Shown in pieces: positions 1-64,000 of a DNA stretch of 64,000 nt (position 1 is the first letter of the stretch; each line of letters opens with the position of its first letter). The notes beneath the pieces were generated by a model. That model ran no database searches, had not been told where the DNA came from, and saw nothing but the letters and a program-made list of their open reading frames with translations. The stretch spans positions 199,662 to 263,661 of the forward strand of contig CBDDPW010000007.1 in assembly GCA_965232535.1 (NCBI GenBank), read 5' to 3'. The translations under genes were made by a program, and so were the position numbers. The stretch is from Candidatus Poribacteria bacterium. Its GTDB lineage: Bacteria; Poribacteria; WGA-4E; JAJDTR01.

Positions 1-93
1 GGGTATGGTTATCGAGGAAATAAAAGTAGCACCACCGCTCGGAATCTTGTAGTTATGCTTGTTTACGCACTGAACACCGTTTGTCTCCAAACC

Positions 94-1557
94 TTATCTC
101 TTCGTTTCAGATTTCACGAAGTTCCCCGCTTTGCTGCGAATCCGCACTTTGCGGATACGACGCGAGTCAACGTCCGTAATCGTAATGAGTAGTTTATCCG
201 ATTCGATCCTGTCGCCCGGTTTTGGAATGCTTCCCGTTCGGTCAAGGAAGTAACCCGCCACGGTCTCATAATCACCTACCGGGATAGGAACTCCATACAA
301 ATCCGACAGAACACCAATCTCTGCCCGTCCGTCACATTCCAATAGACGCGGGCTAATCATGTGGAGTATCTCTGGCTCGTCCCGCTGGTCCCGTTCATCG
401 GACAGCTCTCCTACGATTTCCTCGACCAAATCCTCCACCGTGCTCAATCCTACAATCCCTCCATATTCATCCACGACGAACACCATAGTATGATGGCTCT
501 GCTGAACTTCTTTGAGAAGGACGTTTGTAGTCTTTGATGCGGGAACAAACTGAAGATCAGGCCGAATAAACGATTCAAGGCTTTGGGAGCTGTCGTTCGA
601 ATAGATAACGTCGAGTAGGTGAACAATCCCGATTATATTGTTGACTTGATCTTCGTAAACGGGAATACGGGAGAAGCCCGCTTCGGCCGCAATTTTCAAG
701 AATGTGTCAACGTCTGTATCTTTTTCAACAGCGACAATGTCAACCAAGGGTACCATTACCTGTTCGACTGTACGATTGTGAAGGTCGAGAACACTGTGAA
801 TCATACGTCGTTGGTCTTCCAAAATACCCCCTGATTGTTCTCCCATTGACGCTAACAGCCGCAATTCGTCGCGTTGGGCATCGGCCGAAGTCGGAGCCGC
901 CCGCCTTTCTCCGATTTTGACTAGGACGCTAGTAAGGTGCGTTATCCCATCAACGATTGGACGTAAGATTACGTTAGACATTCTCAACGGAACTGCGTAG
1001 CGTAGCGCTAGAGAGTTGGCTTTTACCCGAAAAACTGTCTTCGGTAGAAGCTCACCGAAAACCAAGATTAACGCTGTAGAAATCAAGGTTGCTACCGCTT
1101 GCTCGTTTGTCCGCAAATTCGTTACTATTGTCTGGGTTATTGAAGACATCTGCAGCAGTGCAATTACAAATAACAGCCCCATCTGAGATGCCACTACATT
1201 TGCGATGTTGGTGCCTACTAGCGTCATCCCAAGAGTTTTCTCGGGTGTGTCAACTAGTTTTTTCACTATCTGGGCTTTCTTATCTCCCTGTTCTGCAAGC
1301 TGATATATCTTGAGTCTATCAAGGGAAACTGTTGCCGTCTCCGATCCCGAATAGAAGGCTGATAAAACAACAAAAATTATCAGTCCACTCAAGAGAAGAA
1401 CAAACTGGAAGAGTTTATTTTCCCACGCCGCCCCTGGCTCGCCAACACTCGTCGCACCAACCAGAAATAAGCAACAAACTAGAATGAAGGCAACCCTCAA
1501 AATATGAACTCGATTCATCATAGCAACTACGGTACAGCCGAATTTGTCTGTACGCAC
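94..1557 (-). CDS. CNNM/HlyC-CorC family transporter (DUF21 membrane domain + CBS pair + CorC_HlyC domain)
   Basis: 487-aa ORF. The hydrophobic N-terminal third carries the 'YSGSETATVSL' DUF21 signature. A central CBS-pair region follows ('VMVPLVDIVAV...GFSRIPVYED'), then a C-terminal transporter-associated domain ('ETVAGYFLDRTGSIPKPGD'). The true start may be the internal MMNRV near 1518. Confidence 0.85.
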   Translation of the reverse strand: MRTDKFGCTVVAMMNRVHILRVAFILVCCLFLVGATSVGEPGAAWENKLFQFVLLLSGLIIFVVLSAFYSGSETATVSLDRLKIYQLAEQGDKKAQIVKKLVDTPEKTLGMTLVGTNIANVVASQMGLLFVIALLQMSSITQTIVTNLRTNEQAVATLISTALILVFGELLPKTVFRVKANSLALRYAVPLRMSNVILRPIVDGITHLTSVLVKIGERRAAPTSADAQRDELRLLASMGEQSGGILEDQRRMIHSVLDLHNRTVEQVMVPLVDIVAVEKDTDVDTFLKIAAEAGFSRIPVYEDQVNNIIGIVHLLDVIYSNDSSQSLESFIRPDLQFVPASKTTNVLLKEVQQSHHTMVFVVDEYGGIVGLSTVEDLVEEIVGELSDERDQRDEPEILHMISPRLLECDGRAEIGVLSDLYGVPIPVGDYETVAGYFLDRTGSIPKPGDRIESDKLLITITDVDSRRIRKVRIRSKAGNFVKSETKR

Positions 1558-1624
1558 GAACTGTTGAAATTAAATAAAAGTGGATGTGACAAACGCCGAT
1601 CCTGTGTTGATGTTAGTATTGCCC

Positions 1625-3013
1625 CTACTCAGTAGAATCCAAATCGGATTCAGTCTGTTGAGGGAGCGTCATAATTACAACACCAACGAAATTCCCATCC
1701 ATCGCGGCAATCTCGAATCGGATATCGTTTTGGTCATGCTCAGACTCTCCCACCGCAGGCACTCGACCAAAAAGAGCAAGAACATATCCTCCAATGGTGT
1801 CCGCGATGTCTTCGTCGAGCTTTAGGCGCAACTCTTGATTTATAGACTTGACGCTGACCCTTCCGGATACCTCAATGAGCGATGGGTTGTCCGGACTTGA
1901 GATAATGTTAGGTGACTTAAGCGTGGTATCATGTTCATCGACGATGTCGCCAACCAAGTGTTCGAGGATGTCTTCGATCGTCGCAATACCAGAGACGCCG
2001 CCGTATTCATCTAAGAGGACCGCCATTTTTGTTTTCTGCCGTGTAAGTTCCAGCAGAAGATCTGCGAGTTTCATCGTTTCAAGAACAAAAACGGGTTGAC
2101 GTACAAGAGTGTTTTCTATCTGAGGACCTCCTAGGAGATGACGTCGATTTAGGAATGTCGCCAAAGTCATCTTCCGGATGTCCACATGCCGCCACAGCGG
2201 TATATCTTTGGCCTGAAAAATTCCGCACGTGTCATCAATCTGATTCCGGTAGACAGGGATTCGGGAGAAACCAAACTCTCGTGCTTTCGCCAACACTTCT
2301 TGGATAGTCGCCGAGATGTCGAGTGCAATCATCTCGGTCCGCGCCACCATAATTTCTTTAGCTTCGATTGTTCGCAATTCAAGAACATTGCTGAGGATTG
2401 TACGTTCATCAGCTTGCAGTCCCTTGACTTGGTCCATGTTAAGAATGGTCTTGAAATCGCCGGCGGTCAAGCGCTCTGTTTTTGGGGTATGATTAGCGCC
2501 AAACAAGGGCATTAGGAAATCCACGATAACTCGCAGAAAAGCGCGAAGGGGTGAGATTACTATGGAAAAACTCCATAGAGATCGAGCGGTAATGCGGGCA
2601 AAGAACTCCGGATGTCTGATCGCGTGAGTTTTGGGGACAATCTCACCGAAGACTAATAATGGTGGGACAATCAATACCGTTCCAACAACAAACTCAGCGG
2701 CATGTTGAAGGACGTCATTGTTGAGTTTCTTTAGGTGTTCAAAAACCGGCAAATCACGAATGAGCCAATAAGCTATCGTTGCAAAGGCTACGTTGACAAG
2801 AGTGTTGCCGAGTAGGAGGGTGATGAACAAACGGCGGGGATTGTCGACGAAATTGACAATGGCAATGCTATTCTTCCTCTTTTCGGTCCGAAGACGTTCT
2901 ACCTGCACCTTTGTCAGTGCACATAACGCAGTCTCTGACCCCGAGAAAAAGCCGGAAAGAAAAAGAAGCAACCCCAATCCTATCAATTGGGGTAAGGGTT
3001 GGTCAATTTCCAT
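1625..3013 (-). CDS. CNNM/HlyC-CorC family transporter, tandem paralogue
   Basis: 462-aa ORF with the same architecture as the neighbour: 'FFSGSETALCAL', CBS pair ('IMVARTEMIALD...GFSRIPVYRN'), and C-terminal 'DTIGGYVLALFGRVPAVGE'. Confidence 0.85.
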   Translation of the reverse strand: MEIDQPLPQLIGLGLLLFLSGFFSGSETALCALTKVQVERLRTEKRKNSIAIVNFVDNPRRLFITLLLGNTLVNVAFATIAYWLIRDLPVFEHLKKLNNDVLQHAAEFVVGTVLIVPPLLVFGEIVPKTHAIRHPEFFARITARSLWSFSIVISPLRAFLRVIVDFLMPLFGANHTPKTERLTAGDFKTILNMDQVKGLQADERTILSNVLELRTIEAKEIMVARTEMIALDISATIQEVLAKAREFGFSRIPVYRNQIDDTCGIFQAKDIPLWRHVDIRKMTLATFLNRRHLLGGPQIENTLVRQPVFVLETMKLADLLLELTRQKTKMAVLLDEYGGVSGIATIEDILEHLVGDIVDEHDTTLKSPNIISSPDNPSLIEVSGRVSVKSINQELRLKLDEDIADTIGGYVLALFGRVPAVGESEHDQNDIRFEIAAMDGNFVGVVIMTLPQQTESDLDSTE

Positions 3014-3336
3014 GTTTGATGGAATTCAAAATACAATGGGCCGGCATATTGAAATGCCGATGATTTGCACAATCTATGCGGCACGAATCCCGCGTACGTT
3101 TTATCGGAGGACAATCGGGTGATTGAGGACGCGAATACACGATGTATTCAAACCTGTGAAACCCCATATGCACTTCCCTCGAATTTGGCAAATCTGGCTT
3201 AAGTATAGCACATCGTCCCGCCAATAACAACAGTAATTCGATTATTTGGCATTGACACTAAAGTGATAATGTGATACTCTCTCATTTGCACGAGTATGAA
3301 ATCCGAGTGTTTTCGGACGGACGAGGAGATTTAACC

Positions 3337-5403
3337 ATGCAAATCAACGGATTGGTCATGGGGAAATATCGGATTGAAAAGTTAATCAACAACGGCAGTT
3401 TTGCGTCCGTTTTCCGCGCTAAGGAAGAACTTACAAATCGTATTGTAGCTATCAAGGCATTACCAAAGTCCGTTTATCCGTCGGGACGATTGCGCTATTT
3501 GATGGCCGAACTGAGCGCCATGACGCTGAATTGGGGACATGAAAACATTGTCTCCATTCATACAGTCGAACCGGGCGAAGATGAATATATTGCTTATATC
3601 GTTATGGAGTACATAGACGGTTCCACACTCCATGAACGGATGGCCGCCGAATCGTTTTCTCCTAGTCGTGCAGTCAATATTGCCTTAGATATCTGTCGAG
3701 GGCTTACCGCCGTACATGCACAGAACATCATCCATCGAGATATCAAGCCTCAGAACATCCTCTTGACATCCGATGGCACCGCGAAACTCGGCGATTTTGG
3801 CGTTGCGTGTATACTTGAAGCAACGGATGACATTGCGGCAACAGTCACAGGCACTCGGAAATACATGGCGCCTGAGCAGTATGACGGTGAATACGACTAT
3901 CGCGTAGATCTATATTCATTGGGACTGGTTCTATATGAAATGTTGACCGGTCAATTTCCGTTCCGAGGGCGAAATCATGACGAAATAAAGATTAAAAAAC
4001 TTGATGCAGAAATTGAGTTCGACCATGAAGTGCCTGAAGAATTACACGGTTTTCTACAGAAGGTCTTGCACAGAAGTGTCAACTCCCGTTACCAGAGCGC
4101 TACGGAAATGTATCAAGATCTGGATGCCATTCGTGCCACGTGGTATGCAAAGACAGTGCGCGAAGAGTTAATCCAATCGCCGAACACTGATTTGACTAAT
4201 GAAAAACTCGCCAGAACGCGTGAGGACTTACGGCTTTCGCCTGATCTGGCGCGGTGGATAGAACTTGAAATTCATTACCAGCACCGAATTGAAGAGGAGC
4301 GGCAAATACGACACCAGCTTGAACAGGACACTAGCGCATGCTATGAACGTGCTATCAATTATATCCATCAGCATAGTCCGGTCGATGCGTTACGAGAACT
4401 AAAAGAAGTACATAATCATTACTCGACGGAAATCGGACTTTCAAATCAAGTAAAGAAAATCTTCAGGTCATTGATAGATGCATTCACGATTGCCAAAGCT
4501 CCTTCCGGCGCAAAGGATATAGTGCGTTTGGTCGAACTATTGCCTGCCAATGAGGTGGAGGAACTTAAAACTTGGTTCTATCAACGATCGCTCCCTAATC
4601 ACGTTGACGAATCTCACGATATACTGGATTCGACAGGAAGCGATATAGAGGACGACGGTTCGGATCTACCGCTTGCACCTACTACCGATTCCTCGCCAAC
4701 CCAACCACTTCTCGCAGAGTCTGTATTGCGGTCGCTACATGAAAAGACAAAATACCCTCACGAGAGAGCGGCCGCTCAAATTTGCCGCACGGCTGAGAAC
4801 TTTACGCGGCAGAAGAACAAACGCGCACGTTCCGAATATAAGAAACTTGCAGAACTTTACGTTGAGTCTGCCGCACACTTTGTCGACACCGATGATTGGG
4901 AAGCGGCTGCGGACTGTTATGCCCGCGCTCGTTTAGCTTATGTCGCGGCTAAACGCACTGGAAGTGCAAGAACAATGGCGAACGAGGCCGGGGATTGTTA
5001 TGCCAAACGCGCTGAGGTTATGAGTAGACGGCAGCTGTGGGAAGAAGCTGCAACTCAATGTGTTCTATCGGCCGACCATTTTAAACACGGAGAATCCAAT
5101 GAGTCGGCTGAGGAGGGTTGGTCGAACGCAACGATTTATTATTTGAATGCTGCTGAGGACGCCTGTTCGGCTGGAGACGTTGAGCGTGTTGAGGTATATT
5201 GTCAAAAAATCTTTGCAATTGCCGAGAACATCCAGCGGCCATCAAAAGCGGCAGCAGCAGCACGAAGACTAATGGGTGAAATAGAGGAATCGATAGCAAC
5301 CCCGTCGCAAGTAAACATTCAAGAGCCCGAACGTTATCCTCCGAAATCAGTCGTAACACACAAAGACATCTCGCCGATGAATCAGTGGCAAGCGAGAAGA
5401 TAG
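3337..5403 (+). CDS. Ser/Thr protein kinase with a long helical-repeat C-terminal region
   Basis: Hanks kinase motifs are present: 'VAIKAL' (VAIK), 'HRDIKPQNILL' (catalytic loop), 'DFG', 'APE'. I prefer the ATG at 3337 (MQINGLVMGKYRIEKL), which has AGGAG 9 nt upstream, over the GTG at 3271 used by the ORF track. The C-terminal ~430 aa has no TM segment and shows alanine-rich helical repeats. Confidence 0.85.
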   Translation: MQINGLVMGKYRIEKLINNGSFASVFRAKEELTNRIVAIKALPKSVYPSGRLRYLMAELSAMTLNWGHENIVSIHTVEPGEDEYIAYIVMEYIDGSTLHERMAAESFSPSRAVNIALDICRGLTAVHAQNIIHRDIKPQNILLTSDGTAKLGDFGVACILEATDDIAATVTGTRKYMAPEQYDGEYDYRVDLYSLGLVLYEMLTGQFPFRGRNHDEIKIKKLDAEIEFDHEVPEELHGFLQKVLHRSVNSRYQSATEMYQDLDAIRATWYAKTVREELIQSPNTDLTNEKLARTREDLRLSPDLARWIELEIHYQHRIEEERQIRHQLEQDTSACYERAINYIHQHSPVDALRELKEVHNHYSTEIGLSNQVKKIFRSLIDAFTIAKAPSGAKDIVRLVELLPANEVEELKTWFYQRSLPNHVDESHDILDSTGSDIEDDGSDLPLAPTTDSSPTQPLLAESVLRSLHEKTKYPHERAAAQICRTAENFTRQKNKRARSEYKKLAELYVESAAHFVDTDDWEAAADCYARARLAYVAAKRTGSARTMANEAGDCYAKRAEVMSRRQLWEEAATQCVLSADHFKHGESNESAEEGWSNATIYYLNAAEDACSAGDVERVEVYCQKIFAIAENIQRPSKAAAAARRLMGEIEESIATPSQVNIQEPERYPPKSVVTHKDISPMNQWQARR

Positions 5404-5773
5404 TTTAGTAAGTGTGAAACAACCATATCCTTTATAACTCTGCATAGATCAAGAATCGTGTTGGATGGTAATGTTGTCCCGGAATTGGTCAGTATGCCGG
5501 CTCAAACCATACACTTGCAACAGCGATTGATCGATATTCTCGCGATTCACGTATAGCTCTTTTTGCTCGGTGTTAATCTTTTCCGACCTGCCTGCCTTAG
5601 AGATTCCTCACCCTCAACCTCGCATATTGATAGGTGCTTTTTCCCCCGGCATGGGCAAGCCCTCGCAATTGATGTCGCCGATTGGCGAAACCTTGAAAAT
5701 AGACTAATCGATTCTTGACTAGTATCCGGTGTGGCGAATCGGGGCAGTACAGAAATACGAGTAAAGAACCGCT

Positions 5774-6373
5774 TCAACCCGAAATTTTTGCCCATAGTTC
5801 TTCGGAAAACATGCTCCTAAGCGTATCGGATGGATCCGACATAACAGGCAAGCCGAGCTTGAGGAAAACCTTATTCCAACGCCCAGGCTGATCGCCATCA
5901 ATGCACACAGGAACAAAGTCAAGGTTCAGGTAGGTCTTTATAGCCGGCAAACGGAAATCGTCTGTACCAAGAATCGCACACTTGAAATCACGTTGTTGGA
6001 AGAAGTGCAAAGCGCATAGTGTCACGGATGTGCCGAGTCGCTGTCCGGTATGCTCAGGAGTTACAGCGACCATGTGAACCGAACCCATCTCGGATTCCTC
6101 GGGCTCAAGGACACGCGCGTAGGTAGTGGCTACCGGAATGCCTTGGCAGGTCGCAAAGAATAGACCCTCAGGATTGAATAACGATTTACGGCCGATGTCA
6201 TCGTAAAAATCTTTGAGAGTGAATGTTGTGTTGAACGAAGTGTTAATCACATTCACCCAATGGGCATCATCGCCCTCCTCGTAGGTTCGAATTTCGTACC
6301 CGTCCGGGACTCTGATTTCCGGCAACCCATCAAGGTTTGGTCGCACCATCCTGAGTTGTCTTGGCATCCGCAA
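5774..6373 (-). CDS. GNAT family N-acetyltransferase
   Basis: 199-aa ORF with an acetyl-CoA-binding motif-A-like 'VAVTPEHTGQRLGTSV' and typical GNAT length. Confidence 0.65.
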   Translation of the reverse strand: MRMPRQLRMVRPNLDGLPEIRVPDGYEIRTYEEGDDAHWVNVINTSFNTTFTLKDFYDDIGRKSLFNPEGLFFATCQGIPVATTYARVLEPEESEMGSVHMVAVTPEHTGQRLGTSVTLCALHFFQQRDFKCAILGTDDFRLPAIKTYLNLDFVPVCIDGDQPGRWNKVFLKLGLPVMSDPSDTLRSMFSEELWAKISG

Positions 6374-6420
6374 TTCTCCTTTAAGAGCGTAGGTTCGTTG
6401 TTTCGCGTATAAGTATACAA

Positions 6421-6593
6421 ACCAATGGTGCTAGTATATGTAGTATTTAAATCATAAATGACATACTATATACTGACACGATGATGTGCGATTATGCGCG
6501 GTTGACAAATGTTGCGCCTACCTGACCTGCTAACAACCTAGATATAGTATGTCATTGAAAATCATGTACCAATTAACTAGCACCAAAGGTTAC
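6421..6593. repeat. 173-bp nested imperfect palindrome in the divergent GNAT/aroK intergenic region
   Basis: The outer arms 'acc..tggtgctagt' (6421-6434) and 'actagcacca..ggt' (6577-6590) are complementary. The inner arms 'aatgacatactatat' (6458-6472) and 'atatagtatgtcatt' (6542-6556) are a perfect 15-bp inverted repeat. The central ~70 bp is non-palindromic. Confidence 0.7.
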
Positions 6594-6651
6594 AACACGC
6601 ATGCCTGAAAAAATTTACGGCGAGGTTTGGGATTCAAGTAGAGCGTAAAAT

Positions 6652-7170
6652 ATGCCGAATATCATCTTAGTTGGATTCATGGGTACAGGTAAAACATCTG
6701 TAGGACGGCGACTGTCTCGGTGTTTGGAGATGCCCTACCTTGATACCGACGAGATTATTGAACAAAGTGCCGGACGGCGTATCACCGACATTTTCGCTCA
6801 GCATGGCGAATCGTATTTTCGTGAACTGGAAAGCGAGGCGGTTCAAAAGATTTCGAGTTTGGACAAGCACGTAATCTCGACCGGCGGGGGAATTGTGCTT
6901 CGGGCTGGAAATCTGGATATTCTTAAGCGCAATGGGCTAGTTTTCTGTCTGACGGCAACGTCAGAGGAAATTTGGGCGCGGGTGAAGAACGAAACACATC
7001 GACCATTGCTAAAAGCGCCAGAACCTGTAGAAAAGATACGCAAGATGCTCGAAGCCCGCGAGGCATATTATGCTTTAGCCGACTACACAATTCAGACCGA
7101 CGGCTTACCAATTGAGCAAGTCACGGATGAAGTCATAGAGGTGTTCCAAAATGCCATCAATTCGCGTTGA
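6652..7170 (+). CDS. aroK: shikimate kinase
   Basis: 172 aa, P-loop 'GFMGTGKTSVGRRL', 'TGGG' shikimate-binding motif. Immediately precedes and overlaps aroB. Confidence 0.9.
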   Translation: MPNIILVGFMGTGKTSVGRRLSRCLEMPYLDTDEIIEQSAGRRITDIFAQHGESYFRELESEAVQKISSLDKHVISTGGGIVLRAGNLDILKRNGLVFCLTATSEEIWARVKNETHRPLLKAPEPVEKIRKMLEAREAYYALADYTIQTDGLPIEQVTDEVIEVFQNAINSR

Positions 7171-8263
7171 ACTACGCGAAAACAGTTACCCCATCATTGT
7201 AGATCAGAAAATTCTGGGCAAGACGGGTGAACTGCTACGATCGCAAACGAAATCGGAAAAAGTCATTGTGATTGCAGATGCATTCGTGAGCCGCCGATAC
7301 GGGGGCAAGGTGCTGGAGAGCTTATCGAATGCCGGTTTCGATGCTCGCATGACGGAAGTTCCTTCAGGCGAAGAGCATAAGTCGCTCGAATGGTTCGGTA
7401 GATTGCAGGATCAGCTTGTCAATCATCGAATGGACCGCACATCAACACTTATCGCGCTCGGCGGCGGCGTCATTGGCGACCTTGCCGGATTCGTCGCCGC
7501 TACATACATGCGTGGTATTTCGTATGTCCAGATTCCAACCACATTGCAGGCGCAAGTCGATGCGAGCGTTGGAGGCAAAACCGGAATCAATCACCCGGAC
7601 GGAAAGAACCTTATCGGTGCGTTTTATCAACCGAAATTCGTCCTGATTGATGTATCAACGCTTAAATCGTTGTCACCTCGCGACGTTCGTGCGGGGTTCA
7701 TCGAAGTCATCAAACACGGCGTAATCATGGACGTTCCGTTATTCGATCAGATTGAAGAAAACCTTGATGCGATTCTCAATCTCGATTCAAATATTCTTAT
7801 CAGCGTAATCGCCAGATCGTGTGCGGACAAAGCCGAAGTTGTTGCTGGCGATGAGAAAGAAAGCCGCCTGCGAATGACACTCAATTATGGTCACACCTTT
7901 GGCCATGCCCTTGAATCCATCACGGATTACAATGCATACCGGCACGGCGAGGCCGTGGCAATCGGCATGAGCTGCGCTGCTCAACTCGCTTGCAACCTTG
8001 GAATGTTGTCACTATCCGATATGGAACGTCAAAAGCGGCTAATCCAACGTACGGGACTTCCCACGAGTTTCCCTTCAGGAATGCAACCGGATTTGCTTCT
8101 TAATGCTATGTACCTTGACAAGAAAGCGAAAGGTGGAAGATTGAACCTCGTCCTTCCGACAAGAATTGGCGAAGTAGATATCCGCGATGACATCAATGAT
8201 TCAGATGTTTTACACGCAATCTCGCAGTGCATAGGAATTGAAACGTCCTCCCCGCTGCCGTGA
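7151..8263 (+). CDS. aroB: 3-dehydroquinate synthase
   Basis: 370 aa with 'GGGVIGDLAGFVAATYMRGI', 'PTTLQAQVDASVGGKTGIN' and 'LNYGHTFGHALE' (metal and NAD sites). Overlaps aroK by 20 nt. Confidence 0.9.
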   Translation: MPSIRVELRENSYPIIVDQKILGKTGELLRSQTKSEKVIVIADAFVSRRYGGKVLESLSNAGFDARMTEVPSGEEHKSLEWFGRLQDQLVNHRMDRTSTLIALGGGVIGDLAGFVAATYMRGISYVQIPTTLQAQVDASVGGKTGINHPDGKNLIGAFYQPKFVLIDVSTLKSLSPRDVRAGFIEVIKHGVIMDVPLFDQIEENLDAILNLDSNILISVIARSCADKAEVVAGDEKESRLRMTLNYGHTFGHALESITDYNAYRHGEAVAIGMSCAAQLACNLGMLSLSDMERQKRLIQRTGLPTSFPSGMQPDLLLNAMYLDKKAKGGRLNLVLPTRIGEVDIRDDINDSDVLHAISQCIGIETSSPLP

Positions 8264-8349
8264 GATTGGACAATAGAGACGTGCGGTAATTCTGCGTCTC
8301 GAGTGAAAGGAATCAGGAATAACACTGTTTCAACGTTTTTCGCGAATGC

Positions 8350-8913
8350 TCAATTACCGTCCAGTCCAAGCTCTTTTGCGATGCCCGTCATGGCATCGAT
8401 AACAAACGCGATATGTTCCTTCAGCGGGACACCGAGACTCTCGGCTCCCTCGTGGATATCTTTTCTATTCACCGTGCGTGCGAACGCTTTGTCTTTGAGT
8501 TTTTTCTGCACCGAGGAAATCCTTACGTCGGCTATCCTCCTGCTTGGACGAACGAGAGCCACGGCAGTTACGAATCCAGCCAATTCATCGACAGCATAGA
8601 GAGTCTTATCCATAAGGCTCATTCGTTCAAGTCCAAGGTAATCGGCATGCGAACGGATTGCATAAATCACGTCAGGTGGATAACCCTTTTCCTTAAGGAT
8701 TTTCGCCCCTACCTCCGGGTGTTGATCGGGGGATGGGTACATCTCGTAGTCGAAATCGTGCAATAAGCCGACGATTCCCCACTTTTCTTCATCTTCACCC
8801 CATTTCCGGGCATATGCCCTCATGCAGGCTTCAACAGCCAAAGCGTGTTTGACTAACCCGTCCTTCTGCGTGTATTCTCGAAGAAGTTCTAAGGCACTAT
8901 CTCTATTCATCAA
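8350..8913 (-). CDS. HD-domain (HDIG-type) phosphohydrolase
   Basis: 187 aa with the H...HD signature ('KHALAVEACM...GLLHDFDYE'). Confidence 0.75.
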   Translation of the reverse strand: MMNRDSALELLREYTQKDGLVKHALAVEACMRAYARKWGEDEEKWGIVGLLHDFDYEMYPSPDQHPEVGAKILKEKGYPPDVIYAIRSHADYLGLERMSLMDKTLYAVDELAGFVTAVALVRPSRRIADVRISSVQKKLKDKAFARTVNRKDIHEGAESLGVPLKEHIAFVIDAMTGIAKELGLDGN

Positions 8914-9017
8914 CCAATCTCCATAGTAGCGCGCGTATTAACCTGCTGTATTGGCTTTGCTGATCTCCTGCCCCACAACATCCATCCACTCTCAATCTAA
9001 CACCACTTCTACCCACA

Positions 9018-10622
9018 TCAATCTACCAGTCTCGGCTGTTCATCGCGGCAGAGAACGATATGTTTTTTCCAGTGAACATCGTCAAGATCGGGATATTCTT
9101 CTCGAAAGTGTGCGCCGCGACTCTCCGTTCGAATAATGGCGGCTTCGGTAATCAAACTCGCGACATCAAGTATGTTCTGGAACTCAAACGCTGTCATACT
9201 AGACCAAGAACGCACCTGATTCATTTCTCTCAAAACGTCGCGGGCAATTTTGAGTCCGGTTTCCGACCTCAGGATACCAACGGCTTCCCACATCAATTGG
9301 CGAATTTTTTCCTTGCCGCATTCCACGTCAAACGAGTCCGTAATACTATGGCTACTCTCCGATTGAACCCGAACTCTCTCCACGTCTTTTTTGTCCAGTC
9401 GTCGAGCATAATTGACAGCAGACTCTGCCGCGCGCGATCCAAATACTATACACTCCAGCAAGGAGTTGCTTGCGAGGCGATTTGCACCGTGGACTCCTGT
9501 ACATGCCACCTCACCGCACGCGTATAGCCCGCTGACATTTGTCTCTGCATTCAGATTGGTCCGTATGCCGCCCATCATGAAATGCGCTCCTGATCGGACG
9601 GGTATGAGGTCCTTCGTGATATCGAGTCCGTAATGTCCGCACGTGCGGGAAATGGTCGGAAATCGTTTCTGAATAAAGTCCGGCGACAGATGTGTAACAT
9701 CGAGATAGACACACGGAAATCCGGTTGACTGCATTTCATTCAGAATCGCCCGGCTAACTACATCTCTCGGAGCGAGTTCCGCATTCTCATGGTATCTTCC
9801 CATGAATTGTTCGCCGCGAATGTTCACTAGCACTCCTCCTTCGCCGCGAACCGCTTCCGATATTAGGAAATGAGGTGCGCCATCCAGAATAAGGGTTGTT
9901 GGGTGAAATTGAACGAACTCCATGTCCATCATCTCACAGCCCGCGCGCCATGCGGCGGCGAATCCATCACCTGTCGCCACGTCGGGATTCGATGTGCACT
10001 GATACACGCACCCCAGTCCTCCGGCTGCTAGAATCGTGGCTTTTGCTCGAATCCAATGCACCACGTCATGAACAAGCGCAAGCACCCCGTAGCAAGTTTC
10101 GTCTTCCGTGATGATGTCTATGGCAAATGCGTTTTCAACCACCTTTACATGTTTCTGTTTCCGGAGGTGGTTGACCAAGGCATCCGTTGTCTCGATGCCG
10201 GTAGCATCCCCTCGATGGACAACGCGCCGCCGCTGATGGGCTCCTTCCATGGTAAAGCCAAGGGTATCTCCCTCTTTGTCAAACTGCGCGCCCCATTCGA
10301 TCAATTCCGCAACCCGTTCAATGCCCTCCTCTACCATGACTTGAACGGCTTGCGGGTTGCATATACCCACCCCTGCTTTCAGAGTGTCTTCAACGTGTAA
10401 GTCGATGGTGTCGTCGACATTCATCGCTACTGCAATTCCACCTTGAGCATAGCGCGTGCTGCTCTCTTTCAGTGCGCTCTTCGTCATCAGAAGCACACTC
10501 CCATGTTTGTTGGCTTCAATCGCTGCTCGTAACCCGGCACTTCCACTCCCGATTACCAAGAAATCGGTATCGATAACCGGTAGTGTCGAAGTATCAAATG
10601 GAAGGATATATCGGCCGTTCAT
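9018..10622 (-). CDS. nadB: L-aspartate oxidase
   Basis: 534 aa. FAD dinucleotide fold 'VIGSGSAGLRAA', 'YAQGGIA', 'HPTT', and succinate-dehydrogenase/fumarate-reductase flavoprotein-like 'GLYACGEVACTGVHGANRLASNSLLE'. Confidence 0.9.
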   Translation of the reverse strand: MNGRYILPFDTSTLPVIDTDFLVIGSGSAGLRAAIEANKHGSVLLMTKSALKESSTRYAQGGIAVAMNVDDTIDLHVEDTLKAGVGICNPQAVQVMVEEGIERVAELIEWGAQFDKEGDTLGFTMEGAHQRRRVVHRGDATGIETTDALVNHLRKQKHVKVVENAFAIDIITEDETCYGVLALVHDVVHWIRAKATILAAGGLGCVYQCTSNPDVATGDGFAAAWRAGCEMMDMEFVQFHPTTLILDGAPHFLISEAVRGEGGVLVNIRGEQFMGRYHENAELAPRDVVSRAILNEMQSTGFPCVYLDVTHLSPDFIQKRFPTISRTCGHYGLDITKDLIPVRSGAHFMMGGIRTNLNAETNVSGLYACGEVACTGVHGANRLASNSLLECIVFGSRAAESAVNYARRLDKKDVERVRVQSESSHSITDSFDVECGKEKIRQLMWEAVGILRSETGLKIARDVLREMNQVRSWSSMTAFEFQNILDVASLITEAAIIRTESRGAHFREEYPDLDDVHWKKHIVLCRDEQPRLVD

Positions 10623-10681
10623 AATGTCTTGTCAGGGAGAATGGAAACCTGTATCAGCTCAAATCTTCTCCATTTCTAAAT

Positions 10682-11092
10682 TCACAGTCCTTTTTCTGCC
10701 TTTACCACTTTTCCGCTTCCGTCGGCAATTAGCGTTCCATCTTCCAACGTGATGTCCGCAGTAGCTTCGATAAGTCTCTTAGTGTTCCTAACCCGTTTTG
10801 CGTTGACGATCAGCTTTTTCCCCGTGGGTGCAGGGCTCTTGAATCGAATCTCAAGTTGGGCGGTCACAGCCGGGCAATCGAAACTGGCAATCCCGACGTA
10901 AGTAATTGCTTCATCCAATAGAGTGCTGAGTATCCCGCCGTGCATCACGCTCGCCCATCCTTGGAAGTGATCGGGCGGCGCACACACAATCTCTACAGTT
11001 GCACCATCTGGCGCGATGTTTGGCGTAACTTGCAAGCCGAATGGGTTTTGCTTCCCACAAACAAAGCAACGATCGTTATTTTCAATTTCCAT
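10682..11092 (-). CDS. PaaI-family hotdog-fold thioesterase
   Basis: 136 aa with 'CFVCGKQNPFGLQ' and 'HGGILSTLLDEA', typical of the PaaI/YbgC-like hotdog fold. Confidence 0.7.
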   Translation of the reverse strand: MEIENNDRCFVCGKQNPFGLQVTPNIAPDGATVEIVCAPPDHFQGWASVMHGGILSTLLDEAITYVGIASFDCPAVTAQLEIRFKSPAPTGKKLIVNAKRVRNTKRLIEATADITLEDGTLIADGSGKVVKAEKGL

Positions 11093-11146
11093 TTGATGCG
11101 TCCTGTATTTGGCAACCCCATGTTGAATCTAGATAGTGGATTTTAC

Positions 11147-13792
11147 TTATTCTAGCATATTGAGATTTGACTCTAGTTTTTCCTTCTCCGATTCAAACCT
11201 TTCAAGCAAATCCTGTTTCTGCATCACGACTGTCTTGGGCGCACGTTCAATAAATTTCGGATTATCAAGTGTTCTTCTTGCGGCAGCCAAATCAGCAGTC
11301 AATTTACTGAGGCGTTTCTCTAGACGATTTCTTTCTGCGCCAATGTCAATCACCCCAGCCAGCGGGACATAAAGAGTTAAATCCCCCACTATCGCCGTGG
11401 CGCAAGCAGCTGGTTTCTCCAGCGATTCGGCAATTGAAACACTTGAGATTCTCGTGAATGAAGGAAGGTAATCTTCAAGATGCGTTTCAAGCAGATTACG
11501 ATTTTTGGCGCTAGGGGCTTTAATAAGAATTTCGACCTCGCTGGATGGAGCCACATTCATCTCGCCGCGAATGCTGCGAATACTCTCAATAACATTCATA
11601 ATCGTCTGCATTGCGTTTTCCGACTCCGGGTCATCCCATGCGGGATTCGGCTCGGGCCATGGTGCAACCATGATACTGTCTCCCTCATGCGGCAAGCGTT
11701 GCCAAATCTCTTCCGTAAGGAACGGCATGATGGGATGCAACAAACGCATCGTGCGTTCGAGAATATCGGATGCAACCGACTGAACCGTCTGCTTGGAATT
11801 TGAATCGTCGGTATAGTATAACCGTTGCTTAATCAGCTCGATATACCAATCACAGAACTCGTGCCAGAGAAACTCGTAGAGAGCATGCGCCGCATCGCTG
11901 AAACGGTATTCGTCAAGACACGCTGTCACGTTCTTGGCCGTGGCATTGAAACGACTCCGAATCCAGCGATCACATAGGTACAGATAATCGTTAGAAATCG
12001 TAGTTCTAGACGGGTCGAAATTGTCGAGATTCATCAGCAGGAATCGTGAGGCATTCCAAATTTTGTTGGCGAATCGCTTTCCCGCCTCAATTTGTGATTC
12101 TGGCAGCGGCATGTACGGATTTGGAAGCGTGCAAAATACCAGAGCGAAGCGAAATGCATCAGCACCGTACTTATAGATTGTATCAATCGGATCGATAGTG
12201 TTGCCGCGGGATTTGCTCATTTTCTGCCCCTGTTCATCGGCAACGAGGGCGTGAATATAGACCTTCCGAAACGGAACTTCACCGTGGCACTTCAAGCCGA
12301 GCATAATCATTCGTGCCACCCAGAAGAAGAGAATGTCCCAACCGGTAACCAGTACGGAGGTCGGGTAAAATGACTTTAGGAGGGGAGTTGATTTGGGCCA
12401 ACCCATTGTAGAAAACGGCCATAGCCCGGAGCTGAACCATGTGTCCAATACATCTTCTTCCTGGTGCAAGTTTTGAGAACCGCAGGTGCACTCCAAAGGC
12501 GTTTCGACCGCGGCAATGACCTCATCGCAATCATCGCAATACCAAATTGGGAGTCGGTGCCCCCACCAGCGCTGACGCGAAACTGGCCACGGCAGAATGT
12601 TTTCCATCCAGTGATAAAAACGTTTCTCTTCGCGTTCGGGAATAAATACAACCTCGCCATTTCGGACGGCTTCAATTGCCCGTTCCGCGAGCGGTTTCAC
12701 GTTGATGAACCACTGCGGTGAAAGGTATGGCTCGACGATAGCCCCGCAACGATCATGATGTCCAACCGAATGGGAGTGTGGAACGACCTTCATGAGTAAA
12801 CCGCTATCCCGTAAATCTTCAATCAATGCTGAGCGACAGTCAAATCTGTCCATTCCGTGATATTTCGAGCCTGCAGATTTATTAAGAGTTCCATCGGGAT
12901 CGAAGATATTGATTTGAGGAAGGTCGTGTCTAAGACCGAGTTCGTAATCATTGGGATCGTGGGCAGGAGTCACTTTGAGCGCGCCCGTCCCAAATTCTCG
13001 GTCCACAAATTCATCTGCAATGACGGGAATTTCTCGCTGAACAATCGGCAAAATCACTGTTTTGCCAATGACATGCTGATACCGATTGTCCTCCGGGTGA
13101 ACCGCAACTGCCGTATCACCAAGCATTGTCTCCGGACGAGTTGTGGCAATTTCCAAATACTCCGACGAACCCTTGATCGGATACTTAATGTGATAAAAAC
13201 TGCCGTCTATCTCAATCGATTCGACCTCCAAATCGGAAATGACGGTTTGGCAGTCGGGACACCAGTTTGCCAAGTAAGTATCGCGATACACCAACCCATC
13301 GTCATAGAGCTTGACGAACGCCGTTCGAACGGCTTCGGACAAACCTTCATCTAGCGTGAAACGCTCGCGTTCCCAATCGCAAGAGCAGCCAATTTGGCGC
13401 AACTGTTCAATGATTGTCCCGCGCGATTCATTCTTCCAGTTCCACATTCGGTTGATAAACTCTTCGCGTCCAAGAGCTTCTCGAGAGGTTCCCGAATCCG
13501 CCAGTTTCTGCTCCATGATAATCTCGGTCACGATTCCCGCATGATCGGTGCCCGGCATCCAAAGAACATTGTAACCTTGCATCCGTTTCCAGCGAATCAG
13601 TACATCTTGCAGTGTGTTGTCGAGAGCGTGCCCCACGTGAAGATTACCAGTGATGTTGGGAGGAGGAATTACGATCGAGAACGATGGCTTGTCGGAGGTA
13701 TCGACGGCGTGGAAGTAGTCTTTCTCCAACCAGAACTGATACCATTTTGACTCGATTTCCTGCGGAGAATAGGTTTTTGGGATATCCGTCAT
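11147..13792 (-). CDS. valS: valine--tRNA ligase
   Basis: 881 aa. HIGH-type 'PPNITGNLHVGHAL', 'KMSKSRGN', and a C-terminal coiled coil. Confidence 0.95.
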   Translation of the reverse strand: MTDIPKTYSPQEIESKWYQFWLEKDYFHAVDTSDKPSFSIVIPPPNITGNLHVGHALDNTLQDVLIRWKRMQGYNVLWMPGTDHAGIVTEIIMEQKLADSGTSREALGREEFINRMWNWKNESRGTIIEQLRQIGCSCDWERERFTLDEGLSEAVRTAFVKLYDDGLVYRDTYLANWCPDCQTVISDLEVESIEIDGSFYHIKYPIKGSSEYLEIATTRPETMLGDTAVAVHPEDNRYQHVIGKTVILPIVQREIPVIADEFVDREFGTGALKVTPAHDPNDYELGLRHDLPQINIFDPDGTLNKSAGSKYHGMDRFDCRSALIEDLRDSGLLMKVVPHSHSVGHHDRCGAIVEPYLSPQWFINVKPLAERAIEAVRNGEVVFIPEREEKRFYHWMENILPWPVSRQRWWGHRLPIWYCDDCDEVIAAVETPLECTCGSQNLHQEEDVLDTWFSSGLWPFSTMGWPKSTPLLKSFYPTSVLVTGWDILFFWVARMIMLGLKCHGEVPFRKVYIHALVADEQGQKMSKSRGNTIDPIDTIYKYGADAFRFALVFCTLPNPYMPLPESQIEAGKRFANKIWNASRFLLMNLDNFDPSRTTISNDYLYLCDRWIRSRFNATAKNVTACLDEYRFSDAAHALYEFLWHEFCDWYIELIKQRLYYTDDSNSKQTVQSVASDILERTMRLLHPIMPFLTEEIWQRLPHEGDSIMVAPWPEPNPAWDDPESENAMQTIMNVIESIRSIRGEMNVAPSSEVEILIKAPSAKNRNLLETHLEDYLPSFTRISSVSIAESLEKPAACATAIVGDLTLYVPLAGVIDIGAERNRLEKRLSKLTADLAAARRTLDNPKFIERAPKTVVMQKQDLLERFESEKEKLESNLNMLE

Positions 13793-13902
13793 CAGCGGGT
13801 TTGATGCCTCCTATCGGTGAACGATAACATAGCGATTATTGAATCGATTGGTCCGGGCAGTGGTCTTAATTCGGTCGGCGTATTTCCATTTTAACATCTT
13901 AA

Positions 13903-15675
13903 TCAGACCCAGTTCAACAATTCCGGGAATCGGTCCATGGCGTTGCGCCAAATATAGGTTTCAATCTCTCCTGCAGTGGAAAGTTTCATGATTTCGACGA
14001 CCAAGTGTTGCGCGTCTTGCTGGGAAATCGAACTTATGATCTTTTTGATCTCGGGAATTACCGCCGGGCTCATGCTGAGCTGTTCGACTCCCATGCCTAC
14101 AAGTAGGATGCTCAACACAGGATCGCCCGCCATCTCCCCACAAACAGTAATGTCGATTCCCGCGTCTACCGCAACACGAATGACATTTTGAATCAAGCGA
14201 AGGACGGCCGGATGCAGAGGTTCGTAAAGCGGCAGGGTTTCCTCGTTACGCCGATCGATCGCTATCGTGTACTGAATGAGGTCATTTGTCCCGATACTGA
14301 AGAAGTCGACTTCTTTGGAAAGAAGATCGGCGCTAAGCGCTGCGGCGGGTAGTTCAATCATCGCGCCGATTTTGACCGTTGAATCAAAAGGGATTCGCTG
14401 TTCTTTCAAAAGTGTCTGCGCTTTCTCAAGATGCCATTTCGCCTCACGCAATTCGTCTAAGCCGGAAATCATGGGAAACATAATCTTGACGTTTCCGTAT
14501 TCGCTGGCCCTCAGAATGGCGCGTAGTTGATTCATAAAGATATCGGGATATTTCAAGCAAAGACGAATTGAACGCAAACCCATCAAAGAATCCATGCTGC
14601 CCCCAAGATTAAGATGTGGGACCAGTTTATCGCCGCCAATGTCAAGTGTGCGAATTATTACGGTCTCCGGACTCACCTGTTCCACCATGTATCGGTAGTC
14701 TTCAAACAATTCATCCTCTGAAGGCAGGTCCTCTCGGTCCATATAAAAGTACTCCGTTCGATACAATCCAACGCCCTTGGCACCATATTTCCGAATCAGC
14801 TCAATCTCCTCAAGAAATTCAATGTTAGCGGCAATCTCAATCTGTCTGCCATCAGTCGTTTGAACATCAACCGTGCGAAGCGCGGAAAGATCTGCCTCAA
14901 CCTTATAACTCTTTTCCCGTTCAATCCGGTACTCGTTAATCTGTTCTTCGTCCGGCCACATAATGATGCGCCCGTGTGTACCATCAACGACCATCTGATC
15001 GCCGCTTTCGGCTTTTGTGATAGCGGATCCAACCCCCACAACAGCGGGAATGCCCAATGAGCGTGCCAAGATTGCCGTATGAGAAACACGTGTGCCGGCT
15101 TCTGTTACAAATGCAAGAACCTTGCTTTTGCGCATTAACACGGTATCTGAAGGCGTAAGATTGTGTGCGACAACAATAACTTCGTTTTCTCGATTGAAGA
15201 GGTCCAATCGTTCTTCGCCCATCAAGAGGGATACAATCTGCTGCACGAGATCGTTTAGGTCCACGGACCTCTCACGAAAATAGGGATTTTCTGATTGAGA
15301 GAAGACAACCATGAATTCAGCTCCGACATCCGCAACAGCAGCTTCCGCGTTGACGTGGTGGGTTGCTATGTGGCTTCGAATGCGCTCAACCATCGTTGGA
15401 TCTTCAAGCATCATGATATGCGCTTGAAAAATGTCCGCACCATCGCGATGCTCATCCAAGTGAAGACGCTCACGAATTGCCCGCAGGTCCTTTTTTACCC
15501 GCTTTACGGCATGGAGAAAGCGGTGTATTTCAGCCGGAACTCCGTTGGCAGGGATGCTATGGCGAGGGATGTCCACGCGGTCGTAAATGCGGAAGACTTC
15601 TCCGATAACGACACCGGGTGAAGCTGCAAGTCCAGAAAGGACGGTAGGATTGCCTTCTGTTGATTGGGGTGTCAT
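13903..15675 (-). CDS. ptsI: phosphoenolpyruvate--protein phosphotransferase (PTS Enzyme I)
   Basis: 590 aa. Phospho-histidine region 'GTRVSHTAILARSLGIPAV' and PEP-utilising C-terminal 'GLYRTEYFY...FFSIGTNDLIQY'. No N-terminal GAF domain. Confidence 0.9.
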   Translation of the reverse strand: MTPQSTEGNPTVLSGLAASPGVVIGEVFRIYDRVDIPRHSIPANGVPAEIHRFLHAVKRVKKDLRAIRERLHLDEHRDGADIFQAHIMMLEDPTMVERIRSHIATHHVNAEAAVADVGAEFMVVFSQSENPYFRERSVDLNDLVQQIVSLLMGEERLDLFNRENEVIVVAHNLTPSDTVLMRKSKVLAFVTEAGTRVSHTAILARSLGIPAVVGVGSAITKAESGDQMVVDGTHGRIIMWPDEEQINEYRIEREKSYKVEADLSALRTVDVQTTDGRQIEIAANIEFLEEIELIRKYGAKGVGLYRTEYFYMDREDLPSEDELFEDYRYMVEQVSPETVIIRTLDIGGDKLVPHLNLGGSMDSLMGLRSIRLCLKYPDIFMNQLRAILRASEYGNVKIMFPMISGLDELREAKWHLEKAQTLLKEQRIPFDSTVKIGAMIELPAAALSADLLSKEVDFFSIGTNDLIQYTIAIDRRNEETLPLYEPLHPAVLRLIQNVIRVAVDAGIDITVCGEMAGDPVLSILLVGMGVEQLSMSPAVIPEIKKIISSISQQDAQHLVVEIMKLSTAGEIETYIWRNAMDRFPELLNWV

Positions 15676-15890
15676 AGACTATAAGCAGGGGGAAACATCA
15701 GTCGTTGGCTGAAAAGGGTTTGGGACTATATCGGGATGGTATTATGCGTTACCGATGGATGTCGAATCCAAAATACGCTTAAGGTATTGCCATAGGTGGC
15801 TTAGTTCCGGAGATTGCGGCTCGCATCCAATGGCCAATTGCGGTTTGATTTCAATTCGAATCGGAATTCAACGAACCAAGGGTAGGACAA

Positions 15891-16157
15891 TCATGTTTCA
15901 TTAAATCCACTTTCAATCAGCGCCGTCAGTTCTTCAATAGCTTCCTCTTCATCGGTGCCGTCGGTCGTAATTGTCAGCTCTGTTCCTTCACCTGCCGCCA
16001 ACATCATTATGCCCATTATGCTCTTTGCATTCACCTTCATCAAACCCTTTTGGAGATAAATGTTAGACACAAAGCGACTCGACGTTTGAGCAAACATTCC
16101 GGCTGTCCGCAAATGTAAACCGAGTGAATTCCTAACAGTTACCATTTTTTCGCGCAT
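15891..16157 (-). CDS. ptsH: phosphocarrier protein HPr
   Basis: Starting at the ATG at 16157 (MREKMVTVRNSLGLH...) places His at position 15 and Ser at 46 ('NAKSIMGIM'), the canonical HPr phosphosites. The ORF-track TTG start at 16163 is therefore less likely. Confidence 0.85.
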   Translation of the reverse strand: MREKMVTVRNSLGLHLRTAGMFAQTSSRFVSNIYLQKGLMKVNAKSIMGIMMLAAGEGTELTITTDGTDEEEAIEELTALIESGFNET

Positions 16158-16351
16158 AAACAAACTCTAATGAATCTCTAGGAATCAGAGATGTCCATCA
16201 TCTATGAACTTGTCAATTCCTGTTACATCTTCCTGGTAGTTTCGACTGCGACCAAGTTAGGCGAGAATTTGGAGGAGAACCACGCGTAAGATAGCGGCTG
16301 TCCTGGACGCGTAAAATCATCTCGCGATATTCCAGTATTGAGTCGGAATTG

Positions 16352-16753
16352 TCAAACTCCAGACGAATCCAATCCACAATCAATGATACCCGCTCTGCCG
16401 CTTTCACACGCGGATGCTGCAAGAGCATTGAGGTCGAGGTTGGATCGGTGTGTGAGCACTTTCAACAGCATCGGCAAATTTAAGCCGGTAACAACACGAA
16501 CCCCATTACCGCGAAACAGGGAAAGACTAATTTGACAATCACTCTCTCCAAAAATTCCGGCAAGAATCAGCACACCGTCCTGTTGCTGAACACGAGATAC
16601 GGCTTGTGTAAGGTGTTCCAAGATTTCCTCTTTGCCCTCTTGTGGCATAACATCTACCGCAACGACCGCTTCTTGCTTGCCAAGAACGCTTTCCGCTACA
16701 TCCAAAAACGTGGTTGCTAGTTTTCCGTGAGTGGTAATTACGATACTAACCAT
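16352..16753 (-). CDS. PTS EIIA component, mannose/fructose family
   Basis: 133 aa with N-terminal 'MVSIVITTHGKLA' (His10-type phosphosite of EIIA-Man). Confidence 0.75.
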   Translation of the reverse strand: MVSIVITTHGKLATTFLDVAESVLGKQEAVVAVDVMPQEGKEEILEHLTQAVSRVQQQDGVLILAGIFGESDCQISLSLFRGNGVRVVTGLNLPMLLKVLTHRSNLDLNALAASACESGRAGIIDCGLDSSGV

Positions 16754-16853
16754 CGACTCCAGATGTACCGCGGGTAAAGATTTCCTAAACCATGCTGATT
16801 AAAACTAAGGCTGTCTCAATCGTAACTCTTACGGATGCAACTGCGGTAAAGAC

Positions 16854-17867
16854 CTATCGCTTTCCTTCTGACGGATGAACGATTTCGCGATGCAGCGTTT
16901 CATGCCGCCACTGATCGAGTACAGCTTCGTCATTTTTATCCTGTGTCATTTCTACGAGGGCACTATCAAATTCTTTTGCTGCATCCAAGCCCAATTTATC
17001 GCCCCAAAAACTCATGGCAGCAACCTCAATCAGGTTCGCCAAGTTTCTTCCTGGACGCACGGGTATCACGACATGTGGAAGTTTCTCATTATGAAAAACG
17101 TACTCGTCGTCTCTGACGCCAGTTCGATTGTACGCCTTTTTCTTGTCCCAAGGTTCAAGAGTAGTGACAAGTTCAACCTGCTTGCGATCGCCTACCGCCG
17201 TTACGCCGAAGAGTGCGACAACATCAATAATTCCTATTCCCCGAACTTCGATGTAGTGCTTGAATGGTCGAGGACGAATACCGAAGACGCGATGCTCCGA
17301 AACCTTCTTCAGTAGCACGGTATCGTCAGCAATAACCCGATGACCGCTTTGCAAGAGTCCAAGTGTGCATTCGCTCTTGCCGATGCCACTTTGGCCTAAA
17401 ATCAGCACGCCGACGCCGTAAACATCAACTAGATTGCCGTGCACATACTCCGAAGGTCCAAATTCATCTTCAAAAAAAAGGAGCAGGCGCGTGGTGAATG
17501 TGGAGGAAGCAAGGGAAGTTGTCAAAACCGCAATCTGATTTCGATTCGCAAGGTCAATCAACTCTTCCGGGGGACGCAACCCGCTCGTGACAACGATACA
17601 GGGAAGGGGATATGAAAGTAATTGATTTAATACATCGAAACGGGCTGTAGCGGAAAGACTTTCCAAATACCCTACTTCGCCGTGGCCAAAAATTTGAACG
17701 CGATCATACCCGAAATGTTCGAAATAACCACAAAGTGCCAAGCCGGGACGATTGGATTCCGCGGTCTTAATCTGCGTATCTAACCCGGTCTCGCCAGCCG
17801 CGACATCCGTTTGTAGTTCATACCCCGCATATTTGATTAAATTCCGTACTGTTACATGCTGTTCCAT
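16854..17867 (-). CDS. hprK: HPr kinase/phosphorylase
   Basis: 337 aa with P-loop 'GQSGIGKSECTLGL' and 'IEVRGIGIIDV'. Confidence 0.9.
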   Translation of the reverse strand: MEQHVTVRNLIKYAGYELQTDVAAGETGLDTQIKTAESNRPGLALCGYFEHFGYDRVQIFGHGEVGYLESLSATARFDVLNQLLSYPLPCIVVTSGLRPPEELIDLANRNQIAVLTTSLASSTFTTRLLLFFEDEFGPSEYVHGNLVDVYGVGVLILGQSGIGKSECTLGLLQSGHRVIADDTVLLKKVSEHRVFGIRPRPFKHYIEVRGIGIIDVVALFGVTAVGDRKQVELVTTLEPWDKKKAYNRTGVRDDEYVFHNEKLPHVVIPVRPGRNLANLIEVAAMSFWGDKLGLDAAKEFDSALVEMTQDKNDEAVLDQWRHETLHREIVHPSEGKR

Positions 17868-17885
17868 CGAAGCGATTCCAGAAGA

Positions 17886-18455
17886 TTATGAAAATTCGGG
17901 TTCCACCCACCCGAATTCCCCACCATCTGTTTCGTAGAGGAGATTTACTTGTGATGTTTCTGCGTTCACAAATAGTAGTAGCGAATCTTCGGAAAACTGC
18001 AACTGCATAGCAGCGTCCTCAACCGTGAGTGGTTTGGATGCAAATTTATCTGCAACCTTTACAATCGGTGCAGATGATGCGGGCGAATCGTCGCTTGCTG
18101 CCGCTGTGGAAGATGTTGCCGCGTGTTCGCTAAATTGGGCAGCGACATCGCGATGTGATTGCCGGTGTCGCCGATCCTTCATACGTTCCTTATGACGTCT
18201 CACTTGTGATTCAACGCGATTTAGGGCTGTATCAAGTGATTCAAAGACATCGTGCGTTTCAATCCGCGCATGAAATGTCGCTTTTCGGGCCAATAAAGTC
18301 AATTCCGTCAAATATCGAGTTTTTTCCTGTTCCATGACGACTTGCAACTCATCAAGAAAGTTGAAAACTCCTTCGAGTTTTTGCGCCCGTTTCTCAACAA
18401 AACTCCGCACGTCATCTGTGATTTGGACGTGACGGCCGGTAAAAGTTATCTGCAT
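17886..18455 (-). CDS. hpf: ribosome hibernation promoting factor (long form)
   Basis: 189 aa. N-terminal 'MQITFTGRHVQITDDVRSFVEKR' is the sigma-54 modulation / RaiA fold. A linker follows, then the C-terminal dimerisation domain ('KPLTVEDAAMQL...LFVN'). Sits directly downstream of rpoN. Confidence 0.85.
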   Translation of the reverse strand: MQITFTGRHVQITDDVRSFVEKRAQKLEGVFNFLDELQVVMEQEKTRYLTELTLLARKATFHARIETHDVFESLDTALNRVESQVRRHKERMKDRRHRQSHRDVAAQFSEHAATSSTAAASDDSPASSAPIVKVADKFASKPLTVEDAAMQLQFSEDSLLLFVNAETSQVNLLYETDGGEFGWVEPEFS

Positions 18456-18528
18456 TTCAGGAACCCCGTTAACTGATTGAGATAATAATCAAATAATTTG
18501 ATGACGACTACAGAGCCAATAACCATTC

Positions 18529-20256
18529 TTACCACGTCTGCTTTCTTTTGCTTGACGAGAGTATATTGAGTTCCTCTCGGTACTTCTGGACTGTACGTCT
18601 AGCAACATGAATTCCTTCTTCTTCTAGTGCATTTGCGATTGCCTGATCGCTGAATGGCTTCGCAGTGTTTTCTCCATCGATCATTTCTTTAATCTTATCC
18701 TTGACTGTCGTTGAGGAAACACTCTCTCCCGAGTCGGTCGGCAAGTCCGTGCTAAAAAAGAACTTGAGCTTATAAATTCCTTGTGGCGTCTCGACATATT
18801 TGTTGGATGTGACCCGACTGACCGTGGATTCATGAACGCCCGCCATTGCCGCAATCTCCTTGAGCGTTAAGGGTTTCAGTCCTGCAGTCCCCTTTTCAAG
18901 AAAATCCGCCTGAATTTTAAAGATGGCATCAGTCACGCTTACGATCGTCCTGCGGCGTTGATTGATACTGCTAATTAAATCAATCGCTGAACTGCGCTGC
19001 TGTTCCAGCCACTTCTTAGTTTCGCCGTCTACCTCTCTTTTCTGCCCGTGCAGCATATTCATATAGACCGGATTCAGTCTCAATCGAGGCATTCCGTCGT
19101 CATTTGTAAGCACATGGTATTCCCCACTGATTTTTTTGATGGAAACCTCAGGGATGATGAGACGAGAGGAGTTATTGCCGTTTCTTAGATACTTACCGGT
19201 AGGGTCTGAATAATAGCGTCCTGGATACGGCGCAAGGCGTCCGATCAACTCCTTCGCTTCAATTACTTCCTCAATGTTCACATCCAGCTGCTGCGCAATT
19301 CGTGGAATCTGATTATTCATGAAGTCTTCAAAGTGGTTCTTGAGGATTGCCTCGGCGACCGGATTGTGTGTTTCGTTCACCATCATTTGAATCAGCATTG
19401 TTTCTGGGACTGTCCGAAACGCGATACCAATCGGTTCAAAATTCACTTGAATATACTTAAGCACTTCCTCCACGTGCTCGACATCACAGTCGACAGCGTC
19501 GGCAATCTCCTCAAACGTGAGATTATAGACTTCCAGTCTGCCATTATCATCTCTTACCGAGTATGTCTGTTTGTTCTCTTTATCGACTATCCTCCAATTG
19601 CCTTCCTCTTCACTTGGTTCAATTGATGAGTTGGGAGACAGCGAAATCTCATCGCTTAATAACTCTTGACGGAGATGACGTTCGAGAACCTTGCGTAAAC
19701 CGTCAGAGAGATTCGTATTATCCAAGTCGTCTTTGTATTTGGAACTCAATACAAAGAGGGGCATCTTCAACTGCCCGTCATCGTTCAAGTTGCCGATAAT
19801 CTGTTCGCCAATCGCTTTTTCAATGTCCGACAACGGTGTTACACTCAGTTGGGCTAGCAAGTATTCTTGCAACGATTGATTACCGGCAACATCGGATTGC
19901 GGTCCATCTTCAATGTCTGCCCGTTGGAATGACGCTTGCTCACTGACGTTCACCATATCATCAAAGGCGGCATCCCAATCGATATCCGGTTCCTTATCTT
20001 CCCGATCCAAACTTTTTTCCGGCTCGTTCCATTCAGTATCCGGATCCAAATCTGTTGTGCCGAGGAGGTCTTCAATCTCGAATTCCTCGGTCTGAATCTC
20101 ATCTTCTTCCAGCAGAGGGTTTTGTTCCAATTGTTGCGTCATGAACTGGTTAAGTTCCAGTTGCGGCATAAGCAGCACCTTGATTGCTTGCTGCAACTTC
20201 GGCGTCATAATGATTTGCTGCTTCAGGGTCGCAACCTGTCTCATTCCAAGGTTCAT
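18529..20256 (-). CDS. rpoN: RNA polymerase sigma-54 factor
   Basis: 575 aa. Gln/Leu-rich region I ('QQIIMTPKLQQAIKVLLMPQLEL'), an acidic region II, HTH 'LTLKEIAAMAGVHESTVSRV', and RpoN box 'ARRTVQKYRE'. Confidence 0.9.
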   Translation of the reverse strand: MNLGMRQVATLKQQIIMTPKLQQAIKVLLMPQLELNQFMTQQLEQNPLLEEDEIQTEEFEIEDLLGTTDLDPDTEWNEPEKSLDREDKEPDIDWDAAFDDMVNVSEQASFQRADIEDGPQSDVAGNQSLQEYLLAQLSVTPLSDIEKAIGEQIIGNLNDDGQLKMPLFVLSSKYKDDLDNTNLSDGLRKVLERHLRQELLSDEISLSPNSSIEPSEEEGNWRIVDKENKQTYSVRDDNGRLEVYNLTFEEIADAVDCDVEHVEEVLKYIQVNFEPIGIAFRTVPETMLIQMMVNETHNPVAEAILKNHFEDFMNNQIPRIAQQLDVNIEEVIEAKELIGRLAPYPGRYYSDPTGKYLRNGNNSSRLIIPEVSIKKISGEYHVLTNDDGMPRLRLNPVYMNMLHGQKREVDGETKKWLEQQRSSAIDLISSINQRRRTIVSVTDAIFKIQADFLEKGTAGLKPLTLKEIAAMAGVHESTVSRVTSNKYVETPQGIYKLKFFFSTDLPTDSGESVSSTTVKDKIKEMIDGENTAKPFSDQAIANALEEEGIHVARRTVQKYREELNILSSSKRKQTW

Positions 20257-20272
20257 GATCTGTTCCTCGAGC

Positions 20273-21025
20273 TCATGGGTTCAAAGGGCCGCTTCTGAGT
20301 TCAAAATGATGTCCGAAGTAGAGATCTCGCGCCAACTCGTTACCGACCAACTCCTCGGGAGTACCGGTAAGCGTGATTTTACCATCAGCAATCAAGTAAG
20401 CTCTATCGACAATTCCAAGCGTTTCTTCCGCATTGTGATCGGTTATCAAGATTCCGAGACCTCGACCGCGCAGATGCAAGATGAGTTGCTGAATATCTTG
20501 TACGGCAATCGGGTCAATTCCCGAAAACGGTTCGTCCAGCAAGATGAAGGAAGGAGACGCCGCCAAGGCTCGCGCAATTTCTGCCCGCCGACATTCGCCG
20601 CCCGAAAGCGTATATGCCTTACGATTCGCCAACTCAGAGATGCCGAGTTCCTCCATGAGTTGTCCTACACGTCGTTTGCGCTTGTCTTTGGGAATATCAA
20701 GCACCTCAAGTATTGACATGAGATTTTGTTCGATCGTCAACTTGCGAAAGATGGATGTTTCCTGCGCGAGGTATCCGATACCAAGCCTGGCTCGTTTATA
20801 CATGGGTAGAAAAGTGATATCTCGATCATCGTAAAAAACTTGGCCTGCGTTTGGTCGAATCAGCCCGACCGTCATGTAGAATGTGGTAGATTTCCCGGCT
20901 CCGTTTGGGCCGAGCAACCCAACTATCTCTCCCGTTTCAACGTCAAGGTCCACCTGATTAACAACAATCGGCCCCGTACGCGAATATCTTTTTACAAGTC
21001 CTCGTGCTCGAAGTCGGCTCGACAT
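20273..21025 (-). CDS. lptB: LPS export ABC transporter ATP-binding protein
   Basis: 250 aa. Walker A 'GPNGAGKST', signature 'LSGGECRR', Walker B 'ILLDEP'. Located between lptA and rpoN. Confidence 0.9.
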   Translation of the reverse strand: MSSRLRARGLVKRYSRTGPIVVNQVDLDVETGEIVGLLGPNGAGKSTTFYMTVGLIRPNAGQVFYDDRDITFLPMYKRARLGIGYLAQETSIFRKLTIEQNLMSILEVLDIPKDKRKRRVGQLMEELGISELANRKAYTLSGGECRRAEIARALAASPSFILLDEPFSGIDPIAVQDIQQLILHLRGRGLGILITDHNAEETLGIVDRAYLIADGKITLTGTPEELVGNELARDLYFGHHFELRSGPLNP

Positions 21026-21112
21026 AGCTGTAATTCCTTAGTTCGTGTGGGGCTTGTTATATGCTGCGTTGCGGCGAAACAAAAACGATCAGTCGCGGCT
21101 AGCCCTCCTTGA

Positions 21113-21769
21113 TTAACCCTTGTCTTCCGAAGTCTCTTCCGTAGTTTTCTTCTGTCGCGTCATTCTAACTTTGAATTTGACGCCCCCGTCCGCCATTTGC
21201 TTTCCGGTGCGTCGGTTGAAGGTGAAATGCTTGGCTTCCAATCTATCGGCGTTTTGAAGAACGACGACATTATCCCGGAGGTCGACGGTATCGTCCGTAT
21301 GGTTCAAGATTGCGTGTTCGCATGTGGCAAAAATGTCCTCGTCGCGGATTTCAACGTTTCCTTCAGCGACCGTTTTGAAATATTCACCGGTCTTAACGTT
21401 TTCGTGCAAGGTTACCTTATCCGCGTTTAGAAAACCGTTGGGACGCTTTATCTTGACGTTTCCAATTAGGATAGTAAGACCTTTCTTCTCATCCCGCTCC
21501 ATGTCTTCGGCAGTTCCATTGATTACTCCCTCGTCGTCCGATGCGTCAGCCGTATCAGTCTCAACTTGCTCTTGCGCGGCGCTAGCCGTGTCGGGCACTT
21601 CCGCGTACGCATCGCGCGGCAATGATTGAGTGCAAAGGCAAAAACCAAATGCCCAAATCAACGCTACCATTCCTCTCTCGGCCCAAGATCGAAAACCGAG
21701 AGGCATTTCACCTACGTAGGCTGATGTTTTTCCCCGAATTTCACTGATTTGATTCATTGCGCTTATCAT
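21113..21769 (-). CDS. lptA: LptA/OstA-like periplasmic LPS transport protein
   Basis: 218 aa with repeated OstA-type 'GNV.I' strands ('LIGNVKIKR', 'AEGNVEIRD', 'LRDNVVVLQ'). The position between lptC and lptB supports the call. The start codon is uncertain. Confidence 0.65.
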   Translation of the reverse strand: MISAMNQISEIRGKTSAYVGEMPLGFRSWAERGMVALIWAFGFCLCTQSLPRDAYAEVPDTASAAQEQVETDTADASDDEGVINGTAEDMERDEKKGLTILIGNVKIKRPNGFLNADKVTLHENVKTGEYFKTVAEGNVEIRDEDIFATCEHAILNHTDDTVDLRDNVVVLQNADRLEAKHFTFNRRTGKQMADGGVKFKVRMTRQKKTTEETSEDKG

Positions 21770-22334
21770 CCTTCGGATTAATCCTGAACTGTGTATTTTT
21801 CATTGTGAGTTTTTCAAGCGATGGACTGGCTTCCATCTCATTCCCGGTTAGCGTTGAATCTCCGCGCACAACTTTTGACATGTTAGGCGCAAATAATTTA
21901 CCGTCTTGATCGCGCCAATGGAGTTCGTCCGTATATAGTTTCCCATCTTGGCTTTCACCAACAACTTGCTCGAACAGATGAATGTCATTTGATCGCTTGA
22001 TTATTTCGCCGCGATTACCTGTAAGTGTAATCTTCAGTTCGCCGTCTTCAAAAATTTCGACAGTTGGCTCTTTCACGGCAATTACGTTCTTTAAGAATGT
22101 CGCCTCAGAGCCAACAAGCACCCACTTTACAACTCCCGCCTCGGTATGGCTGGTCGAAAACCCGTGGAGCGTCTGTTGGGGAATCTCCTTCGTGAACTCC
22201 GTGACATCCCCTTGTCCTGTGTCACACCCTAGTCCGGAAAAGGTGACAATCGTTATCAAGACGGTTAAGACCGAGCAGAGCCGGCGTTCGGTTTCAGTTT
22301 GATAAGTTAAAATCAGGGGGCGGCTAGGAATCAA
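21741..22334 (-). CDS. lptC: LptC-like LPS export protein
   Basis: 197 aa with an N-terminal anchor and a beta-jellyroll-like repeat pattern ('KWVLVGSEATF...VEIFEDGELKITLTGNRGEI'). The position upstream of lptA supports the call. Confidence 0.6.
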   Translation of the reverse strand: MIPSRPLILTYQTETERRLCSVLTVLITIVTFSGLGCDTGQGDVTEFTKEIPQQTLHGFSTSHTEAGVVKWVLVGSEATFLKNVIAVKEPTVEIFEDGELKITLTGNRGEIIKRSNDIHLFEQVVGESQDGKLYTDELHWRDQDGKLFAPNMSKVVRGDSTLTGNEMEASPSLEKLTMKNTQFRINPKDDKRNESNQ

Positions 22335-23253
22335 TTACATCTCCGGGCTGTTTTTTCCATCGCTCATGCATCCAGATCCATTGTTCGGGATAACGCCTCA
22401 CGTAAGATTCAATTCTTTCGGTGAACATCTGAGTGTTGATTAGGAAATCTTTGTCTCGATCGCCGGTTCTCTTTAGATTTAACGGCGGCTCAACAACCAC
22501 GCGATGCGAATCATCGGGTTGCCGAATAATGAACGTTGGCAAAACCGCCGCCCCGGTTTTGAGCGCAATCGCCACAGGACTGTACGGTGTATGAGCGGGG
22601 CGACCCATAAAATCAACAAACACGCCGTCTACGCTCGTATCCACGTCTGCCAGAACACCGATCAGTTCATTTCGATTGAGGCAACGCAGAATGTCACGGG
22701 CGGCGCTATCTCGGTCGATGGTGGAATATCCGGCGGCTCGCCGCCAACCGCTAACAAGAGCGTCTAAGCGTTGTGACCTCAATCGGCGAGCTATCGGCGT
22801 CAGAGGCGCTACTTGTTCCACGAGGCTTGCCGCCAGTAGTTCCCAATTACCGAAATGCCCCGTAAGGATTATTGCTCCCTTCCCTTCCGCCAATGCGCCG
22901 TCAATATGGGTTTTGCCCTCGAAAGTAACAATCTCTCGATTATTCTCGCTTGATGTATACGGGAAGCGGATAAACTCAATGAGATTCTTCCCCAAGTTTC
23001 GAAAACAGCGGCGGACAATGCGTTTGGCGGAAGTTCCGTCCTTAAACTCAAGGCTGAGATTAATGTTCTTCTCGGCGAGCCCCCTTTGTTCGGAGGCAAA
23101 CCGATAGGCGACAGATCCGAGCAAAGCCCCGAACGATAGCGCAATCTTGCGAGGAAACATGACAGCACATGCGCAAACCAGTTTCGCTGTAAACCCATAA
23201 CTGGAATCCTTCAAGAAACGCGACATGTTCCCGGGTTGTGCGAGAATGTGCAT
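22324..23253 (-). CDS. lysophospholipid/lipid A biosynthesis acyltransferase (LpxL/HtrB family)
   Basis: 309 aa with 'ILTGHFGNWE' (HX4D/E-type acyltransferase motif) and 'VLADVD'. Confidence 0.75.
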   Translation of the reverse strand: MHILAQPGNMSRFLKDSSYGFTAKLVCACAVMFPRKIALSFGALLGSVAYRFASEQRGLAEKNINLSLEFKDGTSAKRIVRRCFRNLGKNLIEFIRFPYTSSENNREIVTFEGKTHIDGALAEGKGAIILTGHFGNWELLAASLVEQVAPLTPIARRLRSQRLDALVSGWRRAAGYSTIDRDSAARDILRCLNRNELIGVLADVDTSVDGVFVDFMGRPAHTPYSPVAIALKTGAAVLPTFIIRQPDDSHRVVVEPPLNLKRTGDRDKDFLINTQMFTERIESYVRRYPEQWIWMHERWKKQPGDVIDS

Positions 23254-24000
23254 CGCACGCTGGCGATCAAATCTTAGCCTACAATTTTCCGAAACTCTAG
23301 CAAAAGTTATACCATATTTCGGCGTGTATTATAGCAGATAGTAAGATTGAATAACAAGCCGATTTGAGTCATCTGCTTTCAGGGAAATCGCATCTGAAAC
23401 TGCGGCATGGAGGGATTAACGGACGGATCTGTGAAAAGGAAAACGGGATAGTGTGATGCGTGGGAATCCTACAATCCAAACATGTAGAGGAAAAGTAATT
23501 CGTAATGCGTAAGAAAATCGGTGGCTCTTCAGAGTTAAGTGTGAGAATCAAATTTACGTAGGATACGCACGGCGAAGCCTCCAATAGATTGTAGGAGATC
23601 AAAAGAACGGATAGTGACTGCGATAGTGATCCCATCTCCGAATCGCGACCATCTATCGCGCGCAAAACTCGCTCCTACAGGCGACGCCAAATAACCTGCG
23701 CTAGTAAAATCCGAACCGTGTTAATTCTAATGTCCATAATTCCTAGTTGAAATGACTATATGCGTCCAAATTTCGGCAGAAACTACTCTGTAGTTGGAAA
23801 TGTCAAGCGGTCTTGTCAAGGGTACATACATCGAAGATTCAGAACCATATCGGGTATCATTGCAATCAGCTGGATCTATTAGGCAAACCGTGTGTTCGTG
23901 TAGCAAGTTTCATTCCCCCACTCAATCCCGAAGACTCAAATCGGTTTAGCTTTTACGCAAAATGAATCATCAATGCGACGTGCAGAGACTGCAGAGACGG

Positions 24001-24648
24001 TCAACTGTGCTCGATCGTCTGGTTGGGAATCTGGCCAGGCTCAAAGTCTTCGAAAAGTAACTCTCGCCGAATCCACGACACAACGTCATGGAGACCGGCT
24101 CCATCTCGCAAATTGGTAAATACAAAGGGCTTGTCGCCGCGCATCCGTTTCGTGTCTTTCTCCATAACACCGAGATCCGCCCCTACGTAATCCGCCAAGT
24201 CAATCTTGTTGATAATCAGCAAATCGGAGCGCGTGAGACCTGGTCCGCCCTTTCGCGGAATTTTGTCTCCACCAGCGACATCTATGACGTAGATTGCGGC
24301 ATCCACGAGTTCCGGGCTAAAAAAGGCGGCAAGATTGTCGCCGCCGCTCTCAAGAAACAGAATATCCAGATTTGGAAAATCGTTACTCATCTGATCGACT
24401 GCCTCAAGATTGGCGGAGATGTCCTCCCTGATAGCCGTGTGCGGGCAGCCCCCGGTTTCAACACCGAGGATTCGCTCCATGGGTAACGCTTCAAGGCGTG
24501 TGAGTATCTCTGCGTCTTCGCGTGTGAAGATGTCGTTCGTTACTGCCGCCAACTCGTAGGTGTCGCGCATGGTTTTGCACAGCTTTTCAATCAATGCGGT
24601 TTTGCCCGATCCGACGGGACCCCCGATGCCGATTTTCAACGGTTTCAT
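24001..24648 (-). CDS. ureG: urease accessory GTPase
   Basis: 215 aa with '[15 protein letters not shown]', '[13 protein letters not shown]', 'ESGGDNL' and 'INKIDL'. Confidence 0.9.
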
Positions 24649-24709
24649 TGCCGTCTTGCCTTTACGTTTTCAATTTATTGGTCCGTTTGACTTGGGTGTA
24701 AGAACTAGA

Positions 24710-25459
24710 TTAGGAGATGAAGAGCCTTGAATACAGCCTTTCGTGCCGCATACTTTGGATATCAAGACCGGGGGTAAAACCGCCTAGACTTTCCATATCC
24801 GCGGTCTGCGCGAACTCGGCGACCTCCAAGAGATCGGAACGAAGATGTTGGATAACCCGTTGTCCGTCCGTGGGCTTGAGTGGAATCAATCGTACCGCGG
24901 CGGACACTTGGTTCACAACAAACGCGTGAAGATAGCCTAGCAGCGTCAAACGGAGGTCAATCTTCACCGCGCACGCAACCAAGCCGTAAGCGATGGAGTG
25001 GTGCCCGGCGCATTTTCCCGATTGAATCCGTTTCAAATATTCGTCCAACATTTCACTCTTTGCTAGTGTTGCGGTGTTACGAAGAAACTGTTTGCCAATC
25101 TTGACACTCCCCTCTCTCAATTCACGAGAAATTTTCATCGCCGTTAGGCGATGATCGAGGTGGACAATCTGCTCAATTTCAGTTGCTTTATACGTCAGCG
25201 CAACAGCGAGGGCGTCGCCGGTTCGCATGCCGTGATGGAGCGTGGCGCGGAGAAAGGCTTCAAGCGACTCGCGATTGTGCACCCTCCCATTCTGAACATA
25301 GGTTTCCAGCCCAAAGGAGTGGGCAAACGCGCCTGTCGGGAAGAAACTATCCGTGAATTGAAGGAGAGCCAAAAGGGACTCGCTCGTTGTTGACGTGTCA
25401 GTGGACATGGGCATGGGATGCGGATTGACGGGCGGCGTGTGTGAAGACACGCTCTTCAA
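24710..25459 (-). CDS. ureF: urease accessory protein UreF
   Basis: 'LLALLQFTDSFFPTGAFAHSFGLE' matches the UreF N-terminal signature. The true start is probably an internal Met (about 25408-25414). Confidence 0.8.
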   Translation of the reverse strand: MKSVSSHTPPVNPHPMPMSTDTSTTSESLLALLQFTDSFFPTGAFAHSFGLETYVQNGRVHNRESLEAFLRATLHHGMRTGDALAVALTYKATEIEQIVHLDHRLTAMKISRELREGSVKIGKQFLRNTATLAKSEMLDEYLKRIQSGKCAGHHSIAYGLVACAVKIDLRLTLLGYLHAFVVNQVSAAVRLIPLKPTDGQRVIQHLRSDLLEVAEFAQTADMESLGGFTPGLDIQSMRHERLYSRLFIS

Positions 25460-25847
25460 TAGTGTAATGAAGTCCTAGCCGAGAGAGTTGATTCCCTAGG
25501 ACGGGTTCATACGGAACGAGAATCGAGCCGTTATCGAATCCGAGGGAGCGATGTAGATTTCCTATCTGGTAGCAGACGAGACCGTAATCCTCGGTCTTAT
25601 CGGGACGAAGAACAAATACCTTTTCGGGCAATCCTTCTACGACAATCTCAACCTCCGGATCCCGGTACAAGACGTCTCCGGGAGATAACACCGTCCCGGT
25701 AGGCAGTGCGAGACCTATCTCTCGCCCGGCTTCCGTCTTGAGTCGTTGGCGGCATTTTTGGCGGGCTTCCCAATCCAATTTTACTACATCGCGCTCTAGC
25801 GGCGGGACTTTGACAACTTCTGTGACAATCTCTTGGACGAGGAGCAT
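25398..25847 (-). CDS. ureE: urease accessory metallochaperone UreE
   Basis: 149 aa with a UreE-like 'YQIGNLHRSL' (GNRH-type motif) and a His-containing tail 'SASHAHVH'. Lies upstream of ureF-ureG. Confidence 0.7.
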   Translation of the reverse strand: MLLVQEIVTEVVKVPPLERDVVKLDWEARQKCRQRLKTEAGREIGLALPTGTVLSPGDVLYRDPEVEIVVEGLPEKVFVLRPDKTEDYGLVCYQIGNLHRSLGFDNGSILVPYEPVLGNQLSRLGLHYTIEERVFTHAARQSASHAHVH

Positions 25848-25865
25848 CGTACTTCCGGTTTATGA

Positions 25866-26336
25866 TTATTCAAGGATTAGATTGTGAATTGAGAACCCGA
25901 GTTCTTCGTCCACCGAGTTCTGCTCATAGTCGATCCACACCTCAGTTGGATAACCCAACTCGGGGTGATATTTTGCCGAAATAGTATGGGCATTCTCGTC
26001 GATTGCCGACTGGAGTAGATCAAACAGTCCATCCATTACCTTGTAGCGTTCAATAGCGGCGTTGAGGGGAACCGGAGCGTCGCTTTCGACACAAGCGGCA
26101 CCCTGAATTCGATTTTCTCCCACGGTGATATTCACTTCGGCGACGAAGTCCATAGTGCAATAGCAGGACCATTGGAAGTTGAATTGATAGTTCGACGCCA
26201 TTTGCGAGTCCCACGTCTTTCGATTGCTGTTAAGGAATGATTGGGTGTCAACATGCCGGTCATCGCCCAGTCCAAGGATATCACATCCGCACAACGGCGC
26301 GAGCATGCAGTATATCACGATCATGCGAAACAACAT
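25866..26336 (-). CDS. hypothetical lipoprotein
   Basis: 156 aa. A lipobox-like 'MLAPLCGC' follows a hydrophobic N-terminus. It contains a 'FQWSCYC' motif. I recognise no function. Confidence 0.4.
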   Translation of the reverse strand: MLFRMIVIYCMLAPLCGCDILGLGDDRHVDTQSFLNSNRKTWDSQMASNYQFNFQWSCYCTMDFVAEVNITVGENRIQGAACVESDAPVPLNAAIERYKVMDGLFDLLQSAIDENAHTISAKYHPELGYPTEVWIDYEQNSVDEELGFSIHNLILE

Positions 26337-26369
26337 GCTTCCATTCCTCGCCCTAGATGGCCGCCTTGC

Positions 26370-26759
26370 CTAGTCACGTTGAGAGCTTGATTTTGGCAAT
26401 TCCCGCAAACCGTACCAATTACCCTCCGGATCGAGGAAGATGGCGAATTTGCCCCAGGGCAATTCTTTAGGCTTGTGAGAAAACTGCACACCCCGCTCCG
26501 CCATTGACTTGTGGGTTTCTTCAATATCGTCGCATTCAAACACGAGCGACGGCTTTCGCTCAGCCCAATCTTCCATCATACTTTTGGGAAAAATGACGAT
26601 GCAGGAGTCGGCTCCTGGCGGCGCCAGTTCAAGCCATCTGGCTTCGGGGCCCATGGACAAATCTCTGCGTATTTCAAACCCGACTTGTTTTTCCCAAAAT
26701 CGGTTGGCAACTTCTTGATCTGTCACATAGATGGCGGCTGTAGCTATTTTCTCAATCAT
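26370..26759 (-). CDS. VOC (glyoxalase/bleomycin-resistance/dioxygenase) family protein
   Basis: 129 aa with a paired beta-alpha-beta-beta-beta pattern: 'AAIYVTDQEVANRFWEKQVGFEI' and 'FAIFLDPEGNWYGL'. Confidence 0.75.
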   Translation of the reverse strand: MIEKIATAAIYVTDQEVANRFWEKQVGFEIRRDLSMGPEARWLELAPPGADSCIVIFPKSMMEDWAERKPSLVFECDDIEETHKSMAERGVQFSHKPKELPWGKFAIFLDPEGNWYGLRELPKSSSQRD

Positions 26760-26921
26760 GAATATGGACTCCCTGAGGAAATGACTTAAGGTAAGTTAGA
26801 CGCGGTCGAAAGCAGGATGATATCCTGTGGCTACAATCTGCGATAGCCATTTGGAATTGTCGCTGACAGGTGTTTTAGACCTAAGAACGAGTATAGTGTA
26901 TGTTTTCTTTAAATGCGCTAG

Positions 26922-27812
26922 TTAGCTGTTTTCTATATTCATCAAGCTAGACAAAGCGCGCCCGACTTCTGCATCGTCTTTTAATATGAATGCCATCCGT
27001 TCCGAAAGGTCACCCAAAAGAATCCTCTCGTCCCTTGCAAGTGCCAGACATTGTTCATCGGAAAATCTGTGCACACCCACGCTAAGCGCATGATGCAGAG
27101 CAAGTATTGGATTCTGGTCATTGATGAATAGTCTTTGTGGAATAACATCCTTCGTCATGCCAAGTGCTGTTTTGAATTGGGTTTCTTTGATGGCAGCATT
27201 TAACTTATCAATAGGATCAGGTGTTGTTCCAATCTTTTTTGCGACTTTGAGAATCCTCTTTAAAATCCGATTTTTTTGGTTCTCCACTACTCGTCGATAA
27301 TAAGCAAAGGCGCCTATGCCGAACCCCTGGTTCTCGCACCTTAGGCCCTGCAAAAAGAGATCTCTGTCGGGTTCAATAAGTTCAATGAGTTTTGAAGGAA
27401 CATGTGGGCCATATGGCGGAAATTCGCCAAACTTGCAACATTCCCCTTGTGGTAATCCCTTCTTGTAGACTGTCGCCGCCAAAGAATATACTTTTAGCGT
27501 TTGTCGACAGTTTGAACACTGATACGCAATATAGAGATAACGACACTCATTCTCTACCAAAGTATCTTGCTCTTGTGCGCCGTAGAAGTCGCGAAAAGTC
27601 ATGATTCGATTACAACAATCAGTCGAGCAGTAAAGATTAAGGTTGGGTTTTCTCAGTCTGGCTTGAACGCCCGGGTATGGGCCTATGTTCTGCCATATGG
27701 CTAAATCGGAGATATGTGCTGTTTTATTTGGGGGAGTGTTTTCCAGAAATTCAGACATGGTCTGGTAGTCTATCTTGTTCTGTGTTCGTTGCTGATTGTT
27801 TATACTTGTCAT
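26922..27812 (-). CDS. hypothetical protein, Cys-rich Zn-ribbon-like N-terminal half and DUF4145-like C-terminal half (tentative)
   Basis: 296 aa. It has a Cys cluster 'CSTDCC...' and 'CSNC'. The helical C-terminal segment 'ILALHHALSVGVHRFSDEQ' is loosely like the DUF4145 core. The gene lies 118 nt downstream of the R-M-S gene on the same strand. Confidence 0.35.
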   Translation of the reverse strand: MTSINNQQRTQNKIDYQTMSEFLENTPPNKTAHISDLAIWQNIGPYPGVQARLRKPNLNLYCSTDCCNRIMTFRDFYGAQEQDTLVENECRYLYIAYQCSNCRQTLKVYSLAATVYKKGLPQGECCKFGEFPPYGPHVPSKLIELIEPDRDLFLQGLRCENQGFGIGAFAYYRRVVENQKNRILKRILKVAKKIGTTPDPIDKLNAAIKETQFKTALGMTKDVIPQRLFINDQNPILALHHALSVGVHRFSDEQCLALARDERILLGDLSERMAFILKDDAEVGRALSSLMNIENS

Positions 27813-27929
27813 GGAGAAATCTCTTTGACAGGTTGATAAGTCTTGCGAAGTTGAAAAATCGGAACTTAACAGTTCATTGGCGCACCAGAAGCGACCCGAC
27901 TTCCGATGCGTGGTGAATTTAGTATTCCT

Positions 27930-30900
27930 CTAAAAAAGATAGTGTGCGAGAATGGCATTTTTCCGATCGACGGCGTTGTCAATTACCGCTTGAGTTTGGG
28001 TAATTTCTATTTCCAATTGTTTGATTTCTGCTACTAACTGAGACGCGATATCAGGCTCGGGAACAGGAATTCTTTCAATTTTCTCCCAAGATGTCCTAGG
28101 CAGTTGTTGGCCCGCAACAGTCCCAAGTACATCAGAGTTAAATTCTTCCGAGAGCAGAAAATGCTTGTAAAACATGCTAATGGTTGGTTCGAATGGCCGA
28201 AGTACAAGTATATCCGTTGAACAGATTCCATCTATACTCGCCAAGTAGACTTTATTCAAATTGGGTCTCAACTTGCCATACAGAATATCACCTTTGCGAA
28301 AGACATTCTTATGGCTTTTTATCTTGGAAAAATCAGATTGAGGGTCGCCTACCAATGCACCTGTTTGGCTCTCAATGTGTTCTAAACCGACATTAATCAC
28401 GGAACCGTGTTTCTCTATTGGGTTAATGATGTCCGGTAGTCGGTATACCACTTGGTTTAACGTTGATGTTCTTTCGGCAGAAGTAATCAAATCCTGAATT
28501 CGCTGTTTTTTAGTGGCGACGACTTCTTGACAGTTTTCAGTCTCTTCATCGACTGCACCGCATTCGTAGACAATGTGCTGTTGCACTTCTAACGGGGGAA
28601 CGGGGATTTTAATTTCCTTCAGTGTCCCTGAGAGATTGTTTATATTTGAGCCGGTGCATGTATTTTTTATAATAGTTTTATAGGCAGGAATGTTTAATAA
28701 CTCAAAAAGATAGTGATTTAGAAACCCAGAGTTTCTAGTTCGCAGAATGGCCATAAACCCACCCGCATAGAATTGTGTATTGTTCTTGATGTAAGCCATT
28801 TTACCAACATGCTTTCTACTACCACTGGAAAAACAGACAAAAAGGTCATTTGCCATGAGTCGTTTTTCGTCATCTAGCTTCACACTATCACGCAAGAATA
28901 TCTGTTTTTTTAGTGCAAACGTCCCGTCTATCGTAATATTATCTGCTGTTAAAATGATCTTTGAGGTCGGAGTCACAGACTCGTCATTCTTGCTGTAAGT
29001 TACTCCCCTGATTATTTTTGTTATCTCTCCAAGTTTTCTGATCTCATATCCTGCATTTATTGCTGATTGCATTGTATCTTGAATCTGTTCTCGTGGGTTA
29101 AGGTTGATTGCTTTGTTGAAATTCTTGCGACTGAAATCCAACATATCGGTGAGTTTAGCATATCGACAATTGGGAGGCACCTCGTCAATGGTTTCAAGGA
29201 CAAAGTTGCGTTTGATTGCCGTGTTTATCTTCTGGCGGTTGTCTAAATCTTTGGGGTCAAATAAGGGAGTGATGATGTCGTTAACCGTCTCTCCATCGTT
29301 ATATTTGATACCTTCACTGCCTTTAGCATCGCTCCACTCGTACCCTAGGAATTGCTTTCGTTCTTTGACAGTATTCGGTGCATTTACAATCAGCACGCTG
29401 TTTTCTTGCTCATGTGCTAGGATAAAGTAGAGAAGTTTGTCTTTTTCTTTGGTATGTAGGTAAGCGATAAAACTCGATTCAATTTCTGCGTCTTGTTCGG
29501 CAGTTGTTAACATTCTAAACGTTTTTGATTTTTTCCGGTTTTTAATCTTTGCACTTGCGTCAAAGTCTTGCTGGTAAGTCTTGAAAACATCGTACTGCAA
29601 TAACTCGGCAGGTTGTTCGAGGTTGGTTTGGGCGAAGAGCTTAATGTATTGTTCATAGGGAACTTCAATATGGTTGCAATAGGCTTGAATTAGGTACGAA
29701 TCTTGATACGCATTATCTTCCATATCGCCTTCGAAAAAGTCATTCACTCGATTTGTATAGTGTTCAGCGACCTCCGGTTTTTGAGTTTTACGTCGCAAAA
29801 ACAATACCGCAGTGTTAGTGGCTGTTTTGCCAAAGGTGCCACCGCCGAGTTCGGCGATACTCACGATATCAAAAAACTGCAGGATTAACTCACGCGTTCG
29901 GACATTCACCGCATCTGAATTAGACAAAATACTAGAGGGAACAATGACACCAGCCACTCCACCTGGAGCGAGTAGGTGATGAATTCGTTCTATAAAGAAA
30001 CATTGAATTGAATTGGTATTGCTGTTCTGCCCTGTAGCTTCGACGAGTTGATATTGCTTTTTGTCCTCCTCGCTCAGGGTTTGCAGAAATCCTTCTACGG
30101 CGAAGGGCGGATTTGCAACAAGGACATCGAAATTAGCTAGCGGAACCTCAGAATGAGACGCGAGTGCATCGGCATCAAGGATTTTGATTTGCTCTTGGCC
30201 ATACATATAAGAAGCAACCTTGGCAACCTTCGCCAAGCGATCTTCTTTTTCAATTCCTATGATTTGGGTGTAATAGTCGCTTGGGTTGGCGCCCTGTGCT
30301 TCAACCAACGGCGCGATCTGATGAGCGTATTCAGTTAGGAAATGCCCAGCCCCACATGCGAAATCGATAGCTTTTATCGGTTCGGAACCGTGTTCAATCA
30401 TTTGAGAGAGCGGCAGGGAAGCCACGATGAATTTGCAGATTGGCAGAGGAGTGAAAAACTGACCTTCGGATTGTTTGATGCTGTTGTCAAGGAAATACTC
30501 AAACATATCACCCAAAAATTGGTTTGGGCAATCAGTTTTGAGTTGTACGCCCTGCCACATTTGGACAATTTCTAACAACACTTTGGCGTTCTTGGTAAAC
30601 AGGTTCTCATTGTGAGTATCCAGAAATGAGAAGGCAGAATTGGTGAAGAACTTCAATTCTCGAAAATAGGCTTGAATCTGTTTTTTGGTGGCGTTACTTT
30701 TGTTTTTGATTGTCCAAAATGCGGAATCTATTTGCTCGTTACTGATGTAGCTGATTTCCTCGTTTAGATACTTGCGCATGCCTTTTTGATAAAGGTCTTG
30801 CAGTCTATCCACGAAGTCAAAGTAATTGTCGGAAGCGATTCCTTTCCAATAGAACTTTAGGTCGGTTTTGTTTTCTTCTTCATCAACAATCTTACAAAGA

Positions 30901-31721
30901 AACAAATTGACCAAGACCTCAAAAGCATTTTCCCGCCGCGCGATGTTATGCTTTCTTAAAATTGTTCGGAATTGATGGTATTTTCCTTCTTTATCAACGG
31001 CATCAAGGGCTTTAGTGTCTTCTGATAAGGTATAGTTACTCTTGCCGATCTGGTAGGCTTGAATATTCTCTTCGAAGATACCGCTCTCCGTATATTCCAA
31101 TTCGTAGGTGTCACGCCACACGGCGAAGCGATCTTTAACATCAGTCACGCTGGCAAAAGAGAGTAACTTCGCATTCTGTTCTAAAATCTCGGCATTGTCG
31201 CAATGAGAAATGATTCGGTGGTCAATCCGAATGTCATTTTCGATTAGGTTCGAGGTGTAGAGACATAGGTATTGCACTTCAGCGATTTGTTGTGCGTAAC
31301 TAAACAGTTGGGCACCATCGTGCTTCGTGTTCTCCCATGCCTTTTCAAATTCAGCACCGGGGGTTTTACATTCAATAAGTATCAATGGGTCGTTCGCGTG
31401 ATTCTTAACCAATATGTCGGCACGCCCGCCACTGGAACCGTGCCCAACCTTCCACTTGGGTTCAAGTTCCAAATGCTCTGGTTTGTAGCCTTTTTCTAAT
31501 ACGCGGTGCACACATTCGAGCACGACAAAATTTTCGTTTCGCAAGAAATTGCAGATCTGACGTTCATTGACTTTTAATCTTCTGTATTCGGGATAGACGA
31601 TCTGCCCATTTTGAAAGTCAACTTTCAGTTCGACATCGCCGATCGATTTTTGGAATAGGTCGCCATGCGCTGTGAAGCCCAGCACTCTGAGAACATTCTT
31701 TAGATTGGTTTTTGATATCAT
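27930..31721 (-). CDS. single-polypeptide restriction-modification-specificity enzyme (AloI/CjeI/TstI-like Type IIB, or Type IIG)
   Basis: 1,263 aa with three modules. The N-terminal PD-(D/E)xK nuclease module is 'GGRADILV...LILIECK'. The central gamma-class N6-adenine methyltransferase has motif I 'IDFACGAGHF' and motif IV 'VANPPFAVEG'. The C-terminal part has two HsdS-like target-recognition domains, each followed by a conserved helix ('LEVQQHIVYEC...' and 'ASQLVAEIKQLEIEITQTQAVIDNAVDRKNAIL'). Confidence 0.8.
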   Translation of the reverse strand: MISKTNLKNVLRVLGFTAHGDLFQKSIGDVELKVDFQNGQIVYPEYRRLKVNERQICNFLRNENFVVLECVHRVLEKGYKPEHLELEPKWKVGHGSSGGRADILVKNHANDPLILIECKTPGAEFEKAWENTKHDGAQLFSYAQQIAEVQYLCLYTSNLIENDIRIDHRIISHCDNAEILEQNAKLLSFASVTDVKDRFAVWRDTYELEYTESGIFEENIQAYQIGKSNYTLSEDTKALDAVDKEGKYHQFRTILRKHNIARRENAFEVLVNLFLCKIVDEEENKTDLKFYWKGIASDNYFDFVDRLQDLYQKGMRKYLNEEISYISNEQIDSAFWTIKNKSNATKKQIQAYFRELKFFTNSAFSFLDTHNENLFTKNAKVLLEIVQMWQGVQLKTDCPNQFLGDMFEYFLDNSIKQSEGQFFTPLPICKFIVASLPLSQMIEHGSEPIKAIDFACGAGHFLTEYAHQIAPLVEAQGANPSDYYTQIIGIEKEDRLAKVAKVASYMYGQEQIKILDADALASHSEVPLANFDVLVANPPFAVEGFLQTLSEEDKKQYQLVEATGQNSNTNSIQCFFIERIHHLLAPGGVAGVIVPSSILSNSDAVNVRTRELILQFFDIVSIAELGGGTFGKTATNTAVLFLRRKTQKPEVAEHYTNRVNDFFEGDMEDNAYQDSYLIQAYCNHIEVPYEQYIKLFAQTNLEQPAELLQYDVFKTYQQDFDASAKIKNRKKSKTFRMLTTAEQDAEIESSFIAYLHTKEKDKLLYFILAHEQENSVLIVNAPNTVKERKQFLGYEWSDAKGSEGIKYNDGETVNDIITPLFDPKDLDNRQKINTAIKRNFVLETIDEVPPNCRYAKLTDMLDFSRKNFNKAINLNPREQIQDTMQSAINAGYEIRKLGEITKIIRGVTYSKNDESVTPTSKIILTADNITIDGTFALKKQIFLRDSVKLDDEKRLMANDLFVCFSSGSRKHVGKMAYIKNNTQFYAGGFMAILRTRNSGFLNHYLFELLNIPAYKTIIKNTCTGSNINNLSGTLKEIKIPVPPLEVQQHIVYECGAVDEETENCQEVVATKKQRIQDLITSAERTSTLNQVVYRLPDIINPIEKHGSVINVGLEHIESQTGALVGDPQSDFSKIKSHKNVFRKGDILYGKLRPNLNKVYLASIDGICSTDILVLRPFEPTISMFYKHFLLSEEFNSDVLGTVAGQQLPRTSWEKIERIPVPEPDIASQLVAEIKQLEIEITQTQAVIDNAVDRKNAILAHYLF

Positions 31722-31757
31722 GTTTCGTATGTACGGTGGCTACCGTGTGCACTATCT

Positions 31758-32414
31758 TTAAGGAAGATGGTTGTCAATGAAGCCGCGAACACCGAGGACC
31801 ATCGTTAGTACCTCGGTAACTGTAAATGTACTAAAGCGGCCATGATCAGCATTGTTTCGGGTTTCTCCCCAAGCAGTGATTTGTTTGTTCTCGGATTTTG
31901 AAATCACTTCGATATTGTTTGAAGGCTGGTATAGCGCGTTCTGTAGCGTTGATATCGTCGTTTTCTGTGGATTATACCCGATATTTCCCGCATCACAAAT
32001 TCTTCTAAGTGCGTCCTCTAGTGCTGCGCCGGCGAGAAACGCGCCAATCGCAAGTTGAATTTGCTTTTGTGATCCATCACTTGTTCTGTCTGCAGCCTGA
32101 ACACGTTCCTGCGCGACATCAAGAATGTCACCTTCTATCTCGTGGGCGATAGCCAGCCGTGGACTCGGGAGCATGCCATCATCGTAAAGCGCTACTATTC
32201 CTCTAATAACGCCAACAGCAGGGAACGAATTACCCGACTTGAGCACATTGTCGAGAACAGAAATAAGAGGGTGGTTTCGGCCCATGGTTTCATAGAGAAT
32301 TGATTGCGCGAGGGCAGCGGCTTCTAAAATCCAGTGTGTGTCATCCGCGTGACGACTGTAATTAGGTATTCTCTCGATTTGGGCTGCTATTGCTGTGTTT
32401 TCGGTTAAATTCAC
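31758..32414 (-). CDS. hypothetical protein with C-terminal RNxxxH (HEPN-like) motif
   Basis: 218 aa, all-helical in appearance. The C-terminal 'WGETRNNADHGRF' matches the Rx4H HEPN signature. The stop is 36 nt upstream of the R-M-S start on the same strand. Confidence 0.4.
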   Translation of the reverse strand: MNLTENTAIAAQIERIPNYSRHADDTHWILEAAALAQSILYETMGRNHPLISVLDNVLKSGNSFPAVGVIRGIVALYDDGMLPSPRLAIAHEIEGDILDVAQERVQAADRTSDGSQKQIQLAIGAFLAGAALEDALRRICDAGNIGYNPQKTTISTLQNALYQPSNNIEVISKSENKQITAWGETRNNADHGRFSTFTVTEVLTMVLGVRGFIDNHLP

Positions 32415-32518
32415 GGTAAAGTCTGCCCTCCTATTAAAAGATATGTTTTCCTATGAATTAGGTTCTGAACCTGAAGCGCGATAGCCAAATCTTCGGAGAT
32501 GAATGTCATTATTTCGTC

Positions 32519-32797
32519 TTACCGCCGAGCGGATAGCCTTTGAAACGCTAGTTGGGCGTTCTTGGCGTTAAAGGCTTCAACGCGTTCCTGCCAAGAGAAT
32601 TTGCTTGACCACTTGCCGATTTGAGACAGCGAGCGCTTCTTTCCGTCAACCGTGTGCCCGGAGATCGAACACAGGAAACGCTTTCCGCGGGCGTCGCGAT
32701 ATAGCTCGAAATACCTGCAGGCGAGAGGAGACTCGCGGGGAACTTGGGAGTCAAATTTTACTACAAATTGACCATCGGTGATTTCGCCGTTTTTCAT
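32519..32797 (-). CDS. hypothetical small basic protein
   Basis: 92-aa ORF at the head of the minus-strand island. No recognisable motif. Confidence 0.3.
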   Translation of the reverse strand: MKNGEITDGQFVVKFDSQVPRESPLACRYFELYRDARGKRFLCSISGHTVDGKKRSLSQIGKWSSKFSWQERVEAFNAKNAQLAFQRLSARR

Positions 32798-33402
32798 GTC
32801 GGTTTAATGAGTTAAGGTGACAGCCAGCGGCACGCGATCGCGTTTGATTGGCGCGGTTAATGCTCGGCATTGACCACGAAAGTTTCAAGCACGGATTTGA
32901 TTCACTAGATGATATGGGGGTGTATACAAATACCCCGTGGAAAATTGAAAGTTACGGGTGAGGGGAGCGGGTTAGTTATCATACGTGTTACACCTTAACG
33001 GACATTTAGTTTCATTTTATCCAGTCTTTAAATCTAAGTCCATTAAATGTAAGTTACTTTCGATCAATCACTAATTTTCATGTAGTTGAATTTATATGCG
33101 ATTGAGCAAGAACTCAAGCAAATATCACACTTGCTATTGATTCACAATTAAGCGTATAATTGAAATGGTACAGGTTGCTAGGAGGTATCGCCGACAGGGA
33201 CGAAACAGGAATTGAGCCTGACCTCAAGACCCACTCATTGCAACCTGTGCCATTATTATATCACATCAATTTCCCTTCCTTTGGAATTTCAGATCGATTG
33301 CTTCATAGTTCCCATTCCTACCGCAAAGTAGCTATCAAGATTTTACTTGACAGAGTATTTTTCTTATCTGCAGTATAATTAGACATTATGATGGGGATTG
33401 AC

Positions 33403-33479
33403 TTACCCCCAATGTTTAGACAGTCATGAACGAAAATATAGATGTAACAGTTAGCAAATCCGGTTACGTTTCAACGCCT
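33403..33479. repeat. 77-bp solo copy of the sequence that lies just outside IS3 orfB at 62845-62921
   Basis: Ungapped alignment with 62845-62921. The first 21 nt 'ttacccccaatgtttagacag' are identical. Shared blocks follow: 'atgaacgaa', 'aatccgg' and 'tacgtttcaacgcct'. The middle is diverged. Confidence 0.75.
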
Positions 33480-33633
33480 GAACATTGCGATTTTGTCAGA
33501 ACCAAATCCACGTTAATGTACAGGATGGTTTTTAGGGGAAACTACAGAATTTTAAGGGGACGGCGCAAAGATGTGTGATAACAATGTCGAGATTTACAGG
33601 CAGCTCTATGAAAATATAAGATGGTATATGAGA

Positions 33634-34459
33634 CTAGGTTCTGTTGACATTTTAACGGAGCCAGATAAGAGAGGAGACAAAACTCAGAAATCCAAAATAA
33701 CGGGCAGCTAGCTTCTCGAAACGAGAAAAGATACGACGATACCATTTCATCTTGTTGATGAAACATTCGACCAGATGTCTCTCTTTGTATAAATGTTCGT
33801 CGTATGTTCTTTGATCCACACGATTACTCCGAGGCGGTATCACCGCAGTTGCGCCATTCGCCTCAATAACGTCGACAAAATCGTCTGAGTCGTACCCTTT
33901 GTCTCCAATTACATACGTACTGTTATATCCGATTATCAACGCTTCAGCCTCAACTATGTCGTTTCTCTGACCGGGTGTCAAATGCATTCTAAGAGGATTA
34001 CCCAGTCCGTCAACTGTGATGTGAATTTTTGTACTGAAGCCGCCTCGAGAGCGCCCTAACGCTTGGTTTTCAGTGCCCCCCTTTTTTTTAAGGCACCAGC
34101 CGCACACGGGTGAGCCCGGCAAATGGTACTGTCAACAATAAGCGACTCCATATCGGGGTCAGAGGCAAAGTGGTGGTGCATCTGTGTGAAGACCCCTTTA
34201 TCACACCACCGCGCAAACCGCTTGTAAAGGGAGTTCCAATTGCCATAGGGGGTTGGCAAAAGCCTCCACTGGGCACCACTACGAGTCACCCACAGCACAG
34301 CCTCGACGAATCGGCGAGTTGCTGCTTCGTTGCGGACATAGATGTTGGAACAGCTTAGAAGAAACTGGTATAGTTTTTCCCATTGGTCATCAGGTAAGGT
34401 TATTGGCATCATTCTTCTATTATTCCACAACCTTATACCCAAATGTCAACAGAACCTAG
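33634..34459 (-). mobile_element. IS5-family insertion sequence (IS427-like group), 826 bp including the flanking CTAGs
   Basis: Terminal inverted repeats 'ctaggttctgttgacattt' (33634-33652) and 'aaatgtcaacagaacctag' (34441-34459). CTAG is present at both ends, either as a 4-bp duplication or as the outermost IR bases. There are two overlapping transposase frames. Confidence 0.85.
33652..34412 (-). CDS. IS5-family DDE transposase, expressed by programmed -1 frameshift
   Basis: orfA reads 'MPITLPDDQWEKLYQFL...AQWRLLP...YKRFARW'. orfB reads 'GRSRGGFSTKIHITVDGLGNP...TPGQRNDI...GDKGYDSD'. orfB is in the -1 frame relative to orfA. The slippery run is A8G6 on the coding strand (plus-strand T8 at 34082-34089, C6 at 34076-34081). 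Confidence 0.85.
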
Positions 34460-35353
34460 AATGGCAATTATTCAAAGCAGCATTGATAATAGGATTTATA
34501 GTATTAACAATTAGGGTTACGGACGAGAAACATTCCCCTGAATGGTGGCAGTGCGTTGTTAGTTATATTTGCTTCTTTATTTTTGCAATACTCATGACGA
34601 TAGTCTCGCGTGTTCGGATTTACTGTAGCGAAAGACTCAAAATCATAGCGAATGATGTAGGAGATGATGAGTTTGCCTATCTACATATGAAAAGCTCTCC
34701 AATGTCTATGATTGCCCGAATACTTCTGGTTTTGCTTGGTTGTACAGTTGCTATTATTGGTTTACGCATGCCTGAAGATGATGCTCAAGATTATGGTCTA
34801 ATGATGACAATAGCCATTGGGTTTTGCTCATTCTATATTATCTATACGGGATGGGAAATAGTGGAGACATATGCTTTAAAACCTAAAAGGCAAAGGTAGC
34901 AACTTGTTACAAAAAGAATAGCAACTGGGCACATTTGGGTGTTTCTACACACCTGCTACCCCCTAGGAGAGAGTTTGAATAGTCGGTCGCAATACTTTTT
35001 AGTCAATTGAAAACAGTTTTTTTGTTTGTGAAATTGCCCGTTATGTTCCTGTAAGATCTCGATCGCACAGGATACCAGAGGTAGCATGAAATCAGAAATC
35101 GCTGCCGGCTTTTTCGGCGGTCTAACAAACGACCATACGGTTAAAATCCCCTACGCTTGTGAGGAGCGCGTGATTGATACCGTTAAGCCTCGGAAGAAAT
35201 CTTGGGCCTCCAAATCGCGCATGGGATACCCGACGATGTATGAACTCTAAATAACCTAAAAAGGTTTTGCCCTTCCGCGGTGTAAACAAGCTCTAAACGA
35301 CCTTGTTCCAAACGTCAATCTAATGTCTCAACTGTTTAGAAATGCAATCACGG

Positions 35354-35495
35354 TTTCATAACACAATTTCATAACAACGTCTTTACAGCCGTGATGTCGA
35401 AACTGTCATGAAGCTAGTCATAGCAAGAGTTTTCACCCGTTCCTGGTCCTTACTGGGTATGCCTGTTTGTTATGAAAGTTATGAAAAGTATGAAA
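35354..35495. repeat. 9-mer iteron-like cluster: 3 tandem copies plus 2 inverted copies
   Basis: 'gttatgaaa' occurs at 35469 and 35478, and 'agtatgaaa' at 35487, with no gap between the three. The reverse complement 'tttcataac' occurs at 35354 and 35367 (13-bp period). The cluster lies in a gene-poor stretch downstream of the MBL gene. Confidence 0.6.
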
Positions 35496-35619
35496 TTTCG
35501 TGGGACTACCAAACGGCATCTTTCGGGGCACACCTAGAATTTTCAAACAGGCTCTTAAGGATTGCGAATCTTGCACGTGTCACGGGGTTGCCGCATGCCG
35601 CAAAGCACAAACAGCTCCT

Positions 35620-36486
35620 TCAGCCATCCAACACTAATCTCAGCCCGTCAAACGCCACACGATAGCCGCGTCTAACTGCATACTCGTCAAGCTCATCGTG
35701 TTCCAAGTTTCCCTCGTGAGAGATGTGAGTCGCATAAACTACCCCGTTGTCCTTGAGCAATCCACTTCCGCGGAATCGATCAGCGTGAGCAATCACATCT
35801 CGTGCTCCCAGATGGTCTTCAGGTCTTGACTCAAGACCAATTCCATAGGTGTGATCGAGAACGATTAAGTCATACCGAGTGTGGTGGAGAATAAGATGCT
35901 CCCAAACCTCTTCGGACAGAACCGATGTGTCGGTACCATAGAATACTGCATGGTCCCCTTGCTCTATCGAATAGAGCAGCGATGCTTGATTCGTGGCGTG
36001 GTTGGCAGGATATCCGGTTACGCGGTAGTTACCTATCGTACACGCCTCGTACGGCGCAACAGTTAGCACATTCATCTTCAGCGCCGCCTGTGTGTCAAGC
36101 TCGAAAATGCTCCCATATTCACATCTTCGACACATAATCTCATCGACAACTTTCAGGGTTTCACCGGAGCCGACAAAGAGCAAATCACAAGAGACTATTG
36201 TCCCGTATTCTGCGTATCTAGAGATGATGAACTCGGCATCAAAATGGTCTTCGTGAGCGTGCGTTTGTAGACAGACGTTGATGCCGGCGAGAGAAAGATT
36301 GTGCTCGTATGACGCGGTTACTATGTCGGGTCCGATGTCTACAAGCAAATCATCGTTTATGATGATTGATGATCGCCGGCGCAGGTTTTTCCCGCCGACC
36401 CTTCTGGCATTCGTGCACACGTGGCAGGTGCAGAACGGACTTGGCATGGATGGCGCCGCTCCTGTTCCGAGAAAGGTCACTTGCAT
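35620..36486 (-). CDS. MBL-fold metallo-hydrolase (PhnP-like)
   Basis: 288 aa with 'LQTHAHEDHF' (HxHxDH) and an N-terminal Cys cluster 'FCTCHVC', as in PhnP-type phosphodiesterases. Confidence 0.8.
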   Translation of the reverse strand: MQVTFLGTGAAPSMPSPFCTCHVCTNARRVGGKNLRRRSSIIINDDLLVDIGPDIVTASYEHNLSLAGINVCLQTHAHEDHFDAEFIISRYAEYGTIVSCDLLFVGSGETLKVVDEIMCRRCEYGSIFELDTQAALKMNVLTVAPYEACTIGNYRVTGYPANHATNQASLLYSIEQGDHAVFYGTDTSVLSEEVWEHLILHHTRYDLIVLDHTYGIGLESRPEDHLGARDVIAHADRFRGSGLLKDNGVVYATHISHEGNLEHDELDEYAVRRGYRVAFDGLRLVLDG

Positions 36487-36575
36487 CTGTTAGGCTGCCC
36501 TCCATTTTTCGTCCTCAATGGATACTTTCTGTTACTGCCGATAAAAGTGTGCCTGCCCGGGGCGGCAGTCAGATA

Positions 36576-37073
36576 TCAACTGCCTCTGTTGTTTGCAAGT
36601 TTCTGAAAGACATCCTGTGGCATGCCACGATCCAAATACGACATTGGGCATTCGTTCAGGAGAAACGAAATCTCATTCAGTGACAGTTTTGGTTCTATCA
36701 GTTCGTATTTCGCCTGAAATATGAAATCATTCATTGAGCCGGTTACTGACCGGTTGAGCGCCTTCGAAAAGCGGACGGCATCCATTGATGGAACGATGAA
36801 CTTCTCAAATATCGATTCATGTCCAGCCAAGCGCATGACATCGCGCATACGGTCTGTGACCTCCCCTAGGAACAACCGATCGTTTTTCAGTCCTCGTCCG
36901 AGCATGACTATGGAATAGAGCGAAATCGTGTTGGTAATGAGCACGTATTGGGTGCGGTCGACGGTGAACAGATTTGCCGACCAATCCGCAAATGGATTGG
37001 GATCGACTGGCAAAATCTTGTCCGGAGTCACATGTATCTTCTTGCCCAGTTTGGTCGAAATTCGAAATATCAT
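36576..37073 (-). CDS. hypothetical protein
   Basis: 165-aa ORF with protein-like composition. It is vaguely reminiscent of small DUF-only proteins (possibly DUF6933-like), but I cannot confirm that. Confidence 0.35.
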   Translation of the reverse strand: MIFRISTKLGKKIHVTPDKILPVDPNPFADWSANLFTVDRTQYVLITNTISLYSIVMLGRGLKNDRLFLGEVTDRMRDVMRLAGHESIFEKFIVPSMDAVRFSKALNRSVTGSMNDFIFQAKYELIEPKLSLNEISFLLNECPMSYLDRGMPQDVFQKLANNRGS

Positions 37074-37149
37074 TTGTTTGTCCTTGCATAGTGTTAGTCA
37101 CCAACATCGCCATGTTTTCTGCCGCTACCCGTAGGGTTTCATCAAATCC

Positions 37150-37521
37150 TTATACGTGTTGGTCAACAAGAATGGGATTACCGTCCGGGTCGACTACAAC
37201 AAAACTTCCCGGGCCTGAAACCTCTTCATCTGCTTCAGTCTCTATTTTGATACCCTTTGCCTTAAGCTGCCGTTGGAGTTCTCTGACATCAGTAAATGAA
37301 TCAAGTTTGGTGGCATTTTCGTCCCAACCCGGATTGAAAGTCAGGATGTTCTTTTCAAACATTCCTTGAAACAATCCAATCGTGCAACTATCATTTTTCA
37401 TAATGAGCCAATTCTGGGATTCATCGCCGCCAAAGACCTGAAAGCCAAGGTTCTCATAGAATGACTTTGAAGTCTGAATGTCTTTGACATTCAGACTAAC
37501 TGAGAATGCACCTAATTCCAT
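37150..37521 (-). CDS. VOC (glyoxalase) family protein
   Basis: 123 aa with '[24 protein letters not shown]' and '[13 protein letters not shown]'. Confidence 0.75.
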
Positions 37522-37713
37522 GCTTCCTCCTTTAGATTTACTAACTTTTCTTTGCCCGTTTCGTAATATCTGAATTCTCTGGCGTCCATCGTGAGTTATT
37601 CCGATATGAACCCTTCACTCCACAACGATGTTATCAGCAAGTCCCCTCACGCCTATCCCATGCAACGGGAAGTATCCGTAACGGCATATCTGCAGTTATC
37701 GTATCCTTAATCC

Positions 37714-38461
37714 TCATGGAGGCGCACAATTGAACGCAACATCTCTGAATAACGCTGCCGTAGTTAATACAACTTCGTTCCAAAGCGTGCGTCCTAACTC
37801 AGCGCTCGCTTGGGTTGCGTCGCCAATGACACCAGTTTCCGAGTATTTCGTGAAATCGAGATGCGGATTATCCCAGTCCACGTTACCGGAGTTGGGTGGA
37901 GGGATTTTGTCGAGTCGGACCGTCTCCGGACGTCGATATAGGACGATTGAAGTCGCGAAGCTGTCGGCGTGGCCACACGGAACAGCGGGATTGCCTACAC
38001 GCAGCCAAATGTCACGGTACGGGGTGGTGGAAGGTGTGCCACGCATTGAGAATGAAATTTCGCATTGAACCTTTCTACCGCGCCCTGTAGCCGATGCTCT
38101 CCGCACCCTCGCCAGACAACGATGGCACTAAAGCCCTGTTCTGCGAGCGATACAAGCGTGAAATAAACGCATTCTTCATGAACCGAGTGCGGGAGGTTCA
38201 CATAGCCTGAGCCGAATCTTTATGTTCCGGCGTTGGACCAAATGGCATTGTCGGCAACACAAGGGCACGCACTTGATGAAATCGAGCAGCGTGCTGGGCA
38301 GCCGCCAAGGCAACAGTCTCAGCAAACCATGTGTCGAAATCTATCGGCAAGTGCGGTCCCTGCTGTTCGGTACAGCCTGTCGGTACGATCGCTAAGCAGC
38401 CTGCGTCAATGAAGGCCTTGATCTCCAAGTATGTATAATCTGTGAATTTGTAAGATTTCAT
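37714..38461 (-). pseudogene. creatininase (creatinine amidohydrolase) family gene, broken by two frameshifts
   Basis: Three consecutive minus-strand ORFs in different frames together cover one creatininase-family protein. 38198-38461 has 'IVPTGCTEQQGPHLPIDFD'. 37995-38201 has '...EQGFSAIVVWRGCGEH'. 37714-38106 has 'PCGHADSFATSIVLYRRPETV'. Confidence 0.7.
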
Positions 38462-38511
38462 TCGGTCAAGCTTATGTTGCCGATGCAGCGCGGTTTTGCG
38501 TCACGCTCTGA

Positions 38512-39090
38512 TTATGGGACATCCTGAATCATGTTTTCAAACTCCTCGGGAAGTGACCCCCACCACGACTCATCGGCACGGACGCGCAACAGATGTGTGT
38601 TGCCCGGGACATCGTTCGCACCCAAGCCGCGCTCGATAACCTGCGTGTGTGGATCTTGCTCTAGCTTCTTGGCGAGTCTGTCTTCCAATCGCTCCGAGGA
38701 ACGAATCGCGGAGAACCCCTTGATCTCCGCCGCATCCAAGTCCAAGAGGAAATCAACATTCCAGAACAGCGTCTTGCCCCGTTTTGGCAGCAGATTTCCA
38801 TCTCCCAATCCGCACTCGGCAAATTGCTCCACCATTTTCTCCCGAATACCGTGTGGAAGTTTGTCGCCACTCCGCGTAGCGTGCCGGACGAGCCGCCTAG
38901 CCAAAGAAGTGGCACCCTTTTCCGAGAGTGCGGAGCCGACGTAGGCATAGTCCCCGGCGGGAAGTGAAATCAGTTTGCCTTTCTTGAAGCGTCCGAATTG
39001 TAATGAGGTGTCTTCTCTGAGGCGAACTCGCAGGACATAAGTTCCAGCTTGCGATTTGTCGCCAATGATAATAACACTTGGGATATTCAC
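38512..39090 (-). CDS. DUF123 (GIY-YIG/Uri-superfamily-like) protein
   Basis: 192 aa with 'GDYAYVGSALSEKGATSLARRLVRH' and 'WNVDFLL', matching the DUF123 pattern (G.Y.YVGSA...R..RH...WH.DYL). Confidence 0.6.
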   Translation of the reverse strand: MNIPSVIIIGDKSQAGTYVLRVRLREDTSLQFGRFKKGKLISLPAGDYAYVGSALSEKGATSLARRLVRHATRSGDKLPHGIREKMVEQFAECGLGDGNLLPKRGKTLFWNVDFLLDLDAAEIKGFSAIRSSERLEDRLAKKLEQDPHTQVIERGLGANDVPGNTHLLRVRADESWWGSLPEEFENMIQDVP

Positions 39091-39179
39091 TGCTTCCCCC
39101 GATTATCGCGCAATCTCTGTCTGAAGCACGGAGTCTTTCGGATTCATGGATGGCACCAATTTGCCAACCGGACTTTGAA

Positions 39180-39554
39180 TTATTGGATCGGTAAGCGGCG
39201 CACGCGCACCGTCAGATGATTAATGGTTACAGCGCAGCCTTCCATGAGCGCCTCTTCGATCTGAGGCATGACCGCCCGCAACGTCCGGGTAATAGTCTCG
39301 GGATCAGAGACGAATAAGCGGAGGGTAATCAAGCTGGGTCTTGCATACCCTCTCAACGCCACTAATTCGGAGAAGTCCAAATCCTGCGTAACAATAACGC
39401 GGTTCTGTTGGCGAGCAAATTCGAGGATTTCAAAATCTTCGGCATCCATCGGCAAAACCTGCGAAACTCGGAGTATGTCCCAGCCCTGTTCGCGCAAATC
39501 AGCGACAGTCGCCGGTGAAAGATTCATATCGGCCAGAAAACGGAGTGAAGTCAT
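39180..39554 (-). CDS. DUF5615-family PIN-like toxin
   Basis: 124 aa with 'LRFLADMNLSPATVADLREQGWD' and 'VIVTQDLDF'. Lies 9 nt downstream of a DUF433 gene. Confidence 0.7.
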   Translation of the reverse strand: MTSLRFLADMNLSPATVADLREQGWDILRVSQVLPMDAEDFEILEFARQQNRVIVTQDLDFSELVALRGYARPSLITLRLFVSDPETITRTLRAVMPQIEEALMEGCAVTINHLTVRVRRLPIQ

Positions 39555-39563
39555 CTGTAATCT

Positions 39564-39794
39564 CTACATCGCTCGCGTCGCGGAAAGCCGATCCGAAACC
39601 ACCCAGGCGGCATACTTCATCGTCTGCTTTACATCATCAACCTCTAATTCCGGATAGGCTGTAATGACATCTTCAACCGAGCTGCCGCCGGCCAGCATTT
39701 TAAGAATCACGCTTAACGTAATTCGCGTGCCTCGAATTACAGGTTGACCTAGGCAAACCTTGGGGTTGATTTGGATTCGATCTAGTTTCTCCAT
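39564..39794 (-). CDS. DUF433-family antitoxin
   Basis: 76 aa with 'GQPVIRGTRITLSVILKMLAGGSSVEDVITAYPELEVDDVKQTMKYA'. Confidence 0.75.
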   Translation of the reverse strand: MEKLDRIQINPKVCLGQPVIRGTRITLSVILKMLAGGSSVEDVITAYPELEVDDVKQTMKYAAWVVSDRLSATRAM

Positions 39795-39902
39795 TTTTAT
39801 CTCCTCTAAACTTGGGATAGCAAAATTGAAGACAGTATCGTTTTAGCGACCCGAGATGTACGAAAACGCATAAGCGAATAAGAAATCGAATGTGATTAAG
39901 AA

Positions 39903-40946
39903 TAGGAGTTACGCAGTTGGTTCAAGCGTGTAGAGAGGTTCTGCCAAGTAAGCACGCACCGCATCTCTGACAATAGAGAGTTTTGCTTCAAACCAACTGA
40001 CCCCGGTATGATAACAGTAGTGCTCAATTCTCAGAAAGGCTCTCAGCGCTAAACCAATATGATTTCTTTGAGTGCGAGCAGAGCGCACTTGTCCTCGCTC
40101 AATGCCAACAAATTGCTTAATCCCGCGATGATATTCTTCTATTGTCCAAGACCATTCCGTATATTTGAGACGCGTCAATGCGTCCATCTGTAAATCATTT
40201 GTTGCCCAATATTCAATGTCACCTTCTGGAGTGTCAACCTTGAATATTCGAACCAATCCATAACCTTTTAGATGAACAGTTGTCCCCGTGGGTTCAATTG
40301 GGAGCGTACTCACCGGACGGTTACCGGAATAATCTTTACTGACAAGTCGGTTGGGAGCTAGACGAGTGACCCATGTCCAACCATGATCTCGCACCGCTTT
40401 TAGATTCTTTAGACTGGCATACCAACTATCAAAACACACACATTCAGGAGCAAAACCGCGTGTTTTCGCTTCTTCAAGCATGGCGCGGAAATGGTCATTT
40501 TTCGTCAAGCCGTCTTTGGCTTTATCATAGATTCGATAATCGCATGGAATATGTCTATCGCCATCCGTCCACAGCAAAGTGACCAAGTTAATCCCATTCA
40601 CAACTCGGTGGTGTTTCCCTGACCAGTGTTTTGTTACCAGTTCAATCTTTTGTGAATACGGTTTATCCAGAGTCGAGTCATCTATAACTAAAATGCCGGA
40701 TTCCAATTTCACCTGATGTTTCGATTCGCGCCACAGTTTGCCGCTGTCGGGATCCTCCCGATGCAGCAGCCGTGTTATCGAATCATGAGCCGGTGGGTTA
40801 TCAGCTTGGGGTTGAACTTTTTCCGCTTCAAGACAACTGTAACTTTTCTGAGCGCCAACCAAGAAATCAATATAGTCAGTGTCAGTATATTTGGGTGGAT
40901 TCATGCTCAAATTATAAACTATTTTCACTCAACTGCGTAACTCCTA
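39903..40946 (-). mobile_element. complete compact IS (IS701/IS4-like DDE transposase), 1,044 bp
   Basis: Perfect 17-bp terminal inverted repeats 'taggagttacgcagttg' (39903-39919) and 'caactgcgtaactccta' (40930-40946). Flanking 5-bp direct repeat AAGAA (39898-39902 and 40947-40951). A single transposase ORF fills the element. Confidence 0.85.
39909..40928 (-). CDS. DDE transposase (IS701-like)
   Basis: 339 aa. Candidate catalytic residues lie in 'VIDDSTLDKPYS', 'VCFDSWYAS' and 'WTIEEYHRGIKQFVGIERGQVRS' (the Y-R-E-K region typical of IS4/IS701 enzymes). Confidence 0.75.
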   Translation of the reverse strand: MKIVYNLSMNPPKYTDTDYIDFLVGAQKSYSCLEAEKVQPQADNPPAHDSITRLLHREDPDSGKLWRESKHQVKLESGILVIDDSTLDKPYSQKIELVTKHWSGKHHRVVNGINLVTLLWTDGDRHIPCDYRIYDKAKDGLTKNDHFRAMLEEAKTRGFAPECVCFDSWYASLKNLKAVRDHGWTWVTRLAPNRLVSKDYSGNRPVSTLPIEPTGTTVHLKGYGLVRIFKVDTPEGDIEYWATNDLQMDALTRLKYTEWSWTIEEYHRGIKQFVGIERGQVRSARTQRNHIGLALRAFLRIEHYCYHTGVSWFEAKLSIVRDAVRAYLAEPLYTLEPTA

Positions 40947-41072
40947 AAGAAATTCAATCCTAACAGATCAAATAGTATTCAATCGTAATCAATTGACGAG
41001 CCAATATCTCGCAAATCTAACTGAAAATCCTTTTTGCTTCATGCCCCTTGTTGCCAGCTCACAAATAGAGAG

Positions 41073-41900
41073 TCACTTCGCCCTTTGCATCTCAATCCAA
41101 TCTACAGCGAAGTCCACAATCTCTCGCTGCGGCATGAGTTGGCAATCTGCCAAACCAACCCTCCCGTGATGAATCACATTTCCTGCCTCGAAATTCACAA
41201 AGTCATCGCCAATGTGCTCAAAGTCGGAAGCATCCAAGTCGATATTTTCAAAGGTGGCCCACGTTCTCGCACCCGACGTGCAAATCGGCGCACCCTCCCG
41301 CACGATGCGTTTGGTTGGGCAGGTCGCCCGATATTCTGCGAGGTGTAGGAACGAATTGCGGTCATGGCCGACGCCAAGGAGAAGCACATGTCGGTCCAAA
41401 TCGTAGATTCTAGCAAGCGGCGATCCTTCGCCCATGCCAAATGCTAAGAAATGATTGTCCGTGATTTCTTTCGCGCGGGCTCCAAACGCACAGAACGAAA
41501 GGCGCGGATGTGCGCTGCGGAGGACTCCGTTTTGCTTGCGGAAGGTTTCAGCAACAATCCCCATTGAGCGAGTCGGGGTCAAATCCGGACGGTAAGCTGG
41601 CATCGTCTCACGTATGATGTGCCACCATGACCGAGGGACAAGCGGATTTTCCCACTGACCTGGATCGCTCAGTCCAGTTGAATGGGAGGGCATCACGAGA
41701 GTACCAGTGCAACCCAAAATGTTCTGAAGCGCAATGATGACGGCTACAGTTCCTCCGTTGACCCATCCCATGGCGCTCAAGGAGGAATGAACCAACAACA
41801 CCATCCCCGATTCAACTCCGAGGCCGGCGAAATCTGCCTGCAACGAATCAACCGTGACAGGCATTTTTGATTTCCGGATGACCTGACCTTCAGATGTCAT
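41073..41900 (-). CDS. AAC(3)-family aminoglycoside N-acetyltransferase-like protein
   Basis: 275 aa. 'LGVESGMVLLVHSSLSAMGWVNGGTVAVIIAL...GTLVMPSHS' matches the AAC(3) (antibiotic N-acetyltransferase) family N-terminal signature. The start overlaps the upstream antiporter stop by 4 nt. Confidence 0.75.
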   Translation of the reverse strand: MTSEGQVIRKSKMPVTVDSLQADFAGLGVESGMVLLVHSSLSAMGWVNGGTVAVIIALQNILGCTGTLVMPSHSTGLSDPGQWENPLVPRSWWHIIRETMPAYRPDLTPTRSMGIVAETFRKQNGVLRSAHPRLSFCAFGARAKEITDNHFLAFGMGEGSPLARIYDLDRHVLLLGVGHDRNSFLHLAEYRATCPTKRIVREGAPICTSGARTWATFENIDLDASDFEHIGDDFVNFEAGNVIHHGRVGLADCQLMPQREIVDFAVDWIEMQRAK

Positions 41901-42916
41901 GTTGCTCGGAACACGTAGCTCACAACCATCACGGCGACATAAGCGGCAATAAGCACAACGCCAAAAGGTCGTTTCAGCGTATCACCGGAGGTGAAGATGC
42001 CGATTCGAAACACAACCAAAATAAACAGCATCGTCGGGAATAGAATAAAGAAGAAATGAGATGCGGCAACCAAACCTCCACGAGTGACGGCGGCTGACAC
42101 CCCGGCGACAAAGAGTACATTGAGAATATCGGCGCCGATGACGTTTCCGACTGCCAATTCGCCGTGCCCTCTTCTCGCCGCCGTAACTGCCGTGACAAAC
42201 TCCGGCAGCGACGTGCCCAGTGCAACAATGGAGGCGGCGATAATACTTTGGGGAACGTGTAGTCGTATGGCGGTCTCTTTCGCCGCAGGGATAAGAATCC
42301 ATGAGGAGGCAACAACGACGGCAATGGCGAACACCAGCTTGAGGACCACGAAAAGTGCGTTGGCATTTCCTTCGGCTGATTCTACCTCTTCGGTGACTGC
42401 ATCTTGATCCACATCACGAGACCACCGAATCGACTGCCACATATAGGCGATAAGGAGTACCAAGAAGGCGAATCCCATGAATTGCGGCAGATGCCTTCCT
42501 TCCGTGCCGACGAATAGACAAGAGACAACCAGGAGGACACCCGCGCCGAGTTGCAGCCAGCCCTGGCGGTTGACAATCCTTCGGTTAAGCGGCAAGGGAG
42601 CGATTAAAGCCGCGGTTCCAAGAATTAGACCGGTGTCACAGATGATTGACCCAACCGCATTTCCTAGTGCAAAATCCGGGTTGCCTTTGATAGCTGCCAA
42701 CACCGAGACAGCGGCTTCAGGCGTGGTGGTGCCCAAACTTACGATAGTTGCACCAATGAGAACTTTGGGAACTCCCCAGCGCACGGACAGAATCACGGCT
42801 TCCTCAACCAGCCAATCCGCACCCTTGCCCAGGGTGTAGAGGGTAACAACGATGACAAGGAAAAGAGCGTACAGAGGCAATCCTTCAATGATGTGGTGAA
42901 TCCACGCTTCCATCAC
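41897..42916 (-). CDS. Ca2+/cation antiporter (CaCA family, YrbG-like)
   Basis: 339 aa and polytopic, with two alpha-repeats 'GTTTPEAAVSVLA' and 'GTSLPEFVTAVTA' plus 'GNAVGSIICD'/'GNVIGADILN'. Confidence 0.85.
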   Translation of the reverse strand: MMEAWIHHIIEGLPLYALFLVIVVTLYTLGKGADWLVEEAVILSVRWGVPKVLIGATIVSLGTTTPEAAVSVLAAIKGNPDFALGNAVGSIICDTGLILGTAALIAPLPLNRRIVNRQGWLQLGAGVLLVVSCLFVGTEGRHLPQFMGFAFLVLLIAYMWQSIRWSRDVDQDAVTEEVESAEGNANALFVVLKLVFAIAVVVASSWILIPAAKETAIRLHVPQSIIAASIVALGTSLPEFVTAVTAARRGHGELAVGNVIGADILNVLFVAGVSAAVTRGGLVAASHFFFILFPTMLFILVVFRIGIFTSGDTLKRPFGVVLIAAYVAVMVVSYVFRAT

Positions 42917-44400
42917 ACACCTCCATTCACATGACTTATTGCCCGGTCAAGTCTTTGCATCACCTTTTCTTTACCCAATAGCGTGATAATCTCAAATAGA
43001 CCTGGTCCAAAAGAAACCCCGGTAAGGGCGATGCGCATGGGCTGCATAGCTTGAACTCGCTTGACGTCGATAGTGTCCGTATATTCCCAGATAGCGGATT
43101 CAACCTCCTCAAGATTGAACGTCTTGAGGGACGCCATCACGTCGCGCAAGCCACCCAGTATGCCAAGCACCGTGTCCTTCTTCCACCATTTCTTGACTGC
43201 CTTCGGATCATAATCAAAATCGTCAACAAAGAAATAGCTCGTCTGCGGGATGATGTCCGCCAACGTCGTCAACCGATCTTCGACCGATTCAACAATTTTC
43301 TCTAGCCAAGCCTCGCGGTCTGGCGTAAGATTAGTCTTCAATAACAATCCCTCCTTTTGGAGAAAAGGAATCACGGCATCGGTTCGCGCCGCGATGTCCA
43401 TGTCCATAATGTAGTGTCCGTTTAACCATTGCAATTTCTGGATGTCGAAGACACTGTTGGTCTTTCCAACCCGTCCCAAGTCGAATTTTTCTATGAGTTC
43501 GTCAATCGAGAAGATTTCCGTTTTATCATCAAAAGACCAGCCAAGCCGCACTAAAAAGTTGATCACTGCCTGCGGAAGATACCCATCTTGCCGGTACTTT
43601 CCCACAGAGACAAGATCGCCGTGACGCCGCTTGCTGAGTTTTTCACCCTTTGCGCTATTGAGCACGAGTGGCACATGCGCGAATTGAGGCGGCTGCATGC
43701 CCAGCGCCCGACATATCAATGCCTGCTTTGGCATGTTGTTGACGTGGTCGGCACCTCGGATAATATGCGTAATCCCCATTTCCAGATCATCGATGGTCGA
43801 CGTTAGATTGTACAGTGGCGATCCGTTCGATTTAACAATCACTTCATCTTGGAGCGCGTCCGCTTCGACTCGAATGTCACCCAAAATCAGGTCTTCCACC
43901 GTAATCGGTTCCGGAGGAACTTTGAGTCGTACAACCGGTCTGCGTCCTTCCGCTTCCAATCTCCGACAATCTGCGGGTGTAAGATTGCGGCATTTGCCCG
44001 TATACGTTTGATCTCGTTTTTCGGCTCTTGCTCGCTCGCGCATCTCCGCCAATTCTTCCGGCGTGCAGTAACAGCGATAGGCGTTGCCGTTATCCAGCAG
44101 TTGCCTCATATACTTCTCGTAGATTTCTCTTCGTTCAGATTGAACGTAGGGCGAATGCGGACCACCAACAGTTTCGCCTTCGTCCCACTCCAAGCCTAGC
44201 CACTTTAGCGAATCGTAGATTTCCCGCATCGATTCCTCGGTCGATCGCTGTTCGTCCGTGTCATCAATCCTAAGAATGAATGTCCCGCCATGGTGTCTGG
44301 CAAAGAGCCAGTTGAATAGCGCCGTTCTCGCAGAACCAATATGCAGGAACCCGGTCGGGGAGGGGGCAAAACGCACTCTGACTCCTGAATCTCCCGTCAT
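42913..44400 (-). CDS. gltX: glutamate--tRNA ligase
   Basis: 495 aa with 'RFAPSPTGFLHIGSARTALFNW' (HIGH) and 'KLSKRHG' (KMSKS). Confidence 0.95.
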   Translation of the reverse strand: MTGDSGVRVRFAPSPTGFLHIGSARTALFNWLFARHHGGTFILRIDDTDEQRSTEESMREIYDSLKWLGLEWDEGETVGGPHSPYVQSERREIYEKYMRQLLDNGNAYRCYCTPEELAEMRERARAEKRDQTYTGKCRNLTPADCRRLEAEGRRPVVRLKVPPEPITVEDLILGDIRVEADALQDEVIVKSNGSPLYNLTSTIDDLEMGITHIIRGADHVNNMPKQALICRALGMQPPQFAHVPLVLNSAKGEKLSKRRHGDLVSVGKYRQDGYLPQAVINFLVRLGWSFDDKTEIFSIDELIEKFDLGRVGKTNSVFDIQKLQWLNGHYIMDMDIAARTDAVIPFLQKEGLLLKTNLTPDREAWLEKIVESVEDRLTTLADIIPQTSYFFVDDFDYDPKAVKKWWKKDTVLGILGGLRDVMASLKTFNLEEVESAIWEYTDTIDVKRVQAMQPMRIALTGVSFGPGLFEIITLLGKEKVMQRLDRAISHVNGGV

Positions 44401-44452
44401 ATTAATTGAAATAAACTCCTTTCTTCTATAGGAATCCTATATCATCTGTGCG

Positions 44453-46207
44453 TTACGAAGTGTTCTTCTGTGTTTTTTGAATCTTTGCCCAAGTGTCTCG
44501 CAGTGTTACCGTTCGATTGAACACCAGTTTCTTGTCGGAAGAGTCGGGATCTACACAGAAATAACCTTTCCTAAGGAATTGGTAGTAGCCGCCAAGTGTC
44601 GCCCTCGCAAGGCTAGGCTCAACCCTGGCGGAATTCAGTATCTGCAGCGAATTGGGGTTGAGATAATCTGTAAACTCGCGTCCTTCCTCCACGTCGTTAG
44701 GATTCTCCTTGGTGAACAGGTGTTCATACAAGCGTACTTCAGCCTCAATCGCATGACGTGCAGAGACCCAATGCAGCGTGCCGCGCACCTTCCGGCCGTC
44801 TTCAGACCACCCTCCGCGCGTGGTTGGGTCGTAGGTGCAGTGGACTTCGACAATCTCGCCTGTGTTTTCATCCTTGACCACACGATCGCATTTTACGTAA
44901 TAAGCATGTTTGAGACGCACCTCCCGTCCCGGCGCGAGACGGAAATACTTCCTTGGCGGATCTTCCATGAAGTCCTCGCGTTCAATATAAAGTTCTCGCG
45001 AGAAGGGTATTTCACGCGATCCCATCGTCTCGTCTTCGGGATTGTTTTCGGCTTCCAGTAATTCCACTTTGTCTTCGGGATAGTTATCAATAATGACTTT
45101 AAGCGGGTCTAACACCGCCATGACGCGCAGCGCTCGTTGGTTCAAGTCTTGGCGAAGGCAGTATTCCAGCAAAGAAATTTCGACCAGATTATCGGCTTTT
45201 GCAATTCCAATCCGCCTACAGAAATCTCGGATAGCCTCGGGGGTATAGCCACCACGGCGCAAGCCCGCCAACGTGGGCATCCGGGGATCGTCCCACCCGT
45301 TAACGTGCCCATCTTCCACCAACCGAATCAACTTCCGTTTGCCGAGTACGGTGTTGGTGAGATACAACTTCGCAAACTCAATCTGCTGCGGATGATAGAT
45401 GTCCAACTGATCGAGGAACCAGTCATATAGAGGACGATTGATTTCAAATTCAAGAGAACACAGAGAGTGTGTAATGCCTTCGATCGAGTCGGAAATACAA
45501 TGGGTAAAGTCGTACATGGGATAGATGCACCACTCATCGCCCGTGTTATGATGTGTCGCGTAGAGGATGCGATACATGACGGGATCGCGCATAACCAAGT
45601 TCGGAGATGCCATATCGATTTTCGCTCGAAGCGTGCGCGAACCCTCTTCGAACTCGCCTGCTCTCATGCGCTCGAAGAGGTCTAGGTTCTCTTCGATGGA
45701 GCGGTCGCGAAATGGGCTATCCACTCCCGGTTCGGTTAACGTACCCCGATATTTTCCGTAGCTTATTTCTTCCGCCGTCAGGTCACAAACATAGGCTACG
45801 CCCTTTTTTATTAGCTGTACGGCATATTGATAGAGTTGCGCAAAGTAGTCGGACGCATAGAATTCCCGCTGTTCCCAATCGAAACCGATCCATTGTATGT
45901 CTTCTTTGATTGATTCCACATACTCGACATCTTCCTTGATTGGATTGGTGTCATCGAATCGTAGGTTATAGAGTCCACTGTAATCTTCGGCAATGCCGAA
46001 ATTGATACAAATAGCTTTCGCGCTGCCAAGGTGTATGTAGCCGTTCGGTTCCGGCGGGAATCGCGTATGCACTCGACCACCGTGTTTATCGGTTCTCAAG
46101 TCCTCCTCGATTATCTGTCGAATAAAGTCAGCGGGCGCCGCAGAAAAATTGACGGAGTCGTCTTTATTGTCAACCCCGCCTCCTCCTGCGGTCGTTTCAT
46201 TTGTCAT
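44453..46207 (-). CDS. glnS: glutamine--tRNA ligase
   Basis: '[22 protein letters not shown]', 'RFDDTNP', and the GlnRS-type C-terminal beta-barrels. I prefer the ATG at 46207 ([10 protein letters not shown]), which has AGGAGAG upstream. The ORF-track start at 46339 adds 44 non-conserved residues. Confidence 0.9.
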
Positions 46208-46574
46208 TAAGTCTCTCCTCTTGCTTGCATGAAGCGTCTCGTTCAAGTCTTCGAATTGAACGAGTAGGATACAAATTCTTTGATAAGGGTTAAGTAATTC
46301 GGTTTGTATGTATTTTGTACGTATTAAGGTGGACTCCAAGTCTCACAACATTATACCACAGGCATTGCGGGAAGTCACGAAAGACCTTTGGAGAATTCCG
46401 AGTAGAGTCATTGAAAGGATACAAGTGGAACCTGTCACAAAGATTTAGTGGCATCAATCACACCGCTTGATAGATTGGCGCGCGTGTGATATAATTTCTG
46501 GTGATCGCCTTGCTTAGTCCAATCAAACGATAATGTCGCGCGTCCCACATAAATTTCTCGGAGAAAGATTCCTT

Positions 46575-49500
46575 ATGCCACGAAAATTAACGCTTATATT
46601 TTGCACCATCATCGTAGGTACAACCTGCTGTTTTGAGGGTATTTCCCAGCCTTCTCATGATCCGGCGATCCACACATCGCTTCACAAACTAGACACCTTA
46701 TTAAAGCCGCTTGTGATGAGACACGCAGGCTCTATTCAGAAGGGCTATGCCTCCCCGTTGATCCGGTATTCTGAACGGTATGGCACGGATGTAATTAAGG
46801 CGATGCTTTTAATGTCGGACTCGCCGCACACTCTTCGCACTCTCGGCGTAGATTTACAATCGGTTATACGACTGAACTATCATTCGCACGGCTTCTTGGT
46901 CACAGCTGAGCTCCCTGTTAATTTACTTCCAGAAGTCGTGATGATGCGGAATGTAACCTATATTCATGCTGCCCGTCGGGCTCAATTGGCTGCCCCTTCA
47001 CTGGATAGAAGTGCTCTCGCTACCGGTGCAAGTCAGGTGTGGAAAAGTAACCCCACCTATACCGGGAAGGATGTCGTCGTCGGAATAATTGATTCGGGCA
47101 TTGATTGGGCTCACGAAGATTTTAAGAATCCGGACGGAAGTTCGAGAATCCTGTGGATCTGGGATCAGACGCAAACAGCAGCCGGCCAAGTCCCTCAAGA
47201 CTTTGGCTATGGAACAGAATGGACGCAGATGCAAATCAACGAGGGTACTCCAAATCAGAACGATTATGACGGACACGGCACCCATATCGCTTCAATAGCC
47301 GCCGGCAACGGCAGGGGCACGGGCGTGCAACGCTCCGCTCCAAGATTCGTGGGAATGGCACCGGAAGCTGACATAATTGCAGTTAAATCGCACTTGTTCG
47401 AGAATCAGGTGTTGGATGCGGCGCGCTATATCTTTGAAAAAGCGGAATCGCTTGGAAAACCGGCAGTTGTGAACATGAGCTTCGCATACCAAATAGGCCC
47501 GCACGATGGACGAACGCTATTGGAGCAGGGGTTGAACCAACTTGTTGAAGAAACGTCCGGCAGGGCGATTGTCGCGAGCGCGGGGAACAGGGGAGAAAGT
47601 ACAATCCATGCCGGAGCAGTTCTGGTGCCTCCGGAAGGAGAAAACTATCCAAAGCTAATTCCTGTGCCGGATTTCAACGACGCCACTCTCTATACAATCA
47701 TCTGGTATTCATCCAAGGAATCCATCTCTGTGCGGGTGAAAGTGCCCGGGACCAATCCAGGAGAAACCGTTGATTTCGAGTGGGTTCCTCCCGGACAGGT
47801 GGATGATTTCGATATCCCGAAGGGGCCATGGGAAGGTGCGACGTTGATTATCGATTCCCAGCAGCAGCATCCGGTTTATCCGGATCTTGCATCTATCATC
47901 GTTTGGCTGTGGAATGGTGGTGACATAGGTTTGCCACTTGATCGGTACGAGATGACGATTGAACTTGACGGGCCAGGAGTTCCTTTCGATGCCTACTACT
48001 TGTCTAGTGAAATCGACGGCGGGTTCAGAACGGATAGCCCTGATCCATGGCTAATCCCGGGCGATGCCAATAAAACCATCGGCATGCCGTCAACGGCAAG
48101 AGGTGTCATCAGTGTCACCTCCTATGTTACGCGAAACGACTGGGTGGATATGTTTGGCTTTCTGAGAGCCGTTGATGCAACTGTCGGAGAAATCTCTAGC
48201 ATATCTAGTGTAGGACCAAGTCGTGATGAGAAAGAGAAGCCGAATCTCGCCGCTCCGGGAGAGATGATAGTTGCGGCGCTCGCCGGGCGGAGTTGGGGAT
48301 ACCCTCCATTGGTTCTGGAAGACCAAAGCCATATCGCACTCCGGGGATCGAGTGTCGCCGCCGCTCATGTTACAGGTGCGGTGGCACTTTTGCTTCAGCA
48401 GGAACCCGCGAGAACAGTGGTAGATTTGCAGCGCCTCCTGATGGAGCGTGCCGTGGATAGCGGAGATCCGGGCTGGGACAGCTACTGGGGTGCGGGGCAA
48501 CTGAACATTCTAGCATCATTGGACGTTCCTGCAGTCCCACAGGGCTTTACCGCTGTTTCAGAAGACGGGGCGGTGAGTTTAAGCTGGATGGCAAATGTCG
48601 AATCCAACATCGCCGGGTATAGACTCCACATCTCGGACCGGACGTTTGATCTCGGAAATGTCGAGACCCTTAGGTTAACTGACCTCCAGAACGGTGTACC
48701 CATCGTTGTCGCGTTAAGCGCATTCAACACCGCCGGAAATGAGAGTGCCAAGACGAGGCCGTTGATTGTAATCCCAACGGCAAATCCCGGAGGAGAAGAC
48801 ACCACTTCACCGACGCCGCCTACCGGCTTGATTGTGACGCCGGGAGATGGCAGCGTTGGACTGGTCTGGAACCCAAATCCGGAGCCGGACGTTGCAGGTT
48901 ACATAATTCTGTTTGGTGGTGCTCCCGGCGAGTATTTTGCTCACTTTGATGTGCAAAACGAGACCTTTCTGCGAGTAACGGGAGCAGAAAATGATGTGCC
49001 CCTCTTTGTTGTCGTTGTTGCTTTTGATTCGGCAGGAAATGTAAGCGAACTCTCTGAAGAAGTAGAATTCACTCCCACTGCTCAAGAGTCCACATTAGTT
49101 CCCGACCAAGAGGGATGGCCATTTCAGACTGAAAGCGAGGTGTTTTCCTCACCGGTGCTCGTCGACCTTGATGGAGACGGCACGCTCGAGATTATTGTAG
49201 GTTCAAAGGATGGATTGCTCCAAGTTTGGAATCATGACGGATCATCGGTTACCGGTTGGCCACAAGAAACCGACGGCGAGTTGATAGCCACGCCGTCCGT
49301 GGGCGACCTAGACGCAGATGGCAGCCTTGAAATTGTGCTTCCGGTCGAAAGGCGAGTCTACATTTTCCGCCGCGATGGCACACGTTTCAACTCGGAATGG
49401 CCGAAACGCTTCAAGAGCCGCATTATTGCCGCGGCTACCCTCGCCGATCTCGACAAAGATTTTGACAAGGAAATAATTATTGTCACCAAAACAGACGGCG

Positions 49501-51029
49501 TGCATGTACTCCATCATGACGGAGACAATCTTGACGGGTGGCCACAGGAAATAGAGGATTATGGCTTAACCCCGGCGGCAGTTGGTGACCTGAACCGAGA
49601 CGCTTCGCTGGAGCTTGTCGTCACCACGAGTGGAGCCAATGTTTACGCATGGGAATCCGATGGCACCGCATTGGAGGGATGGCCCATTGAACCAAGACCG
49701 GGAACCGGAGCTAACGCGCCGCCGGTATTGGCTGATCTCGACTCCGACGGTACTTTGGAAATTATTTTGATGTTTAGGAACGGAAGCATCTATGTTCTCT
49801 CTCAAAAAGGCGAAGTCCGCGACGGATGGCCCCAGCGAATCGGATATACACCATATGCTGCGCCGGCAGTCGGCGATTTGAACGGAGATGGGGAACTCGA
49901 AATCATCGCTGGCGATTTGGGCACATCAAGCATTGTCGCCTTGAATGAAGATGGCACACTGGCGGCGGGATGGCCAATCTCAATTTTCGGATCAACGGTT
50001 ACATCGATTCCCGTGCTGGGAGACATTAACGGTGACGACGAGGTTGAGGTCGTCGTTGCAACCAACTGGGGAAGTTTCTTTGGGCAATTACACGCCTTTA
50101 GTTCTGACGGTGTTGAGCTTGACGGTTGGCCCCTCATTACCACGGGCAATCTCCAATCTTCACCTGCTATCGGTGACCTTGACAACGACGGGGATGTGGA
50201 AATCTGTATCGGTTCTCTGCGGGCACCTAGTCAGGGTGAGTTTATCCCCGGATCGGTCTATATATGGGATTTGGAAGGCCAATCCACTGATGCGAAAGTT
50301 GAGTGGGGCATGTTTCAGGCAAATCCGGAACATACCGGGGTTTACGTCAACAACCTCCCTCCGTCAAACGTGTTCTCATCGTTCACGGGTGCGCGAGAAT
50401 TCAATCAGATTCGCCTCAACTGGACGACAATGGGAGAGTACGGTAATCTCGGATGGCGAATCTACCGAAACGAGACTCCGGACGGAGAATTTAAGCCCTT
50501 AATCGACGCATTCCGGTCGACAATTGACCGTCCAGTAGAAGTATTGATAAAGGGCAGAGGATACAGTAATTCAGAACGCGATTATGTCTTTTTTGACGAA
50601 GATACCTCTCCTCTCAAGACCTATTCGTACTATCTAGAGAACAGAGGACTCTTGGGCAGAGTCAGCCTTTCGCCAATTATCACAGTCGAGGGCTTGAAGG
50701 CCGTCACCATCGGTGGACTCAAGACAGAACTTTACCAGAGTTTTCCGAATCCCGGCAATCCCGAAACCTGGCTTCCATTCGCACTTGGCGCCACCGCGAA
50801 GGTCTCGGTCGCTATACGCAACACATCCGGCGATTTAGTGAGGGAACTAGACTTGGGAGAAAGACCATCGGGACTGTATTCCACCAGGTCAAACGCGGGA
50901 TATTGGGACGGCCGTAACGAATTGGGTGAACCAGTCGCCAGCGGTATCTATTACTACACATTCACAATTTCCGAACGCGGTGGCTCTCGTGCGCAGGAGA
51001 TGACGCGGCGACTGGTCATCTTGAAATAG
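46575..51029 (+). CDS. secreted multidomain S8 (subtilisin-family) serine peptidase with FN3-like, FG-GAP/VCBS-like repeats and a C-terminal FlgD-Ig/sorting-type domain
   Basis: Catalytic triad contexts are 'GIIDSGIDWAHEDF', 'HGTHIASIAAG' and 'GSSVAAAHVTGAV'. There are about 9 repeats of the 'GDLDGDG.LEI' type. The C-terminal 'LYQSFPNPGNPETWLPF...GIYYYTF' follows the pattern of FlgD-Ig-like or secretion-sorting domains. Signal-peptide-like start MPRKLTLIFCTIIVG at 46575, with GGAGAAAG upstream. Confidence 0.85.
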   Translation: MPRKLTLIFCTIIVGTTCCFEGISQPSHDPAIHTSLHKLDTLLKPLVMRHAGSIQKGYASPLIRYSERYGTDVIKAMLLMSDSPHTLRTLGVDLQSVIRLNYHSHGFLVTAELPVNLLPEVVMMRNVTYIHAARRAQLAAPSLDRSALATGASQVWKSNPTYTGKDVVVGIIDSGIDWAHEDFKNPDGSSRILWIWDQTQTAAGQVPQDFGYGTEWTQMQINEGTPNQNDYDGHGTHIASIAAGNGRGTGVQRSAPRFVGMAPEADIIAVKSHLFENQVLDAARYIFEKAESLGKPAVVNMSFAYQIGPHDGRTLLEQGLNQLVEETSGRAIVASAGNRGESTIHAGAVLVPPEGENYPKLIPVPDFNDATLYTIIWYSSKESISVRVKVPGTNPGETVDFEWVPPGQVDDFDIPKGPWEGATLIIDSQQQHPVYPDLASIIVWLWNGGDIGLPLDRYEMTIELDGPGVPFDAYYLSSEIDGGFRTDSPDPWLIPGDANKTIGMPSTARGVISVTSYVTRNDWVDMFGFLRAVDATVGEISSISSVGPSRDEKEKPNLAAPGEMIVAALAGRSWGYPPLVLEDQSHIALRGSSVAAAHVTGAVALLLQQEPARTVVDLQRLLMERAVDSGDPGWDSYWGAGQLNILASLDVPAVPQGFTAVSEDGAVSLSWMANVESNIAGYRLHISDRTFDLGNVETLRLTDLQNGVPIVVALSAFNTAGNESAKTRPLIVIPTANPGGEDTTSPTPPTGLIVTPGDGSVGLVWNPNPEPDVAGYIILFGGAPGEYFAHFDVQNETFLRVTGAENDVPLFVVVVAFDSAGNVSELSEEVEFTPTAQESTLVPDQEGWPFQTESEVFSSPVLVDLDGDGTLEIIVGSKDGLLQVWNHDGSSVTGWPQETDGELIATPSVGDLDADGSLEIVLPVERRVYIFRRDGTRFNSEWPKRFKSRIIAAATLADLDKDFDKEIIIVTKTDGVHVLHHDGDNLDGWPQEIEDYGLTPAAVGDLNRDASLELVVTTSGANVYAWESDGTALEGWPIEPRPGTGANAPPVLADLDSDGTLEIILMFRNGSIYVLSQKGEVRDGWPQRIGYTPYAAPAVGDLNGDGELEIIAGDLGTSSIVALNEDGTLAAGWPISIFGSTVTSIPVLGDINGDDEVEVVVATNWGSFFGQLHAFSSDGVELDGWPLITTGNLQSSPAIGDLDNDGDVEICIGSLRAPSQGEFIPGSVYIWDLEGQSTDAKVEWGMFQANPEHTGVYVNNLPPSNVFSSFTGAREFNQIRLNWTTMGEYGNLGWRIYRNETPDGEFKPLIDAFRSTIDRPVEVLIKGRGYSNSERDYVFFDEDTSPLKTYSYYLENRGLLGRVSLSPIITVEGLKAVTIGGLKTELYQSFPNPGNPETWLPFALGATAKVSVAIRNTSGDLVRELDLGERPSGLYSTRSNAGYWDGRNELGEPVASGIYYYTFTISERGGSRAQEMTRRLVILK

Positions 51030-51133
51030 CCGAGCCGCTTTTTAGGTGAATCTCGGGGCACGTTAACAGGATATCCTTCAAGAAATGGCGAGCGTTAGCA
51101 CAATAGCTGGACAGGGTTAATGAAGGGAAAGGC

Positions 51134-52159
51134 ATGTCTAACAATTCTGCCGTGACGGTTTACCGGATCGGCATCGTGGGAACAGGCGGAATCGCAAAGG
51201 CGCACGGCAGGGCGTGTAAAGAACTTGAATGCGCCGAACTCTCCGCCATCTGTGACATTTCCGAAGAGGCTTTACATCGTTACGCCGAAGCATTTGGAGT
51301 GAAGCGTCTCTACGGTACTCTCGATCAGATGTTGGCTAGCGAAGAACTCGATATCGCCATTGTCGCCAACTGGGGGGCGTTTCATGCAGAAACAGGCATT
51401 CAAATTGCCAAGTCACGCCGCGTTAAAGCCATTATATGTGAAAAGCCGTTTACATCGAATGCGGCGGAGGCAGAACAACTCGTAAATGCCGCGAATGCAA
51501 ACGGTATACTTGTTACGGAAGCCTTCAAGTTCCGACATCATCCAATGCATCTAAAGGCGAAGGAACTCATTGACGCTGGAGAAATTGGAGAGGTAAAAAC
51601 AGTGCGCAGCACCTTCTGCACCGGGGGCAGGGGCGGAGGACCTGAATCTCGCCCACCGGAAAGGAACTGGCGTTTCAACAAGGCAAAGGGCGGCGGAAGC
51701 ATCTATGACCTAGGGTGCTACTGTATTCATCATGCGCGGTTTGTCTTTGATGCGGAGCCTGTTACGGCATTTGCGATTCAGCAGTGGGGAATCGAAGTTG
51801 ATGATGCAATGTATATCCTTCTTACCTTCCCGGGCGCGCGAACCGCGCAGATTTCCGTCGGCTTCAATTCGTCAAACGCACAATACGCTGAAATCTGCGG
51901 TACAGAGGGGATGTTGCGCTTGGACAGAATCTGGAACAATGAAGACCGCGCCGTGTCAATCGAAAAACACACGGTTGATGGATTGGAATCCATCGAATTT
52001 GATCCGGTGTTTCAGTTCACGAACCAACTCAGGCACCTCTGCGATTGTTTGACAACGGGACAACCGCACCGTATTTCACCCGAGAACTGCGTCCGCCAAA
52101 TGAAAGTGATAGATGCCGTTCGTGAATCGGTAGAAACCGGGAACGTCGTGGCGATTTAA
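51134..52159 (+). CDS. Gfo/Idh/MocA family oxidoreductase
   Basis: 341 aa with Rossmann 'IGIVGTGGIAKAH' and 'EKP' motif 'IICEKPF'. Confidence 0.85.
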   Translation: MSNNSAVTVYRIGIVGTGGIAKAHGRACKELECAELSAICDISEEALHRYAEAFGVKRLYGTLDQMLASEELDIAIVANWGAFHAETGIQIAKSRRVKAIICEKPFTSNAAEAEQLVNAANANGILVTEAFKFRHHPMHLKAKELIDAGEIGEVKTVRSTFCTGGRGGGPESRPPERNWRFNKAKGGGSIYDLGCYCIHHARFVFDAEPVTAFAIQQWGIEVDDAMYILLTFPGARTAQISVGFNSSNAQYAEICGTEGMLRLDRIWNNEDRAVSIEKHTVDGLESIEFDPVFQFTNQLRHLCDCLTTGQPHRISPENCVRQMKVIDAVRESVETGNVVAI

Positions 52160-52220
52160 AAAATAAAACGAACCTTGGAAATTTATACCATCGCCGACAG
52201 TTGCATGGATGCGATTGGTT

Positions 52221-54083
52221 CTATCTAGTAGCATGTTCCATGATCTCGGTCATTCGTGCGACAAAATCGGTCGGAGAATCCATATTACCTTCAATCAGAA
52301 GCGCCCCTCCAAAAACCTGCAACACACAACTCTTGAGAAGCGACTCATCACCTTTTTTCTCGTGAATATGAGCAAGGTTCTTTATTAACGGGTGAGAGGG
52401 ATTGATCTCAAGAATCTTCTTTGAGTCAGGAATGTCTTGGTTCATCATCTTCATCATTCGTTCCATCTGCCGATCTATTCCGCTGGCTCCGACGACGAGG
52501 GTTGCCGCAGAATCGACAAGCCTTTTGGATTCGACCACATCCTCTACCTTGTCACCAAGCGTTTCTTTGAACAGCGAAATTAGCGACTTGGACTCATCCT
52601 CGGTTAAGCTATCACCCTCGCTCTCGTCATCCGACTTAAGGTCGAGGCCTGCGGTTTCAATTCCTTTTATCGGTTTTTCGTCGTATTCATGCAACTGTGG
52701 AATATTGAAGATATCCGCCGGATCAATGAAAAACAGGACTTCGATTCCCCTTTTCCTGAAATACTCCAGATTAGGATTCAGTTCTACCGCCGCTCTGTTC
52801 TCCCCAGTCAGATAGTAAATCTCTTTTTGATCCTCCGGCATACCAACCGCGTAGTCCTTCAGTGACGTGAACTTTCCTTTTTCGGTTTTTGTGGATTCGA
52901 ACCGCAAGAGATCGATCAACCGATCACGGTTTCCAAAGTCTGTGCTGAGTCCGGTTTTGAACAACAGCCCAAAGTTCGTGAAAAATGTGTCGTACTTTTC
53001 TTGGTCATTCTTTGCCCAATCCTCAAGAAGCGACAAAATTCTTCCCGTAAGCACATTTTTGATCTTTCCCATGACCGGGCTTGATTGCGTTACTTCACGA
53101 GATACGTTTAACGGCAAATCTTCCGTATCCACGACCCCCGCGACGAAACGTAGATACTCTGGAAGTAGCTCCTTGCAGTCGTCCTGGATAAAGATCCTGT
53201 TCGCGTAGAGTTGCAACGACTTCAGGTCATCTCCCCTCAGAAAATTGAAGGGAGCGGTTTCGGGCACAAAAACCATCGCCTTGAAATTTACCTGCCCCTC
53301 AATAGCCAAATGCAGATGACCAAGTGTCGAGTTGAAGTCGTTGGATATGAACTTATAAAATTCCTCTAGCTCTTCATCTGTCACTTCATTTTTGTTTTTC
53401 TGCCACAGCGCGCTTATGGTGTTGACCTGTTCGCCGTTGACATGAATCGGGAAATCGGCGAAGTTGGAGTATTTTTTGATTATCTCGTTTACTCGGTGTT
53501 CCTCACTGAACTCCTTCGCATCGTCCTTAAGTTTGAACGAGATTGTCGTTCCTCGCTCCTCACGTGGAAATTCTTCAACGGTAAATTGGCTCTCGCCGGT
53601 CGATTCCCACCGATACCCCTTTGACCCCGAATCTGCGTGACGGGTTTCGATGACCACCTGATCGGTTACCATAAAAACGGAATAGAAACCGATGCCGAAT
53701 TGACCGATCAGATTCGCGTCGAAGGGTTTGCCCTCCTCTTTCAATCGCTCCAAAAATGCCACGGTGCCGGAACTTGCAATGGTGCCGATTCTGGATACGA
53801 GATCTTCCTTCGTCATGCCGATGCCGGTGTCGGCAATCGAGAAGGTTTGTCCTTTCGAGTCAACACTGATGTTGATTCGCAAAGGCGCGTCGGGACTTAC
53901 AATATCCTTGTCCGTTAACTGTCTGAAACGCACTTGATTTAGAGCATCGGAAGCATTGGAAATCACTTCGCGGAGAAAAACTTCGCGATGGCTGTAGAGA
54001 GAATGAACGATAAGATGAAGAAGCTGCTTCATCTCCGCTTGGTATTCAAATTCCTCCAATGCTTCAGGTTTATCGTTGGACAT
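52221..54083 (-). CDS. htpG: molecular chaperone HtpG (Hsp90)
   Basis: 620 aa with 'FLREVISNASDALNQ', 'DTGIGMTKEDL' and 'GQFGIGFYSVFMV'. Confidence 0.95.
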   Translation of the reverse strand: MSNDKPEALEEFEYQAEMKQLLHLIVHSLYSHREVFLREVISNASDALNQVRFRQLTDKDIVSPDAPLRINISVDSKGQTFSIADTGIGMTKEDLVSRIGTIASSGTVAFLERLKEEGKPFDANLIGQFGIGFYSVFMVTDQVVIETRHADSGSKGYRWESTGESQFTVEEFPREERGTTISFKLKDDAKEFSEEHRVNEIIKKYSNFADFPIHVNGEQVNTISALWQKNKNEVTDEELEEFYKFISNDFNSTLGHLHLAIEGQVNFKAMVFVPETAPFNFLRGDDLKSLQLYANRIFIQDDCKELLPEYLRFVAGVVDTEDLPLNVSREVTQSSPVMGKIKNVLTGRILSLLEDWAKNDQEKYDTFFTNFGLLFKTGLSTDFGNRDRLIDLLRFESTKTEKGKFTSLKDYAVGMPEDQKEIYYLTGENRAAVELNPNLEYFRKRGIEVLFFIDPADIFNIPQLHEYDEKPIKGIETAGLDLKSDDESEGDSLTEDESKSLISLFKETLGDKVEDVVESKRLVDSAATLVVGASGIDRQMERMMKMMNQDIPDSKKILEINPSHPLIKNLAHIHEKKGDESLLKSCVLQVFGGALLIEGNMDSPTDFVARMTEIMEHATR

Positions 54084-54276
54084 AGTCGAAAAATCCTCCT
54101 ATTGTTTGTTGATGAAGTAACAGTTTACTCATGATTGTTGATTTTGAACGCATACAATATACTGCTTTGGAAGCAGAATCCGCAATCAAATTGTCCCCAT
54201 CGGAACGTAGTCTGAATGAATTGACATCTACCCTCACGGCAACTGCAGAACATAAATTCTCGTAGAGGGTTTACCG

Positions 54277-54597
54277 CTACTCGATACTCACGGTCAGCGC
54301 GGAAAACCGTATCGTGATTGACCGTTCACCTTCCGTCGCCTCTATGCGAATAGGACTTCCGTAGGGAACACCATCTGTTCTATCGCCTTCCGTCGGTGAA
54401 GACAAAAGATTGGCTGCAGGTCGAATGCCTCCTGTCACACTAGACATGACTGGCGCATCAGGCGTCGTCAACTCAATTTCATATACCTCGGACAAATTAT
54501 CCCAGTCACAGTCCAAGCAGAATAGCTTGTCCTCGTCTATAGATTTGATCGAATCATGTTTACAATTCGGACATAGCATTTTTTGCCTCCCGCCCAA
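54277..54597 (-). CDS. hypothetical Zn-ribbon protein
   Basis: 106 aa with 'CPNCKH...CLDCDW' (two CxxC pairs). Confidence 0.35.
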   Translation of the reverse strand: MGGRQKMLCPNCKHDSIKSIDEDKLFCLDCDWDNLSEVYEIELTTPDAPVMSSVTGGIRPAANLLSSPTEGDRTDGVPYGSPIRIEATEGERSITIRFSALTVSIE

Positions 54598-54711
54598 GAA
54601 ACGATGCGAATCTTGTCAGGGTTGCAAGAGTTAAGCTTGCAGCGTCAGCGGGACATTGAATCTGCGCCGGCACAAATTAAAAATCATCTGTAATGAAACG
54701 CCGCCGATGAT

Positions 54712-56232
54712 TCATAGCCTATCGAGCTCCTTCACGGCTTGGATGCCGCTATCCAATGCTTCAAATAGCAGCGGCAACCGGCTATTGTCTACTCCGGCAT
54801 AGACAAGATTGGGTTCGGACCGATGCAGATTCTTATCGCTGAACAGGTAATGAGGTTTGGGAACCGGCATCGCGTGTCCAAGCACCTTGAAAAAAACCTT
54901 CTCCACGAGAGGACCGACATCTTGATCGAAGAACTGGTTAATCGTCTTTACCGTCTCTCGGGTAATCTCCTGGGCGTTGCGCTGAATGTTGGCTAGATAA
55001 GGTCTCTGGTCAGGAGGGAAGCAGTAGTATGCCGTAAACACTCGAGCGTCACTCGCGCGAAATTGAGAGGCGCTATCCACGAATCCCATGTAGGTCGAAT
55101 CCTCGCCCAAGAGTTCGTTTTGCCAAAACGCTTCCGATTGAAGATCGTCTTTAAGGACGATGTTTAGTACCAGCCACGGTGCATATGTGTTGTCTTGAAA
55201 AAGATGGGCGTCGGATGGAAATACGTATTTCAGCGCGTGTTTACCGCCTGCATAGATGACATTCTTTGCAAGGTAGCGGTCAATCCGAGAGTTCTCAATA
55301 TTTACTACTAGCACTTCAAAACCGGTTTCGCCCTTCTGTACACTCTTCACCAAGTGACTTGTCTTAATCCTGTCGCCGGGGAGGGTCGCCGCCATTTTGT
55401 CCACAAAATATGCGTTTCCCTCCGGCGGCGAAAACAGTTCCACGGATTGGGTGTAGTAAGGTCTACAGGTGTAGTAGTGGATTCCGGCGAGCGCAGAGAC
55501 CGTTGCCGCGTCGGCACCGTAGTCATCCCTCATCTGGTAATCCACTCCTTGCTTAAAGGACGAGTTTAATCTCAAGGCACGCTTAAGAAAGTCAAGAAAA
55601 CTTATCTCGTCAAGCGTCCATAGCTCCTCCCTAATAATCCGCGTCGGCTGCCTCATTTCCCCCAAATAGGGAAGTAAAAGTTCCAAGAATTCGGTTCTGA
55701 GTTGGCTCGGTTCGAGAATATCCTCTCGCATTCCTTCCGAAGTGAGGGTTTGACCTTCCCGCCGAACATCAATCAGATACTGACGGTCGACAAAATTCCA
55801 TGAATCAACTAGATTATCGTAACGAATAACCCCCAGTTCTTCAAGGAAGTTTAAGGTCTCGCCCCCATAATAGTTTGGGTAAGCCAAATCGTAATGCGCG
55901 CCTTGAGAAAAGACTTCGCCGGCGTGAGATTCGCTCGCTGACGTGCCGCCGAGTCGCGCCGACAGTTCGCACAAGACGAAATCCCTGTCCCGCAGTTGGC
56001 ATGCCGCCGATAACCCGGAGATGCCGCCGCCCACGATAAGATATTCGGTAGAGAACGTGTTCCCTGCCGGCATAGCGGCGCTATTCAAAAGCAGATGTCC
56101 CGCCCCCATGTCAGAATTGATTGATATGTCATATAACTGCGAGTTGGGCTTCTCGGATGTTGAGTCGCATGATTGAGTGAGGATTCCGGCGAGGGCGAGG
56201 GAGGAAAGTTTAATGAAGGTTCGGCGGTTCAT
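54712..56232 (-). CDS. FAD-dependent oxidoreductase with Tat-type signal peptide
   Basis: 506 aa. Twin-arginine leader 'MNRRTFIKLSSLALAG' and dinucleotide fold 'YLIVGGGISGLSAA'. Confidence 0.7.
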   Translation of the reverse strand: MNRRTFIKLSSLALAGILTQSCDSTSEKPNSQLYDISINSDMGAGHLLLNSAAMPAGNTFSTEYLIVGGGISGLSAACQLRDRDFVLCELSARLGGTSASESHAGEVFSQGAHYDLAYPNYYGGETLNFLEELGVIRYDNLVDSWNFVDRQYLIDVRREGQTLTSEGMREDILEPSQLRTEFLELLLPYLGEMRQPTRIIREELWTLDEISFLDFLKRALRLNSSFKQGVDYQMRDDYGADAATVSALAGIHYYTCRPYYTQSVELFSPPEGNAYFVDKMAATLPGDRIKTSHLVKSVQKGETGFEVLVVNIENSRIDRYLAKNVIYAGGKHALKYVFPSDAHLFQDNTYAPWLVLNIVLKDDLQSEAFWQNELLGEDSTYMGFVDSASQFRASDARVFTAYYCFPPDQRPYLANIQRNAQEITRETVKTINQFFDQDVGPLVEKVFFKVLGHAMPVPKPHYLFSDKNLHRSEPNLVYAGVDNSRLPLLFEALDSGIQAVKELDRL

Positions 56233-56284
56233 GGTAGGAGTGATTGGACTGTAGGGATTGATAATGTAGGACTAAATTAACACG

Positions 56285-59200
56285 TTACGCTGCCCAACGC
56301 TCGGACAAAACTTCGGCTTGCTCTATGACAGTTTCGGCGGCTCTATCCTGCTTGTCAGGCGGGTAGCCGTATCTTCGCAGAATTCGCTTCACCAGTCGAC
56401 GCAGGTTGGCGCGGACACTCTCCTTCATCGTCCAGTCAATGGTGACGTTATTGCGGACAGTTGTCACAAGTTCGGTCGCAATCGTGCACAAGGTCTCATC
56501 TCCCAACACTTGTACGGCGCTATCGTTGGTTTCAAGCGCGTCGTAGAACGCCAATTCATCGCTCGAAAGCCCCAACTCTTCGCCGCGCTCAGCCGCTTCG
56601 CGCAACTCTTTTGCCGTTTGGATAAGTTCCTCGATTACCTGCGCGGCTTCTATCGTCCGGTTTTGATAGGCGCGAATGGATTGTTCCAACATCTCTGCAA
56701 ATGAACGCGCTCTGACGACGTTCTTACGTGATTGTGTTTTAATTTCATCGTTGAGCAGCTTGTCCAAGAGTTCAACCGCCAAGTTTCTTTGCGGTAGATT
56801 GCGCACTTCCGCGAGGAATTCGTCGGAAAGAATTGAAATATCGGGCTTCTCCAATCCCGCGGCGGCAAAGATATCAACCACGCCCTCGGGAACAACAGCC
56901 CTAGATACCAACTGCTGGATTGCGAGCTCTGCCGCCTCGGACTGTGTTTCCTCCCTAGCCGTCAGTTTTGCCAAAACACCTCGCACCGTTTGAAAAAAGG
57001 CGACATCGTCGCGGATTTCAATCGCTCTTTCGTGAGGCACGACCAGAGAGAAGGCCTTGGAGAGCGCGGCGACCTCATTCAGCAGGCGGGCTTTGCCATC
57101 CTCCAAGCCCAAGACATGATCTTGAGCGGCGGGCAGTAGTCTGAGACGTTCCTCGGCGTTTCCACTAGCCCAAGACGACCAATCGAAACCGTGGAACAGC
57201 CCGCAACAGATTTCGTGCTTTTCCATCATCAAGGCAATGGCTTCGGCTTTATCAATAGAGGGTTCCCCTTTTCCGCCGCTTTCCGTGTAGTCGGTTAAAG
57301 CTTGTTTTAGATGGTAGCCGATCCCGATGTAGTCCACAATCAGACCGCCGGGTTTTTCGCCGAAGACGCGATTGACGCGCGCGATGGCTTGCATCAGGGT
57401 GTGACCTCGCATCGGCTTGTCGACATACATCGTGTGAAGGCTTGGCGCGTCGAATCCGGTCAGCCACATGTCGCGGACAATCACAAATTTTAACGGATCA
57501 TCGGGATTCTTGAATCGAACTGCCAACGCTTCGCGCCGCGCTTTGTTGCGAATATGAGGCTGCCACGATTCATCTTCCGATGCTTCGCCCGTCATCACCA
57601 CCTTAATAATCCCCTGCACGTCATCCTCGTCATGCCATTCCGGACGCCTTTCCACAATGGCGTTGTAGAGATCGACGCAGATACGGCGGCTCATGCAGAC
57701 CACCATCGCCTTGCCGTCCATCGCATCCAATCGTTCTTCGAAATGCGTGATGATGTCATCGGCAACCAGAGCCAAGCGTTTCTCCGTTCCGACCAGCGCC
57801 TCAAGCCTAGCCCATTTCGATCTGAGTCGTTCTCTATGCCGTTCCTCCTCTCCTTCAGTCACCTCCTCGAACTCCGGATCAACATTGGGCTTTTCGTTCT
57901 CGTCCAGTTCAATTTTGGCAAGCCGGCTCTCGTAGTAGATGGGCACAGTGGCGCCGTCATCGACGGCTTGTTGGATATCGTAGATGCTGATGTAGTCTCC
58001 GAATACGTTTCGGGTGTTGCGGTCTGTTCCCTCAATCGGGGTGCCGGTGAAACCGATAAACGATGCGTTCGGGAGCGCGTCGCGCATGTGGCGCGCGAAA
58101 CCGTCAATAAAGTCGTACTGGCTACGGTGGGCTTCGTCCGCAATGGCAACGATATTTCGTCGATCGGATAGTTCCGGGAATTGGAGTTCTTCACCCTCCG
58201 GAAAGAATTTTTGCACCGTGGTAAAAACCACACCGCCCGAAGCAACTCTCAAGAGTTCGCGCAGGTGCTCCCTGTCTCGGGCTTGTTCCGGTCTTTGCCG
58301 CAACAGTTGGTTGCAGCGAGCGAACGTGCCGAACAGTTGGTCGTCCAAGTCGTTGCGATCGGTGATGATGACCAGTGTCGGGTTTCGCATTTCCGGGCGC
58401 CGGATGATGCCTCCGGCGTAGAATGCCATTGTCAGGCTTTTGCCCGAGCCTTGCGTGTGCCAGATGACGCCGCAGCGTTTGTCTCCGCCCGGGTGCGACG
58501 CCATCACGGTAGCATCGACAGCGGCTCTCACGGCGTGGAATTGGTGATAACCGGCGATCTTCTTGGCAATCGTATCGCCGCCCATTTCCTCAAAGACAAT
58601 GAAGTGACTTAGATAGTTCAGAAAGCGTTCCTTGTCAAAGAGTCCCTTAATTGTCACCTCAAGTTCCAGATCGGTTGATGCGGCTTCGGTTTCTCCCTCG
58701 ATGGTCCGCCACGGCATGAACCGTTCCCGATCAGCCGTCAAAGAACCAACGCGAGCTTCCACCCCGTCAGAGATGACAAGCGCCGCGTTATACGTGAAAA
58801 GGCGCGGAATTTCCCGCTTGTAGGTCTGAAGTTGGCGAAATGCCGACCACACGGTGGCGTTCTCGTCGGTCGGGTCTTTGAGTTCAATTACGCCTAACGG
58901 GAGTCCATTTACAAACAGCACGATATCCGGTCGGCGTGGGCTTTCACCCTTCACCGCAAATTGATTAACCGCCAACCAGTCGTTGTTTTCGGGGTTCTCA
59001 AAATCCACCAATTGCACACGCCCACCGCGCATTGCACCATCGGCGTCCCGATATTCAACTTCGACGCCATCAACCAGCATGAGGTGACACATCCTATTGT
59101 TTTGGACCAATGAAGCGGAGATTGGAGAGAGTACCTTTTGAACGGCTTCCTTTTGAGATTCGGCGGGGATGCTCGGATTCAGTCGGGCAACCGCACCACG

Positions 59201-59392
59201 CACACGCTGCTCTAGGACAACGTCTTCGTATCTTGAGCGCTCGGCACCAGGAGCGTCCGGGGAGATGTCGGAACCATGCAAGACGGAATACCCCATACCC
59301 GCGATCCAATTCAAGGCGGCTTGTTCAATGTCAGATTCGGTGATGCTATTCATCATAGGCTCTACTGTGTTTCGCCTTGAGGTGCGGTCCAT
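56285..59392 (-). CDS. hsdR: Type I restriction enzyme R subunit (HsdR), full length
   Basis: 1,035 aa. N-terminal '[16 protein letters not shown]' and PD-(D/E)xK '[20 protein letters not shown]'. SF2 motor motifs '[11 protein letters not shown]', '[10 protein letters not shown]', 'GFTGTP' and 'QAIARVNR'. C-terminal helical domain '[12 protein letters not shown]'. An alternative start at 59356 (MMNSITESD) is possible. Confidence 0.9.
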
Positions 59393-60450
59393 TGATTTAC
59401 AAAATCGGCGCTGTCAATATCAGGTTGTCCTTGGCGTGCATAGAAGGAAGAAAAACGTGCGACGATATCCTTTACAAAGGAAGATGAAATCTGAATTTCA
59501 GGGAGTTCAAAGCTGTCGTCGAATTCGTCTTTGGTCAACGCGTTCACTTTTCTGAAGTTTAGAAATCCACCGTCAAAAAAATCTGTTTTCGGTAGCCAGT
59601 GATAGTAAATCTCGCGATTGTTATTGGCAACTGCAACGAGTTCCTTGTTTATTCTGTCTCGTTTCCTAAACCCATCCAGCGCGTTCTCAACAATATCACA
59701 TTCCTCCTCTATTTCGGCAATAAGGATTCGGTCTGTTTTGGATACGTCGTCATTTCTGATAACGAGGTCACAGGCTGGGCTCAGAACTATAAATGGCGAA
59801 TTGGTTGTTTTTTCTCTTACGATACTGCCGGTGGTTATTTTGTTCGACAAATGGGGATATATGTACACCTCTTCGGGATAGCGCGGTTTGTTATCTTCCC
59901 CAAGAAGCTGAAGTAGATGATCCAACGTATAGCGCAGGAGTGCATTCTCAGTTCGTTCCAAATCTGCTTTGCCATAGGAAACCCATCTTTCCCTTTGTAG
60001 CAGAAGATTTTCGAGAAAAACCTTACCGAGCAACTCCTCAATTCTCCCTGCTCCACCCATCATCCGAGTAAGTCCTGTCTCATAAGTATCCCATAGTTGG
60101 TCTATAAGATTGTAATATCGAGTTTCTCCCTTCAGGAACACCTCAATTCCTTTAATGCTTTCATTCCGAATGTCGGGGTTCCCCGTAAAAATGAAGATTG
60201 GGATTCGGAAAAATAACTTTCTGATTTCTTTTATAACCTCAATTCCTTCAACGCCTTGGGACGTTAGTTTCAAATCAATAATCGCACCATCATAGGAGTT
60301 GTCCAACTTTTCTAACGCTTCGTCAAAAGTTTTACATTCAACTATTTCGATGTTCCGTCGCGTGTCGTCCCTATAGTTTTCAACATCCACCCTGCAGCGC
60401 TCAAGATCCTGCTCGTCGTCTTCCACTATGAGTAGCTGTAATGTGCTCAT
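59362..60450 (-). CDS. receiver (REC) domain protein with an unassigned ~240-aa C-terminal domain
   Basis: 362 aa. All canonical receiver residues are present: D11/D12 ('IVEDDE'), D59 ('AIIDLKL'), T89 ('IFTGNPD') and K107 ('VFLKGE'). The C-terminal region has no motif I can name. The start overlaps the kinase stop in ATGA (60447-60450). Confidence 0.75.
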
Positions 60451-62657
60451 TCATTACTCCCAATTTTAGGCTGAAGTCTGAAATAAGCGCCCTTTTCAAA
60501 CTCAAAGGCTTTCAACTCAAGGCCGTTTCGTTCTGCGGCTTCAGAGGCTATAGCCAACCCAATCCCTGTCCCGTTTGGTTTGGTAGAAAATTGTGGGTCA
60601 AAGATAATCTCGTTTTCTATGAGGCTCGGTTCAATGCCCGGGCCCGTGTCCCGATAGTCGATATGGATTAGGGAGTTACCGTCAGTCAGGAGTTCGATAG
60701 AGATATGCCGTATGGCGCCCTTTTTCTGGCTCATCCAGTAAAGACTGTTGTCGATAAGATTTGTGAAGATTGCGTACATGTCTTGAGGCCACACCGAGAA
60801 TTTGAAGTTGTCGAGCCCTATAACTTCCGCGGTTACACTGTGAGATTTCATTTCGTTTTCAAAGACAGATAGCGTGCTCTGAATCGCTTTCTTTAGCTCC
60901 AGTGGCTTTCTTACGCCACGCCTTTCTACTACCAGCGGGTCCAGTTTGCCGAAGAGTTTCACAAGGAACTCCATATTTTCTTCAATCCCATCGGCAATCG
61001 ACAGCAACTTTTCAAGTTTTTCCGGATCTTTGTTCTTCCGAAAAGATTCGTGCCAGCGTCTAAGATGAGGTATGCTGTGTCGGAAGTAGCTGAGCGGCTG
61101 TCTGCCTTCATGGACTATAACATTGAGGATTTTCCCCAAGGTCGCCTGCACCTGAGAAACCCCGACAGCTTGGCGGATTTCATCGGCGAGTTTGTTTTTG
61201 GATTTTTCCTCCCGGCTGATGAGTCCAATGATTTGATTGGCGGTTGCTTCTTCGATTTCGGTTCTTTTGAGTTGTTTCCGTATATTCTCTTTCAGTTCAT
61301 CAAATGAAAAAAGGCGTGTCAGTTCTCGTTCCACCTTGACAGCAGGCCGACTCAACCCCGCCTTCCTTCTGTATTCGAAACGCCTTCTTTCCAGTTGCCT
61401 GATGACCGCCAGCGTGACTTCCTTCAGCCGATTAAACGCCGCATTTTCTTTAAGCCCGTCCCGAGCGCTTTTTTCCTCCAAGCCGGACCAATAATCCGAT
61501 TCAATGTGCACATATCCAATCACCTGGTTGTTTCCAAGATGAAGTGACGAGTTCCGTATTCGCCGCGCGTTCAGTTTGAGCCAGTCAAAGTCGGCATCCC
61601 CCAATGGTCTGATACGGAAGCCGTTTCGATAAACACCGATTCCATTGTAAGCGTTGAGAAGCTGTCTCGCCTGATTTTTCCCGACATAGTTGCCCGATTC
61701 CTCTTTTAAGCCTCGTCCAATGAGAGATTCAATGGCGTCATTATCGCGGTCGAACGCTCGGACATCAATCTCGAAATTCCCATAGCGTACAGACTTTTCG
61801 AAATCGAACGGGACCTCCTCATTAATATCAAAGTCTAAGTGTTCGTCGGCGATGTTACGGGCTTTCTGCGATGAATAGGTTATTTTACCTTTGCCATCGG
61901 CGCCGATTTTACCTGCAATTCTGTAGTCGTAGAGATCGAACAGTAGATAGGGTTCAATGACTTCGTCAGTGTTTTCCACTCCGGGAAAACCGGTAACCTT
62001 CAAGTTTATGTGGAATTCATCATTTCCGAAGACTGTGCTAACGGGCGATTTCAACTTCTTAAGTTCAAATTGGAGTTTCTCAAATCCTTTCTTGCCCCAT
62101 TCGGCAAGGAATTCATCATCTCCGTTGATGGTCAGCCTTGTTCCCGGTGGCTCAGAAACCTCTGCTGTTTCAACCCGTACCGGTACATCATCCAGATACT
62201 CGGCGGATTCAAAATCTTTCCACACAAAGTGCGCCGTAGTTTTTTCGCCTGTGATGCTGACAGTTTCGAGAAGCAAATCTGTACCGAGAATGGACGCCGC
62301 GTAACGTCCTACCCCTTTGCTTCCCTGCATCGTCCTACCGGAAAGACTTTTCCGCCTGTCAAATTTATCTTGAGTTGATGGCACCATCCACTTGTTGACC
62401 ACATCTTCCCTTGACATGCCGTGACCGTGATCGGCGATGACGATGGTATATCCGCTGTGAAGGGGAGACATCATGAACTCGATCTCTACATCGGGAGAAT
62501 CGGCGTCATAAGCGTTCTTGACTAATTCAACAACTGCCGCATTACTGTCCTGAATCAAATCGCGGCCAATCGTCAGAATGTGTCGACCGGCGGGCTTTAT
62601 TTTATAGGTTGTGTCAGTGCTCAGATCCAATTTACTCTCCACTTCTCCGCGGCGCAA
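60447..62657 (-). CDS. histidine kinase with an additional N-terminal MORC/Hsp90-like GHKL ATPase module
   Basis: 736 aa with no TM segment. The N-terminal Bergerat fold has 'VVELVKNAYDADS', 'IADHGHGMS' and 'GSKGVGRYA'. A central coiled region follows. The H-box is 'IVHEGRQPLSYF'. The C-terminal kinase ATPase has 'NLIDNSLYWM', 'DTGPGIEPS' and 'GTGIGLAIASE'. The start codon is uncertain: the track uses the TTG at 62657, and GTG/TTG alternatives lie 15-27 nt downstream. Confidence 0.75.
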   Translation of the reverse strand: MRRGEVESKLDLSTDTTYKIKPAGRHILTIGRDLIQDSNAAVVELVKNAYDADSPDVEIEFMMSPLHSGYTIVIADHGHGMSREDVVNKWMVPSTQDKFDRRKSLSGRTMQGSKGVGRYAASILGTDLLLETVSITGEKTTAHFVWKDFESAEYLDDVPVRVETAEVSEPPGTRLTINGDDEFLAEWGKKGFEKLQFELKKLKSPVSTVFGNDEFHINLKVTGFPGVENTDEVIEPYLLFDLYDYRIAGKIGADGKGKITYSSQKARNIADEHLDFDINEEVPFDFEKSVRYGNFEIDVRAFDRDNDAIESLIGRGLKEESGNYVGKNQARQLLNAYNGIGVYRNGFRIRPLGDADFDWLKLNARRIRNSSLHLGNNQVIGYVHIESDYWSGLEEKSARDGLKENAAFNRLKEVTLAVIRQLERRRFEYRRKAGLSRPAVKVERELTRLFSFDELKENIRKQLKRTEIEEATANQIIGLISREEKSKNKLADEIRQAVGVSQVQATLGKILNVIVHEGRQPLSYFRHSIPHLRRWHESFRKNKDPEKLEKLLSIADGIEENMEFLVKLFGKLDPLVVERRGVRKPLELKKAIQSTLSVFENEMKSHSVTAEVIGLDNFKFSVWPQDMYAIFTNLIDNSLYWMSQKKGAIRHISIELLTDGNSLIHIDYRDTGPGIEPSLIENEIIFDPQFSTKPNGTGIGLAIASEAAERNGLELKAFEFEKGAYFRLQPKIGSNE

Positions 62658-62705
62658 ATCTCATGAGATTAATCCCAATATAGCAGAACTGATTCAAGAG
62701 TGCAA
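62657..62705 (-). promoter_or_regulatory. sigma-70-like promoter plus 14-bp perfect palindrome upstream of the kinase gene
   Basis: On the minus strand: TTGCAC (62705-62700), 17-nt spacer, TATATT (62682-62677). The perfect palindrome 'aatctcatgagatt' (62670-62657) then sits at the predicted transcription start. Confidence 0.4.
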
Positions 62706-62919
62706 TTCGTTGTCACTGTGGTGGAATCCTGTCGCTAGGTTTTTAGTTGGTTTTGTTTGGCGCCCCTAGACAACAACCTCGGCGTGAGCGTAAAGTGGGA
62801 TGCAAAAACCTGGGTTGAATTTTCCCGGGCTGGGACCAATACAGTTACCCCCAATGTTTAGACAGCTATGAACGAAGATTAAGGTGTAAAGGCTATCCAA
62901 TCCGGCTACGTTTCAACGC

Positions 62920-63770
62920 CTAATGTTGTTGGAAATACACCTCGTGAGGCGTCCTTTTATTGAGCGACCCATGAAGCCGCTCCTCATTATAAAACTTGAA
63001 ATAGTTGTTCAAGCCACACCAAGCCGTGTGAACAGAGTCATAAGAATGAAAATACACATGTTCATATTTCACTGTCCACCAGAGACGTTCAATGAAAATG
63101 TTGTCAAACACTCTGCCTGCTCCAGCCCAACTGATGCGAATGTTCGCCGATTCAAGCCGAGTGGTAAAGGCATCAGACGTGAATTGGGCACCCTGATCGC
63201 TGTTGAAAATCAAGGGCGTAGAACAACTCAACGCTCGTTCCAGAGCCGATAGACAAAAGAAAACATCGAGTGAATTTGACAGTTCCCATGATAACACATA
63301 TCGAGAGTACCAATCCATAATAGCCACTAGATAAACAAAGCCGGTGTCCAAGCCGATATAGGTGATATCAGTTGCCCACACCTGGTCCGGTCTAGTGATA
63401 CGTGAATCCTTCAGTAAATAAGGATACTTTTTCGATGGTTTACCGTTCTTAGAGGTTTTCGGCTTGGGATAGATGGCAACTAAGTTCATCTGTCGCATCA
63501 ACCTGGCAATCCGTTTCCGATTGACGACGTAGCCTTTGGAACAAAGCCAGTCCGTCATTCGAGGTACACCGTAGAACGGGGTCTTCATGTACTGTTCATC
63601 AATCAGACGCATATAAAGCAGGTTTTCCGGCGACTCTACTGCCGGTTGATAGTAATACGAAGCGCGTGGCAACTCTAACAGTTCGCATTGCCTCAAAACC
63701 GAGGGGGAACCGTTCTCTTGGTTGATAAGCCGCCGCTTCTGTTCAACCGAGCCGTTGAGTTTTTTTTTGA
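62920..63770 (-). CDS. IS3-family transposase orfB (DDE integrase-like domain)
   Basis: 'LRQCELLELPRASYYYQP', 'WATDITYI', 'FNSDQGAQFTS' and 'ERLWWTVKYE' give a DD(35)E context. The frame is open upstream to the A9 run (plus-strand T9 at 63760-63768). Confidence 0.85.
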
Positions 63771-64000
63771 AGCCAGTCTAGTTCTACCTTCAATTGACCG
63801 ATTTGCCGGTAGAGCTCGGCTATGAGTCGGTCGTTGTCAGAAGTCGCTTGAGTGCGTCCGTTTGCAAACAGTTGAGGTGATTCCTCCAGAATCTGTCTTT
63901 TCCACTGGCTGACCTGATTCGGGTGGACTTCGTAGTCACTGGCAATCTGAGCCATGGTGCGCTGGTTCTTTATCGCCTCAATCGCCACTTGTGCTTTGAA
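63743..64000 (-). CDS. IS3-family transposase orfA (HTH + leucine zipper), N-terminus off window
   Basis: 'FKAQVAIEAIKNQRTMAQIASDYEVHPNQVSQWKRQILE' and the heptad 'LIAELYRQIGQLKVELDWLQKK'. The frame is still open at position 64000. Confidence 0.85.
   Translation of the reverse strand, partial: FKAQVAIEAIKNQRTMAQIASDYEVHPNQVSQWKRQILEESPQLFANGRTQATSDNDRLIAELYRQIGQLKVELDWLQKKTQRLG

Follow-up and report, generated by a model that had tools for sequence, protein, structure and literature searches.

The 64,000-nucleotide stretch of Poribacteria DNA analysed here (the window) holds three open reading frames, and only three, between positions 56285 and 62657, all on the minus strand. The first in reading order is a dual-GHKL histidine kinase gene (60447..62657), with a maximal reading frame of 736 amino acids from a TTG at 62657. 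Its start is more probably the TTG at 62630, which has GGAGAG before it and gives a product of about 727 amino acids, matching the homologue lengths. It is followed by the gene for a receiver-domain protein, here called REC-X (59362..60450, minus strand, 362 amino acids), and by hsdR (56285..59392, minus strand, 1035 amino acids), recognised by Pfam, PADLOC and NCBIfam. Direct reading of the DNA places an ATGA overlap of the kinase and REC-X genes at 60447-60450, the REC-X stop, TAG, at 59362-59364, and the ATG candidates for hsdR at 59392 or, alternatively, 59356/59353. With the 59392 start, the REC-X stop and the hsdR start overlap by 31 nt in the window and in the related locus L007 alike. 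The three minus-strand genes, their domains and their overlapping junctions, as described in the initial annotation, are confirmed by the reading frames, Pfam and this direct reading.

The flanks are also as described. A Tat-signal amine oxidase is the downstream neighbour, and upstream lies an IS3-family element (62920..63988, minus strand) with Pfam matches to rve, HTH_21 and rve_3; its orfB occupies 62920-63696 and its orfA, at 63743-63988, runs off the window end. Upstream of the kinase, about 75 bp separate its maximal reading frame from the element, and about 75-105 bp of a conserved upstream region are kept. Comparison of L091 and L007 with the window by blastn and DNA alignment locates the retained piece of this intergenic region at 62658..62731 (minus strand). 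The single promoter-like site that had been proposed finds no counterpart: the sigma-70-like matches number 7, about as many as chance predicts (6.6 expected), with none upstream of the kinase, and a promoter and terminator scan gave no signal above chance.

The kinase is a soluble paraMORC-type GHKL and transducer ATPase fused to a DHp and CA core. The N-terminal Bergerat-fold ATPase domain (HATPase_c_3, amino acids 38-152, 62202..62546, minus strand) scores 66.9 bits in Pfam, and the C-terminal catalytic ATP-binding domain (HATPase_c, amino acids 626-731, 60465..60782, minus strand) scores 65.1 bits, with invariant N, G1 and G2 boxes. In an alignment of 70 sequences the invariant residues are E44/N48/D51, D76/G78/G80 and G112/K114/G115/G117 in the N-terminal domain and H516-E517, N633/N637, D670/G672/G674 and G696/G698/G700 in the DHp and CA parts. 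The predicted phospho-accepting His516 (codon 61110..61112, minus strand) is assigned by this invariance of H516 and E517 and by alignment of the segment to the DHp helix of solved kinases, and stands in an H-E-G-R H-box. A PDB profile search matches amino acids 463-716 to the DHp and CA region of FixL, ZraS and HK853 and also returns HtpG/MORC3, while the BbrUII/HgiDII restriction-enzyme models and the PADLOC REase_II model match weakly and at the N-terminus only. Homologues are 714-739 amino acids long with 98% query coverage. A variable specificity region was sought in the kinase and in the methyltransferase that accompanies it elsewhere, and both are evenly conserved.

REC-X consists of a receiver at amino acids 1 to about 120 (60091..60450, minus strand), a helical hairpin at about 136-184 and a MazF/PemK-fold domain at about 200-345, and is conserved along its full length among 1234 homologues. 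D11 and D59 are invariant; T89 and K107 are invariant in a 35-sequence alignment and near-invariant in one of 75 sequences. The Pfam and PADLOC check suggested at the outset recovers HATPase_c_3, HATPase_c, HSDR_N and REase_I. Response_reg reaches 25.6 bits on REC-X, under the cutoff of 30.2, and the receiver fold is backed by Foldseek matches to RcsB, CpxR, Spo0F and other receivers. With these catalytic residues conserved, kinase and REC-X look like a working cytoplasmic phosphorelay, and the suggestion that phosphotransfer is feasible appears sound.

The C-terminal part of REC-X (59416..59853, minus strand) is a putative effector domain, a β-barrel with a C-terminal helix like that of MazF/Kid/PemK and ToxN/CptN toxins. 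In an AF2 model of the whole protein, which is mediocre (pLDDT 70), Foldseek recovers the receiver only. When amino acids 121-362 are modelled alone from a deeper alignment, the model reaches pLDDT 88.9 and pTM 0.79, and the best 50 Foldseek matches in the PDB are all MazF-type toxins or CptN, with TM scores of 0.63-0.73 on the target. The top matches in BFVD, a second independent library, are PemK/MazF. At the sequence level the searches are negative: Pfam, including PemK_toxin, gives no match to the domain at E <= 10, a PDB profile search with REC-X returns receivers and no MazF-type match, and hhalign to E. coli MazF has a probability of 0.3% with the catalytic R29 and T52 falling on positions that are not conserved. 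We assign a MazF/PemK-type toxin fold confidently from the predicted structure, without support from sequence similarity. The MazF-type fold also includes the gyrase poison CcdB, and, with the assignment made by fold, an RNase activity of the domain is putative. REC-X further differs from the toxins in its fusion to a receiver, where they are paired with an antitoxin, and in a 35-residue helical insertion.

The residues invariant in both subfamilies of the toxin-fold domain are P225, C227, P287, F299, F325, R339-Q340-G341 and P343, and D228 and K327-D328 are near-invariant. We infer that the polar residues C227, D228, K327, D328, R339 and Q340 are catalytic rather than DNA-reading. A PD-(D/E)xK reading of the C-terminus, from D228...E246xE248, was dropped on the fold result. 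The domain occurs in essentially no other architecture among 514 representative clusters, and no HTH is found in REC-X by Pfam or in the model. As judged from the modelled fold, the pair probably acts through a toxin that phosphorylation triggers, and not through transcription or the licensing of HsdR; because REC-X has an effector-like domain of its own, HsdR is not needed as output.

HsdR is intact, as first described. It has four Pfam domains (HSDR_N, SWI2_SNF2, T1R_D3(-like) and T1RH-like_C), a PADLOC REase_I match of 1144 bits over its full length, 633 bits to TIGR00348, and a dN/dS of 0.08-0.10. Orthologues with 86-92% identity are found in operons with hsdM and hsdS at L007, L008, L090 and L091, which are colinear with the window over 49404-62731 and have the gene order hsdM ... 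hsdS ... TIR, kinase, REC-X, (AAA_21), hsdR. All six syntenic relatives carry hsdM and hsdS 2-6 kb upstream of the kinase. Colinearity breaks at about 62731, the onset of the IS3 element, within which the window ends at 64000, and the element sits where the relatives have the TIR gene, hsdS and hsdM. The interval between hsdS and hsdR differs among close relatives, with TIR, a 334-amino-acid reading frame and AAA_21 present or absent. The window itself was searched by tblastn with HsdM, HsdS, C5 methyltransferase, Vsr, Mod and Res, and the only match is an unrelated type IIG enzyme at 27930-31721; a weak HsdM-like match at 29781-30518, considered as a partner hsdM, belongs to this single-chain enzyme. 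The description of HsdR as stand-alone thus holds for the window, yet judged from the relatives it is probably an edge artefact, with hsdS and hsdM concealed by the IS3 element and the end of the window.

The hsdR gene is a neighbour of the pair and not an obligate part of it. Across many phyla, about 84 of 86 loci have the kinase gene immediately before REC-X, and the median gap between the two is -4 nt. Conserved linkage of the pair to hsdR had been named beforehand as a test, and among the homologues a window-type hsdR occurs within 10 kb in only 10 of 81 loci. Eight of these ten loci, those with upstream sequence and including all six syntenic relatives, have hsdM and hsdS in the same operon, so HsdR there has its normal recruiting complex. 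The usual partner is a C5 DNA methyltransferase: of 74 loci, 61 have one somewhere nearby, and in 55 its gene immediately precedes the kinase gene and overlaps it by 1-13 nt. Vsr is the next gene after the pair in 33 loci, and the commonest cassette is C5 methyltransferase, kinase, REC-X, Vsr.

The pair is a horizontally mobile cassette. More than 1,200 REC-X homologues are distributed over many bacterial phyla, one archaeal MAG and 41 Campylobacter conjugative plasmids, and the distant subfamilies of Hymenobacter and of Campylobacter plasmids retain C5 methyltransferase, kinase and REC-X. In three loci (L026, L043 and L069) the entire methyltransferase-kinase-REC-X(-Vsr) cassette is located between hsdS and hsdR. 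The pair without a C5 methyltransferase was found in 13 loci, and these copies are under purifying selection: comparison with five relatives gives a dN/dS of 0.13-0.17 in the kinase and of 0.16-0.22 in REC-X. Their persistence in 13 loci fits poorly with a plain "cleave or kill unless methylated" logic.

A two-component-like HEF_HK/Response_reg_2 pair associated with R-M systems and paraMORC ATPases has been described in silico (Bellieny-Rabelo, Pretorius & Moleleki 2021, PMC8011034), so that the pair and its R-M context, for which the initial annotation gave no named system, were already in the literature. Both pairs have a soluble kinase with an N-terminal HATPase_c_3, an H-box of His and an acidic residue and a C-terminal HATPase_c, and an adjoining divergent receiver protein of about 360 amino acids that has no other annotated domain and a conserved acidic pocket, Thr and Lys. 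Linkage of the pair above 90%, enrichment nearby of R-M domains of types I and II, HSDR and ResIII among them, and occurrence in Yersinia, Geobacter, Chlorobi and Hymenobacter are also shared, as are, at the family level, the C5 methyltransferase upstream and Vsr directly downstream. The differences are that the H-box of the window family reads H-E-G, that the receiver's C-terminal domain was left unassigned in the paper, and that the copy in the window, which has neither methyltransferase nor Vsr, stands inside a type I operon. With models that had no known-member control, PF19191 (HEF_HK) and PF19192 (Response_reg_2) gave no match at E <= 10 to the window and Yersinia pairs, none at E <= 0.01 to 75 REC-X proteins and the Hymenobacter, Campylobacter and Enterobacter pairs, and were absent from the precomputed Pfam annotation of 341 homologues. 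A search of E. coli genomes with the DNA of the Yersinia locus gave no match. By architecture and context the window pair appears to be of this published type, its literal identity with the published families being unproven.

The experimentally validated anti-phage system Ambrosia, AbrR-AbrA-AbrB-AbrC-AbrD, is related through its kinase (bioRxiv 10.1101/2025.09.30.679545). The receiver mutation D60A and kinase mutations abolish its phage defence, its genes are induced on infection, AbrC is reported to have a wHTH domain, and the system reportedly acts by induced transcription and not by a toxin (bioRxiv 10.1101/2025.09.30.679545). The window kinase is homologous to AbrB (BLASTP E = 5e-26, 28% identity, amino acids 24-404 against 399 amino acids of AbrB) and has the identical dual-GHKL layout; D60 of Ambrosia is at the position equivalent to D59, and the surroundings of both systems include a DNA methyltransferase and a nuclease-type partner. 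Ambrosia, in contrast, has an XRE regulator, an N6 rather than a C5 methyltransferase and a separate HNH nuclease. Its AbrC, a 209-amino-acid receiver with a helical or claimed wHTH tail and no MazF-fold domain, aligns to the receiver part of REC-X only (hhalign E = 1e-3, probability 19%). AbrR, AbrA and AbrD are absent from the window, and no HNH, XRE or N6 methyltransferase domains were found by reading frames and Pfam in 56285-62657. The proposed tie to restriction and defence is supported by this homology and by the obligate pairing in R-M contexts.

A type I operon with a nested accessory defence gene is known from EcoprrI, where prrC lies between hsdS and hsdR. The same order of hsdM, hsdS, cargo and hsdR is found in the six syntenic relatives, with cargo that varies between close relatives. 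The cargo here is a phosphorelay pair, whereas prrC encodes an anticodon nuclease. Detocs, which consists of the kinase DtcA, the buffer receiver DtcB and DtcC, a receiver-PNP effector, is alike in outline, in that its anti-phage response passes by phosphorylation from a histidine kinase to a receiver that carries a toxic effector domain. Its kinase is of another family and lacks the paraMORC GHKL module, its effector is a nucleosidase where the window has a MazF-fold domain, and it has neither methyltransferase nor Vsr; the window in turn has no second receiver gene that could act as a buffer and no PNP domain. The PADLOC Detocs models match none of the three window proteins.

The locus is thus best explained, with reasonable though incomplete confidence, as two separable things: a mobile kinase/REC-X phosphorelay pair and an hsdR that belongs to an ordinary type I operon. 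The pair, minus its own methyltransferase, is nested between hsdS and hsdR of that operon in one Poribacteria lineage, beside other variable defence cargo such as a TIR protein, a Schlafen/AlbA_2 protein and an AAA_21 ATPase. In the mechanism proposed for this reading, the ATP-driven GHKL clamp of the kinase would sense a DNA-associated or infection cue, and the kinase would autophosphorylate on His516 and pass the phosphate to Asp59 of REC-X. Phosphorylation would lead to dimerisation of the receiver and to assembly or release of the toxin-fold domain, which would damage RNA or another essential target and so arrest the infected cell. The methyltransferase of the canonical cassette would mark self DNA and its Vsr would repair the resulting T:G mismatches, while HsdR would act with HsdM and HsdS, independently of the pair.

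A rather unlikely alternative is that the pair, having lost its C5 methyltransferase in this lineage, works with the surrounding R-M system, type I here and type III in sister loci. R-M methylation might then serve as the self mark, or the pair might be a guard that, by a logic like that of PrrC, fires its toxin once restriction encounters unmodified DNA, cannot keep up or is blocked by an anti-restriction protein of a phage. Of the 13 loci without methyltransferase, 8 have a type I hsdR or type III mod-res on the same strand within the next one or two genes, against 12 of the 61 with it (p = 0.004). This could mean functional coupling rather than co-location, but phylogeny confounds the enrichment, with Poribacteria supplying 10 of these 13 loci. 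The 31-nt overlap of REC-X and hsdR, purifying selection on the methyltransferase-less copies and the N6 methyltransferase that replaces C5 as partner of the homologous Ambrosia kinase are consistent with coupling. The content of the hsdS-hsdR interval, however, varies as expected of a cargo slot, the pair has no adjacent R-M system in L009, L027 and L045, and in L091 it is intact though hsdM and hsdR are fragmented. A more specific form is unlikely as well: that the Poribacteria pair swapped its C5 methyltransferase for the host R-M system, with the paraMORC clamp reading the outcome of restriction (unmodified DNA, or stalled or inhibited HsdR/Res) and the MazF-fold toxin, triggered by the phosphorelay, as a second line that, should restriction fail, kills the cell or arrests it. 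If true, this would be a genuine coupling of a two-component relay to a translocating restriction enzyme, with methylation retained, and would come near the idea of the initial annotation.

It is quite improbable that the phosphorylated receiver is a transcriptional regulator that turns on neighbouring R-M genes during infection. Infection-induced Ambrosia genes and the wHTH reported for AbrC would fit, and the authors of the 2021 study speculated on signalling that controls R-M systems (PMC8011034). Against this, REC-X has no HTH, its last 160 residues are modelled as a MazF-like barrel with polar residues of catalytic rather than DNA-reading appearance, and AbrC can be aligned to the receiver part only. 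The original proposal, in which the kinase and its receiver take the place of methylation and, once an infection cue arrives, license a stand-alone HsdR translocase-nuclease, drew on the tight packing of the three genes and on visible flanks without an M or S gene. It now appears very unlikely: hsdR is rare near the pair, the syntenic relatives all have hsdM and hsdS, the M and S genes are missing just where the IS3 element and the window edge fall, the canonical cassette has a methyltransferase at its core, and REC-X has its own effector-like domain. Hardly credible is a decaying remnant, orphaned by methyltransferase loss and cut from its promoter by the IS3 element. C5 methyltransferase and Vsr are indeed absent from the window, the element is close to the kinase gene, and REC-X has internal stops in the relative L075, but both window reading frames are intact with every family-invariant residue, dN/dS is 0.13-0.22 and the conserved upstream region is kept.

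Gating of HsdR without methylation would be a new class of restriction control, and the evidence speaks against it here. Restriction subunits that look like "orphans" beside an IS element at the end of a window or contig need to be checked against syntenic relatives. The kinase/REC-X pair, in turn, is very widespread, and the published description of its canonical form with C5 methyltransferase and Vsr is computational. New here is a concrete hypothesis for its effector, a receiver that the structural model predicts to be fused to a MazF/PemK-fold domain. New as well is the persistence, under purifying selection, of copies that lack the methyltransferase and are nested in type I or located beside type III R-M operons, which raises the question of what the paraMORC-type kinase senses.

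The kinase and receiver genes of the window belong to a computationally known pair that is related to the anti-phage system Ambrosia; the window has a version devoid of a methyltransferase (MTase) and embedded in a type I operon. The three minus-strand genes described in the initial annotation were borne out by ORF calls: a dual-GHKL histidine kinase at 60447-62657 (maximal ORF of 736 amino acids), the receiver protein REC-X at 59362-60450 (362 amino acids) and hsdR at 56285-59392 (1035 amino acids). Direct reading confirmed the kinase/receiver overlap in ATGA (60447-60450), the receiver stop codon TAG (59362-59364) and the hsdR starts at 59392 or, alternatively, 59356/59353, and the neighbours are indeed an IS3 element (rve, HTH_21) upstream and a Tat-signal amine oxidase downstream. 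The promoter-like site placed ahead of the genes did not stand, since sigma-70-like matches occur at chance level with none upstream of the kinase. Translation of the kinase probably does not begin at the first start of its ORF, TTG at 62657; homologues fall 9-13 residues short of the resulting length, and a TTG at 62630 has a Shine-Dalgarno-like GGAGAG just 5' of it.

Pfam places HATPase_c_3 at residues 38-152 and HATPase_c at residues 626-731 of the kinase, while the Response_reg match of the receiver is sub-threshold (25.6 bits against a cutoff of 30.2). HsdR is intact as claimed, with the full set of HSDR_N, SWI2_SNF2, T1R_D3-like and T1RH-like_C domains, and scores 1144 bits with REase_I in PADLOC and 633 bits with TIGR00348 in NCBIfam. 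Neither PADLOC nor NCBIfam names a system for the kinase and receiver.

The kinase and receiver form an obligate and widespread pair. A scan of species-representative genomes found 80 receiver loci in Poribacteria, Latescibacterota, Chloroflexota, Desulfobacterota, Chlorobi, Bacteroidota, Spirochaetes and Gammaproteobacteria (Yersinia and Rodentibacter), and also in one Methanoperedenaceae archaeon. The kinase lies directly 5' of REC-X in essentially all loci where sequence exists (median gap -4 nt), and full-length conservation was found among 1234 receiver homologues. Family alignments show invariant residues in the N-terminal ATPase site of the kinase (E44/N48/D51, D76/G78/G80, G112/K114/G115/G117), in its C-terminal ATPase site (N633/N637, D670/G672/G674, G696/G698/G700) and in the H-box (H516-E517). 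In the receiver D11 and D59 are invariant, and T89 and K107 are invariant or near-invariant. The kinase N-terminus matches GHKL domains of Hsp90/MORC type. Phosphotransfer, considered feasible from the start, is plausible because these catalytic residues are conserved in both proteins and because kinase residues 463-716 match the DHp and CA domains of FixL, ZraS and HK853.

The usual neighbours of the pair, identified by clustering all neighbouring ORFs and annotating them by Pfam, are not hsdR. A C5 DNA methyltransferase (PF00145) immediately precedes the kinase, with a 1-13 nt overlap at the kinase start, in 55 of 74 evaluable loci and is found anywhere in the neighbourhood in 61 of the 74. 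Vsr (PF03852) lies directly 3' of the receiver in 33 loci. Neither the kinase nor the methyltransferase has a hypervariable specificity segment, and this even conservation fits a single orthologous four-gene cassette (MTase-kinase-REC-X-Vsr) that has spread horizontally. Yersinia (NZ_CP170755, 4041889-4046394) and Rodentibacter carry this canonical form.

The proposal of a three-gene, methylation-free system gating a stand-alone HsdR is not supported, whereas the broader notion that a phosphorelay serves defence is. An hsdR of the window type lies within 10 kb of the pair in only 10 of 81 loci, and eight of these ten also have both hsdM and hsdS; the contigs of the remaining two (L015 and L019) stop at hsdR. 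The closest relatives of the window are loci L090 (receiver 88% identical), L091, L007 and L008, which are colinear with positions 49404-62731 and have its amine oxidase, HtpG and GFO_IDH genes in common with it. Their operon reads hsdM, Schlafen/AlbA_2, hsdS, TIR protein, (a 334-aa ORF), kinase, receiver, (an AAA_21 ATPase) and hsdR, and the same hsdM-to-hsdR operon is found in L051 and L075. Colinearity ends about 75 bp 5' of the kinase ORF, where IS3 starts, and the window end falls inside IS3; hsdS and hsdM should therefore lie just beyond the window. The statement that the module has no methyltransferase or specificity gene thus holds within the window, where C5 MTase, Vsr, HsdS, Mod and Res homologues are all absent, but not for the relatives, which carry hsdM and hsdS.

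The only HsdM-like match in the window is not the partner hsdM; it belongs to a separate single-chain enzyme of 1263 amino acids (27930-31721, minus strand) with an HSDR_N_2 nuclease, N6_Mtase/Eco57I and a Methylase_S target-recognition domain. This type IIG or type ISP-like enzyme, flanked by ORFs of 218 and 296 amino acids without Pfam matches, is a second, independent restriction system of the window.

Three loci (L026, L043 and L069) have the whole MTase-kinase-receiver(-Vsr) cassette between hsdS and hsdR, and gene content in this gap varies among close relatives, which suggests that defence genes use this interval as a cargo slot. The type I operon hosts variable defence cargo. A TIR/SEFIR protein of about 500 amino acids is encoded directly 5' of the kinase in all MTase-less relatives nested in type I operons (L007 6091-7626, L090 4944-6443, L091 6069-7586), in the place of the C5 methyltransferase in canonical loci and of IS3 in the window (just past 62731); it may act as a substitute partner for the pair. 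An AAA_21/AAA_15 (OLD/AbiEii-like) ATPase of 412 amino acids (cluster c35) lies between REC-X and hsdR in L090 (11190-12428), L091 (11127-12365), L008 and L075, and is absent from the window, L007 and L051. The Schlafen gene between hsdM and hsdS encodes AlbA_2 and HATPase_c_4. In L091 hsdM is broken up into two ORFs and hsdR consists of three (979-2589 and 12416-15482) while kinase and REC-X are intact, reflecting either type I decay around a functional pair or frameshifts in a long-read assembly.

Thirteen pair loci, ten of them from Poribacteria, have no C5 MTase, and the window copy is in this derived state. These copies are not in decay: comparison with five relatives gives dN/dS values of 0.13-0.17 (kinase) and 0.16-0.22 (receiver). 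A type I hsdR or type III mod-res on the same strand directly follows the pair in 8 of 13 MTase-less loci compared with 12 of 61 MTase-bearing loci (Fisher p = 0.004); this points only weakly to coupling with the adjacent type I/III system because the MTase-less loci are nearly all from one phylum.

The REC-X gene of the Poribacteria relative L075 (10001-11089) is interrupted by two stops in the expected frame, whereas its kinase and hsdR genes are undamaged. Many Poribacteria loci (L010, L011, L016, L025, L059, L066, L071, L078, L085 and others) have a same-strand type III-like mod (N6_N4_Mtase, about 540 amino acids) and res (ResIII, about 860 amino acids) 24-240 bp 3' of the pair, a recurrent five-gene arrangement without reports from other phyla.

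The C-terminal 240 residues of REC-X have no Pfam match and no solved relative by sequence, and the full-length model was poor, with only receivers as Foldseek matches. Residues 121-362 modelled alone, with an 87-sequence alignment covering both subfamilies, gave a pLDDT of 88.9 and a pTM of 0.79 and are predicted to fold into an extended helical hairpin and, after it, a β-barrel with a C-terminal helix. The best 50 Foldseek matches in PDB comprise only endoribonuclease toxins of MazF/Kid type and the ToxN-like CptN (E 4e-4 to 4e-3; TM on target 0.63-0.73 for MazF-type and 0.48 for CptN), and PemK/MazF toxins rank first in an independent viral structure library. Sequence gives no support for this kinship (hhalign probability 0.3%); hhalign pairs FIVLSP of REC-X with AVVLSP of MazF in the β2-β3 segment, and MazF R29 and T52 are not conserved. 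Across both subfamilies P225, C227, P287, F299, F325, R339-Q340-G341 and P343 are invariant and D228 and K327-D328 near-invariant; in the close family H284 and R300, too, do not vary. Across 514 representative clusters the domain has nearly always the same position in proteins of 350-390 amino acids; it is an output dedicated to this receiver and no promiscuous module. The model-based assignment of a MazF-fold effector appears to be new.

A similar pair was described by comparative genomics only in 2021 (PMC8011034): a kinase-like protein with HATPase_c_3, HEF_HK and HATPase_c and a receiver-like protein with Response_reg_2, with 91.6% linkage over 644 regions. A C5 methyltransferase precedes that pair, Vsr follows it directly, and R-M domains of types I and II, HSDR and ResIII among them, are enriched in the vicinity. 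Its authors related the kinase to paraMORCs and speculated on signalling control of R-M systems. The window family shares this architecture and R-M context. The Pfam models HEF_HK (PF19191) and Response_reg_2 (PF19192) matched none of the proteins tested, however, and the pair of the window either represents a sister family or falls beyond the reach of these narrow models. Iyer et al. (2008) assigned paraMORC GHKL ATPases to R-M operons that also encode C5 methylases, Vsr and SF2 helicases, and described a link of paraMORC4 to TIR domains; kinase fusions and receivers are absent from that account. Ambrosia, reported in a 2025 preprint (bioRxiv 10.1101/2025.09.30.679545), consists of an XRE regulator, the N6 methyltransferase AbrA, the kinase AbrB, the receiver AbrC and the HNH nuclease AbrD; its expression is induced upon infection, all five genes are needed for phage defence and AbrC D60A is inactive. 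In comparisons with sequences from the preprint supplement, AbrB is homologous to the window kinase (E = 5e-26), whereas AbrC, without a toxin-fold domain, aligns with the receiver part of REC-X only.

The following mechanism may be envisaged. The GHKL and transducer half of the kinase is the type of ATP-driven dimerising clamp with which MutL, topoisomerases and MORCs act on DNA, and MazF toxins are active as dimers. The clamp of the kinase would sense a DNA-linked or infection cue, leading to autophosphorylation at H516 and transfer of the phosphate to D59. Receiver dimerisation would then assemble or unmask the putative MazF-fold domain, which might cause RNA damage or other toxicity and thereby growth arrest. 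Marking of self would be the role of the C5 methyltransferase in the canonical cassette, with Vsr keeping mutagenesis in check. HsdR would work with HsdM and HsdS, independently of the pair.

Distant subfamilies (about 27% identity), which retain C5 MTase, kinase and receiver, are carried by 41 Campylobacter conjugative plasmids and one Hymenobacter plasmid. On the latter (L087, NZ_CP043645.1, 5996-12493) Vsr, C5 MTase, kinase and REC-X are immediately followed by another GHKL-based set that resembles an R-M system (DUF3883, ATP-binding protein, Z1 domain, PD-(D/E)XK and AIPR), and the gene order therefore puts two paraMORC-type systems side by side. The Campylobacter version (27% identity), which has a convergent C5 methyltransferase, is carried by pCA639-1 of Campylobacter armoricus (L088, 4810-9260) and by 40 other plasmids, conjugative MOBP/MPF_T elements of about 50 kb from C. 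jejuni and C. coli. This plasmid-borne pair would be a tractable and clinically relevant test bed.
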